50,547 bases of DNA from Gaiellaceae bacterium (GCA_036271615.1 DATBAH010000084.1:1-50547), one strand, 5' to 3'; counted from the first letter of the stretch, positions 1 to 50,547 are shown. Made by a program: numbers and translations. The notes: generated by a model not told the origin, from the sequence alone.

Positions 1-2129
<2,129 letters not shown>

Positions 2130-2146
2130 GTTCTCCCCAGTCCCTT

Positions 2147-5833
<3,687 letters not shown>

Positions 5834-6025
5834 GTAGAACAGCCTCCCTTGAAGCGAGCGAGAACGGGCAAGAAATCGGCGTGAGAGCTAGCAGCGGCGA
5901 ACGTCGGCGCAACCAGCCAGGGTACCGGATCGACCCCCCTCACCGCAAGCCGAAGCCTCGGCGGCCGCCGGTATCCCCGGAACTGTAGCTCCGGGCCGAC
6001 GATTCGGCAAGCGGAAGCAGCGACC

Positions 6026-6056
6026 GGTACCTGGTACCCGCCGGGTACCAGGTACC
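6026..6056 (-). terminator. Perfect 14-bp stem hairpin between rplL and rpoB (possible attenuator or processing site)
   Basis: GGTACCTGGTACCC-gcc-GGGTACCAGGTACC, read directly. It sits 16 nt downstream of the rplL stop. There is no clear U-tract, so it may be a partial terminator or an RNase site, as is known for the rplL-rpoB spacer in other bacteria. Confidence 0.4.
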
Positions 6057-6071
6057 TGCCTCCGAGACGCG

Positions 6072-6446
6072 TTACTTCAGCTCGACGGTCGCGCCGGCCT
6101 CTTCGAGCTGCCCCTTGATCTGGTCGGCCTCTTCCTGGGCTACGGCCTCCTTGACCGGCTTCGGAGCCGAGTCCACGAGGTCCTTCGCCTCTTTGAGGCC
6201 GAGCCCGGTGACGGCACGCACGACCTTGATCACCTGGATCTTCTGGCCGCCCGCCGCGGTGAGGACGACGTCGAAGGACGTCTTCTCCTCCGCCGCTGCG
6301 CCGTCGCCGCCTCCGCCGCCCGGCGCTGCGACCGCCACGGGAGCGGCGGCGGTGACGCCCCACTCCTCCTCGATCTTGTCCTTCAGCTCGACCAACTCGA
6401 GGACGGACATCTTCCCGAGCTCGTCGAAGATCTTGTCGACTGCCAT
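6072..6446 (-). CDS. rplL: 50S ribosomal protein L7/L12
   Basis: 124 aa. N-terminal dimerisation helix, Ala/Gly hinge, and C-terminal domain [23 protein letters not shown]...[10 protein letters not shown]. Confidence 0.97.
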
Positions 6447-7145
6447 CTAACTCTCCTCCTGGGTTTCCGGATCTGCCGCGTCGGGCTCTTCCTCTTCGGC
6501 GGCGGACGCTGCGGCGTCCGCCTCTGTGGTCTCTTCCGCCGACTCCTCCTCGGCGGCAGGCTCCGCCTCGACTGCTGCTTCCTCGGCGGCCGGCGTCTCT
6601 TCCTCTGCTGGTGTTTCGTCTTGGCCGCCGAGTTGCTCGATGCGTGCGTCGATGAGCCCGACGAGATTCTGGAGCGGCGCGTTGAGCAGGCCGGCAAGAG
6701 CGGTGAGCGGAGCGACGATCGCGCCGAGCACCTGCCCGCGCAGCACGTCCTCCGGCGGCAGCTTGGCGAGGGTCTCGACCTCGGCCGCGGTCACGGTGCG
6801 TCCCTGCATGATCCCGCCGCGGATCTCGAGCACGTTCGTCTCGCGCGCCGAATCGGCGAGCGCCTTCGCAGCGGCGAGCATGTCGCCGTCGGTCTCGAGG
6901 AACGCGATCGCGCTCGGGCCGTCGAGCATGGCGAGCAGCGCATCGGCGCCTGCCGCCTCGGCCGCCCGACGCGTGAGCGTGTTCTTGACGACCGTGAAGC
7001 GCGCGCCGCTCGCGAGCAGCCGTGTGCGGAGCTCGTCGATCTGGGGCATCGTCAGCCCGCGGTAGTCCGCCACGAGCAGCGTGTCCGCAGCCTTGAGGCG
7101 CTGCGTCAGCTCGTCGACAACCTGTTCTTTCTGTTCTCTCTTCAT
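6447..7145 (-). CDS. rplJ: 50S ribosomal protein L10 with a ~55-aa acidic C-terminal tail
   Basis: The first ~175 aa are L10-like (VADYRGLTMPQIDELRTRL..ARFTVVKNTL). The stop abuts the rplL ATG (TAGATG). The tail is Glu/Ala/Pro rich. Confidence 0.95.
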   Translation of the reverse strand: MKREQKEQVVDELTQRLKAADTLLVADYRGLTMPQIDELRTRLLASGARFTVVKNTLTRRAAEAAGADALLAMLDGPSAIAFLETDGDMLAAAKALADSARETNVLEIRGGIMQGRTVTAAEVETLAKLPPEDVLRGQVLGAIVAPLTALAGLLNAPLQNLVGLIDARIEQLGGQDETPAEEETPAAEEAAVEAEPAAEEESAEETTEADAAASAAEEEEPDAADPETQEES

Positions 7146-7215
7146 CTCACCTCGACTGGTCTTCCGCCCCCTCAGAGAGGGCTGCCAGTGGTCTTCGGCG
7201 GTTTACGGTCCAGTG

Positions 7216-7962
7216 CTAGGCCGGAACTGTAGCGGCCTCCCGCGGCTGTTCGTCCAACTCTTCGACGATGCCTCTGATCCGCGCCGGATCGACGTGGATG
7301 CCGGGGCCCATCGTGCTCGTCAGCGTGATCTGCTGGATGTAGCGGCCCTTCGCGGCCGACGGCTTGGCGCGGACGATCTCGTCGAGCACGGCGGCGTAGT
7401 TCTCCACCAGCGCACGCTCGTCGAAGCTCTTCTTGCCGATCACGACATGGACGTTCGCGCCGCGGTCGGTGCGGTACTCGAGCTTGCCGGCCTTCGCCTC
7501 GGAGACAGCCTTGCCGACGTCCATCGTCACCGTGCCGGTCTTCGGGTTCGGCATCAGCCCGCGCGGGCCGAGGATCCGGCCCAGCTTGCCGACGTTGCCC
7601 ATCTGGTCGGGCGTCGCGATCGCGACGTCGAACTCCGTGAAGCCCTCCTCGATCCGCTTCGCGAGGTCGGCCGAGCCGACGACGTCCGCGCCGGCCTGCT
7701 CCGCCTCGCGCGCCTTGTCGCCCTCGGCGAACACTGCGATGCGAACGTCCCTCCCGCTGCCGTGCGGGAGCATGAGGGTGCCGCGCAACTGCTCGTCGGC
7801 GTGGCGGACGTTGAGGCCGAGCCGGAAGTGGAGCTCGACGCTCTCGTCGAACTTCGTCGCGCCCATCGCCTTCAGCAGGCGAACGGCCTCGACCGGCGAG
7901 TAGACCTCCTCGCGGTCGAACGACGCGCGCGAATCGCGGTACCGCTTGCCGTGCTGTGCCAT
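7216..7962 (-). CDS. rplA: 50S ribosomal protein L1
   Basis: 248 aa: GKRYR...FDESVELHFRLGLNVRHADEQLRGT..LPHG.G...GPRGLMPNPKTGTVT. The ATG overlaps the rplK stop (TAATG). Confidence 0.97.
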   Translation of the reverse strand: MAQHGKRYRDSRASFDREEVYSPVEAVRLLKAMGATKFDESVELHFRLGLNVRHADEQLRGTLMLPHGSGRDVRIAVFAEGDKAREAEQAGADVVGSADLAKRIEEGFTEFDVAIATPDQMGNVGKLGRILGPRGLMPNPKTGTVTMDVGKAVSEAKAGKLEYRTDRGANVHVVIGKKSFDERALVENYAAVLDEIVRAKPSAAKGRYIQQITLTSTMGPGIHVDPARIRGIVEELDEQPREAATVPA

Positions 7963-8387
7963 TACAGATCCACCTCCACTCCCATGCTCCTCGCGGTGCC
8001 GGCGATGATCTTTGCAGCCTGGTCGATGTCGCGCGCGTTCAGGTCGGGCATCTTCGTCTCGGCGATCCTCTCCACCTGCTGGCGCGAGAGGCGGCCGACC
8101 TTTTCCCGGTTCGGCTCGCCTGAGCCCTTGCTCAGCCGCAGCGCCTCCTTGATCAGGACGGCGGCCGGCGGCGTCTTGGTGATGAACGTGAACGAGCGAT
8201 CCTCGAAGACCGTGATCTCGACGGGGGTGATGCGGCCGTTCTGGTCGGCCGTCTGCGCGTTGAACGCCTTGCAGAACTCCATGATGTTGACGCCGTGCTG
8301 ACCGAGCGCGGGGCCGACCGGCGGGGCCGGATTCGCCTGGCCGCCGGGGATCTGGAGCTTGATCAGGGTGAGAACCTTCTTCGCCAT
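7962..8387 (-). CDS. rplK: 50S ribosomal protein L11
   Basis: 141 aa: [34 protein letters not shown]. Confidence 0.97.
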
Positions 8388-8395
8388 CTACTTCC

Positions 8396-8926
8396 TCAGT
8401 CGAGTTTCTTCACGTTGTCGAAACCAACCTCGACCGGCACCTGCCGCTCGAAGATGTTCACCATCACCTGCAGCTTCTGCCCGTCGGGGTTGACGTCGGT
8501 GATCTCGCCGTCGAAGTCCGCGAGCGGGCCGGAGGTGATCTTGACCGACTCGCCCAGCTGGAACTCGACCTGCGAGCGCTGAGCGACCGCTGACCCGATC
8601 CCCGTGTGCAGGATCCGGTCGACCTCGGGCTGCGAGAGCGGGACGGGCGTCGCGCCGGCGCCGACGAAACCCGTCACGCCGGGCGTGTTCTTCACGACCG
8701 TCCAGGCGTCGTCGTTGAGATCCATGTTCACGAGCACGTAGCCCGGCAGCGTGCGCTTCTCGGCCTGCACCTTCTGGCCGTCCTTCGTCTCGATCACCTG
8801 CTCGGTGGGGACGACGACGCGCCGGAAGCGGGAGCGTTGGTTCATCGACTCGATCCGGTGCTCGAGATTGGTCTTCACCTTGTTCTCGTGCCCGGAATAG
8901 GTGTTGATCACATACCAGCGGAACAT
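8396..8926 (-). CDS. nusG: Transcription termination/antitermination factor NusG
   Basis: The track ORF 8396..9721 is over-extended. The NusG-like sequence starts at MFRWYVINTYSGHENKVK (ATG at 8926) and contains NGN and KOW (GESVKITSGPLADFDGEITDV) regions. Confidence 0.95.
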   Translation of the reverse strand: MFRWYVINTYSGHENKVKTNLEHRIESMNQRSRFRRVVVPTEQVIETKDGQKVQAEKRTLPGYVLVNMDLNDDAWTVVKNTPGVTGFVGAGATPVPLSQPEVDRILHTGIGSAVAQRSQVEFQLGESVKITSGPLADFDGEITDVNPDGQKLQVMVNIFERQVPVEVGFDNVKKLD

Positions 8927-8940
8927 TCGTCTCTCGTTTC

Positions 8941-9285
8941 CTAGCGAAGGAGTAGGTGCTTGACCACGTACTCCCACACGCGGTCGTTCAGGTACAGGTA
9001 GAGGCCGGTGATGAGGCAGGCGACGATGACGACGGCGGTGCCACTGATCAGCTGCTGCTGGTTCGGCCACTCGACCTTCTTCAGCTCCGCCCAGGACTCC
9101 TGGAAGAAGCGAAGGCCCGGAGTCCCCGGCCGGACCTCGTCCTGACGCTCGGGACGCGGCTCGGCGGGCTGCCTCGGCGGTTCCTCCTCGGTGGTCGGGC
9201 GTGCCCGAGGCGTGGGCCGGAGCGGCGGGGTACCCGCGGCCTGCGCGCGGCGCTGGCGGCGCTGCTGGCGTGTCGAGCGGGCCAC
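8941..9285 (-). CDS. secE: Preprotein translocase subunit SecE (Arg/Pro-rich N-terminal region, single C-terminal TM)
   Basis: The C-terminus FFQESWAELKKVEWPNQQQLISGTAVVIVACLITGLYLYLNDRV is SecE-like. I place the start at the in-frame GTG 9285, which overlaps the rpmG stop (TAGTG). The ATG at 9402 would lie inside rpmG. Confidence 0.8.
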   Translation of the reverse strand: MARSTRQQRRQRRAQAAGTPPLRPTPRARPTTEEEPPRQPAEPRPERQDEVRPGTPGLRFFQESWAELKKVEWPNQQQLISGTAVVIVACLITGLYLYLNDRVWEYVVKHLLLR

Positions 9286-9446
9286 TAGCGGGTCTCCCGG
9301 TGCACGGTGTGGCAGCCGCACCAGCGGCAGTACTTGCGGAACTCGACGCGGTCGGGCGAGTTGCGCTTCGACTTCTGCGTCTGATAGTTCCGCCGCCTGC
9401 ACTCGGTACAGGCGAGCGTGATTGCGACTCTGACTCCGGTTGCCAT
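9285..9446 (-). CDS. rpmG: 50S ribosomal protein L33
   Basis: Absent from the ORF track (53 aa). My translation is [53 protein letters not shown], with the CxxC...CxxC zinc ribbon typical of L33. Confidence 0.9.
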
Positions 9447-9478
9447 TTTTTTCTTTCGCTCCGACGGACGCGCTCCAG

Positions 9479-9552
9479 TAGCGCCGGGTGGGCTCGAACC
9501 ACCGACCTCTGCATTATGAGTGCAGCGCTCTGACCAGCTGAGCTACGGCGCC
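9479..9552 (-). tRNA. tRNA-Met (CAU), elongator-like; a lysidine-modified tRNA-Ile2 cannot be excluded
   Basis: Hand-folded cloverleaf: GGCGCCG/CGGCGCT acceptor (G1:U72), GCTC/GAGC D stem, CTGCA-CTCATAA-TGCAG anticodon arm, GGTGG-TTCGAGC-CCACC T arm. No encoded CCA. Confidence 0.88.
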
Positions 9553-12455
9553 TAGCGCCGGCGCATAGTAGCGGAGAAGAAGGCGGCGGCTCCGGCCGCC
9601 GCGGCGACGAGCACGGCCGCCTTTGCGGCCGTCCGCGGGCGCGACGGCCGCGGACGCACCTCGTAGTAGAGACGCTCGGGCTTCGGCCCCTCCGGGCCCG
9701 CGGCGCCGTGCTCGCGCGCAAGCTTCAGCACCTGCGCGACGTGCAGCGCCCGCCGCCCTGTGCTTCCCTGCTCGATCTGCGTCTTGCAGGAGAAGCCGTC
9801 GGCGACGACGATCGTCTCCTCGTCGAGCTCGCGCACCTTCGGGAGAAGTCCCTGCTCGCCGCACTGCATCGAGATCTCGTGGTGCGCCGCCTCGAAGCCC
9901 CACGAGCCGGCGAGCCCGCAGCAGCCGGCCCGCAACGTCTCGACCTCGACGCCCATCTTCTGCAGGAGCTCGACCTCCGGCTCGATGCCGCCGGTGGCCT
10001 TGTGGTGGCAATGGCCCCAGAGGAAGGCCTTTCGTTCCAACGGCGGCGGCTCGACGCCGAACTGCTGGAAGAACTCCGCGAAGTGGTACGTGCTCTCGGC
10101 GAGCCGTTTCGCGTCGTCGTCGTTCGGCAGGAGCTTCCCGAGCTCGTCCTTGAAGACCGCCACACAGCTCGGCTCGAGCCCGACGATCGGGACTCCCTCG
10201 CGATACCACTCGCGCAGCTGGTCGAGGCTGCGGCGGAGGTAGCGCTCCGCGAGGTCGAGGAAGCCGTAGTCGTAGAGCGGCCGGCCGCAGCAGACGTGTC
10301 CCTCGGGGACGATGACGTGCCAGCCCGCCGCCTCGAGCGCCTCGACCGCGGCGACGCCGACGTCGGTGTGCAGGTGGTTGTTGAACGTGTCGGGGAAGAG
10401 CACGACCTTCCGCCCGTGCGGGTTCGTCGTCCCGCCGCGCCGGGCGAACCACTGCTGCAGCGTGAGCGGCGCGAACACCGGCACCTCGCGCTCGTGCGTC
10501 ATCCCGGCCGCGAGCTTGAGGGCCTGCGCGAAGGGCGGCGTGTGCGTGAGGAAGTTGACGACGCCCGGCGCCCGCGAGGCGACCCGCGACACCTGGTCGA
10601 TCAGCCCGAACGCGTACGCATGGCGCGGGCGAAGCCTGTGCTTCCAGCGGTTGTGGAGGAACTCCGCCTTGAGGGTCGGCATGTCGATCCCGGTCGGACA
10701 CTCCTTCGTGCAGCCTTTGCACGCGAGGCACAGGTCGAGCGCCTCCATCACCTCGTCCGACTGCCAGCGGTCGGTGATGACCTCCCCCTCGAGCATCTCG
10801 AACAGGAGCCGCGTGCGGCCGCGGGTCGAGTGCATCTCCTCGCGCGTCGCCATGAAGGACGGGCACATCACGTCGACTCCGCCGGGCGTGCGGCACTTGC
10901 CGACGCCGACGCAGCGGACGGTTGCGTGGGCGAAGTCGCCGTGGTCCCGCGGATAGCCGAACTTGACCTTCGGCCGCCACGGTTCGTAGTCGGGGCCGAG
11001 GCGGAGGTTCTCGTCGACGCGGTAGGGCTCGACGACCTTGCCCGGGTTCATCTTCCAGTCGGGGTCCCAGATCGACTTGAACTCCTCGAAGGCGCGGATC
11101 AGGTCTTCGCCGAACATCTTCGGCAGGAGCTCCGCGCGCGCCTGGCCGTCGCCGTGCTCACCCGAGATCGAGCCGCCGAGCTCGATCACGAGGTCGCTCG
11201 CCTCGTCGAGCCAGCGGCGGAACTTCGCGACTCCCGGCTTCGTCACGAGGTCGAAGTTCCAGCGCGCGTGCACGCAGCCCTGGCCGTAGTGGCCGTAGAG
11301 CGAGGCCTCGTAGCTGTAGCGGTCGGCGAGCTTCGAGAGGCGGCGGAGGTACTCGCCGAGGCGCTCGGGCGGGACGGCCGAGTCCTCCCAGCCCTCGTGG
11401 GTGTCGTCCTTGCCGGGAACGAAGGCAGTCGCGCCGAGACCCGCTTCGCGCACCTGCCAGATGTGCTGCTCTGCGGCCGGGTCGTGGTAGAGCTTCATCC
11501 CGGACGGCGGGTGGCCGTCCTGCTCGAGATCGCGCATCAGCGCGCGCGCCTTCGCGTCGGACTCTTCCTTCGTCTCGCCGCCGAACTCGACGAGGAGCCA
11601 GCCGCCGCCGTCCGGCAGCATCGAGCGCTCGGGCCGGTGGATGCCGAGCAGCGTCATGTCGTCGATCAACGTCGCGTCCATCCCCTCGATCGAGATCGGC
11701 CGGTGCTCTCGCGCGATCGTGACGTGGTCCGCGGTGCTGAACTTGTCGGGATAGCCGACGGCGACGAGCGACACGCACGCCGGCTTCGGGATCAGCTCGA
11801 GCGTCGCCTCGAGGATCGTCACGCAGGTCGACTCGGTGCCGACGAGCGAGCGCGCGACCTCGAATCCGTTCTCCGGCAGGAGCTCGTCGAGGTTGTAGCC
11901 CGAGACTCGCCGGGGGATCTGCGGATAGCGCGCACGGATCTCGTCTGCGTTGGCCTGCGCGAGTGCGCGCAGCCGCGCGGCGATCGCCCCGGGCGTGCCG
12001 ACCCCGCCGGGGCCGATCCGCAGTCGCTCGCCGCGGTACGTGAGCACCTCGAGCTCGACGAGATTGTCGGCGACGCGTGGCCCCGGGCCGTGGAACTCCG
12101 CCTGCACCGAGTGACGGCCGCAGGAGTTGTTGCCGAGCATGCCGCCGAGCGTGCAGTAGGCGTGCGTGGACGGATCGGGCCCGAAGGTGAGGCCGTACTT
12201 CTCGCTCGCCGTCTCGCGGAGCTCGTCGAGCACGCAACCCGGCTGCACGCGGGCGAGACGCCGGTCGGGATCGATCTCGAGAATCTGGTGGAGGTACTTC
12301 GAGCAATCGATCAAGACGGCCGTGTTGCAGCCCTGGCCGGCGAGACTCGTGCCGGCGCCGCGCAGGACGATCGGCGCGCCGTGGTCGCGGCAGACGCGGT
12401 GGATCTCGACGAGCTCGTCGACGTGGCGCGGCACGACGACGCCGATCGGCGGCAT
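9552..12455 (-). CDS. FAD-binding oxidase fused to a (Fe-S)/CCG-domain (GlcD-GlcF-like D-2-hydroxyacid dehydrogenase) with a C-terminal TM anchor
   Basis: 967 aa. N-terminal FAD PCMH-type region (VLRGAGTSLAGQ), central CxxCxxC ferredoxin-like motif (LCLACKGCTKECPTGIDM), and C-terminal Cys-rich repeats (EPSCVAVF, CCGLAGSWGF). A conserved N-terminal sequence continues in frame upstream of 12455 (see findings). Confidence 0.9.
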   Translation of the reverse strand: MPPIGVVVPRHVDELVEIHRVCRDHGAPIVLRGAGTSLAGQGCNTAVLIDCSKYLHQILEIDPDRRLARVQPGCVLDELRETASEKYGLTFGPDPSTHAYCTLGGMLGNNSCGRHSVQAEFHGPGPRVADNLVELEVLTYRGERLRIGPGGVGTPGAIAARLRALAQANADEIRARYPQIPRRVSGYNLDELLPENGFEVARSLVGTESTCVTILEATLELIPKPACVSLVAVGYPDKFSTADHVTIAREHRPISIEGMDATLIDDMTLLGIHRPERSMLPDGGGWLLVEFGGETKEESDAKARALMRDLEQDGHPPSGMKLYHDPAAEQHIWQVREAGLGATAFVPGKDDTHEGWEDSAVPPERLGEYLRRLSKLADRYSYEASLYGHYGQGCVHARWNFDLVTKPGVAKFRRWLDEASDLVIELGGSISGEHGDGQARAELLPKMFGEDLIRAFEEFKSIWDPDWKMNPGKVVEPYRVDENLRLGPDYEPWRPKVKFGYPRDHGDFAHATVRCVGVGKCRTPGGVDVMCPSFMATREEMHSTRGRTRLLFEMLEGEVITDRWQSDEVMEALDLCLACKGCTKECPTGIDMPTLKAEFLHNRWKHRLRPRHAYAFGLIDQVSRVASRAPGVVNFLTHTPPFAQALKLAAGMTHEREVPVFAPLTLQQWFARRGGTTNPHGRKVVLFPDTFNNHLHTDVGVAAVEALEAAGWHVIVPEGHVCCGRPLYDYGFLDLAERYLRRSLDQLREWYREGVPIVGLEPSCVAVFKDELGKLLPNDDDAKRLAESTYHFAEFFQQFGVEPPPLERKAFLWGHCHHKATGGIEPEVELLQKMGVEVETLRAGCCGLAGSWGFEAAHHEISMQCGEQGLLPKVRELDEETIVVADGFSCKTQIEQGSTGRRALHVAQVLKLAREHGAAGPEGPKPERLYYEVRPRPSRPRTAAKAAVLVAAAAGAAAFFSATMRRR

Positions 12456-12627
12456 CCGGTAGTTCGAGGCGTCGGTCGCGTAGAGCGCACGGCTGCCGGC
12501 ATCGAAACGGACCTCGCCCTCGATCGCAGCGCGGAGGTCAGCGGCGAGGCTTCGGCGATCGTGGGTTCGCTTCGGAGTCGTGATGTTCAGCGTGTCACGG
12601 CCGGGCGAGTCGAGTTCGGCTCGGACG

Positions 12628-13428
12628 CTAGGCGTTCTGCGCGACGAAGGCGAGCGTCCGCTGCCAGGCGTCGTCGGAAGCCGCCTGGAACTCCTCCTGC
12701 TTGCGGTCGAAGAAGCTGTGCGGCACGCCCTCGAACTCGACGAGCTCGTACTCCTTCCCCGCGTCGCTCAGCGCCTGCTCGAACGCGACGTTGTCCTCGT
12801 GCGGGATCCCCTGGTCGGCCCCTCCCTGCAGGGCCAGGATCGGCGCGTCCAGGCGCGGCACGAGGTCGATCATCCGGCTTGGCCGGCCGTAGAACCCGAC
12901 AGCTCCGGCGAGCCCGTGGCCCCACGCCGCCGCCGCCCAGGAGCCGCTGCCACCGAAGCAGAAGCCGACGGTGAAGATCGCGCTGCAGCCGAGCGCGCGC
13001 AGGTCGCGGACGCAGGCGCCGACGTCGGCCTGCACCTGCTCTTGCGTGAGCTGCTGCACGAGCGGCATGTAGTCCCAGTCGTCCGGGCGCTTGCCGACAC
13101 CGGCGCTGCGGCCGAAGTAGTCGAAGGCGATCGCGGCGTGGCCGCGCTCGGCGAAGCGAAGCGCGAGCTCCTCGTAGAAACGGTAGAGGCCGCGGACGTC
13201 CGGCAGGATCACGACTCCTGTCGCCAGATCTCCGTCGGGACCAGCGGCGCCTCCGGCGCCGCGGTCTCCCGCCCGCGCATCGGCGGCTTCGCCGTCGATG
13301 CTTCCAGGCAAGGCGCGGAATGCCGCGAAGCGGTTGCCGCCCTCGCTCTCGAGAACGAGGTCGTCGTGCGAGACCGCGGCGCCCGAGATCCGCGGGATCG
13401 GCGGCTCGGAATCGAGGTCGAAGCACAT
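12628..13428 (-). CDS. Dienelactone hydrolase family protein
   Basis: The track ORF 12628..13950 is over-extended. The DLH-like sequence begins at MCFDLDSEPPIPRISG (ATG 13428) and contains the nucleophile elbow GFCFGG and C-terminal HSFFD. Confidence 0.85.
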   Translation of the reverse strand: MCFDLDSEPPIPRISGAAVSHDDLVLESEGGNRFAAFRALPGSIDGEAADARAGDRGAGGAAGPDGDLATGVVILPDVRGLYRFYEELALRFAERGHAAIAFDYFGRSAGVGKRPDDWDYMPLVQQLTQEQVQADVGACVRDLRALGCSAIFTVGFCFGGSGSWAAAAWGHGLAGAVGFYGRPSRMIDLVPRLDAPILALQGGADQGIPHEDNVAFEQALSDAGKEYELVEFEGVPHSFFDRKQEEFQAASDDAWQRTLAFVAQNA

Positions 13429-13480
13429 GGCTGCGAGCGTACGAAAGGAGCCGCACTCTCTGCGGCGTACCCTGAGTGCG

Positions 13481-13675
13481 GTGGACGACGAGTCGCAGCG
13501 CGAGGAGATGAACGAGGCGATCCGCGCACAGCGCGAGCGGGGAGCGGTTCCGCGCTCGATGCTCCCGCCCGAGGACGAGCTGCCGGAACAGCCCTCGCCC
13601 GTGGCCGAGCCGACGCCTGCCGAGCCTCCTCCGCCGCCGAAACGCAGCCTCTTGGACCGGTTCCTGGGACGCTGA
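13481..13675 (+). CDS. Small hypothetical protein (Pro/Glu-rich); start uncertain
   Basis: High third-position GC through the frame ...MNEAIRAQRERGAVPRSMLPPEDELPEQPSPVAEPTPAEPPPPPKRSLLDRFLGR. No recognisable family. GTG 13481 is chosen because ATG 13427 would overlap the divergent DLH start. Confidence 0.3.
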   Translation: MDDESQREEMNEAIRAQRERGAVPRSMLPPEDELPEQPSPVAEPTPAEPPPPPKRSLLDRFLGR

Positions 13676-13717
13676 GCCCGTAACCAGAACCCGCCCGCGA
13701 CGTTTACCGAGCGTCGC

Positions 13718-15859
13718 ATGGGAGACGGCAACGCGCCCACAGGAAGGCCGCGCTGGAAGCTGGGCCTGCAAATCGCCGCCGCGTGCGTCGTCGTGCTCAT
13801 CGGCGCCTTCGCGGTCGGCTCGGCGGTCGCGGGACCACTCTTCTGGTACTCGTGCAACCTCAACGGCCTCGAGCCGCACGGCCCCTCCCAGGCGAGCGTC
13901 CTTCTCTCGCGCGACGGCACGCGGCTCGGGATGCTCGGCACGGCCGGCAACCGTCAGCCGATCTCGCTGCAGAGGGTGAGCCCAGTGATGCGGAAGGCGA
14001 TCGTCGACACCGAGGATCGGCGCTTCTACGAGAACAGCGGGATCGACTACATCGGGATCGCGCGGGCGCTGAAGAGCGACGTCACGTCCGGCGGGATCGC
14101 GCAGGGCGCGTCGACGATCGAGCAGCAACTCGTCCGCAACCTCTACCTCACTCCCCAGCAGTCGCTCGGCCGCAAGCTCACCGAGGCGTGCCTCGCGGTC
14201 CAGCTCGACAAGCAGTGGAGCAAGGACCGCATCCTCACGGCCTACCTCAACGACATCTACTTCGGGCAGGAGGCATACGGGGTCGAAGCCGCCGCCGAGG
14301 CGTATTTCGGCGTGCACGCGAAGGACCTGTCGCTCGACCAGGCAGCGCTGATCGCGGGCCTACCGCAGGCGCCGTCGGCCTACGATCCGCTCAACCGGCC
14401 CAATGCCGCGCGGGCACGCCGCGCGGAGGTGTTGAAGGCGATGCTCCAGGCCGGCGACATATCCCCCACCCGCTACCGGCGGGCGGTACGGAGCCCCCTC
14501 GGCCTGCGCCCGCGCCGGGCGCCGGGCCTCTCGGGCCAGACATACCTGACCGACTACATCACCGACCAACTCCTCGGCGAGTACGGCCCCGAGCAAATCC
14601 GTCGCGGCGGCCTGCGGATCTACACGACGCTCGACGCGAAGATGCAGACCGACGCGACGCGCTCGATCCTCGGCACTCTCGACCGCAAGGGAGACCCCGC
14701 CGGCTCGGTCGTCTCGATCGAGCCGTCGTCGGGCCAGATCAGGGCGATGGCCGTCGCGCAGACCGGGAAGCGCATCTCCTACGACCTCCCGGCCGACGGG
14801 CATCGCCAGGCGGGATCGACGTTCAAGATGTTCGTCCTCACGCAGGCCGTGCAGCGGGAGATCAACCCCTACTCGACGCAGTACCTCTCTGCGCCGTTCA
14901 TCGGGCCCGACAACTGGCACGTGCACACGTTCGAGAACACGTACTCGGGCCGCATCCCGCTGACGCAGGCGACGCTTCTCTCGGACAACACGGTCTACGC
15001 CCGTCTTGCGCTCGACCTCGGTCCGCAGCCGATCGCCGCGCTCGCGCACCGGATGGGAATCCGGTCGAAGCTCCACGCCGTTCCGTCGATCGTGCTCGGA
15101 GTGAACGCGGTGAGCCCGCTCGACCTCGCGAGCGCGTACGCCACGCTCGGCGACGGCGGCGTCGCGCACGACCCCACCATCCTGAGCAAGGTCGTCTTCC
15201 CCGGCGGTCACACCGAGGAAGCGGCCAAGCCGAAGGGCAGGCGAGTCGTCGACGCGAAGGTCGCGGGCGTGGTCACGCGGGTCCTCGAGGCGAACGTGCA
15301 GAGCGGGACCGGGACGGCTGCCGCACTTTCGGGCCGGCCCGTCGCCGGGAAGACGGGAACGACCGACAGCTTCGGGGACGCGTGGTTCGCGGGCTGGGTG
15401 CCGCAACTGACGACGGTCACATGGGTCGGCTATCCGACGAGCGTCCGCCCGATGCGCGGCGTGCACGGAATCGCAGGCGTGACGGGCGGCACCCTCCCGG
15501 CGCAGATCTGGCACACCTACATGACGGAGGCGCTGCAGGGGCAACCCGTCGAGCAGTTCGCAAGCCCGGGATCGCCGCCGTACAACCGGTGGTGCGGGCG
15601 CTACCAGTTCGCGCGCACGTGGCGCGACGCCCGCAAGCACGGCGGCTGCAAGCACGAGCGGTCGCATAAGAAGAAGGCCAAGACCACGACGCAGCGGAAG
15701 ACGACGACCGCCGGGACGACGACCGCGCGCACGACCACAACCATTCAGACGATCCCGACCACGACGTCGGAGCCGCCGCCGACCACGATCGCGCCGCCGC
15801 CGCCGACGACCACCACGGAGCCGACGACCGACACGACGACGACCTCCGGCGTTCCCTGA
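13718..15859 (+). CDS. Class A penicillin-binding protein (GT51 transglycosylase + transpeptidase) with a Thr/Pro-rich tail
   Basis: N-terminal TM; GT51 motifs TEDRRFYENSGID and GASTIEQQLVRN; transpeptidase motifs STFK, SDN, KTGTT. Confidence 0.93.
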   Translation: MGDGNAPTGRPRWKLGLQIAAACVVVLIGAFAVGSAVAGPLFWYSCNLNGLEPHGPSQASVLLSRDGTRLGMLGTAGNRQPISLQRVSPVMRKAIVDTEDRRFYENSGIDYIGIARALKSDVTSGGIAQGASTIEQQLVRNLYLTPQQSLGRKLTEACLAVQLDKQWSKDRILTAYLNDIYFGQEAYGVEAAAEAYFGVHAKDLSLDQAALIAGLPQAPSAYDPLNRPNAARARRAEVLKAMLQAGDISPTRYRRAVRSPLGLRPRRAPGLSGQTYLTDYITDQLLGEYGPEQIRRGGLRIYTTLDAKMQTDATRSILGTLDRKGDPAGSVVSIEPSSGQIRAMAVAQTGKRISYDLPADGHRQAGSTFKMFVLTQAVQREINPYSTQYLSAPFIGPDNWHVHTFENTYSGRIPLTQATLLSDNTVYARLALDLGPQPIAALAHRMGIRSKLHAVPSIVLGVNAVSPLDLASAYATLGDGGVAHDPTILSKVVFPGGHTEEAAKPKGRRVVDAKVAGVVTRVLEANVQSGTGTAAALSGRPVAGKTGTTDSFGDAWFAGWVPQLTTVTWVGYPTSVRPMRGVHGIAGVTGGTLPAQIWHTYMTEALQGQPVEQFASPGSPPYNRWCGRYQFARTWRDARKHGGCKHERSHKKKAKTTTQRKTTTAGTTTARTTTTIQTIPTTTSEPPPTTIAPPPPTTTTEPTTDTTTTSGVP

Positions 15860-15925
15860 CGCGCCGCGGAGCCCGGACGGCCGCCTCCTGCCCCGGACTC
15901 CGCGCTGCAGGGCGCTGCTTGGCGG

Positions 15926-16201
15926 CTAAGCGGCCTTGTTCCTTCCGAGCATCTTCGACCACCACTCGTCCTCGTCGACGAGGCTGGGGCGAACCTTCGG
16001 CCCACTCGGCCACCGCGGCAACGTGACGCGCCGCTGCTTCGTGAGCTCCTCGAGCACGGCTGCGCGCAGGGTGTGCAGCCGCTCGTGCTGTGCTTCGATC
16101 TCACGGGCCAACTCGTTGCGCTCGGCCTCCCGGCGTGCGACGTCGTGCTCGACCTCGAGCAGGCTGTCCCTGTGGCTGAGCTCCTCGACTGTGCTGGACA
16201 T
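15926..16201 (-). CDS. Small coiled-coil hypothetical protein (91 aa)
   Basis: ATG 16201 is preceded by GGAGGAGGAG. High GC3. The sequence MSSTVEELSHRDSLLEVEHDVARREAERNELAREIEAQHERL... matches no family I recognise. Confidence 0.45.
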   Translation of the reverse strand: MSSTVEELSHRDSLLEVEHDVARREAERNELAREIEAQHERLHTLRAAVLEELTKQRRVTLPRWPSGPKVRPSLVDEDEWWSKMLGRNKAA

Positions 16202-16382
16202 GCGGCGCTCCTCCTCCACTCGGTGTACCGGACGCCGCAGTCGTCCTGTGCTCAATCGTCGTCCTCCATGCGGTTTCCGGCGATCCCTCGAACTGACGTA
16301 ACTGCGTCGCGGTCCGCTCTATCAAGTTCGAGGCTTTTTCCGCCGATAGAAGCCGTGTGACTTCCCTGCGGCCCGTCGGGAA

Positions 16383-18890
16383 TTGGGCATGAGCGCCTCG
16401 TCCGAACAAGAGCGCATGCCCCAGCGCCAGCTCGGCGAGCTGATGACCGAGCTCGGGCTGATCAGCGAGGAGCAGCTCGCAACGGTGCTCGAGGTGCAGC
16501 AGCAGTCGAAGCGGCCGCTCGGCCAGATCATCGTGGAGCTCGGATTCGCCTCGGGCGCCGCGGTCGCGCACGCGCTTGCGCTGCAGAGCGGCGGCGCGCT
16601 CAAGACCGAGTACGGCTTCGCGCTCGGCGTTCCGCCGAAGGACGAGGACGACGCCGACGGCGGAGAGGCGACGAGCGGAAGCCTCCCGAAGCTCCGGTTG
16701 GCGTCCACGGCCACCGCGCCGCCGGCGCGGCCGAACCTCGCGCCGGGCGACGACGCGGAAACCGATGGCGCCCCCGCTGCGGAGGCCGCCGAGGAGCCCG
16801 CCCCTCTCGCCGCCCTGCCTGCGGCACCGGAGCCCGAGCCCGTCGAGGACGTCGCGGCGGTCGAGCAGGTCGAGCAGGTCGAGCAGGTCGAGGACGTTCA
16901 GGACGTCGAGGAGACCGAGACCGATTCCGTCGAGGAGACCCCGGAAGTCCCCGTCGAGACCGAGGAAAGCCCGGTCGCCGAGGAGCCGGACGAGATGGCC
17001 GACGAGGCCGAGACGATCCCGGAAGCACCGCCCTTCGACGAAACCGATCCGCTCGAGCTGGAGCAACTGCGGGCCGAGATCGGAGACCTCCAAGCCGCCC
17101 TCGCCGAGGCCCGGGCTGCTGCTCTCGCCGAGCAGGAGCGCTTGCAGGCCGAGGCTTCGACGCACGAGGCCGCGGTCGTCGAGGCGAAGACCGAGTGGGA
17201 GCAGGAGCTCGCCCGGCTCCAGGACGAGCGCGACGAGGCCGCCGCAGAGCTCGAGCGGCTCCGGACCGCGCTCGCCGAAACGCAGACCGAACGCAGCGAG
17301 GACCTGACGCAGCTCCGGGAGGAGCGCGACCACGCCACCGCAGAGCTCGAGCGGCTGCAGACCACGCTCGCCGAGACGCAGACCGAGCGCAGCGAGGACC
17401 TGGCGCGGCTCCAGCAGGAGCGCGACGACGCCACCGCAGAGCTCGAGCGCCTCCAGACCACGCTCGCCGAGACGCAGACCACGCACCACGAGAACCTCGC
17501 GCGGCTCCAGCAGGAGCGCGACCACGCCACCGCAGAGCTCGAGGGTCTCCAGACGGCGCTCGCCGAGGCCGAGAGCTCGGCCGCCGAGCACGAACGCCGG
17601 CTCACCGAGGTCCACGAACGGCATTCCACCGAGCGAGACGAGCTCACCGGCCACCGCGACCGGCTCCAGCAGGAGCTCGAGGACACGCTCGAGCGGCTCG
17701 CCGCCGTCGGCCCCGCCGCCGAGGAGCGGGACCGGCTGCGCGCCGAGGCCGAGCAGCTCGAGTCCGCCCTGGCCGAGACGCAGACCACAGCGGCCCGAGA
17801 GCGCGACCGGCTGCTCGGCGAGGTCGACCGGCTCGACAGCGCCCTCGCCGAGGCGCAAGCCGAGCGCGAGCAGGAGCTCGCCCGGCTCGGCGCCGAGCAC
17901 GAGCGCGACCGGGAAGAGCTCGACCGGCTCCAGACCGCAGTCGCCGAGGCACAGGCTTCGGCCGCCGAGCAGGAGCGCCGGCTCGCCGACGAGCAGGAAC
18001 GGCACGCCGGCGAGCGCGACGAGCTCACCGCCCAGCGCGAACGGCTCCAGGAGGAGCTCGGGAAGGCATTCGAGCGGCTCGCCGTCACAGGCCCCGCCGC
18101 CGAGGAGCGCGACGAGCTGCGCACCAGGGTCGAGCTGATCGAGACGACGCTCGCCGAGGTGCGGGAGAGCTCGACGGCCGAGCTTCGGAGCGTCGTCGAG
18201 GAGCGCGACAAACTGACGGCCGAGCTCGACGAGGCACACGAGTTGCTGCGGCAGGCCGAGCGCGTGCGCGAGTCGCAGATCGCACTCGAGGCCGAGCGCG
18301 ACCGTGCCGTCAGCGAGCTGGAGCGGCTCCAGACCATCGCAGCCGACACACAGGGAGAGCTCGAGGAGCAGACCCGCCTGCTCGCCGAGGAACAGGATCT
18401 CCACCACGCCGACCGCGAGACGCTCCTCGCCCAGCGCACGGTGCTCGAGCAGGAGCTCGGCTCGGCGATCGAGCAGCTCGCAGCCGCAGCGTCCGCAGCC
18501 GACAAGCGGGAGCAGGAGCTGCAGCTCGGCTCCCAGCGGCTCGTCGACGCGCTCGACGCCGTCCGCGGGCTCGCGGCCGAGCTCGTACCCGGCAGCGAGG
18601 AGCTCCCGGCAGAGCCCGTGGCCGACGAGGCCGAGGCAGAGACGGAGGACACCGCCCAGGAGACCGAGTGGATCGAGTCCGTCCCGGAGTCCGAAGAGGT
18701 CGACTACTCACTCTTCGTGCCGGGACCGAACGGATACGAGCTGGTTCCGCAGACCGGAATTCCGCCGCAGCCCGGCCAGACGGTCGAGCTCGTCCTCCCC
18801 GACCGCGAGGAGCCGGCCGTCTTCGAGGTCGTGCGCAGCGGCCGCACGCTCCCCGGCGGAGACATCTGCGTCTATCTCGCGCAGGTCTAA
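16383..18890 (+). CDS. MshEN (c-di-GMP-binding, GspE-N-like) domain protein with a ~650-aa repetitive coiled coil and a short C-terminal beta-rich domain
   Basis: The N-terminus has two 24-aa motifs, QLGELMTELGLISEEQLATVLEVQ and PLGQIIVELGFASGAAVAHALALQ, joined by the 5-aa spacer QQSKR. An acidic linker and heptad-rich ELERLQ repeats follow. The start may be ATG 16389 rather than TTG 16383. Confidence 0.85.
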   Translation: MGMSASSEQERMPQRQLGELMTELGLISEEQLATVLEVQQQSKRPLGQIIVELGFASGAAVAHALALQSGGALKTEYGFALGVPPKDEDDADGGEATSGSLPKLRLASTATAPPARPNLAPGDDAETDGAPAAEAAEEPAPLAALPAAPEPEPVEDVAAVEQVEQVEQVEDVQDVEETETDSVEETPEVPVETEESPVAEEPDEMADEAETIPEAPPFDETDPLELEQLRAEIGDLQAALAEARAAALAEQERLQAEASTHEAAVVEAKTEWEQELARLQDERDEAAAELERLRTALAETQTERSEDLTQLREERDHATAELERLQTTLAETQTERSEDLARLQQERDDATAELERLQTTLAETQTTHHENLARLQQERDHATAELEGLQTALAEAESSAAEHERRLTEVHERHSTERDELTGHRDRLQQELEDTLERLAAVGPAAEERDRLRAEAEQLESALAETQTTAARERDRLLGEVDRLDSALAEAQAEREQELARLGAEHERDREELDRLQTAVAEAQASAAEQERRLADEQERHAGERDELTAQRERLQEELGKAFERLAVTGPAAEERDELRTRVELIETTLAEVRESSTAELRSVVEERDKLTAELDEAHELLRQAERVRESQIALEAERDRAVSELERLQTIAADTQGELEEQTRLLAEEQDLHHADRETLLAQRTVLEQELGSAIEQLAAAASAADKREQELQLGSQRLVDALDAVRGLAAELVPGSEELPAEPVADEAEAETEDTAQETEWIESVPESEEVDYSLFVPGPNGYELVPQTGIPPQPGQTVELVLPDREEPAVFEVVRSGRTLPGGDICVYLAQV
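17226..17580 (+). repeat. Tandem 96-bp (32-aa) in-frame repeats, ~3.7 copies, inside the coiled-coil gene
   Basis: Units start at 17226, 17322, 17418 and 17514. The peptide unit is ERD[EHD]A[AT]AELERL[RQ]T[AT]LAETQTERSEDL..L.., read directly from the DNA. Confidence 0.9.
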
Positions 18891-19124
18891 GCGCCTCCGC
18901 GCCTAAGAACTCCCAACGCAATGAAGCACGGGCCGTCTGAACGTGCTGTGCGGCGCGCTGCGGCGTCGTCGGTCGCGCGAATAGCGCCGCTATTCACGCT
19001 CCCTGCGTCCTTGCATCGCACTCGCTCATCACGCCCAGTCGGCGCGTGGTCACTTCGTTGGAAGCTCTAAAGAACCGCCCCAGGAAAGCCGATAACTGCG
19101 GCGACACGCGAACTGGAGGCTTCA

Positions 19125-19817
19125 GTGGACGAGTACTTCGACAGCGACACGATGTTCGACGAGCAGCAGCGCGTCGAGCCAGGCGACGAGCGCAGCGCGG
19201 CGATCGCAACCGCGCGCAGCTGGGAGCTCCCCTACCTCGACGACGAACCGCTTCTGATCGACAGCGAATCCGCCACGCGTGTGGGCGGCGAAGAGTTGGC
19301 GCGCATCGGCGCTGCTCCGGTCCGCTGCGCCGACGGCAGCGTCCGCGTCGCACTCGGCGATGCGACCCCGGAGCGCATCGCGGCCATTCGCGAGCACTTC
19401 TCCGGCGCCGTGGACATCGGTGTGGTCAAGACCTCGACGCTCGCCTCACTGCTCGACGCCGCCTCGATGGCGGTCGTGTCATCGGGCACCGACCACGTTG
19501 CGACGGGCGCCGCCGCCGCGTCGCCGGTGTGGGGACGGTCGCTCGAGCGGGTGCTCAACCTGTTCGACACCGAGGCGACCCGGCTGCAGGACCTGCGCGG
19601 CAAGCTGCAGGAGCTCGGCGGCGAGATGGCCGCGCGCGAGCAGCGGGTACAGGAGCTCGAGACAGAGCTCCAGCGGATCCGCGTCGAGCGCCTCCGCGAC
19701 CAGGAGGCCGTCGATCGCCTCCGTCACGAGCTGGCCGACCGGAACAGCCGCCTCGAGCGCGCCCTGTCGAAGACGCAGGAGCTCGCAGCCATCATGCAGG
19801 GCGGTCACCTGCAGTGA
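19125..19817 (+). CDS. T2SSE_N (GspE/PilB N-terminal) domain protein fused to a C-terminal coiled coil
   Basis: Residues ~35-110 (LIDSESATRVGGEELARIGAAPVRCADGSVRVALGDATPERIAAIREHFSGAVDIGVVKTSTLASLL) follow the same pattern as the PilB N-domain in this window (IDPIAASSVPLHVLEQVNALPYAFEDDSLCVAIADPQN...IALRVAASEEI). The C-terminal 90 aa are heptad-rich. GTG start with a GGAGG SD. Confidence 0.7.
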   Translation: MDEYFDSDTMFDEQQRVEPGDERSAAIATARSWELPYLDDEPLLIDSESATRVGGEELARIGAAPVRCADGSVRVALGDATPERIAAIREHFSGAVDIGVVKTSTLASLLDAASMAVVSSGTDHVATGAAAASPVWGRSLERVLNLFDTEATRLQDLRGKLQELGGEMAAREQRVQELETELQRIRVERLRDQEAVDRLRHELADRNSRLERALSKTQELAAIMQGGHLQ

Positions 19818-20368
19818 GAAGCACGCCGGCACGCACGCTCGCCGCAGCGGGCACTGCCGGCGCGGGCGCCGCATTCGCCGCGGTGGCCTACCTGAAGGTC
19901 GGCGGACTTCCCGGCATCCTCTACGCCGCCGGGATCTGCCTGGCCGCGTTCTTCGGCGCCGTCGCGATCTTTGTCGGCCGGACCGAGGAGCCGGTGGCAG
20001 TGCTCGATCTCGAGCCCGGGGCCCCCGTCGCTCCGCGGCCGGCGCGCTGGCGCCGTAAGTCGCACATCATCGCCGAGCTCGAGGTCGATCTGGCTGCAAC
20101 CAACGGCGAGCTCGAGGAGCATCGCCGCGCGCTCGCAAACCTCGCCAAGCAGCTCTCTCGCGAGTCGGAGGCTGCGCAACGGAACGCGGAGGGGCTCGAG
20201 GAGCGAATCCAGGAGCTCGAGGCCGAACGTGACGGCCTCCTCGAGTTCGTCGCCAAGGAGCGCGAGCGGTTCGAACAGACGCTCGACGACCTCGGCGGCG
20301 GAATCGGGCGACACGGAAACGAGCTCGCAGAGCTCGAGCGAGAGCTCGAGGCGCTCATCGCGCGCTAG
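19814..20368 (+). CDS. Membrane-anchored coiled-coil protein (two predicted TM helices, then ~110 aa of coiled coil)
   Basis: The GTG overlaps the upstream stop (GTGA). AFAAVAYLKVGGLPGILYAAGICLAAFFGAVAIFVG is followed by LEEHRRALANLAKQLSRESEAAQRNAEGLEERIQELEAERDGLLEF. High GC3. Confidence 0.55.
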   Translation: MRSTPARTLAAAGTAGAGAAFAAVAYLKVGGLPGILYAAGICLAAFFGAVAIFVGRTEEPVAVLDLEPGAPVAPRPARWRRKSHIIAELEVDLAATNGELEEHRRALANLAKQLSRESEAAQRNAEGLEERIQELEAERDGLLEFVAKERERFEQTLDDLGGGIGRHGNELAELERELEALIAR

Positions 20369-20446
20369 CGGGTTCGTCCGAAGGAGGGATCGGCGCCGAG
20401 GCGTCCGATGCCGACAGAAACGGGCGAACGAGCGCAGGAGAGACGG

Positions 20447-20725
20447 ATGCTGCTGAAGATCCTTGTCGTCGGTGCCCTACTGGTCGGAACGATGGCCGCC
20501 ATCAGGGACGGGCGCGTCCTGAAGGACGCCGGCCTCCTGAGCAGCTGCAGCGCCGTCACCGTCCGTGGGAACTCCGACCCGACCCTTCTGAGCTGTTCGA
20601 AGGGCCGGCTCGACGGCTGGCCGGACATGACGAGCCAGTCTTGCAACCTGATCTCGGTGCACCCGAGCCGCGAGTACTGGCGCTGTGCGGCGCCGGTCGT
20701 GTCCTCGCGGAGCCCGAAGGGATGA
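20447..20725 (+). CDS. Small secreted or membrane-anchored 4-Cys protein (92 aa)
   Basis: An AGGAGAG SD lies 5 nt before ATG 20447. Hydrophobic N-terminus MLLKILVVGALLVGTMAA; four Cys; good GC3. No family recognised. Confidence 0.5.
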   Translation: MLLKILVVGALLVGTMAAIRDGRVLKDAGLLSSCSAVTVRGNSDPTLLSCSKGRLDGWPDMTSQSCNLISVHPSREYWRCAAPVVSSRSPKG

Positions 20726-20807
20726 ACCGCGGGCTGCCAAGCGTCCGCCCGTCCGGGGGATACGGGCTAAAGCCGGTGCGGTAACCGGCCGATTTGAGAG
20801 GTTGCCG

Positions 20808-22019
20808 ATGGATCTCGAACTCGTGCTCCGCCGCGCCGTTGAACTCGGCGCCAGTGACATTCACCTCAAGGTCGAGAGGCCTCCGATCCTGCGCTGTGAC
20901 GGCAATCTCACAGAGCTCGACGGCGAGGGCGACCTGACCGAGCGCGACCTCGAGCTTGCGCTCGAGCACGTCTGCGCCGAGACGCCCAAGCGCCTGCAGA
21001 CGTTTCTCGAGACGGGCGAGCTCGACAGCGCGTACGCACCGGCAGGCCTGCCGCGATTCCGCGTCAACGGCTTCCGCCAGCGGGGTTCGATCTCGATCGC
21101 GTTCCGCGTCATCCCTCGCGAAGTGCCGAACTTCGACGAGCTCTCGCTGCCCCCGGGCGTCCGGCGCCTGGCAGAGGAGCACCGCGGTCTCGTCCTCGTC
21201 ACCGGCGCCACGGGCTCGGGCAAGACGACGACGCTCGCCGCGATCATCGACCACATCAACCGCGCCCGGCGCCAGCACATCGTGACGATCGAGGATCCGA
21301 TCGAGATCGTGCACGGCGACCACGGCTGCATCGTCAACCAGCGTGAGGTCGGCCTCGACACGGCGTCCTTCGCGCAGGCGCTGCGCCGCGGTCTCCGCCA
21401 GGACCCCGACGTGATCCTGATCGGCGAGCTCCGCGACGCCGAGACGGCCGAGACGGCGCTGGCCGCCGCCGAATCGGGCCACCTCGTCCTCTCGACGATG
21501 CACACGGTCGACGCCTCCGAGACGATCGGGCGGATGGTCGAGTTCTTCCCGTCCGTCAAGCAGCAGCTGATCCGGTCGATCCTCGCCGGCGTGCTGCGCG
21601 GCGTGATCAGCCAGCGCCTGCTCCCGCAGCTCACCGGTGGACGCGTCCCGGCCGTCGAGGTCATGATCGCCAACGCCCGGATCTCGGACCTGATCCGCGA
21701 CAACAAGCCCGAAGAGATCACCGAGGCGATCGCCGAAGGCGACTTCTTCCAGATGCAGACGTTCAGCAAGGCGCTGATCCAGCTCGTCGTGGAGGAGAAG
21801 GTCGACCGCGAGGTCGCGGCCAACGCCGCCCCCAACCGTCACGACTTCCTCATCGCGCTCGACCGCACCATGAAGGAGCACGCCGCCGCAGCCCACGCGC
21901 ACCTCGACTCCGTGACGGAGGCCGATCCCGACGCCGACCCGGAGCCGGAAGAGCCCACCAACACGGTGGACGAGGTGGACGACGAGCTGCCGAGACTCCG
22001 CGTCGCCGGCCAGCAGTAG
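20808..22019 (+). CDS. pilT: PilT/PilU-family type IV pilus retraction ATPase paralog with an acidic C-terminal extension
   Basis: Starts at MDLELVLRRAVELGASDIHLKV (ATG 20808, GAGAGG SD). Walker A GATGSGKTTT, Asp box, Walker B ILIGELRD, His box. It lacks a good AIRNLIRE motif (ARISDLIRD), so it is more PilU-like. Confidence 0.92.
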   Translation: MDLELVLRRAVELGASDIHLKVERPPILRCDGNLTELDGEGDLTERDLELALEHVCAETPKRLQTFLETGELDSAYAPAGLPRFRVNGFRQRGSISIAFRVIPREVPNFDELSLPPGVRRLAEEHRGLVLVTGATGSGKTTTLAAIIDHINRARRQHIVTIEDPIEIVHGDHGCIVNQREVGLDTASFAQALRRGLRQDPDVILIGELRDAETAETALAAAESGHLVLSTMHTVDASETIGRMVEFFPSVKQQLIRSILAGVLRGVISQRLLPQLTGGRVPAVEVMIANARISDLIRDNKPEEITEAIAEGDFFQMQTFSKALIQLVVEEKVDREVAANAAPNRHDFLIALDRTMKEHAAAAHAHLDSVTEADPDADPEPEEPTNTVDEVDDELPRLRVAGQQ

Positions 22020-22021
22020 CC

Positions 22022-23377
22022 ATGAGACGTCTTCTCCCCCTCCTCGGGGCCGTGCTCGTCATGGCGCTGGCCCTCTCGAGCGCCGCGTCCGCGGACACGT
22101 TCCGCGTCGAGCGGCCGCATACGAGCGCCGGTGCAAGCTCCGTGACGTTCGCGCAGAGCTCGCAGGTGATTGCGTTCACCTCGTCGCAGAGCGGTCCGAT
22201 GTCCTTCGGCGCGCTGCGCAGCATCTGGCAGGCGGCCGGCAGCGCCTACGGCATCCCGTGGGAGGTGCTCGGCGCCATCAACAAGGTCGAGACGAACTTC
22301 GGCCAGAACCTCGGGCCGAGCTCGGCGGGAGCCGTCGGCTGGATGCAGTTCATGCCCTCGACCTGGGCGCGGTGGGGCATCGACGCGAACGGCGACGGGG
22401 TCGCCGACCCCGACAACCCGACCGACGCGATCTTCAGCGCCGCGCGCTACCTCGACGGCTGCGGCGGACAGGCCGACATCACGCGCGCTGTGTACTGCTA
22501 CAACCACGCGAGCTGGTACGTGAACGAGGTCATGGGCCTCGCCGCCCTGTACAGCGGCAGCGGAGGCAACGGGGTCTTCTCCACCAACACGCTCGTCTCG
22601 TCCGGCGCACAGCTGCAGCCGCAGATCAAGAAGGTCCGCGGCCAGATCGCAGCGTCGAAGACGCAGGTCGCCGCCGCCGGCGCCGGAGCCCGAAAGCTGG
22701 CGCATGCCGAGCGGCGGTTCGTCCACGCCGCAGCGACCGCCCACCTCCTCTCCGACCAGCTCGATGCCCACAAGCACGCCGTCCTGCTCGGTGTCCGGCG
22801 AAGCGCTCTGGACGCGCGGGTGGCCCGGCTGCAAACGCGTCTCCGCTCGGCGACCACCCAGCTCGGCCGGTTGCGCGACCAGGCGTCCACCGGCCAGCTC
22901 CTGTCGTCGCCGCTGTACAGCGGCTTGGGGGCGGCCTCCCAGTACGGCGGCGTCGTCTCGGTCGCGCTGCAGTACCTCGGAATCCCGTACAAGTGGGCCG
23001 GCGCGACGCCGCTGACCGGCTTCGACTGCTCCGGCCTCGTCCAGTACGTGTTCGCGCAGCTCGGGGTCCCGCTGCCGCACAACACGGTGGCTCAGTGGAA
23101 CTCGTCGAACGCCGTCTCGGTGCCTCGCGATCAGCTCCAGCCGGGCGACCTCGTCTTCTTCGACAAGCTCGACCACGTCGGGATCTACATCGGCGACGGG
23201 AACTTCATCGACGCACCGCACACCGGCGCGTTCGTGCGGGTCGATAGCCTCGGCAGCGCCTGGGCGACCGCGAACTACGACGGCGCGAAGCGAATCGTCG
23301 GCGCCCCGCTCGGCAACTTCCAAGTCGGCTCAGGCAGCTCGTCGTTCGCCTCCGACGTCGTCTACTTCACCCATTAG
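22022..23377 (+). CDS. Secreted bifunctional cell-wall hydrolase: lytic transglycosylase domain, coiled-coil linker, NlpC/P60 endopeptidase domain
   Basis: Signal peptide MRRLLPLLGAVLVMALALSSAASA. Transglycosylase block INKVETNFGQN..AGAVGWMQFMPSTWARWGIDANGDGVADPDNPTDAIFSAARYL. NlpC/P60 block GIPYKWAGATPLTGFDCSGLV...DHVGIYIGDGNFIDAPH. Starts 2 nt after the pilT-paralog stop. Confidence 0.9.
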   Translation: MRRLLPLLGAVLVMALALSSAASADTFRVERPHTSAGASSVTFAQSSQVIAFTSSQSGPMSFGALRSIWQAAGSAYGIPWEVLGAINKVETNFGQNLGPSSAGAVGWMQFMPSTWARWGIDANGDGVADPDNPTDAIFSAARYLDGCGGQADITRAVYCYNHASWYVNEVMGLAALYSGSGGNGVFSTNTLVSSGAQLQPQIKKVRGQIAASKTQVAAAGAGARKLAHAERRFVHAAATAHLLSDQLDAHKHAVLLGVRRSALDARVARLQTRLRSATTQLGRLRDQASTGQLLSSPLYSGLGAASQYGGVVSVALQYLGIPYKWAGATPLTGFDCSGLVQYVFAQLGVPLPHNTVAQWNSSNAVSVPRDQLQPGDLVFFDKLDHVGIYIGDGNFIDAPHTGAFVRVDSLGSAWATANYDGAKRIVGAPLGNFQVGSGSSSFASDVVYFTH

Positions 23378-23383
23378 GGGGTC

Positions 23384-23839
23384 ATGGCCATGATCGAACG
23401 TTCCGATGCACGAGCCGTGTCCAGACGCATCGTCACGCTTCCCCGCCTCACAGCCGTCGCTGCAGCCGCCCTGCTCGTGAGCGCCACGATCAGCCTCGCC
23501 GCCGACAAGCCGGCGACGGCGAAGAAGCCGGCGACACACGCCGCGCCGCAGCAGGTGATGGTCGTACCGGACGTGCGCGGCCAACTCTTCGTCTTCGCCT
23601 CCGGCGCGCTCGAGGACTCCGGCTTCGGCTGGAAGGTCCGCGGAGCCGTTCAGGGCTACCCGGCCAACATGGTCGCCTCCCAGTCGCCGCAGCCCGGGGC
23701 GCACGTAGTGAACACGGGCGCTCCGACGATCACGCTTCACCTCGTGCGCGGCAAGGGCGCCGAGCTCGGCTCGCCGCAGGACCGCTCCCCGTACGGAGCG
23801 AGCCTGATCCGGCGGCCGAGCAAGCACACCTCGAAGTAG
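23384..23839 (+). CDS. Secreted single-PASTA-domain protein
   Basis: N-terminal hydrophobic segment, then VPDVRGQLFVFASGALEDSGFGWKVRGAVQGYPANMVASQSPQPGAHVVNTGAPTITLHL, which fits the PASTA pattern. Confidence 0.65.
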   Translation: MAMIERSDARAVSRRIVTLPRLTAVAAAALLVSATISLAADKPATAKKPATHAAPQQVMVVPDVRGQLFVFASGALEDSGFGWKVRGAVQGYPANMVASQSPQPGAHVVNTGAPTITLHLVRGKGAELGSPQDRSPYGASLIRRPSKHTSK

Positions 23840-23918
23840 CCGGCGCGCAGCGGCTCGTCCGGGCCGCGCCGACTTCCTGACACCCGCTGCAAAGCTGCTC
23901 TCAAGCGGCGCCGCGCGG

Positions 23919-24683
23919 ATGTCGATAACGAACGAGATGATCCTCGTCCTCCCGCTCGTCTTCGTCCCGGGCCTCGCCCTGGGCAGCTTCCTCGGCGTGG
24001 TCGCCGCGCGCGTCCCGCTGCGCCGCTCGATCGTGCGGCCGGGATCGGCGTGCATGAGCTGCGAGACGGCGATCCCCTGGTACGACAACGTGCCGGTGCT
24101 GTCGTACGGGCTCCTGCGCGGACGCTGTCGGCGCTGCGGCATCCGCATCCCGCCGCGCGACCTCGCCATCGAGCTCTCGACCGCGCTTCTCCTCGTCGCC
24201 TGCGTGCTCGCGTTCGGGTTCACGCTGAAGACGGCGGCGGCCGCGATCGCCTGCGGAGCGCTCGTCGTGGCCACCGCCACCGACCTCGAGCGCCGCATCG
24301 TCCCGAACAACGTCGTGCTGCCCGCCGCGGCAGCCGTGCTCGCGCTGATGACCGCGTACGACCCGTCGCCTGAGTGGGCGCTCGGCGCCGTCGGCCTGGC
24401 CGGCTTCCTCTTCCTCGCGGCGCTCGCCTACCCGGGCGGAATGGGGATGGGAGACGTCAAGCTCGCTCTGATGATCGGCGCCCTGCTCGGCCGGACGGCG
24501 CCGGTGGCGATGATGATCGCGCTCTTCGCGGCCCTCATGCCGAGCCTCGTCCTCTTTGCGCGGCACGGCCTCGGGGCACGCAAGATGAAGATTCCGTTCG
24601 GCCCCTTCCTCGCCTTCGGCGCCGTCGTCGCCCTCTTCGCCGGCGGTGCCATCCTCGATGCCTACCTCAACCACCTCACGTGA
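23919..24683 (+). CDS. pilD: Prepilin peptidase / N-methyltransferase (A24 family)
   Basis: CxxC...CxxC (CMSCETAI...CRRCG), catalytic Asp contexts ATDLERRIVPN and GMGMGDVKL, multiple TM helices. Alternative start ATG 23937 (MILVLPL...). Confidence 0.92.
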   Translation: MSITNEMILVLPLVFVPGLALGSFLGVVAARVPLRRSIVRPGSACMSCETAIPWYDNVPVLSYGLLRGRCRRCGIRIPPRDLAIELSTALLLVACVLAFGFTLKTAAAAIACGALVVATATDLERRIVPNNVVLPAAAAVLALMTAYDPSPEWALGAVGLAGFLFLAALAYPGGMGMGDVKLALMIGALLGRTAPVAMMIALFAALMPSLVLFARHGLGARKMKIPFGPFLAFGAVVALFAGGAILDAYLNHLT

Positions 24684-24693
24684 GACATCTGCG

Positions 24694-26463
24694 GTGTCTG
24701 CCCAGCCTGCTGTAGGCCCCGGCGGAACCCCGGCGCCTAAGGGCCCGGTGACTCCCGCACCGATCTCGCAGCTCATGGGCGAGCTCGTCGTCGACCTGCT
24801 CGAGACGACCGGCCTGATTCCCGAGGCGAAGTTCGAGGTGCTGCGCGAGCAGGCGAAGCACGCACCGGTCGTGCAGGTGCTGATCGACGAGGGACTGGCT
24901 TCGAGCGAGGCGATCGCGCGCATCGTCGCCGCGCAGTACGGCCTTCCCGTGATCGAGCTCGGCTCGGTCGGCATCGACCCGATCGCGGCGAGCTCCGTGC
25001 CGCTCCACGTGCTCGAGCAGGTCAACGCCCTCCCCTACGCGTTCGAGGACGACTCGCTGTGCGTGGCGATCGCCGACCCGCAGAACATCCACGGCATCGA
25101 CTCGCTGCGCCTCGCGAGCAAGCACCCGATCGCACTGCGCGTCGCCGCCAGCGAGGAGATTGCGAACGAGCTCGGCCGGCTCGCGCGCACCGCGGAGGCG
25201 TTCGGTTCCCGTTCCGGCTTCGGCGACGCCGTCGAGCTCGAGGTCGTCGACGAGGACGAGCTGGACGACCTCGAGGTCGACGACGGCATCTCGGACGCGC
25301 CGCTCGTCCGCCTCGTCAACTCGATCATCTTCGAGGCGGCCGAGGACGGCGCGAGCGACGTCCACTTCGAGCCGCAGCCGGACTCGCTCGTCGTGCGCTT
25401 CCGCATCGACGGCGTGCTCCACGAGACTCAGCGGATCCCGAAGCGGAGCGCGATCGGCGTCACCACGCGCCTGAAGGTGCTGGCCAAGCTCGACATCGCC
25501 GAACGCCGGAAGCCGCAGGACGGCCGCATCTCGCTCTCCGCGTCCGCGGCCGGCCGCATGCTCGACGTCCGCGTCGCCACGCTGCCGACGGTCGAGGGCG
25601 AGTCGGTCGTGATGCGCCTCCTCGACAAGTCGAAGAAGCCGCCGACGATGGAGGAGGTCGGGCTCAGCATGGCGATGCAGGAGCAGCTGGTGACCCTCGT
25701 CCACCGGCCGACCGGCGCCCTGCTCGTCACCGGTCCGACCGGCTCCGGCAAGTCGACGACGCTGTTCTCCGCCATGAGCGAGATCAACCGTCCGGAGATC
25801 AACGTCATCACCGTCGAGGATCCGGTCGAGTACCGCCTCCCGGGCCTGAACCAGGTGCAGATCAACCTGCGGGCCGGGCTGACGTTCGCCACGGTGCTGC
25901 GCTCGATCCTGCGCTCGGACCCCGACGTCGTGATGGTCGGCGAGATCCGAGACGTCGAGACCGCGAAGATCTCGATCGAGGCGGCGCTGACCGGGCACTT
26001 CGTCCTCTCGACGATGCACACGAACGACGCTCCGAGCGCGCTGACGCGACTGAACGAGATGGGTGTCGAGCCCTTCCTCACGGGCGCCGCCGTCACGGGC
26101 GTGCTCGCCCAGCGGCTCGCGCGCCGACTCTGCGAGCACTGCAAGGAGCTCTACACGCCGACGAAGGACGAGCTCTTCACAGCGCGCATCCCCGAGGAGC
26201 TCCGGCACGGCAAGAACGAGCTCTATCGCCGCAACGGCTGTGTCCGCTGCCGGCAAACCGGCTACAAGGGCCGCATCGGCATCTTCCAGCTCCTCCGGAT
26301 GAACGAGGAGCTCTCGACGCTCGCCGCCCGCAAGGCAAGCCACGAAGAGCTCGAGCGGGCGGCGGCCGAAGGCGGCATGGCACCCCTGTGGGCCGACGGG
26401 ATCGAGAAGGCGGTCGCCGGCCTGACCTCGCTCGAAGAGCTCGCCCGCGTCACCACGATCTGA
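24694..26463 (+). CDS. pilB: Type IV pilus assembly (extension) ATPase PilB / GspE family
   Basis: T2SSE_N region, Walker A GPTGSGKSTT, Asp box, Walker B VMVGEIRD, His box, tetracysteine CEHC...CVRC. GTG 24694 is chosen as the first start after the pilD stop; ATG 24775 is possible. Confidence 0.93.
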   Translation: MSAQPAVGPGGTPAPKGPVTPAPISQLMGELVVDLLETTGLIPEAKFEVLREQAKHAPVVQVLIDEGLASSEAIARIVAAQYGLPVIELGSVGIDPIAASSVPLHVLEQVNALPYAFEDDSLCVAIADPQNIHGIDSLRLASKHPIALRVAASEEIANELGRLARTAEAFGSRSGFGDAVELEVVDEDELDDLEVDDGISDAPLVRLVNSIIFEAAEDGASDVHFEPQPDSLVVRFRIDGVLHETQRIPKRSAIGVTTRLKVLAKLDIAERRKPQDGRISLSASAAGRMLDVRVATLPTVEGESVVMRLLDKSKKPPTMEEVGLSMAMQEQLVTLVHRPTGALLVTGPTGSGKSTTLFSAMSEINRPEINVITVEDPVEYRLPGLNQVQINLRAGLTFATVLRSILRSDPDVVMVGEIRDVETAKISIEAALTGHFVLSTMHTNDAPSALTRLNEMGVEPFLTGAAVTGVLAQRLARRLCEHCKELYTPTKDELFTARIPEELRHGKNELYRRNGCVRCRQTGYKGRIGIFQLLRMNEELSTLAARKASHEELERAAAEGGMAPLWADGIEKAVAGLTSLEELARVTTI

Positions 26464-26485
26464 CGAGCGATGCGACTATCCGCCC

Positions 26486-27628
26486 GTGGCGGAGGTCGGC
26501 TGGGACGAGGTTCGGGCGCGCCGTCTGGCGCGCTCCTCGCTGAGCGAACGAGCAAGTAGCGACCAGCTCGTCGAGGTCGTCGGAGCCCTCTGCGGCGTGC
26601 ACGCGCAGGTACAGGCGTCGGCCGAGCTGCAGCTCGCGGCGCGGGTCGACGGAATCGTGCAGGCCGACGTCCGAGCGGCGCTGTGGGAGCGACGAGCGCT
26701 GGTCAAGGCCTGGACGCTGCGGGGGACGCTGCACCTCCACCCTGCCGCGGAGCTGCCGCTCTGGCATGCCGCACGGCGCGCCGTCCTACGCTCGGCCGAC
26801 CGGGGACTGCCCGCGTGGCGCGATCCGGCTGGGGAGCTTCATCCGGCGCTCGGCGCCGGCGAGGTCGAAGCGGTTCGCAGGGCGGTCTGGGACGTGCTCG
26901 ACGGACGCTGCCTGCTGCGGGAGGAGCTCGCGGGAGAGGTCGTGCAGCGGGTGGGCACGACGGCGCGCGACCGCCTCCGCTCGGGCTTCGCGTTCTTCCT
27001 CGCCGAGCTCTGCCAGGGGCCGCCGCAGGGAGCGCGCATCACGCTCGCGCGGCCCGACCAGTGGCTCGAACGGTGGCAGGAGGTGGACGAGGACGAAGCG
27101 CTGCGGGAGGTCTGCCGCCGGTTCCTCCGCACGTACGGGCCAAGTGGGCCGGCCGAGCTCTCGGCGTGGCTCGGCTCGGCCGCGTTCAAGGTCGCGGACG
27201 CGCGGCTCCTGTTCGACGAGCTGGCCGGGGAGCTGGAAGAGGTCGACGTCGACGGCCGACGGTGCTTCGTTCTCGCCGCCGACCTCGCGGTCCCGGCACC
27301 GAGCCCCCAGGTGCGGCTGCTGCCCGAGTACGACGTCTACGTGATGGGATTCCGCGAGCGCGACCAGCTCGTGCCGGAATCCGTGCGAGAGCTGGTCGCG
27401 AGCGACGGCCGCGGCCGGTACGAGGGGCCGGCCGGCGTCCGCTTCGTGCTGGTCGACGGGATCGCCGCCGGACTGTGGCAGCGCCGCCGCCGCGGCAAGC
27501 GGATCGAGCTGGACGTCCGGCTCGCCCGGCGCCTCGGGAAGGCTGCCCGCGCGGAGCTCGCACGCGAGGCGAACCGGATCGCTGAATTCCTCGGGCTCGA
27601 GCCGGTGCTGAGCGTCAGCTCGGCCTGA
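26486..27628 (+). CDS. Winged-helix DNA-binding, AlkZ/YcaQ-like (DUF1006) DNA glycosylase family protein
   Basis: N-terminus VRARRLARSSL...GVHAQVQASAELQLAARV...LVKAWTLRGTLHL is typical of this family as I remember it. Confidence 0.75.
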   Translation: MAEVGWDEVRARRLARSSLSERASSDQLVEVVGALCGVHAQVQASAELQLAARVDGIVQADVRAALWERRALVKAWTLRGTLHLHPAAELPLWHAARRAVLRSADRGLPAWRDPAGELHPALGAGEVEAVRRAVWDVLDGRCLLREELAGEVVQRVGTTARDRLRSGFAFFLAELCQGPPQGARITLARPDQWLERWQEVDEDEALREVCRRFLRTYGPSGPAELSAWLGSAAFKVADARLLFDELAGELEEVDVDGRRCFVLAADLAVPAPSPQVRLLPEYDVYVMGFRERDQLVPESVRELVASDGRGRYEGPAGVRFVLVDGIAAGLWQRRRRGKRIELDVRLARRLGKAARAELAREANRIAEFLGLEPVLSVSSA

Positions 27629-27635
27629 CGAACCG

Positions 27636-28823
27636 CTACTTGTTGCGGGAGCGGCCCATGCTGAACTTCGTGGGCCGGCTCGCGGCGGCGAGATCCTCGA
27701 GCGAGCTCGGCGGCGGGGTGAAGCCGCCGGCCGGCGTGGGCTCCTCGGCCGGCTCGGGCGCAGGAGCCTCTGCTTCGGCCTCGACCTGCGGCTCGGGCTC
27801 CGGCTCGGGCTCGGGCTCGGGCTCCGGCTCCGGCTCCGGCTCCGGCTCGGCCTTGCCGTCATTCGCCGCTGCGAGCAGCTGCTCGGCCTCGCGGCGGGCG
27901 GTGTCCGAGATGTCGCGAGCCTCGAAGCCCGCCTGCGCCAGGAGCTCGTCGGCGGACGCGCGGGCCCCTTCGGCACTCTGCGCGGCCTCGGCACTCGCCC
28001 GGGTGACGACGTCTTCTGCCTCCGACCGCGCGGTTCCCAGCAGGGTTTCGGCCTCGGAGCGCGCGTTGCCGAGCATCGACTCCGCCTCGGCGCGAGCGTT
28101 GCCGAGCAGCGACTCGGCCTCCGAGCGCGCGGCGTTCAACGCGTTCTCCGCCTCCGATCGGAGTCCCTCCGTGGCGGATTCGGCCTCGGTGCGAGCGGCG
28201 GAGACGAGAGCGTCGGCCCCGGAGCGGGCAGCCTCTAGAGCCGCATCAGCCTCCGAGCGCGCCGAGCCCGCCACGGACTCGGCCTCGTTCCGGGCGGCGG
28301 CGAGAAGGCCCTCGGACTCGGCCCGCGCCTCCTCTTGCAATGCGTGTGCGCGTTCGCCCGCGGCTGCGACCGTCGCTGCGGCCTCCTGCTCCACGTTGCT
28401 CAGGCGCCCCTGCGCCTCGCGGAGTGCCTCGGCCGCCTGGCCGCGCTGCTCCTCGAGCTCCTGCTGGACCTGCGTCGCCTCCTGGCGCGCCGCTTCGAGG
28501 TCGCGCTTGAGGTGGTCGAGCTCCTTCTCGCGCTCGTCGAGGGCGAGCCGGCGCAGCCGGACCTCCTCCTCGGTGCGCGTGATGCGATCCTTCGCCGTCT
28601 CCTGTGCGTCACGCTCGATCCGGTCGGCGAGCTCGACCGCAGCGCGTACGAGCTCGAGCGCCTCGAGTCGCGCGGAACGGTTGTCCGCGGTGAAGCCACC
28701 GGAGCCGACATCGGGAGCGTCGGGATTCGGAGGCAGACGCTCGAGCTGAGGGAGCGCGATCACGTCTGCGACAGGCTCGTGCTCGTGCCGAAGCTCGCCT
28801 TCTTCTCTTGCCACGGGATCCAC
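27636..28823 (-). CDS. Repeat protein: N-terminal coiled coil, about eleven 11-residue (hendecad) ARSEAE-type repeats, (EP)n tract, basic C-terminus
   Basis: ARNEAESVAGS ARSEADAALEA ARSGADALVSA ARTEAESATEG LRSEAENALNA ARSEAESLLGN ARAEAESMLGN ARSEAETLLGT ARSEAEDVVTR..., read from the track protein. High GC3. Confidence 0.7.
   Translation of the reverse strand: MDPVAREEGELRHEHEPVADVIALPQLERLPPNPDAPDVGSGGFTADNRSARLEALELVRAAVELADRIERDAQETAKDRITRTEEEVRLRRLALDEREKELDHLKRDLEAARQEATQVQQELEEQRGQAAEALREAQGRLSNVEQEAAATVAAAGERAHALQEEARAESEGLLAAARNEAESVAGSARSEADAALEAARSGADALVSAARTEAESATEGLRSEAENALNAARSEAESLLGNARAEAESMLGNARSEAETLLGTARSEAEDVVTRASAEAAQSAEGARASADELLAQAGFEARDISDTARREAEQLLAAANDGKAEPEPEPEPEPEPEPEPEPEPQVEAEAEAPAPEPAEEPTPAGGFTPPPSSLEDLAAASRPTKFSMGRSRNK
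27790..27849. repeat. Hexanucleotide microsatellite (GGCTCS)x10 encoding the (EP)n tract
   Basis: ggctcg ggctcc ggctcg ggctcg ggctcg ggctcc ggctcc ggctcc ggctcc ggctcg, read directly from the sequence. Confidence 0.9.
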
Positions 28824-28843
28824 CTCGCTCCCGCTCGCGGCCT

Positions 28844-29125
28844 CTAGGCGTGAATCTCGCAGCCGAGGTACACGAGCGCCTCGACGGCCTCGGTCACGAA
28901 CGTGCTCGCCTGCTGGGCGTCCGCAAAGCTGTACGACCGCGGCTCGGCTCCGTCCTCGCGGCCGTCCACCTCGACGTCGACGACGCAGGCGTCACCGAAG
29001 TCACGCGCCCGCATCGTCACGACGGGACGCCCGTACCGGCTCGCGCTGCGGACGAAGAGCTCCCGAGGCTCCGGCTCGCGCGGCTCCGGCTCGGCTGCCT
29101 GCTGCGGGCGGCCGCCCCTTCTCAT
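28844..29125 (-). CDS. Small hypothetical protein (93 aa)
   Basis: The ATG overlaps the upstream stop (ATGA), which suggests translational coupling. High GC3. No family recognised. Confidence 0.5.
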   Translation of the reverse strand: MRRGGRPQQAAEPEPREPEPRELFVRSASRYGRPVVTMRARDFGDACVVDVEVDGREDGAEPRSYSFADAQQASTFVTEAVEALVYLGCEIHA

Positions 29126-29652
29126 CAGCGTGCGTCTGCGGCGGCCTGAGCGACCACGTCGCGGTCGACGAAGCCCTTGAAGTCCGAGTAGATCGTGCCC
29201 GGCCGCGTGACCACCAGGATCTCGGGGGTGTCGACGACTCCGAGCTTGCGGAGAATCGCCGTACCGGCCCGCTGGTGGAAGACGTCGACGGCGACGTAGC
29301 CCACACCCGCCGTGGTTGCACCGGCCTGCGCCTCGGCACGCTCGAAGGTCTGGTCCTGGCCACGCGGCGTGGTGACGGCAACGACGACGACGGCGTGCTT
29401 CTGGAGGGCCCGGGCGACCGCCACCGGCAGCCCGTGGGTGTGGAGCGTGGTCGGCGTCACGGCGTGCGAGTGCGCCTTGCTCGGGGTGGGAGTCGTCTGC
29501 GCTGGTGTGCTCTGCGCGGGAGCGGTCACCGCGGGCGTCGTGGTCGGCGTATTCGACTTGTGGCGCGTGACCACATAGCCGCCGGCGGCCACGACGACCA
29601 GCACGAGCAGGGCGACAAGCCGGATCTGGCGCGTGCTCAACGTCGTGTTCAT
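29125..29652 (-). CDS. Membrane-anchored protein: N-terminal TM, Thr/Pro linker, ~100-aa C-terminal globular domain (thioredoxin-fold-like, no CxxC)
   Basis: AGGAGGG SD; IRLVALLVLVVVAAGGYVV TM helix; TPTTTPAVTAPAQSTPAQTTPTPS linker. Confidence 0.6.
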   Translation of the reverse strand: MNTTLSTRQIRLVALLVLVVVAAGGYVVTRHKSNTPTTTPAVTAPAQSTPAQTTPTPSKAHSHAVTPTTLHTHGLPVAVARALQKHAVVVVAVTTPRGQDQTFERAEAQAGATTAGVGYVAVDVFHQRAGTAILRKLGVVDTPEILVVTRPGTIYSDFKGFVDRDVVAQAAADAR

Positions 29653-29720
29653 GGCCCTCCTATCGGCAGGCCCGGCGGCGCGGGCCTCCCTGAAACGGGG
29701 GATACGCGCTGCCGGCGGTG

Positions 29721-29755
29721 AGAGAAAGAGAGAGGGCGCGGTTTCCCGCGCCCTC
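29721..29755 (-). terminator. Intrinsic terminator downstream of pilA
   Basis: Perfect 10-bp stem GAGGGCGCGG / CCGCGCCCTC (29732-29741 and 29746-29755) with a 4-nt loop. On the minus strand it is followed by TCTCTTTCTCT. Confidence 0.7.
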
Positions 29756-29782
29756 GGCAGTACACGTGCTAGAGCGTTACGA

Positions 29783-30223
29783 CTAGCAGGGGTCCGACGT
29801 CACGGCGGGGGAAGCAGTGTCCCCGTTGGTGACCTGGCCGCCGGGGCCCTTGACGAACGCCCAGTGACCACCGTCGACCGCCGAGATGCAGTACGACTGC
29901 ACATCGCCGGTCTTCGGCACGGCGCTGACGATGCCGGTCGAGCCCGAGGTCGAAACGACCAGGCCGCTGTCGTAGGCGGTCTTCAGCCCGCCGGCAGTCA
30001 TGCCCGTGTAGCTGTTGACGTCCGAGTAGAACGCCTCGGCGTCAGGAATGGCCGAGCGGACGTCCGACATCGCCGCCGTCTGCTGGGCCTTCTTCTGGAA
30101 GCCCAGGTAAGACGGAATGGCGATAGCGAGCAGGACGCCGATGATGATCAGAACGACGAGGAGCTCGATCAGCGTGAACGCGCTCTCGTCTCTGACATTG
30201 AGCCTCTGCCTGAGGGAATGCAT
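29783..30223 (-). CDS. pilA: Type IV major pilin (class III signal peptide, C-terminal disulfide pair)
   Basis: MHSLRQRLNVRDESA/FTLIELLVVLIIIGVLLAIAIPSY, Glu at +5, two Cys (YCISAV ... DPC at the C-terminus). AAAGGAG SD. Confidence 0.9.
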   Translation of the reverse strand: MHSLRQRLNVRDESAFTLIELLVVLIIIGVLLAIAIPSYLGFQKKAQQTAAMSDVRSAIPDAEAFYSDVNSYTGMTAGGLKTAYDSGLVVSTSGSTGIVSAVPKTGDVQSYCISAVDGGHWAFVKGPGGQVTNGDTASPAVTSDPC

Positions 30224-30285
30224 GCAGTCTCCTTTGTAGGACGGGTAACCCAGACCCGCCCTCTATCGGCAGCCCGCCCTGCGGC

Positions 30286-30383
30286 TCCCTCCCCTCGACC
30301 GAGTGATTCGCTCTACCCCCGACTCACCCGCGCTGGGGGATGCCTTCCGGGCGCAGCACCCGTCCCTCCCTCGACCGAGGGAT
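30286..30383. promoter_or_regulatory. Two ~21-bp direct repeats, each containing a CCCTCG-AC-CGAG(G/T)G inverted repeat, in the pilA-pilT divergent intergenic region
   Basis: 30286-30307 TCCCTCCCCTCGACCGAGTGAT and 30363-30383 TCCCTCCCTCGACCGAGGGAT, read directly. They are candidate transcription-factor sites. Confidence 0.35.
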
Positions 30384-30435
30384 ATCCAGCTGCCTACCTA
30401 AAGCGAGCCACATGACCCGCCGATAGCTCGCTCGC

Positions 30436-31578
30436 ATGACGCCGCAGCCTTTCTCAATCGACACTCTCCTCGAGCGCGTCGCGGCCGAGGACGCCTCTGA
30501 CCTCCACATCACCGCGGGGTCGGCGCCTCTGCTGCGCATCCGCGGCAAGCTGGCTCCGCTGGAGGAGTTCGAGGCCCTCTCTCCCGAGGAGACGCGTGAC
30601 CTTCTTTATCGCGTCCTCTCGACCGAGCAGCAGAAGCGGCTCGAGATCGACCGCCAGATCGACTTCTCCTACTCCGTCCCCGGCGTCGCCCGCTTCCGCG
30701 TCAACATCTATTTCCAGCGCGACACGCTCGCAGCCGCCTTCCGCCTCGTGCCGAGGCTGATCAAGTCGGCCCAGGAGCTCGGCCTCCCGGAGGTTCTCCT
30801 CCAGCTCGCACGGGAGCCGCGTGGCCTCGTCCTCGTGACCGGCCCGACCGGCTCCGGTAAGTCGACGACGCTCGCGACGATGATCGACTCGATCAACGAG
30901 AGCCGGCCGATGCACATCGTCACGATCGAGGATCCGATCGAGTTCCTGCACCAGCACAAGACCTCGGTCGTGAACCAGCGCGAGGTCGGCGCCGACGCCA
31001 AGGGATTCGCCGAGGCGCTACGCGGCGCACTCCGCCAGGACCCCGACGTGATCCTCGTGGGCGAGATGAGAGACCTCGAGACGATCTCGACCGCGCTGAC
31101 CGCGGCCGAGACGGGCCACCTGGTGCTCGCGACCCTGCACACGCAGAGCGCGCCGAGCACGATCGACCGCATCATCGACGTCTTCGCGGCCGCCCAGCAG
31201 GGCCAGGTGCGGATGCAGCTCGCGGCCTCCCTCCAGGGGATCGTCACGCAGACGCTGCTCCCGAGCGCAGACGGCCGCAAGCGCGTGCCGGCGATCGAGG
31301 TGCTCTTGCCCGACGACGCCGTCCGGAACCTCGTCCGCCAGGGCAAGACCGAGCAGATCTATTCCGTGATGCAGACGAACACGGGGCGCGGCATGCAGAC
31401 GATGGAGCAGTGCCTCGCCGATCTCGTGGTGCGTCGCCAGATCACCCAGGAAACCGCACTCAACGTAACGAGCCGGCGCGAGGAGTTCGAGGCGTTGCTC
31501 GCACGTGCCGGTGTCGCACCGCGTACCGATGACCACCTCCCCGAGGCCCTCCGCGGCCTCCGAGTCGCAGGAGCCTGA
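30436..31578 (+). CDS. pilT: Type IV pilus twitching motility (retraction) ATPase PilT
   Basis: ASDLHITAGSAPLLRIRG, Walker A GPTGSGKSTT, ILVGEMRD, ATLHT, and an AIRNLIRE-like motif DAVRNLVRQGK. No SD before the ATG. Confidence 0.95.
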   Translation: MTPQPFSIDTLLERVAAEDASDLHITAGSAPLLRIRGKLAPLEEFEALSPEETRDLLYRVLSTEQQKRLEIDRQIDFSYSVPGVARFRVNIYFQRDTLAAAFRLVPRLIKSAQELGLPEVLLQLAREPRGLVLVTGPTGSGKSTTLATMIDSINESRPMHIVTIEDPIEFLHQHKTSVVNQREVGADAKGFAEALRGALRQDPDVILVGEMRDLETISTALTAAETGHLVLATLHTQSAPSTIDRIIDVFAAAQQGQVRMQLAASLQGIVTQTLLPSADGRKRVPAIEVLLPDDAVRNLVRQGKTEQIYSVMQTNTGRGMQTMEQCLADLVVRRQITQETALNVTSRREEFEALLARAGVAPRTDDHLPEALRGLRVAGA

Positions 31579-31580
31579 CA

Positions 31581-32876
31581 GTGAGTGGAATCTCCGATTT
31601 TCTGAAGAAGGACCTCTCGTTCAAGCGCAAGCCGTCGACGAAGGCCGCGACCAAGGCCACGAAGACAGAGGCCAAGGCCAAGACCGAGACCCCGTCCGCG
31701 CAGGCCGAGAGCACCGCGACGACGGAGGAGACGACGCCGAAGAAGTCGTCGTCGAAGCGCTCGCTGTCGCTGCCGAAGCGTGCGCCGAAGCAGCGGAAGG
31801 CCCCGGCGGCCTCCTCGGGCGGCGGCCGGCACAAGCAGTTGGTCGGACTGAGCATCGGCGCATCCCAGCTCACGGCCGCCGTGGTCGTCAACAACGGCAG
31901 GCCGAAGCTCGTCAAGGCCGCCCGGCACCCGCTTCCCGCCGACGTCGTCGCCTCCGGCGAGGTGCGCGACTCCGAGGCGCTCTCCACCGAGATCGCCGCC
32001 TTCTTCGCCGAAGCGGATCTCCCGCGCAAGAACGTCCGCCTCGGCATCGGCTCGAGCCGGACCGGCGTGCGCGTCTTCGAGCGCCCCGAGGTCGACGATC
32101 CGAAGCAGCTCGCCAATGCCATCCGTTTCCGCGCGTACGAGACCCTGCCGATCCCGATCGAAGAGGCGATGCTCGACTACCACGTCGTCGGTGACTCGAC
32201 CACGGCCGACCGCGTGCTCCTGGCCGTCGCCTACCGCGACCTCGTCGACCGCTTCGCGGCCACGTGCGCCGCGGCGAAGATCGAGCTCGTCGGCATCGAC
32301 ATCGAGGCCTTCGCCTTGCTCCGCGCCGTCGGCGGCGAGCCGCTGACCGCCGGTGAGCGGGCCGAAGCCGCCCGCGTCGCGGTCTCGATCGGACATGACC
32401 GCACCACGGTCGCCGTTTCCGACGGTCGCGTGTGCGAGTTCACGAGAGTCCTCGACTGGGGCGGCGCCCGCGTCACGGCCGCCGTCGAGCGCGCTCTCGA
32501 GGTCGACACCGTCGAGGCCGAGCAGATCAAGCAGACGCTCGACATCGGCACTTCGGACGAGCCCGGCGAAGAGCGCGACGAGCGCACGACCCGCGCCGCC
32601 GAGGCAGCGCGCCGCGAGGTCAACGGCCTCGCCCGCGAGCTCGCCTCCTCCCTCCACTTCTACCAGGATCAGCCTGACTCACTGGGCTTCGCCGAGATCA
32701 CGATCACCGGCGGCGGCGCCCACCTTCAGGGGCTCGCCGAGCAGCTCGAGGAGCTGATCGGCATCAGCGTCCGTCTCGCCGACCCGTTCGCACGCGTCGG
32801 GTCCGGGCACGGCATCAGCTCCAACGGCCAGGACGGCGCCCTCGCCGTCGCAATCGGACTGGGAATCGAGGACTGA
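31581..32876 (+). CDS. pilM: Type IV pilus assembly protein PilM (actin-like ATPase fold) with a ~85-aa Lys/Thr-rich N-terminal extension
   Basis: LVGLSIGASQLTAAVV..., IELVGIDIEAFALLRAV, ITITGGGAHLQGLAEQL. The GTG lies 2 nt after the pilT stop. Confidence 0.9.
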   Translation: MSGISDFLKKDLSFKRKPSTKAATKATKTEAKAKTETPSAQAESTATTEETTPKKSSSKRSLSLPKRAPKQRKAPAASSGGGRHKQLVGLSIGASQLTAAVVVNNGRPKLVKAARHPLPADVVASGEVRDSEALSTEIAAFFAEADLPRKNVRLGIGSSRTGVRVFERPEVDDPKQLANAIRFRAYETLPIPIEEAMLDYHVVGDSTTADRVLLAVAYRDLVDRFAATCAAAKIELVGIDIEAFALLRAVGGEPLTAGERAEAARVAVSIGHDRTTVAVSDGRVCEFTRVLDWGGARVTAAVERALEVDTVEAEQIKQTLDIGTSDEPGEERDERTTRAAEAARREVNGLARELASSLHFYQDQPDSLGFAEITITGGGAHLQGLAEQLEELIGISVRLADPFARVGSGHGISSNGQDGALAVAIGLGIED

Positions 32877-33508
32877 TGCGCGCTGTCAACCTTCTCCCCC
32901 GCCAGCAGGCTCAGCGCACGCACGAGCGGCCGAACGCGGTCGTCCTCGTCGCCTCGATCGGCGGCGCGGCCGTCGTGCTCGCCCTCGTCGGGGGCTTCCT
33001 GCTCGCCAACCGCAGCGCCGACCGCGAGCGCCAGAATCTCGCCGGCGCACGTGCGGTGCTCGCAGTGACCCCTGCGCACCACCTCTCTGCGAGCACGCAG
33101 ACGTTCCGCTCGAACGTGCTCAACAAGAAGGAGCAGCGCTCGCTGGCTCTCGACGCCGCGCTCGGCAAGCGCGTGGCGTGGGATCGCATCCTCCGCCGCT
33201 TCGCGCTCGTCCTGCCCAGCGACGTCTGGCTCACGAGCCTCGTCGGCACGGTTCCGCTCGACGACAGTGCGGCCGCAGCTACGGCGGTCCCGACGTCGAG
33301 CTCGCTGCCGGCCACGCCGACCGCATTGACCATCGTGGGCTACACGTATTCCCAGGACAGCGTCGCCCGGCTCCTCGAGCGGCTCTCGGTCGTGCCCGAC
33401 CTCAAGAACGTCCAGTTGCAGAACAGCCAGACCGCGCAGGTCGCCGGCCAGACCGTCATCCAGTTCACGATCGTCTCGGACGTTCGTAAAGGAAGGGGTG
33501 CCTCGTGA
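32876..33508 (+). CDS. pilN: Type IV pilus assembly protein PilN
   Basis: MRAVNLLPRQQ..., single TM, position after pilM, start overlapping the pilM stop (TGATG). Confidence 0.85.
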   Translation: MRAVNLLPRQQAQRTHERPNAVVLVASIGGAAVVLALVGGFLLANRSADRERQNLAGARAVLAVTPAHHLSASTQTFRSNVLNKKEQRSLALDAALGKRVAWDRILRRFALVLPSDVWLTSLVGTVPLDDSAAAATAVPTSSSLPATPTALTIVGYTYSQDSVARLLERLSVVPDLKNVQLQNSQTAQVAGQTVIQFTIVSDVRKGRGAS

Positions 33509-34215
33509 CCGCCCGCCTCGCCAGCCTGCCGAAGGGGGCTCAGGTCGCGCTCGTGGCGGCCCTGCTCGTGTTCGTCCTCGGCATCGGCTACCTCGCCGTG
33601 ATCTCGCCGAAGCGCTCGACGGCTTCCAGCCTGAAGAAGCAGACGGCGGTCGTGCAGGCGCAGATCGCCGCCAACCGCTCGACCGCGTTCCAGCAGGCGC
33701 TGCCGGCTGTGCGCTCCGCGAACGTCTTCAGCCTCACCCAGGCGATGCCTAGCAAGCTCGCGACGCCCGGCGTGATCCTCACGCTGAACGCGCTGGCGAA
33801 GGACTCGGGCATCAGCTTCGACCAGATCTCGCCGCAGGGTGCCGCCTCGACCACGGTAGCGACGACCGGAGTCACGGATCCATTCGCCGTCGAGGCGATC
33901 TCGGTCAAGTTCTCGGGCAACTTCTACAACCTCCTCGCCTTCCTCCAGCGGGTGCGCAACCTCGTCCGAGTGCAGAACGGCAAGCTCTTCACCGCCGGGC
34001 GCCTCTTCGACGTGAGCGACGTGACCTTCGCGGAGGGCCAGGCCGGATGGCCGCAGATCGCGGCGACGCTCACCATCAACGAGTTCGTGCCGCAGTCGGC
34101 CACAGCGTTGACTCCGGCTACTCCCACTGACACCACGTCGACGACCACCACGCCGGCCACGACGACCTCGGATTCCACGTCGGCGGCCCCGAGCACGAGC
34201 GGAGGGACTTCATGA
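33505..34215 (+). CDS. pilO: Type IV pilus assembly protein PilO with a Thr/Ser-rich tail
   Basis: TM, then coiled coil, then a ferredoxin-like C-domain pattern (VKFSGNFYNLLAFLQRVRNL). GTGA overlap with pilN. Confidence 0.8.
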   Translation: MTARLASLPKGAQVALVAALLVFVLGIGYLAVISPKRSTASSLKKQTAVVQAQIAANRSTAFQQALPAVRSANVFSLTQAMPSKLATPGVILTLNALAKDSGISFDQISPQGAASTTVATTGVTDPFAVEAISVKFSGNFYNLLAFLQRVRNLVRVQNGKLFTAGRLFDVSDVTFAEGQAGWPQIAATLTINEFVPQSATALTPATPTDTTSTTTTPATTTSDSTSAAPSTSGGTS

Positions 34216-34943
34216 ACCGCAAGCAGAAGCGTATGGAGAACCTCCGGGTGGCCAAGGACAAGAAGATGAAGAAGGTCGCCATCGGCCTGTCGGTCGTGCT
34301 GGTCGCCGTCCTCGCCTTCGAGGTGCCGAAGATCCTCCACAGCGGCGGCAGCGCGCCTGCGCCGGCCGCCACGACGACCGCCGCACCGGCCACCGGCGCC
34401 CCCACGGCCGTTCCCGCGACGACGCCCGCCGGCACCGCGGCCGCCGCCGTCCTGCCGACTGCGTCGAGCGCGAAGCTGACGAACTCGGACCTGTCGCCGA
34501 AGGTCGGGAAGAGCCAGCTCTTCTCCTTCAGCCACTTCGCGAGCAAGGATCCGTTCTCCCAGCAGATCGTCGACGTCTCGCAGGGCCAGCCCGACTCACA
34601 GGGTGTGGACGCCAGCGGGAATTCGACGCAGACGGGTTCCAGCAGCACCAACATCGGCACGACCGCTGCGGTCAAGCAGCAGCCGACCCGCACGCTCGCG
34701 GCGAACGGCGCCGCGAGGATCTCGGTCAACGGCCGGGTGCAGGTCGTGCGGCTGGGAGCGAAGTTCCCCAGCGCGAACCCGCTCTTCCGGCTCGTCTCCG
34801 TCCATAACGGGGTCGCGAAGATCTCCATCGCGAACGGCGCGTACTCGAGCGGCGCGAAGACCGTCACTCTCCCCGCCGGCCGGTCGCTGACGCTCGTCGA
34901 CACCTCCGACGGCATCCGCTACCAGATTCGCCTGGTCGCGTAG
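34212..34943 (+). CDS. PilP-like pilus assembly protein (TM, Ala/Thr/Pro linker, KDPF motif, C-terminal beta domain)
   Basis: ATGA overlap with pilO. FASKDPFSQQ resembles the conserved (R/K)DPF of PilP. C-terminal ISVNGRVQVVRLGAKFPSANPLFRLVSV. Assigned by position and motif only. Confidence 0.5.
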   Translation: MNRKQKRMENLRVAKDKKMKKVAIGLSVVLVAVLAFEVPKILHSGGSAPAPAATTTAAPATGAPTAVPATTPAGTAAAAVLPTASSAKLTNSDLSPKVGKSQLFSFSHFASKDPFSQQIVDVSQGQPDSQGVDASGNSTQTGSSSTNIGTTAAVKQQPTRTLAANGAARISVNGRVQVVRLGAKFPSANPLFRLVSVHNGVAKISIANGAYSSGAKTVTLPAGRSLTLVDTSDGIRYQIRLVA

Positions 34944-34949
34944 CCCACC

Positions 34950-36170
34950 ATGGCCGGCTTCGCCTACAGCGCGATCAGCATCGACGGTCTCGAGACCGTC
35001 GGCGAAGTCCACGCCCCCGACCTCGAGGCGGCGCGCGAGCAGCTCCGCATCCGCGGCCTGCTCGCCCACAACCTCCGCGAGCTGCCGGCATCGGGCGAGG
35101 ACGGGCTGCGCTCGACGTTCAAGAAGATCAAGCCTCGCTCGATGCAGATCTTCTCGCGCCAGTTTGCGACGATGATCGAAGCGGGCCTGAACATCGTCGC
35201 GTCGCTCGTGATCCTCGAGCAGCAGACCGACGACCCGTATCTCGCGGAGATCATCGCCGAGCTGCGCGCGGACGTCGAAGGCGGCCTTCTCCTCTCGCAG
35301 GCGATGGCGCGGCACCCGAAGGTGTTCAACGAGCTCTACGTCTCGATGGTGCAGGCCGGCGAGGCTTCGGGAATGCTCGACCAGGTCCTCGACCGCGTCG
35401 CGGAGCAGATCGAGAAGGAGACGAAGCTCAAGCGCCGCGTGAAGGGCGCGATGGTGTACCCGACCGTCGTCTTCACCTTCGCCTGCCTCGTGCTCGCCGC
35501 GATGCTCATGTTCATCGTCCCGATCTTCGCGAAGATCTTCTCGGAGTTGAACGGCCAGCTGCCGATGCTGACGCGGGTCGTACTGAGCGCCTCGAACCTG
35601 CTCCGCCACGACTGGTTCATCGTCTTCCCCATGATCGGCCTGCTGATCTGGGGCGGCCTCCGCTACAAGCGCAGCGAGTCGGGCCGGAAGAAGTGGGACG
35701 CCTTCAAGCTCCGGATCCCGCTCAAGATCGGCGAGGTCGTGCTCAAGGTGACGATGGCGCGGCTGCTGCGGACGCTCGCGACGCTCGTCGCCGCCGGCGT
35801 CGACATCATCAAGGCACTCGACATCGCCGGCTCGACGGCAGGCAACTGGGTCGTCGAGCGTGCACTGTCGGAAGCGCGGATCAAGGTGCAGGAGGGCGTC
35901 CCGATCGCGGAGCCCCTCACGGCCGACCCGATCTTCCCGCCGATGGTCAGCCAGATGGTCCGGATCGGCGAGGAGACGGGAGAGCTCGAGCAGATGCTGA
36001 GCAAGATCGCCGACTTCTACGAGGACGAGGTCGACAGCGCGATCCAGTCCCTGACCTCGATCATCGAGCCGCTGATGATGATCGGCGTAGGGTTCATGGT
36101 CGGCATCATCATCATCTCGATGTACCTGCCGATGTTCAAGCTCATGCAGCTGATCGGGAACCAGCAGTAG
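34950..36170 (+). CDS. pilC: Type IV pilus platform protein PilC (GspF family)
   Basis: Two GspF repeats (FSRQFATMIEAGLNIVASL.. and LLRTLATLVAAGVDIIKAL..), three TM segments, 406 aa. Confidence 0.95.
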   Translation: MAGFAYSAISIDGLETVGEVHAPDLEAAREQLRIRGLLAHNLRELPASGEDGLRSTFKKIKPRSMQIFSRQFATMIEAGLNIVASLVILEQQTDDPYLAEIIAELRADVEGGLLLSQAMARHPKVFNELYVSMVQAGEASGMLDQVLDRVAEQIEKETKLKRRVKGAMVYPTVVFTFACLVLAAMLMFIVPIFAKIFSELNGQLPMLTRVVLSASNLLRHDWFIVFPMIGLLIWGGLRYKRSESGRKKWDAFKLRIPLKIGEVVLKVTMARLLRTLATLVAAGVDIIKALDIAGSTAGNWVVERALSEARIKVQEGVPIAEPLTADPIFPPMVSQMVRIGEETGELEQMLSKIADFYEDEVDSAIQSLTSIIEPLMMIGVGFMVGIIIISMYLPMFKLMQLIGNQQ

Positions 36171-37263
36171 CGCCCCCGCCTGCGCGCGAGAGGACATAGA
36201 TCGCACGGATCGCGGCCAGCTCGGCGCCGCGGGCCGCGGCCGGCTCGGGCAGATCTCCCTGGAGCAGCTTCTCGAGCGCGCGGAAGGTGACGGGAAGCCG
36301 CGCGACCGCGTACGTCGCCCGCGGGAAGTGCTCGAAGGCGCGCTTCGCTCCCCAGCCGGCGCGCGTCAACGGCATGATCCGGCGCTCCACGGCAGCCTGG
36401 TACGCGTCGAGGTTCTCGGCGCGCCCGGCCAGGACGTCGAGCGCCGTCTCCGCGACAAGCTTCGCGGAATAGAACGCCTCGTACATCCCGTCGCCCGAGA
36501 GCGGGTCGACGAGCCCGGCCGCGTCGCCGATCACCGCCGTCCGGCCCCGCGCCAACCGCGTTCCGGGCAAGCGCATCGGCAGCCGGTAGCCGCGCGTGTC
36601 CTGCGCCGCTTCGGGGTCGATCCCGTACGCCTCGCACATCCGCCGCAACTCGGCGCGCAGCTTCGGGCCTTCCTCCGCGTTCCCGCCGACGCCGACGTTG
36701 ATGTGGTCGCCCTTCGGGAAGATCCAGCCGTAGCCGCCGCGGACGACCGCGATCTCGAGCACCATCGCGCCTGCGTAGCGCCGGTCGTACGGGTAGTTCG
36801 CCTCGAGCGCGACGCCGTGCGCGACCCGGTCGGCGAGCCCGAGCTGCTTCGCCGACGCGCCGTTGCAGCCGTCGGCGCCGATCACGATCCGCGCGTCGAG
36901 CTCCCGTGCGTCGGCCGTCTCACCCTGCCGCACCTCGGCGCCCGCGTCGGCCGCCTGCTGCAGGAGGAAATGGTCGAGCCGCCGCCGCTGCGTCATGTAC
37001 GCGAGCGGCGCGCGGGCCTTGCGCGTGATGTGCTGCCGGTAACGGAGGCCACAGTCCAGCCGGTCGACGACGTCCTCCACCACAGGCTCGATCGAGAACG
37101 GCAGGAGGCGCGCGGCGCGGCCGGTGACACCGCCCCCACACGGCTTGTCGCGCGGGAAGGTCGCCTTGTCGAGGAGCAGGACGCTCGCGCCCGAATCCGC
37201 GAGCCGGTATGCGGCCGCCGAGCCCGCAGGCCCGGCTCCGACGATGGCGACGTCGTGGCTCAT
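36142..37263 (-). CDS. Geranylgeranyl reductase family FAD-dependent oxidoreductase
   Basis: Real start MSHDVAIVGAGPAGSAAAYRLA (ATG 37263); DKPCGGGV; GDAAGLVDPLSGDGM. The track ORF 36142..38067 is over-extended into the permease. The 3' end overlaps pilC convergently by 29 nt. Confidence 0.9.
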   Translation of the reverse strand: MSHDVAIVGAGPAGSAAAYRLADSGASVLLLDKATFPRDKPCGGGVTGRAARLLPFSIEPVVEDVVDRLDCGLRYRQHITRKARAPLAYMTQRRRLDHFLLQQAADAGAEVRQGETADARELDARIVIGADGCNGASAKQLGLADRVAHGVALEANYPYDRRYAGAMVLEIAVVRGGYGWIFPKGDHINVGVGGNAEEGPKLRAELRRMCEAYGIDPEAAQDTRGYRLPMRLPGTRLARGRTAVIGDAAGLVDPLSGDGMYEAFYSAKLVAETALDVLAGRAENLDAYQAAVERRIMPLTRAGWGAKRAFEHFPRATYAVARLPVTFRALEKLLQGDLPEPAAARGAELAAIRAIYVLSRAGGGATAGSRSAA

Positions 37264-37274
37264 GCGCCCGAACG

Positions 37275-38075
37275 CTACGTGACGACGCGCCTGCGGAAGG
37301 TCTGCAGCGAGAAGATCCCGAGCCCGATCGAGCCACCGACGAGCGCGAACATGAACGCCCACACCGGCATGTGAGGCAGATCGGGAGTCAGCGAGGTGCG
37401 GAGCCCCTCGCTCATGTAGACCATCGGGTTGAAGAGAACGAGCACCTTGAGCCAAAGAATCGGCGTCAACGTCGCCCAGGGGTAGTAGATGCACCCCAGA
37501 AATGTGAGCGGCAGGACGACCACCGCAAACAGGAGCGTCACCTTGCGCGGGTCGAGCACCGTCCCTATGAAGAGGCCCATCGCCGCCGCGAGGAAACAGG
37601 CGAAGACGAGCACGACGGCGAACAGGGCCGGATCGGACACGTGCACGACCGGCGCCTCTCCGTGCGCGTGCACGAGGTAGACGATCGGAAAGACGACGCC
37701 GGCTGCCATGAGCGACTGGACTGCCCCGGCGAAGATCTTCTCGAACCCGACCACCCAGACGGGCACCGGCGCGAGCACGCGATCCTCGATCTCCTTGCTG
37801 ACGCTGAACTCCTGCACGAGCGGCAGCGCGACGGCCTGGATCCCCTGGAAGTTGATCGCGACGGCGATCAGCCCCGGCACGAGGACGGTCGAGAACGAGA
37901 CACCGTTCGGCAGGCCGTGGAAGCCCTGCCCGATCTTCGGGAAGACGTACGCGAAGACGAATACGAACAGGAGCGGCTGCATGATCGTCCGGATCAGGAA
38001 CTGGCCGAAGTTGCGGCGCAGGACGCGGATGTCCCGGGCGAGCAGCGCGCCGAACGTCTGCAGCCACGCCCTCAC
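37275..38075 (-). CDS. ABC-2 type transporter permease
   Basis: GTG 38075 overlaps the ATPase stop (GTGA). Six hydrophobic segments, with RVLRRNFGQFLIRTIMQPLLFVFVFAYVF at the N-terminus. Confidence 0.85.
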   Translation of the reverse strand: MRAWLQTFGALLARDIRVLRRNFGQFLIRTIMQPLLFVFVFAYVFPKIGQGFHGLPNGVSFSTVLVPGLIAVAINFQGIQAVALPLVQEFSVSKEIEDRVLAPVPVWVVGFEKIFAGAVQSLMAAGVVFPIVYLVHAHGEAPVVHVSDPALFAVVLVFACFLAAAMGLFIGTVLDPRKVTLLFAVVVLPLTFLGCIYYPWATLTPILWLKVLVLFNPMVYMSEGLRTSLTPDLPHMPVWAFMFALVGGSIGLGIFSLQTFRRRVVT

Positions 38076-39013
38076 TCGCGGTACTCCCGGCCCGTGAGGT
38101 TGAGGAAGACCGTCTCGAGGCTCGGCGGCAGGCTCGAAGCGTCGCGCACGGTCAGGCCGAGAGCGGCGGCCTCCTGCACGAGTTGGACGAGCACCCCTTC
38201 CGACCGCGACGCGCGGACGCGGACGATCTGGTGGTCCCGCTCGACCGAGCGGACGGCATCGAGCCGTTCCGCCCGCTCGGCCAGCGGCGTGGGGTCGCCC
38301 TCCAAGGTCAGGGTGATCACGGTCTCGGCGCCGTAGCGCCGCTTCAGCTCGGCGGGCGTGTCGACGGCGAGCGCCTTGCCGCGGTCGATGACCGCGATCC
38401 GCTCGCACAGCACGTCGGCCTCCTCCATGTAGTGCGTCGTCAGGAGCGTCGTCTGCCCGGCGCGGTTGAGGTCCTCGAGGATCCGCCAGAGGTTGATGCG
38501 GGTCTGCGGGTCGATGCCGGAGGTCGGCTCGTCGAGGAAGAGCACCTGCGGCTCGTGCACGAGCGCGCGGGCCAGCATCAGCCGCTGCGCAAGGCCTCCC
38601 GAGAGCTGGAAGACCATCGAGTCGGCGCGCTCGGTGAGCGAGAACTGCTCGAGCAGCTCATCGGCGCGAGCCCGCGCGCGAGGACGCGGGACGCCGAAGA
38701 AGCGGCCGTGGTAGTAGAGGTTCTCCCAGACGGTGAGGGCGCGGTCGAGCGTGTTCGCCTGCGAGACGACGCCGATCTGCCGCTTCACATCGGCCGCGTG
38801 GCGGCTCACGTCGAGGCCTGAGACGAGCGCACGGCCGCCGGTCGGGAACACCGTCGTCGTCAGCATCCCGATCGTCGTCGACTTGCCGGCGCCGTTCGGA
38901 CCGAGGAGCCCGAAGAACTCTCCGCGCCGCACCTCGAGGTCGAGTCCGTCGACGGCGACGAGCGTCCCGTAGACCTTGCGCAGCTGCTCGGTCCGGATCG
39001 GAGCGTCCCCCAC
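38072..39013 (-). CDS. ABC transporter ATP-binding protein (DrrA-like exporter ATPase)
   Basis: Walker A GPNGAGKSTT, signature LSGGLAQR, Walker B LFLDEPTSGID, H-loop TTHYMEEA. Confidence 0.93.
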   Translation of the reverse strand: MGDAPIRTEQLRKVYGTLVAVDGLDLEVRRGEFFGLLGPNGAGKSTTIGMLTTTVFPTGGRALVSGLDVSRHAADVKRQIGVVSQANTLDRALTVWENLYYHGRFFGVPRPRARARADELLEQFSLTERADSMVFQLSGGLAQRLMLARALVHEPQVLFLDEPTSGIDPQTRINLWRILEDLNRAGQTTLLTTHYMEEADVLCERIAVIDRGKALAVDTPAELKRRYGAETVITLTLEGDPTPLAERAERLDAVRSVERDHQIVRVRASRSEGVLVQLVQEAAALGLTVRDASSLPPSLETVFLNLTGREYRE

Positions 39014-39058
39014 GCCGAGAACGTATCCGCAGCGCCCCGACTACAATGCGCCTCCCCC

Positions 39059-39140
39059 GGGGGTGTGCCCGAGCGGCCAAAGGGAACGGGCTGTAAACCC
39101 GTCGGCTCAGCCTACGGAGGTTCGAATCCTCCCGCCCCCA
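39059..39140 (+). tRNA. tRNA-Tyr (GUA) with a long variable arm
   Basis: GGGGGTG acceptor, CCCGAGCGGCCAAAGGGA D arm (very close to the E. coli tRNA-Tyr as I recall it), ACGGG-CTGTAAA-CCCGT anticodon arm, GGAGG-TTCGAAT-CCTCC T arm. No encoded CCA. Confidence 0.9.
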
Positions 39141-39308
39141 CTCCTTCTTTGTGCTCGCCCGCTCCGCCGGCGCAGGCTCGCTTCGCTCGTGTGCTTCGGC
39201 TCCGCTTTTCGCTCGCACGGACGTTCCGCGCCCCCCAGGTCGGTCGCGGCACGAAGGCGAAGAGCGAGAGAACGGAACCCGGGCGGGTCACCGGCCGGCC
39301 TCGCCATC

Positions 39309-40049
39309 GTGGATCTCTCACGCGCCTTTGTGAAGGGTCGACGCAACGACGGGAGCAGGCTCGCCCGGCTCGCGGAGCTCGTTCACACCCTCACCGGCAT
39401 CCAGGGAACGAAGAGGGTGCTGCTCCTCGCCGACGGCGCGAGCACGGCCGGCCTCTTCCCCGGCGTTCCGACGGGCGGCCCGATCACGCTTCACCTCCTC
39501 GACACGCCGAACGGGCCGGTTCCGAAGCCGCCACCGCGGAGACAGACGGCGCCCGACGACGACGGCCGACTCGGTCCGGCGACGGCGAACGCGATCCTCG
39601 CCTTCCAGAAGCGGAAGCGGCTCAACCGCACGGGAGTGGCCGACTCCGCGACGAAGAAACGTCTTGCCTCCGCGAGGCGTCCTTAACCGCTCACCCACGG
39701 CGGCACCGGCAAGCGAGCCGAGATCCTCCTCAAGCGCCAGGTCGCGCTCCTGATCAAGGACGACAAGGTCGTTCGCGCGATCGCCGTCTCGACCGGGAAG
39801 CCCTCCACGCCGACGCCACCCGGGAGCTACCACGTCTACGCCAAGATCAGAAAGTGGTGGTCGGAGCCGTTCCGCGAATGGCTCCCCTACGCGCTGCCCT
39901 TCGTCGGCGGCATCGCGTTCCACGAGTTCCTGGTCGGGCCCGCGTACCCCGCGTGGCACGGGTGCGTCCGACAGCTGCCGAGCGTCGCCTCGTGGACGTA
40001 CGACTTCGCCTCGGTCGGCACGCCCGTGAAGGTGATCGCCACCTCCTAG
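39309..40049 (+). pseudogene. L,D-transpeptidase (PG_binding_1 + YkuD catalytic domain) interrupted by an in-frame TAA at 39684-39686; N-terminal region also looks degraded
   Basis: Upstream of the TAA: DGRLGPATANAILAFQKRKRLNRTGVADSATKKRL (peptidoglycan-binding repeat). Same frame downstream, absent from the ORF track because it has no start codon: ILLKRQVALLIKDDKVVRAIAVSTGKPSTPTPPGSYHVYAKI...GGIAFHE...AWHGCVRQ...VGTPVKVI (YkuD with His and Cys). No signal peptide in frame. Confidence 0.6.
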
Positions 40050-40768
40050 CGCAGGATGTTGACCGCCCTCGCTACGACCATCACCGCAAGGGAGAGGCTG
40101 ATCGCCGACTGGACGAGCATCAGCATCTTCGCCCAGCGGCTGAGCGGCATCGTGTCGGTCGGGCTGAACGCCGCCGCGTTCGTGAACGAGACGTAGAGGT
40201 AGTCGAGGAACTGCGGCTGCCAGCCCGACTCGACGAGGGCGGGCTCCGTGTGTTGCGGGAAGAGGAAGTCGCGCTCGCGCGGCACGCACGTCGGGCGGTT
40301 GAGCGGCCCGCCGCCGTCGAGCTGCCAGTACCAGAGGCCGAAGAGGAGGACGTTCACGACCCACATGTGGACGGCTGCCCGCAGGAGCGGCGCAGCGGTC
40401 GCCGGGTCGCCGGCCCCGTTCACGAGCAGGTGGACGAGGAGGATGATCGAGGCGGCGTTCGCGGCGCTGACGATCGCGATCGTGGTGAGGGCGAGCCGGC
40501 GGCGCGTGAGGTGGAGCGCCTGCGGCCCCCAGTCGAGAGCGCGTGCGAGGCGGCCGCTCGTCCGGATCAATCCGAGGGCGAGAAGGACGAGCAGCGTCAA
40601 AGCCGGAACGACCCAGCGGATGAAGCTGAAGGCTCCTGCGCCGTGCCCTGCGATGAATTGGGTCGGCAGGTCCGCGTAGAGCACGGCGGCGGTGACGAGC
40701 GCCGCGGCGGGCAGGAGCGGCGACTCCCCGAGGTCCTCGGAGGGCGCGAGCACGCGGCGCACGTCCAC
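40046..40768 (-). CDS. DUF1345-like integral membrane protein
   Basis: 240 aa, multiple TM helices, C-terminal FLDYLYVSFTNAAAFSPTDT motif as I remember for DUF1345. GTG start. Confidence 0.75.
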   Translation of the reverse strand: MDVRRVLAPSEDLGESPLLPAAALVTAAVLYADLPTQFIAGHGAGAFSFIRWVVPALTLLVLLALGLIRTSGRLARALDWGPQALHLTRRRLALTTIAIVSAANAASIILLVHLLVNGAGDPATAAPLLRAAVHMWVVNVLLFGLWYWQLDGGGPLNRPTCVPRERDFLFPQHTEPALVESGWQPQFLDYLYVSFTNAAAFSPTDTMPLSRWAKMLMLVQSAISLSLAVMVVARAVNILR

Positions 40769-40832
40769 GGATCGAGGCTACGGAAAGCGTCGGCGGGCGC
40801 CCGCCCGGGACGGGGCTACAATCCGCGTTCCA

Positions 40833-40905
40833 GCCCTCTTAGCTCAGCTGGTAGAGCACCTCCATGGTAAGGAGGGGGTCGACGGTTCGAGTCCGTCAGA
40901 GGGCT
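40833..40905 (+). tRNA. tRNA-Thr (GGU)
   Basis: GCCCTCT/AGAGGGC acceptor, GCTC/GAGC D stem, CCTCC-ATGGTAA-GGAGG anticodon arm, GACGG-TTCGAGT-CCGTC T arm, discriminator T. Confidence 0.92.
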
Positions 40906-41346
40906 TTAAAGTCCCTGCAAATCAGCATTTCCTGTTGTCTGTGCTGAATCGCAGGTAAAGAGGGGGTCAGTATGGGAGGCCCGAAGTGCCTCCTCTGCAG
41001 GGATTTCGCTACGGAAGGCTCTTCCGATTTGGTGCCTCTGACCACGCAAGGTCGCACCAGGGTCGCACGCGCTCCGACATTGCCCGCCCGGATCGCTGCC
41101 TTGTCGGCGACCGGAAACCCGGACTAGAACCTCGCCGCGCTACCCGCGATCGACCACGTGCTAGAGAGGGCGTCGGCTACTGCGTCACAAAGAGGTCGAG
41201 TCCCGCGAACCGAGGGCCCGCAGGAGAGGCGAGAACTCATCGCCAGCAAGCGCCCCGATTCGAGCGATCTGGTCTCAAGCAAACGACGCCGGAAGCTCTG
41301 GCTCGAGCAAGCGCGAGCAGCCAACGAGTGCGGGAAACGCGCGCTA

Positions 41347-41505
41347 CTAGCGGCCGAGTCGCGTCCGGCGGCGGATTCCGAGTCGCCTCTGCAGTGCGCG
41401 ATCCTCCTCGCCGTCCTTCCTTGCCGCCCACACGAACACGCCGAGGACAACTGCAGCCATAAACGCAACACTGACCACGACGATGATCACGGCTGCGACC
41501 CTCAT
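41347..41505 (-). CDS. Possible small single-TM protein (52 aa)
   Basis: My translation is MRVAAVIIVVVSVAFMAAVVLGVFVWAARKDGEEDRALQRRLGIRRRTRLGR. It is below the ORF-track size cut-off and has a weak RBS. Confidence 0.3.
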   Translation of the reverse strand: MRVAAVIIVVVSVAFMAAVVLGVFVWAARKDGEEDRALQRRLGIRRRTRLGR

Positions 41506-41537
41506 AAAGACAGGACCTGCCCGTTAGGTCGGGATGT

Positions 41538-42347
41538 CTACCGCGAGCTCATGGTGCCAATGATGCGGGGATGCCCGTCGACGATCGGTGTCGCGTGCAG
41601 TTCGAAGCTCGTGCAGTCGGTCAAGGCGGCGAGGCTGGCGAGCGCGCCGCTCGAGAACTGCCAGTAGACGAAGCGGTCGTGCGGGTAGACGGCGCCTGGC
41701 GCGGGAGCTTGCAGGGCGCCGTCTTCGCTGCCGCCATCGTCGCGCACACCGTAGGTCTCGATCAGTATCCGGCCGCCTTCGGCAAGCCGGCTGGCGAGAA
41801 TGCGGAGTAGCCCGAGTGGATCCTCGACTCGGTGCAGGATGCCGAAGCAGAAGATGAAGTCGAAGCGCTCTAAGGTGCCGTCGAGAACCGAGGCGTCCGT
41901 GCGTTGGTACTCGATCCCGGAGCCCAGCAGACCGTGGATCGCGTTGAAGCCCTCTCCACCTTCGAGCTCGACCTTCCAGCGGTCCCGCACCCAGTGAACG
42001 TACTGCTCGTTGTCGATCGCAAGCACTCGCCTCGCTCCACGTGCCTCGGCCAGGAAGCTGTAGAAACCGTCGAACGCCCCGACATCGAGCACCCGAAGGC
42101 CGGCGAAGGAATCGGGGATCGAAGCGAGCCTGTAGCCATGGTCGCGGGCGGCCCCCGGTGTGTACAGGCCGAGGCCGCGGTTCAAAGCGAACGTATGGAA
42201 CCAAAACGGCACCGAGTCGAGCACCCTGCAGGCCCGGCCCGGATCGACCTCGATCGGCACCTCAGCCGCAACCTCGCGCTCAGAAGGCCAACAATCCGTT
42301 CTCAGCTCGCGTCGCAAGTTCGCTCCCCTGTCCGGGTGCATCACCAA
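41538..42347 (-). CDS. Class I SAM-dependent methyltransferase (CmoB/DUF1698-like)
   Basis: Motif I VLDVGAFDGFYSF; post-I AIDNE; FDFIFCFGILHRVEDPLGLL. Confidence 0.85.
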   Translation of the reverse strand: MVMHPDRGANLRRELRTDCWPSEREVAAEVPIEVDPGRACRVLDSVPFWFHTFALNRGLGLYTPGAARDHGYRLASIPDSFAGLRVLDVGAFDGFYSFLAEARGARRVLAIDNEQYVHWVRDRWKVELEGGEGFNAIHGLLGSGIEYQRTDASVLDGTLERFDFIFCFGILHRVEDPLGLLRILASRLAEGGRILIETYGVRDDGGSEDGALQAPAPGAVYPHDRFVYWQFSSGALASLAALTDCTSFELHATPIVDGHPRIIGTMSSR

Positions 42348-42478
42348 AGCCCGGAGCCAGAGAAGCAGCGCAGGGCGATACTCGCGGACCCTATTGAATC
42401 TTGGTCTACCGACTCGGGGGCACCGCTACCTTCCACAGCAGCAGGCGATGATCGATCGATGACGCGAGGAGACGAGAC

Positions 42479-42898
42479 ATGAAGATCACCCGCAACGTCG
42501 ACGAGACCGGCCGCGGACCGGCCGACTGGTTTACCGGCGACGTCTACATCGACACGATCGCGACACCCTCCGACGCTTCGCGGATCGGCGCGGCCAGCGT
42601 CCACTTCACCCCCGGCGCTCGCACCGCGTGGCACACCCACCCGCACGGCCAGACGATTTGGGTCACCGAGGGCATCGGGCTGTGCCGGCGCGAGGGCGGT
42701 CCGGTCGAGGTGATCCGGCCGGGCGACCGGGTCTTCTTCGAGCCAGACGAGAACCACTGGCACGGCGCCGCACCGATGCGCCTCATGACGCACGTCGCCG
42801 TGCAGCGGGCAGACGAGCAGGGGAATGTCGTCAGCTGGGGCGAGCACGTCAGCGACGAGGAGTACGCGCAGGCGCCGTCGATCGGAGGTGAGCGCTGA
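42479..42898 (+). CDS. Cupin domain protein
   Basis: GARTAWHTHPHGQTIWVTEG...GDRVFFEPDENHWHGA, the two cupin His-containing motifs. Confidence 0.85.
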   Translation: MKITRNVDETGRGPADWFTGDVYIDTIATPSDASRIGAASVHFTPGARTAWHTHPHGQTIWVTEGIGLCRREGGPVEVIRPGDRVFFEPDENHWHGAAPMRLMTHVAVQRADEQGNVVSWGEHVSDEEYAQAPSIGGER

Positions 42899-43932
42899 TG
42901 CGCGCAACCGTGATGCACGGCGCCGGCGACGTCCGGATCGAGAACGTCCCCGACCCAAGCATCACCGACCCGACCGACGCGCTCGTCCGCGTGACCCACG
43001 CCTGCATCTGCGGCAGCGACCTGTGGCCTTACAAGACGCTCGAGTACAGCGATAGCGGCCGAGTGATGGGCCACGAGGCGATCGGCGTCGTCGAGGCCGT
43101 CGGCAGCAACGTCCGCAACATGAAGGCGGGCGACCTGGTCGTGATGCCGTTCGCGTTCTCGGACGGGACCTGCGAGTTCTGCCACGACGGCCTGCAGACA
43201 GCGTGCGTGCACGGCGGCTTCTTCGGCAACGCCGAGGTTCCAGGCGCGCAGGCCGAGGCTGTGCGCGTGCCGCTCGCCGACGGCACGCTGTACGCCCTGC
43301 CGGTGGGCGACGACGACCCGCTGCTGCGCTCGCTCCTGACGCTTTCAGACGTGATGGGTACCGGCCATCACGCGGCCGTCGCCGCCAAGGTCGCACCCGG
43401 CAAGCGAGTCGCGGTCGTCGGCGACGGCGCGGTCGGACTCTGCGGCGTGATCGCCGCCGGGCGGCTCGGAGCGGAACAAATCATCCTCCTCGGCCGCCAT
43501 CCCGACCGGATTGCGCTCGCGCGCGAGTTCGGAGCCACCAATGTCGTAAGCGAACGCGGCGACGAAGCCGTCGAGCGCGTCAAAGAACTGACCGGCGGCT
43601 ACGGCGTCCACTCTGTACTCGAGTGCGTCGGCCTCGAGCAGTCGGAGCTGACGGCGATCGAAATCACCCGACCCGGCGGCGCCGTCGGCCGGGTCGGCGT
43701 CCCGCAGAAGGAGAAGCTCCCCGCGTCGCAGCCCGCGTTCTACAACAACATCAGCGTCAGCGGCGGTCCCGCCCCGGTCCGCGCCTACATCGAGGAACTG
43801 CTGCCCGACATCATCGAGGGACGGATCGAGCCGGGCCGGGTCTTCGACCGCGTCGTCGACCTCGACGGTGTACCCGACGGCTACCGGGCGATGAACGAGC
43901 GCGAGTCGATCAAGGTGCTCGTGGAGCCGTAG
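42898..43932 (+). CDS. Zinc-dependent alcohol dehydrogenase family protein
   Basis: CGSDLW..GHE catalytic Zn motif, structural Zn region (DGTCEFCHDGLQTAC), Rossmann VAVVGDGAVGL. ATGA-type overlap with the cupin gene. Confidence 0.92.
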   Translation: MRATVMHGAGDVRIENVPDPSITDPTDALVRVTHACICGSDLWPYKTLEYSDSGRVMGHEAIGVVEAVGSNVRNMKAGDLVVMPFAFSDGTCEFCHDGLQTACVHGGFFGNAEVPGAQAEAVRVPLADGTLYALPVGDDDPLLRSLLTLSDVMGTGHHAAVAAKVAPGKRVAVVGDGAVGLCGVIAAGRLGAEQIILLGRHPDRIALAREFGATNVVSERGDEAVERVKELTGGYGVHSVLECVGLEQSELTAIEITRPGGAVGRVGVPQKEKLPASQPAFYNNISVSGGPAPVRAYIEELLPDIIEGRIEPGRVFDRVVDLDGVPDGYRAMNERESIKVLVEP

Positions 43933-44074
43933 GCTCGACGCCGAGTACAGACGTCTGCAGGTCGCACCAAGGTCGCACGCCGGCGCGAGACGCGACGAAA
44001 CGCGGCGACCCGGGAGAAACCCGAAGCAGGATCGTTGAGCCGAATCCCGCATGAATCGACCCCCTCCCCACGTT

Positions 44075-44117
44075 CATGGTAAGGAGGGGGTCGACGGTTC
44101 GAGTCCGTCAGAGGGCT
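44075..44117 (+). repeat. Partial tRNA-Thr copy (anticodon loop to discriminator), 43/43 identical to 40863-40905; att-like direct repeat
   Basis: CATGGTAAGGAGGGGGTCGACGGTTCGAGTCCGTCAGAGGGCT. The upstream sequence lacks the acceptor and D arms, so it is not a functional tRNA. Confidence 0.85.
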
Positions 44118-44121
44118 CTAC

Positions 44122-44150
44122 AAAAGCCCCGCAAAACGGGGCTTTTCTTT
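44122..44150. terminator. Bidirectional intrinsic terminator immediately after the partial tRNA copy
   Basis: AAAA-GCCCCG-caaaa-CGGGGC-TTTTCTTT. Confidence 0.65.
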
Positions 44151-44308
44151 GAACTGACCCCACAGTGTTGGCGGTGTGACGCGCGTTTGGAGCAGTTTGT
44201 GGAGCTCCCAAGTCGAGAAGCGCTCCTGCCGGGTCAATGTAGTACGCGAAGCATCAGGACTCTCCGTGCTAAGGACGCCTCGCCTGGACCAGCGTTCCGG
44301 AACGACCC

Positions 44309-44795
44309 GTGAGGGGTCGTCGCGATACTTGGGGCGTGGACGCTGAGGCGAGAGTTCGGGAGGTCGTCGATCGAGAGACAAAAGTCGGCGACATCATGGT
44401 GTCTATCGAACACGTCGGTTCGACGTCGGTTCGACGGCGGTTCCAGGGCTGGCAGCGAAGCCTACTGTTGACCTCGTCGTTGTCGTTCAGCCCGACGATG
44501 TCGGGGTAGCGATCGAGCGGCTTGCCGCGATCGAGTATGTCCACAAAGGCAACCTGGGTGTCGAAGGGCGCGAGGCGTTCGACGTCCCGCCAGGAGAGCG
44601 CCGTCATCACCTCTATATCTGTCGGGCCAATAGCGATGAGTTACGGGCCGAACTCACCTTCCGCAACCGCCTCCGTGACGATCTGTGTCCGACTATGCGG
44701 CGCTGAAGAGACAGCTTGCGATCCGGTTTCGTGATGACCGCGCGGCTTATGCTGATGCCAAGAACGACTTCGTGACAGTCGTGATCAGGTCATAG
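44309..44795 (+). pseudogene. GrpB (UPF0157) family gene disrupted by an 11-bp tandem duplication and a second 1-nt frameshift
   Basis: Three frames joined give ...IEHVGST[dup]AVPGLAAKPTVDLVVVVQPDDVGVAIERLAAIEYVHKGNLGVEGREAFDVPPGERRHHLYICRANSDELRAELTFRNRLRDDLCP/DYAALKRQLAIRFRDDRAAYADAKNDFVTVVIRS. GTCGGTTCGAC is duplicated at 44414-44424 and 44425-44435. Confidence 0.7.
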
Positions 44796-44871
44796 GAGAG
44801 GAAGCTCGCCTCGGCCAGTGTCCCGGAATGACCCCCGATCGACGGGAGGCCCTTCCACCTAGCGGGCTGGG

Positions 44872-46752
44872 CTACTTCCCGACTTTAAGGGCGACCCTTG
44901 AGCCTTCCTTGAGGTGCCTGCCTGGCTTTGGGCTTTGTCCGACGACGTGACCTCGGTTCTTCGTTGTCGATTTGACTCTTGTGATCTTGCCGACGCTGCA
45001 GTGATGGCTCTTGATCGCCTTCTTGGCCGAAGCGAGCGACTTGCCCTTCACCTTCGGCACGACGCACACCGTCGTGTGCTTTGGGGGGACCGCGGCGGGG
45101 CCGAACGTCACGGTAACGAACGTCACACCGAGATTCGGATCGGCACTGGGGTTGAGCGTGACGACGCATGTGCTGCTGCCGCCGGAGCAGCCGCCGCCCG
45201 ACCAGTTCGAGACCGTCGACCCGTGCGCGGCGGTTGCGGTGAGGGTTACCTGCGTCAGGCCAAAGAACTCCGCCTGGCACGAGGTTCCACCAACGGTGCA
45301 GTCGAGGGGGGATGGGATACCGGGTGGGCTACTGGTCACAGTGCCTGACCCGGGGCCGTCGGCTTGGACGATCAAGTTCGCTGGCAGTTTGTTGAAGGCC
45401 GCGGTGATCTTCGTGTTGGCGTTCACCGTGACTGCGCAGGTAGAGGAGCCGGAACAGGGGGATCCAAGCCAACCCCCGAAGGCGTTGGCCGGCGCCGGGT
45501 TCTCCGTCAGGGTCACCTGTGTTCCGGCAGTGACGTTCATCGAGCACGCGGTGGCTGCGACGCCGCAGTCGATGCCGGCCGGGCTGCTGGTGACGGTGCC
45601 CGAACCGACCTCCGGCCCGAGCCCGACGGTCGAAACGGTCAGCGTGTATTGGGGCGGTGCCGGGAGCTGGGTCCAGAACGCTTGGTCGCCGTCGTCGATG
45701 GGTGTGCTGCCGGCGGGGTTCGAGGCGACGACCTCCGCGCAGTACCCGGCGCCGGGGGTGAGTCCTGTGACGTTGATCGAGACGTCGTGGAACGTGCCGT
45801 CCATAGCCGGGAAGATCTGAGGTGCGGTTGAATCCGCAGGCACACCGGAGGCCCCTGCGGTTGTGCACCACTCTGAACTGGCCAGGTCGTACTTCACGAC
45901 GTAGCTCGTGCTCTGGCCGGCGGGATTGATATCCCCTTCGACTGTCGCAGTCGAGTCTTCGGTGGAGAACCCGCCAAAGGTGTCCGCTGTTGGCAGGCCT
46001 TGCATCCACTCGATCTGTCCGCCTGAATCCGAGCCGTCCGCATTCGTGGCTGAGAGCTGCGCGCAATAGCTCGCTCCGTCCGTCAGCCCACTTAAATCGA
46101 CTGCGACGTCGTGGAACGCGCCATCCGCCGGGTCCGGGAGACCCACCGACGTGGCGGTGGTCACATTTGCTGGGGAGCCGGAAGTTCCGTCGCTCGAGCA
46201 CCAGACCGAGCTAGCGAGGTCATATGCCGCCGAATACGTGGTCGTTTCCCCCGCCTGATTCACATCCCCGCGAACCTGAGCATCAGCGGAGCCAACCGAC
46301 ACGGCATCGGACGTGTCAGCAGTCGCTGCACCCTGTGTCCACTCGACCTGGCCGCCGTCAGCTGAGCCCGGAGCGCCGTTCAGGGCGAGGATGTGAGCAC
46401 AGTAGTCGGTCCCCTCGGTTAGGCCGGTCAGGTCGAGCGAGACGGGATGGAACTCACTGTCAAAGCCGACGTCGTACCCGGGGATGTTGTGAGCGGGCGA
46501 GCCCGACGCGCCCCCACTTGAACACCAGGTCGAACTCGCAACGTCGTACAGCACATCGAAGCTGGTGTCCTCTCCCTCCGGGTTGATTTCGCCGTTTACC
46601 GTGGCAGTCGTCGGACCGGTAGAAACGGTGTGGAGCGTGACGGCGCTGGGGGGCGCCGCCGATGACGCAGCCGGGAGGGCCAGCACAAGCGAGCCTGCCA
46701 GGAGAACGATCGCAACAAAAGACAACGCGTGGGAAAGCCGGATGGTCATCAT
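44872..46752 (-). CDS. Secreted multi-repeat protein: signal peptide, three ~105-aa Cys-pair (FN3/Ig-like) repeats, two InlB-B-repeat-like Cys-rich domains, C-terminal PASTA domain
   Basis: Repeats share V.G.INP.G..TSY...YDLASS.WC...G.SG.PA....FHDV...L.GLT.G..YCA. Then GSGTVTSSP.GI.C....C......T.VTLTA twice. The C-terminus is VPKVKGKSLASAKKAIKSHHCSVGKITRVKSTTKNRGHVVGQSPKPGRHLKEGSRVALKV. Confidence 0.85.
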   Translation of the reverse strand: MMTIRLSHALSFVAIVLLAGSLVLALPAASSAAPPSAVTLHTVSTGPTTATVNGEINPEGEDTSFDVLYDVASSTWCSSGGASGSPAHNIPGYDVGFDSEFHPVSLDLTGLTEGTDYCAHILALNGAPGSADGGQVEWTQGAATADTSDAVSVGSADAQVRGDVNQAGETTTYSAAYDLASSVWCSSDGTSGSPANVTTATSVGLPDPADGAFHDVAVDLSGLTDGASYCAQLSATNADGSDSGGQIEWMQGLPTADTFGGFSTEDSTATVEGDINPAGQSTSYVVKYDLASSEWCTTAGASGVPADSTAPQIFPAMDGTFHDVSINVTGLTPGAGYCAEVVASNPAGSTPIDDGDQAFWTQLPAPPQYTLTVSTVGLGPEVGSGTVTSSPAGIDCGVAATACSMNVTAGTQVTLTENPAPANAFGGWLGSPCSGSSTCAVTVNANTKITAAFNKLPANLIVQADGPGSGTVTSSPPGIPSPLDCTVGGTSCQAEFFGLTQVTLTATAAHGSTVSNWSGGGCSGGSSTCVVTLNPSADPNLGVTFVTVTFGPAAVPPKHTTVCVVPKVKGKSLASAKKAIKSHHCSVGKITRVKSTTKNRGHVVGQSPKPGRHLKEGSRVALKVGK

Positions 46753-47201
46753 CGCTGCGGGCCACCGACGGTAGCACCCACAAAGATCGCACTACAAACC
46801 GAAACGCGAGATCAGGATGCAGCGACTACCTCTCTGCGGCTCCGCCTTCATGGAGTCCCGCGCTCCAACCTCCCTGAACCAGGATCGCGACCCCCCACGA
46901 GCCCAACGGCTGCTACAGGGCTATGGATCTGGCCACTCCTGATCGGTCTCCCCCCAGCTGTACCGAACCTACCGTCGCAGACGCGAACGCGACCGCTTCG
47001 CCCCTTGAATAGCGGGAAGCCCGCTCCAAACACCTGCGAGGGGACCGACTGCAACGGCCACGCACGGGCGCCGAATGATGGAGCATTCGTGGAGCAAAGG
47101 GGACGCAAGGGGCGGCAAAACGGCGCAACGGTCGAAATTGCGACCACGCCTAGTCCGGCGAAATTCGTTGCCCCCACCGCCGGTAGTTGCGCACACGACG
47201 A

Positions 47202-47244
47202 CATGGTGAGGAGGGGGTCGACGGTTCGAGTCCGTCAGAGGGCT
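47202..47244 (+). repeat. Third partial tRNA-Thr copy (42/43 identical; A to G in the anticodon-loop position)
   Basis: CATGGTGAGGAGGGGGTCGACGGTTCGAGTCCGTCAGAGGGCT. Confidence 0.85.
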
Positions 47245-47282
47245 TCAGAGAAGTTCCTGCCCGCGAGGTACCCCCGAACCGA

Positions 47283-47639
47283 TCAGCCATGGATCGTGAT
47301 GATGTAGCCGTCGGGATCCTCGAAGGCGAAGGTCAGCCCGAACGGACCCTCGAAGGGGGACGTGACGATGGCGACGCCGGCGTCGGCCAGCTTGTCGTGA
47401 AGGGCGCTTGGATCGTCGGCCTTGAGCCAGAGTGCGACGCCCCAGCCCAGGTGCTCGACTTCCGAGAGGTCCACTGAGGGCACACGAAGGGCGAACGGGA
47501 TTGGTGTCGTGGCAAACACGACCGCCTCGGGTGGGCTCTGTGCCGCGCGCTCGAGTCCCAACTCGTCGGTGTAGAAGCGGGCCGAGGTCTCGAGGTCGCT
47601 CACCTGTAGGGCGATGAAGCTTGGTCCAATGGTCTTCAT
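47283..47639 (-). CDS. VOC (glyoxalase/bleomycin-resistance) family protein
   Basis: Start MKTIGPSFIALQVSDLETSARFYTDELGL (ATG 47639, AGGAGGG SD). C-terminus FAFEDPDGYIITIH. Confidence 0.85.
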   Translation of the reverse strand: MKTIGPSFIALQVSDLETSARFYTDELGLERAAQSPPEAVVFATTPIPFALRVPSVDLSEVEHLGWGVALWLKADDPSALHDKLADAGVAIVTSPFEGPFGLTFAFEDPDGYIITIHG

Positions 47640-47659
47640 GGTCCCTCCTTGTTCGTTAG

Positions 47660-47699
47660 TATCAGGCACCCTGATAATCTTATATCAGGACACCTGATA
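47660..47699. promoter_or_regulatory. Two 17-bp perfect palindromes (TATCAGG-N3-CCTGATA), likely MarR operators, in the VOC-marR divergent spacer
   Basis: 47660-47676 TATCAGGcacCCTGATA and 47683-47699 TATCAGGacaCCTGATA. Centres are 23 bp apart. Confidence 0.6.
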
Positions 47700-47713
47700 C
47701 GTAAAGGAACCCG

Positions 47714-48163
47714 ATGGGAGCCATTGACAAGCCGGAACCGAGGACCGAGGAGATGTCCGGCTACCTCATCAAGCGAGCACAAGCCGCCCTTCACGTCTGC
47801 CTGGAGGAGATCACCTCTGCGTACGGCCTCGGCATCCCCCAGTTCGTCGTCCTGTCCTTCCTGGCCGAAACACCAGGCCTAGCTAATGCCGACCTCGCCC
47901 GGCGGGCGTTCGTGACCCCGCAATCGATGAACGAGGTGCTCCAGCAGCTCGAGTCGACCGGCCTGGTCGAACGTCGCCGGAACCCCACGAATGCCCGCAT
48001 CCTCAACGCCTACCTGACCCGCAGTGGCGCCAGGAAACGGAAGGCCGTGAACAGTCAGGTCCGGGAGTTGGAGGCACGCCTCTTGAGCGGCCTGACGAGC
48101 GACGAGCGCCAGGCTCTAAATCGGGCGCTCCTGACGATCATCGACAACGTGACGCGCTCGTGA
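47714..48163 (+). CDS. MarR family transcriptional regulator
   Basis: Winged-HTH pattern FVVLSFLAETPGLANADLARRAFVTPQSMNEVLQQLESTGLVERRRNPTNARI. The start may be the downstream ATG (MSGYLIKR). Confidence 0.9.
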   Translation: MGAIDKPEPRTEEMSGYLIKRAQAALHVCLEEITSAYGLGIPQFVVLSFLAETPGLANADLARRAFVTPQSMNEVLQQLESTGLVERRRNPTNARILNAYLTRSGARKRKAVNSQVRELEARLLSGLTSDERQALNRALLTIIDNVTRS

Positions 48164-48287
48164 GCAGCAACGCCACACGAGTAGGGGCATCCCATAACGC
48201 GCGAGCGTCTTCAAGCGCGCGGGTAGCTCCCTTCAAGCCCGCCCTCAGCGCCACACGCCGACCTGCCGGAAAGGAAAGAAGCACGTC

Positions 48288-48725
48288 ATGAGCACTCTCA
48301 ACGAAGAAAGCCTTGCCAACGGTCTCGTCGTCATCGGCGAGGAGGCAGTCGCGAAGAGCAACGACGGATTGTTCTACGACTACTACACCGACGACTACCA
48401 GCTGCACAGCCCGGCCGGCCAGTTCAATCGCGAAGAGATCAGAACCTACTTCGCTGCGCTACGGGAGAGCTTCACCGACTTCACGATCAAACGAGCGCAG
48501 GTCCTCGTCGACGGCAACTTCGTCAGCGCGCGCACCGTGATGGCCGGCCGCTTCGACAAGGAGTTCGCCTACACGCCCATCGGCACCGTCCAACCAAACG
48601 GCCAGCACGTGCAATGGGAACTGATCAACATCTTCCGCTATACCGACGACGGTCGCCTCGTCGAGGAGTGGGTGCAGACCGACACGTACGAGCTCCTACG
48701 GCAACTCGGCGCAGTCGAGAGCTGA
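48288..48725 (+). CDS. SnoaL-like / ester cyclase (NTF2-fold) protein
   Basis: 145 aa. The pattern YYTDDYQLHSP...NFVSARTVMAGRF...INIFRYTDDGRLVEEW is typical of ester-cyclase NTF2-like proteins. Confidence 0.8.
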   Translation: MSTLNEESLANGLVVIGEEAVAKSNDGLFYDYYTDDYQLHSPAGQFNREEIRTYFAALRESFTDFTIKRAQVLVDGNFVSARTVMAGRFDKEFAYTPIGTVQPNGQHVQWELINIFRYTDDGRLVEEWVQTDTYELLRQLGAVES

Positions 48726-48836
48726 CGGCGGCCAGTCGCGACGGGGTCAGGACGCAGCAGCGTTCTCCGTCTAAGAGGAAGCATCTTGGTTCTCACAACA
48801 GGGGAGCCGAACACATAAAGCGGAGGAGGGGGAACG

Positions 48837-49715
48837 ATGGGAGAGACTTGGCTTATCACTGGTTCGTCGCGCGGCCTTGGCCGGGCGCTGGTCGAGGCGG
48901 CCCTTGACGCCGGGGATCAGGTCGTGGCTACGGCCCGGCATCCGGAGCAGCTTGCGGAGCTCGCCGAGCGCTACGGGGATCGTGTATCGCCGGTGGCTCT
49001 CGATGTCACCGATCCGAATGCGGTGGCGGCTGCTGTGACTGCCGGCGTCGAGAGCTTTGGCGGGCTCGACGTGGTGGTCAACAACGCCGGTTATGCGAAC
49101 GTTGCCCCAATCGAGACCGGTGCGGCCGCGGACTTCCGTACGCAGTTCGAGACGAACTTCTGGGGCGTCTACAACGTTTCTCGCGCCGTTATCCCGGTGC
49201 TTCGCCGCGGTGGCGGTGGGACAATCGTGCAGTTCTCGTCTGTGGGCGGACGGGTCGGTGGATCACCGGGTATCGCCAGCTATCAGGCGGCCAAGTTCGC
49301 CGTCGATGGCTTCAGTCGCGTGCTCGCTGCTGAGACGGAGCCGTTTGGCATCAGGGTGGTGGTCGTCGAGCCGAGCGGCTTTGCGACCGATTGGGCGGGA
49401 TCCTCGATGGAGGTCTACGACGTCCCCGACGGCTACAAGGCCACGGTCGGCCCCCGGATCGAGCAGATGCAAGATCCGGACTCCCCTTATCGGGCAGGCG
49501 ATCCGGCGCGAGCAGCTGAGATCATCGTCAAAACGGTCAAACGCAAGAACGCGCCGTCGCATCTTCTGCTCGGCGTCAACGCGGTCGAGGCTGCGTTGCG
49601 CTACTCGCGCAGCCAGCTCGACGAGGCAACGACGTGGCGTGCGGTAGGTCGCTCGGCTGATTACGCCGAGCCCTACCCGGCCGAGTTTCCGCCCGACAGC
49701 CCCGCGACGGCCTGA
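48837..49715 (+). CDS. SDR family oxidoreductase
   Basis: TGSSRGLG cofactor motif, NNAG, catalytic S...YxxxK (SSVGG...YQAAKFAV). GGAGGAGGGGG SD. Confidence 0.92.
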   Translation: MGETWLITGSSRGLGRALVEAALDAGDQVVATARHPEQLAELAERYGDRVSPVALDVTDPNAVAAAVTAGVESFGGLDVVVNNAGYANVAPIETGAAADFRTQFETNFWGVYNVSRAVIPVLRRGGGGTIVQFSSVGGRVGGSPGIASYQAAKFAVDGFSRVLAAETEPFGIRVVVVEPSGFATDWAGSSMEVYDVPDGYKATVGPRIEQMQDPDSPYRAGDPARAAEIIVKTVKRKNAPSHLLLGVNAVEAALRYSRSQLDEATTWRAVGRSADYAEPYPAEFPPDSPATA

Positions 49716-49835
49716 CTCGCACAATCTCTCTGCGGCCGCAGGCCTTCGGCCCAGCGGGCGCAGCCGGTGGCAACGGGTGGCAAATCGAACACATCGAGGA
49801 AGCATCGGGTGATCGTGAAAGACGTACTGCCCGCG

Positions 49836-50036
49836 CTAGATGCGATCTCGAACGAGCTGAACGACAAGGCGCACCTCTCGCTCGCCCAGCAGCGGCTCGG
49901 TCGTGCGCACGATTCCGAGCTGGCCGCCAATCTCCAACCGATCGCCAATCTCAAGCGGCTCGTCACGGCTCAAATGACCGGTCGCGACCACCTCGTCGCC
50001 GCGCCGGAGCTCATAGCGGTAGTCGACCCCGGCCAC
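49836..50036 (-). CDS. Small hypothetical protein (66 aa)
   Basis: MAGVDYRYELRRGDEVVATGHLSRDEPLEIGDRLEIGGQLGIVRTTEPLLGEREVRLVVQLV looks globular. The antisense ORF 49767..50288 has equal GC3 but decays into Arg-rich sequence. The strand choice is tentative. Confidence 0.4.
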   Translation of the reverse strand: MAGVDYRYELRRGDEVVATGHLSRDEPLEIGDRLEIGGQLGIVRTTEPLLGEREVRLVVQLVRDRI

Positions 50037-50211
50037 AGACAGCTGAGACGATACGCCCCCAGCGGCACGCTACGGGGCGAGCCCGCCGGAGCTCCGCCTC
50101 GGGCCCATCCTCTTCGCCGGTCTCGGCAGGCTGCTCCTGCTGCATTCGTTCGAGGATCGCTACGAGGGCCGCGGCGTGTGCGTAGCTTTCGGGCCCGCGC
50201 GCTAACCGCGT

Positions 50212-50547
50212 CTAGAGAGCGTCTTCGGCTGCGAGCTCTGCCGCGGCGAGGCGACGCTCGACCGAGCGTGCCAGGAGGAGACAGATGACCGCGATCGGCA
50301 GCTCGACGACCGCGGCCTCGACTATCGCAACGACGAACTCGCTCCGGTTCGACGCCGTCAGAATGTCGAACCACGCATCGACGAAAAGGAGCGTCGCCGC
50401 CGCGGTCGCGGCACCCTCGAGCCAGGGCGACCGCCGCCACGCGGCGACCGCGACCCCAACGAGCAGCAACGCAAGAGCGATGTCGAGCCCGCCCCAGGCG
50501 ACGTCCCAATGAGCGGAACGGTGGTGGCTCGGCAGCGCTCGGACGAG
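50212..50547 (-). CDS. Hypothetical membrane protein, 5' end beyond the right edge
   Basis: The frame stays open to 50547 (…HWDVAWGGLDIALALLLVGVAVAAWRRSPWLEGAATAAATLLFVDAWFDILTA…). At least three hydrophobic helices. Confidence 0.5.
   Translation of the reverse strand, partial: LVRALPSHHRSAHWDVAWGGLDIALALLLVGVAVAAWRRSPWLEGAATAAATLLFVDAWFDILTASNRSEFVVAIVEAAVVELPIAVICLLLARSVERRLAAAELAAEDAL

Follow-up and report, generated by a model that had tools for sequence, protein, structure and literature searches.

The window analysed here (50,547 nucleotides, GCA_036271615.1 DATBAH010000084.1:1-50547) derives from a Gaiellaceae chromosome and carries a single tRNA-Thr(GGU) gene, placed at 40832/40833-40905/40906 by ARAGORN and Rfam. 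A 43-nt stretch of it, which begins with the final base of the 5' strand of the anticodon stem (tRNA position 31) and ends with the discriminator (position 73), recurs twice downstream, all three copies being in direct orientation and separated by spacers of 3169 and 3084 bp.

40833-40905, + strand: intact tRNA-Thr(GGU) (ARAGORN, Rfam)
40863-40905, + strand: att core copy 1, attL of islet 1 (tRNA positions 31-73)
44075-44117, + strand: att core copy 2 (43/43), attR of islet 1 and attL of islet 2
47202-47244, + strand: att core copy 3 (42/43), attR of islet 2

The repeats and both segment lengths agree with those given in an earlier note on this DNA. The sole mismatch of copy 3 is A37 to G, in the anticodon-loop part, and no match to the core arose by chance in any of 100 dinucleotide-preserving shuffles. 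The same note held that its reading would fail if the copies were parts of complete tRNA genes; ARAGORN and Rfam call no tRNA gene at copies 2 and 3, and the tRNA 5' half has no match in the sequence upstream of them.

Islet 1 (40906-44117, about 3.2 kb) is bordered by arms of a first family, A, whose hallmark is the D8 motif, GGTCGCAC-N3-GGTCGCAC, which lies 144 nt beyond the tRNA and, at the other end, 96 nt before copy 2 (other loci are given by L numbers).

40906-41075, + strand: left (P') arm, family A, "class A"; aligns with L003, L046, L036, L013, L005 and about 20 metagenome loci
40915-40954: imperfect hairpin in the class-A left arm
40954-40968: 15-nt mini-copy of anticodon-arm sequence, GGTAAAGAGGGGGTC, in the class-A left arm
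41007-41096, - strand: integrase-tail-like stretch centred on D8 (tblastn, weak)
41050-41068: D8 motif GGTCGCACcagGGTCGCAC in the class-A left arm
41120-41175, no strand: two flanks of a deleted copy of a conserved 66-aa gene, ~210 nt missing (local alignments to L135, L003, L125)
41538-42347, - strand: SAM methyltransferase, islet 1 cargo (Pfam)
42479-42898, + strand: cupin, islet 1 cargo (Pfam)
42898-43932, + strand: Zn-dependent ADH, islet 1 cargo (Pfam)
43959-44074, + strand: right (P) arm, family A (51 aligned copies; homologous to the L046 right arm)
43959-43978, + strand: D8', AGGTCGCACcaaGGTCGCAC, in the family-A right arm

The class-A arms all share, to within a few nt, one end point just past D8, and the DNA beyond differs. 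Among the 51 family-A right arms, blocks are at least 90% conserved and spacers about 40-60%, while similarity ends exactly at D8' with zero conservation to its left. A near-invariant block, CCCGCATGAATCGACCCCCTCC(C/T)CACGTT, abuts the core, and TCGACCCCCTCC (44056-67) forms an inverted repeat with GGAGGGGGTCGA (44083-94). A class-A start is paired with a family-A right arm in 8 of the 10 cases with the next core on the contig, namely the window and L046 (neither of them D8-selected) together with L136, L150, L163, L167, L178 and L199, a count that is only partly independent of the D8-based selection of loci.

Islet 2 (44118-47244, about 3.1 kb) displays a different arm family, B, with TGGAGC-N5/6-TGGAGC at both ends; its arms also hold GGTGGCAA-type repeats.

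44118-44235, + strand: left (P') arm, family B; same flank after tRNA-Thr or partial cores elsewhere
44122-44150: terminator hairpin in the family-B left arm (dG -18.2 kcal/mol, z = -3)
44188-44205: motif TGGAGCagtttgTGGAGC in the family-B left arm
44386-44640, + strand: GrpB pseudogene fragment, islet 2 cargo (Pfam)
44872-46752, - strand: secreted PASTA/InlB-B-repeat/fn3 protein, islet 2 cargo (Pfam)
47079-47201, + strand: right (P) arm, family B; aligns with right arms of L119, L171, L163, L169 and L192
47079-47095: motif TGGAGCattcgTGGAGC in the family-B right arm
47102-47128: three GCAA-type repeats with a 10-nt period in the family-B right arm

The family-B left flank follows tRNA-Thr in L023, L053, L058 and L071 and partial cores in L130 and L189, and family-B arms are common to L023, L053, L058, L071, L119, L163, L169, L171 and L192. 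The hairpin at 44122-44150 is real, as previously proposed, but it cannot be taken as the sign of a native tRNA flank, because it forms the first part of the conserved family-B left arm (terminator plus TGGAGC). The GrpB fragment is interrupted by frame breaks and spans positions 32-105 of the 159-position profile; the closest homologue of the PASTA protein, 82% identical, stands in another downstream context (L201). No autonomous family-B element with an integrase, i.e. a family-B parent, was found. The A37G change of copy 3 probably keeps islet 2 locked, provided that this base lies within the overlap region.

The array was first thought to consist of two islets and to end at 47244. Instead, it goes on with a third segment of about 2.5 kb (47245-~49792).

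47245-49749, no strand: third segment, low GC (Pfam, GC); absent downstream of the tRNA in relatives
47283-47669, - strand: glyoxalase/VOC, segment 3 cargo (Pfam)
47714-48163, + strand: MarR, segment 3 cargo (Pfam)
48288-48725, + strand: SnoaL-like, segment 3 cargo (Pfam)
48837-49715, + strand: SDR, segment 3 cargo (Pfam)
49750-49792, + strand: truncated family-B right arm, CCCAGCGGGCGCAGCCGGTGGCAAcgGGTGGCAAATCGAACAC, no core behind
49836-50036, - strand: conserved 66-aa all-beta protein gene; directly follows class A-D8 in other loci

The ~20 nt right after core copy 3 are similar to the flank of L071, which is of family-B type, and in L119 and L171 stretches near-identical to 49750-49792 precede partial cores by 70-90 nt. 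We read 49750-49792 as the remnant of a fourth att site, now without a core, at the end of segment 3, which is dead, its distal core having been deleted. The 66-aa gene marks the distal limit of the structure that can be resolved in the window.

GC lies between 0.60 and 0.71 over about 40750-49750, with a minimum of 0.60-0.63 around 44000-45000, and between 0.67 and 0.74 in the upstream core genes; GC3 of the cargo is 0.77-0.89 versus 0.92-0.95 in three neighbouring core genes. The GC and codon profiling that the earlier note had called for thus sets the cargo below the core genes, and its cargo calls (a methyltransferase, a cupin plus ADH, a broken GrpB gene and a secreted repeat protein) were upheld by Pfam.

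No tyrosine integrase was detected in the whole window by a custom HMM in six frames, by tblastn or by Pfam on the ORFs, and the islet ORFs gave no recombinase, relaxase or other transfer-related Pfam match. Since the window encodes neither integrase nor excisionase nor transfer genes, its att copies are not tied directly to any enzyme. The earlier statement that no integrase ORF is present is therefore borne out, except that a weak possible trace exists: in the search for integrase remnants the HMM gave none and tblastn only 41007-41096, which matches 32 C-terminal residues of the L002-type integrase (357-388) at 53% (E = 0.008, against the window only). The similarity is largely D8 itself; the stretch may be what is left of the 3' end of an integrase gene.

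Tyrosine integrases do directly adjoin the same tRNA-Thr in the relatives L002, L004 and L064, the L002 enzyme (391 aa, PF00589 E = 1.9e-15) having its stop 2-5 nt from the tRNA end, and the metagenome loci L092 and L094 also carry integrases. D8 and the core are common to family A and to the integrase-bearing elements of L002, L092 and L094, in which D8 sits within the 3' end of the integrase gene; this position links the window arms (D8 at 41050 and about 43960) to the integrase-bearing form. We infer that D8 is an arm-type binding site of the L002-type integrase and that the inverted repeat around the anticodon loop is its core-type binding site. The N-terminal arm-binding domain of this enzyme is likewise presumed, Pfam giving no recognised match to such a domain. 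In lambda attP, the arm-type sites P1/P2 and P'1-3 flank the core. The arrangement here is similar, with short direct repeats in each arm, at a distance of about 60-150 bp from the core (islet D8 at +144 and -96), an inverted repeat around the presumed overlap and an integrase gene that abuts the P' arm; unlike those of lambda, the binding sites here are putative.

The host locus, a Gaiellaceae one, is hypervariable. About 20 relatives share the left flank (a DUF1345 gene, then tRNA-Thr) while the right flank differs in almost every one, and the window cargo lies downstream of tRNA-Thr in none of these ~20 syntenic relatives, in the comparison of related genomes that the earlier note had suggested. 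Both in Gaiellaceae genomes and in soil-metagenome contigs, at least 120 of which carry the D8 motif, the window's arms are seen around different cargo beside this tRNA; the metagenome loci were retrieved by the D8 pattern, and the frequency of family-A arms among them is ascertainment-biased. A family-A right arm is joined through the core to a family-B left arm in the window, L130 and L189, and a family-B right arm to class A in L163 and L192. Such mixed junctions, in both orders, are what independent serial integration predicts.

Altogether, the stretch from 40906 to ~49792 is very probably an array in which three small, decayed integrative elements have accreted at tRNA-Thr(GGU). Tyrosine integrases would have inserted elements serially into a target that spans the anticodon loop to the 3' end of the tRNA, with a crossover presumably inside the anticodon-loop inverted repeat. 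Each insertion would have rebuilt the tRNA from the element's own 3' 43 nt and displaced the earlier copy downstream, which would leave one intact tRNA followed by partial copies. The three elements are CIME-like, as none encodes a recombinase and attL and attR are kept while the integration genes are gone. Islet 1 keeps every conserved cis block, so that a cognate integrase acting in trans could in principle excise it. That the repeats are tyrosine-integrase footprints left by tandem accretion had been proposed before, and the integrases at the same tRNA, together with matched arm pairs that recur for each islet around other cargo, argue for this; the description of the islets as decayed or trans-mobilised is supported by the absence of an integrase from the window.

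The nearest known kinds are CIMEs and accretion arrays at tRNA/tmRNA genes. A CIME is a decayed cis-mobilizable element that keeps attL and attR, and accretion proceeds by repeated site-specific integration into an att copy (PMC5704250). Like the ICESt1/ICESt3-related CIMEs of Streptococcus thermophilus (PMC5704250), the elements described here have lost integration and transfer genes (Pfam and HMM on islet ORFs), have kept attL and attR and lie in tandem at the 3' end of the target gene; islets 1 and 2 have the core and both arms, and segment 3 is without a distal core. They differ in their host, an uncultured Gaiellaceae actinobacterium, in their tRNA-Thr(GGU) target and in having parents without a known conjugation module. 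Islander builds on the tRNA-fragment principle, includes an anticodon-centred attP class "A", and lists 125 tandem arrays with at least two members and 4 with at least three among 3919 islands (PMC4383910). The window shares with these islands an intact tDNA, then displaced direct 3' fragments that start in the anticodon arm, and variable presence, but each Islander member has its own integrase and none is found here; an array of this kind is filtered out by the Islander design, which accepts only integrase-bearing members. As in the tycheposon islands of Prochlorococcus (bioRxiv 10.1101/2020.12.28.424599) and the ssrA-linked arrays of Dehalococcoides (PMC3146451), newcomers would push older elements outward, and degenerated elements and partial tRNA copies pile up into a hypervariable island. 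Those arrays involve another recombinase family and other hosts, whereas the present one, of putative mobility, shows no replication module and has arms with characteristic tandem 6-8-mer motifs. The locus thus represents a known type of genome scar in a little-studied lineage in which integrase-less islets prove common, the integrase-less form outnumbering the integrase-bearing one in the loci sampled. An integron cassette array was rejected, as tRNA 3' halves with arms of ~120-170 nt, and not attC sites, form the boundaries, and there is no IntI. A prophage or phage satellite was also rejected, the cargo being metabolic, regulatory and surface-related and the core, D8 and family-B patterns being absent from 2.9 M viral contigs, so that no free or episomal form is documented.

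A possible, though not the likelier, alternative is that the islets belong to an active non-autonomous family, carried from one tRNA-Thr site and genome to another by L002-type integrases that are encoded elsewhere, islet 1 being live and not a relic. Such class-A elements, perhaps dependent in a MITE-like manner, would measure about 1.4-12 kb, with a conserved ~170-nt left arm, a ~116-nt right arm and variable cargo. An integrase is present at 0/17 class-A junctions where 1.3 kb or more can be read past D8 versus 3/5 junctions with D8 at +62, and this agrees with the shared end point of class-A arms just after D8, beyond which the DNA is unlike, with the number of metagenome contigs that carry the motif and with the varying orders in which arrays are put together. 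The block-wise conservation of the right arms suggests selection on cis sites; yet arm identity (about 77-87%) is close to host divergence, and no near-identical islet copy was found in another context. The cupin-ADH cargo does recur in L086, L123 and L163, and ADH alone in L130, all these ADHs having 71-88% aa identity to that of the window, in a sample biased by its retrieval through D8. Family-A right arm-core-class-A left arm junctions in L096, L126, L144, L172, L178, L191 and L199 may represent attP, but can just as well be read as tandem junctions, or as attR with a class-A flank behind it; circular forms are without evidence, and the window encodes no integrase.

It is rather improbable that the succession of class A, D8 and 66-aa gene represents not element DNA but the chromosomal flank that tRNA-Thr had ancestrally, in which case the copy after the intact tRNA would stem from a long host-derived attP stretch or from homologous recombination between flank copies. 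This module directly follows tRNA-Thr in L003 (the closest genome relative), L125, L143 and L146 and partial cores in L126 and L135, and the intact 66-aa gene at the distal end of the array occupies the position expected of a native flank; on the other hand, a second, internally deleted copy of that gene lies inside islet 1, and the gene is without a tRNA-Thr within 10 kb in L205 and L209. Homologues of the 66-aa protein number 720 and lie on contigs of up to 855 kb, with identities that fall to about 75% among the 120 matches listed; such conservation suits a resident gene, but the DNA to the right of the gene is not syntenic among relatives. Moreover, arm-type-like D8 repeats are unexpected on the attB side, D8 is integrase coding sequence in L002-type elements, and class-A starts pair with family-A right arms. 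Finally, an origin of the partial copies as decayed tRNA-Thr duplicates or by segmental duplication, unrelated to site-specific integration, would fit direct repeats about 3.1-3.2 kb apart but is effectively refuted, since both copies have exactly the same start, at position 31 of the tRNA within its anticodon arm, the inter-copy segments have no other mutual similarity and the sequences left of the copies come from two distinct conserved arm families that also occur at many further loci, with integrases at the same site in relatives.

Besides, as a counterpoint to the accretion of decayed elements that we favour, the divergence of the arms, which approximates that of the hosts, is compatible with long vertical inheritance and turnover of cargo in place.

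The tRNA-Thr(GGU) at 40833-40905 is the single such gene at the locus according to ARAGORN and Rfam, and its core (40863-40905), the 43 nt that run from tRNA position 31 to the discriminator, recurs in two further direct-orientation copies; 0 of 100 shuffled controls contained any core match. As the earlier note had claimed, these are partial copies: both lack a tRNA 5' half upstream, as judged by comparison of the upstream sequences, and ARAGORN and Rfam call a tRNA at neither. No degenerate fourth core copy was found by scanning the window, a fourth att remnant being detected via its arm only. The features of the array are the following, family A and family B designating the arm sets of islet 1 (40906-44117) and islet 2 (44118-47244), while L-numbers denote the loci compared, from genomes of relatives or from soil-metagenome contigs.

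41049-41070: D8, a 22-nt repeat AGGTCGCACCARGGTCGCACGC, 144 nt right of the tRNA end
43959-43980: D8', the second AGGTCGCACCARGGTCGCACGC repeat, 96 nt left of copy 2
44075-44117, direct: core copy 2, 43/43 identity
44188-44205: left TGGAGC-N5/6-TGGAGC motif, 70 nt right of copy 2
47079-47095: right TGGAGC-N5/6-TGGAGC motif, 106 nt left of copy 3
47202-47244, direct: core copy 3, 42/43 identity, A37->G in the anticodon-loop part
47245-~49792: segment 3 cargo (glyoxalase, MarR, SnoaL, SDR)
49750-49792: core-less att remnant CCCAGCGGGCGCAGCCGGTGGCAAcgGGTGGCAAATCGAACAC, almost identical to the inner portion of right arms in family B
49836-50036, (-) strand: 66-aa protein gene, the next gene after segment 3

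The left arm of islet 1, termed class A, spans the ~170 nt from the tRNA to D8 and includes a hairpin and a 15-nt mini-copy of the anticodon-arm sequence. It is conserved in L003 (the closest genome relative), L046, L036, L013, L005 and about 20 metagenome loci, and always ends a few nt past D8. Since Rfam at a permissive threshold reported two tRNAs only, the hairpin is not a known RNA. At three other loci (L002, L092 and L094) D8 is found at +62 and is coding sequence, specifying ..ARATLVRP.. of an integrase C-terminus. L046 is built like islet 1 around a different, 8.2-kb cargo (tRNA, class A, D8, cargo, D8', core), its distal core having a ~50-nt deletion. An exact-pattern scan of contigs located D8 in at least 120 metagenome loci, and the commonest layout among those listed is D8', 96 nt and a partial core without the tRNA 5' half, as at copy 2. 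Alignment of 51 right arms revealed three blocks conserved at 90% or more, namely D8', AAACGCGACGA..CGCGGCGAC and CCCGCATGAATCGACCCCCTCC(T/C)CACGTT abutting the core, with spacers conserved at ~40-60% and nothing conserved to the left of D8'. The block next to the core holds TCGACCCCCTCC (44056-67), an inverted repeat of GGAGGGGGTCGA (44083-94) across the anticodon loop. The left half-sites are partly similar, CACGTTC in attP versus CACCTCC in the tRNA, a likeness that fits the anticodon-centred integration model. The layout as a whole, in which an inverted repeat surrounds the presumed overlap, direct repeats lie 60-150 bp out on either arm and the left arm is abutted by the integrase gene, resembles a lambda-type attP, a comparison that is our inference. 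Element boundaries running from D8 to D8 instead of core to core were rejected, as they leave the partial tRNA copies unexplained.

Islet 2 displays a different arm set. Its left arm, terminator included, is common to the tRNA-Thr flanks of L023, L053, L058 and L071, and its right arm, with three GCAA-type repeats of 10-nt period, is common to L119, L163, L169, L171 and L192. The terminator hairpin reported earlier at 44122-44150 was confirmed by folding, though the built-in terminator scan missed it, probably by extending the stem into the T-run. At 47208, the sole position at which copy 3 differs, all other aligned family-B right arms have A at tRNA position 37 where the window has G.

Class-A left arms are followed by a family-A right arm at the next core in 8 of the 10 cases with a core on the same contig (the window and L046, neither selected by D8, and L136, L150, L163, L167, L178 and L199). 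Both mixed junctions also occur: family-A right arm, core and family-B left arm in the window, L130 and L189, and family-B right arm, core and class A in L163 and L192, exactly the two orders predicted by independent serial integration of two families into one target. Measured from core to core, class-A and D8-started elements are ~1.4 to 11.9 kb long (3212 bp in the window), and arrays with at least three cores are present in L153, L178 and L199.

The cargo had been correctly listed as a methyltransferase, a cupin, a Zn-ADH, a fragmentary GrpB gene and a PASTA/InlB-repeat/fn3 protein. The GrpB pseudogene fragment contains at 44412-44440 about 2.5 repeats of an 11-nt unit, ACGTCGGTTCG, possibly among the lesions by which the gene was disrupted. 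GC content is 0.60-0.71 at ~40750-49750 versus 0.67-0.74 in upstream core genes, and cargo GC3 is 0.77-0.89 versus 0.92-0.95 in three neighbouring core genes. The tandem array described in the earlier note stands, but not its end at copy 3, because low GC continues to ~49750 and a family-B arm remnant lies at 49750-49792. L003 aligns with window positions 40051-41075 and then not again until ~49835. In L119 and L171 the CCCAGCGGGCGCAGCCGGTGGCAAcgGGTGGCAAATCGAACAC-like stretch precedes a core by 70-90 nt, while no core follows it in the window. From the low GC, the L003 match pattern and the family-B arm without a core, 47245-~49792 is a third segment, whose far end is marked by the remnant of an att site lacking its core. 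The distance of the GGTGGCAA repeats to the next gene equals that of D8 in L003, which suggests a deletion between these two similar repeat pairs.

Where the native flank begins depends mainly on whether the 66-aa gene is element-borne or resident. It directly follows class A and D8 in L003, L098, L125, L126, L135, L143, L146 and L175; in islet 1 only its two flanks are left (41120-41175), ~210 nt being deleted. To its right there is no synteny among relatives, and L205 and L209 carry it without a tRNA-Thr within 10 kb. Of 720 homologues of the protein, the 120 listed have identities of 74-100% and come from contigs of up to 855 kb. The protein matches no Pfam or NCBIfam family; AlphaFold models it with confidence (pLDDT 90.8) as an all-beta fold of five strands, to which the PDB has no fold match at E < 0.2, and nothing was found that points to an excisionase.

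In order to compare the locus among relatives, the DUF1345 gene immediately left of the tRNA served as anchor, giving 80 loci from the genome collection, nearly all from soil Gaiellaceae or Thermoleophilia MAGs. The DUF1345 - tRNA-Thr order is kept in about 20 of them; the window's cargo genes lie downstream in none of these, and their downstream 10 kb are almost without mutual similarity. Even the closest DUF1345 relatives, the metagenomic L202-L204, are only 91-93% identical at the amino acid level and have different flanks yet again, and exact-protein look-ups with the DUF1345 and ADH products matched no contig. Identical content in relatives, the outcome that would have spoken against mobile islets, was therefore not what these loci contain: the site is a hypervariable hotspot. 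The results also show tRNA-Thr(GGU) to be a general integration hotspot in an abundant but uncultured soil lineage.

The same neighbourhood holds further material. A different kind of mobile element is represented by an IS110-family transposase gene in L001 (rc 11267-12385; PF01548/PF02371) that starts ~400 nt downstream of tRNA-Thr, in place of an integrase, and L009 has a closely related segment (tblastx, aa identity as high as 91%) ~1.8-2.9 kb past the tRNA. Defence-like cargo, judged from translation only, is found in two family-B-flanked loci: a type I R-M HsdM-like methylase in L023 (rc ~10937-12859) and a ~1500-aa ATPase-like protein in L053 (rc 10823-17154). In L206-L208 a cupin - Zn-ADH pair is located between the 66-aa gene and either tRNA-Thr or a core remnant; the module seems to recur as cargo of the hotspot. 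Just downstream of the intact tRNA, L202 (at ~140 nt), L203 (at ~50 nt), L009, L036 and L038 carry 5'-side anticodon-arm fragments of tRNA-Thr, AGAGCACCTCC(A/G)TG.., which are left-half fragments as opposed to the 3'-half copies of the window; other element types, or excision, may have left them behind.

Integrases do occur at this tRNA. In L002 a 391-aa tyrosine recombinase (PF00589, E = 1.9e-15) is encoded with the 3' end of its gene 2-5 nt from the tRNA end, and L004 and L064 have integrases beside tRNA-Thr as well. An HMM built from these three and L076 matched the window in no frame, in agreement with the earlier report of no integrase there, and found none near family-B arms. Window 41007-41096 is weakly similar to the tail of the L002 integrase (E = 0.008). 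The only weak tblastn candidate elsewhere in the window, at 12545-13372, proved to be a dienelactone hydrolase instead of a recombinase. Where at least 1.3 kb could be read past D8 (22 core-to-D8 junctions), an integrase is present at three, all with D8 at +62 (3/5), and at none of the 17 class-A junctions, frequencies that are biased since the metagenome sample was retrieved by D8. Viral contigs gave no match to D8, the family-B pattern or the core, and no phage or episomal form was found; the plasmid collection gave distant ADH matches only.

The anatomy is accounted for by a standard process, integration by a tyrosine integrase at an anticodon-centred site (PMC4383910). Islet 1 has kept all conserved cis blocks and for this reason could in principle be excised, given a cognate integrase from elsewhere in the genome. 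Islet 2 has kept both arms, with copy 3 substituted in the anticodon-loop segment, a change that would presumably block strand exchange if it lies inside the overlap region; segment 3 has lost its distal core. Class-A islets consist of a ~170-nt left arm ending just after D8, a ~116-nt right arm and 1.4-12 kb of interchangeable cargo. They might form a widespread non-autonomous family of soil Gaiellales trans-mobilised by the rarer L002-type elements, whose tyrosine-integrase gene carries D8 in its 3' end, a reading we hold to be possible but doubtful. If true, it would mean cassette-like gene shuffling at one tRNA gene, with arrays built and re-ordered by site-specific recombination; should the islets be trans-mobilised, they would offer an unusually clear example from nature of tyrosine-integrase elements whose non-autonomous members are more numerous than the helpers.

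Tandem arrays at tDNAs and their decayed members are already well known: Islander counts 125 tandems (PMC4383910), and tycheposon islands include degenerated elements and extra partial tRNAs (bioRxiv 10.1101/2020.12.28.424599). New here are the lineage, the definition of two arm families and the observation that class A, which lacks an integrase, is the prevalent form; searching the literature for integrative elements in Gaiellales gave no result. Ordinary island accretion driven by integrases explains 9 kb of contiguous, atypical accessory DNA in this Gaiellaceae genome, and two att arm sets with one candidate cognate integrase (L002 type) are now defined. Together these could help to map islands missed by integrase-dependent finders such as Islander, and might supply parts for site-specific integration in Thermoleophilia. 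Finally, counting tandem 8-mers also brought up two short in-frame-looking tandem repeats in the upstream portion of the window, one of 9-nt period at 16859-16885 and one of 12-nt period at 27789-27840, which are unrelated to the tRNA locus.
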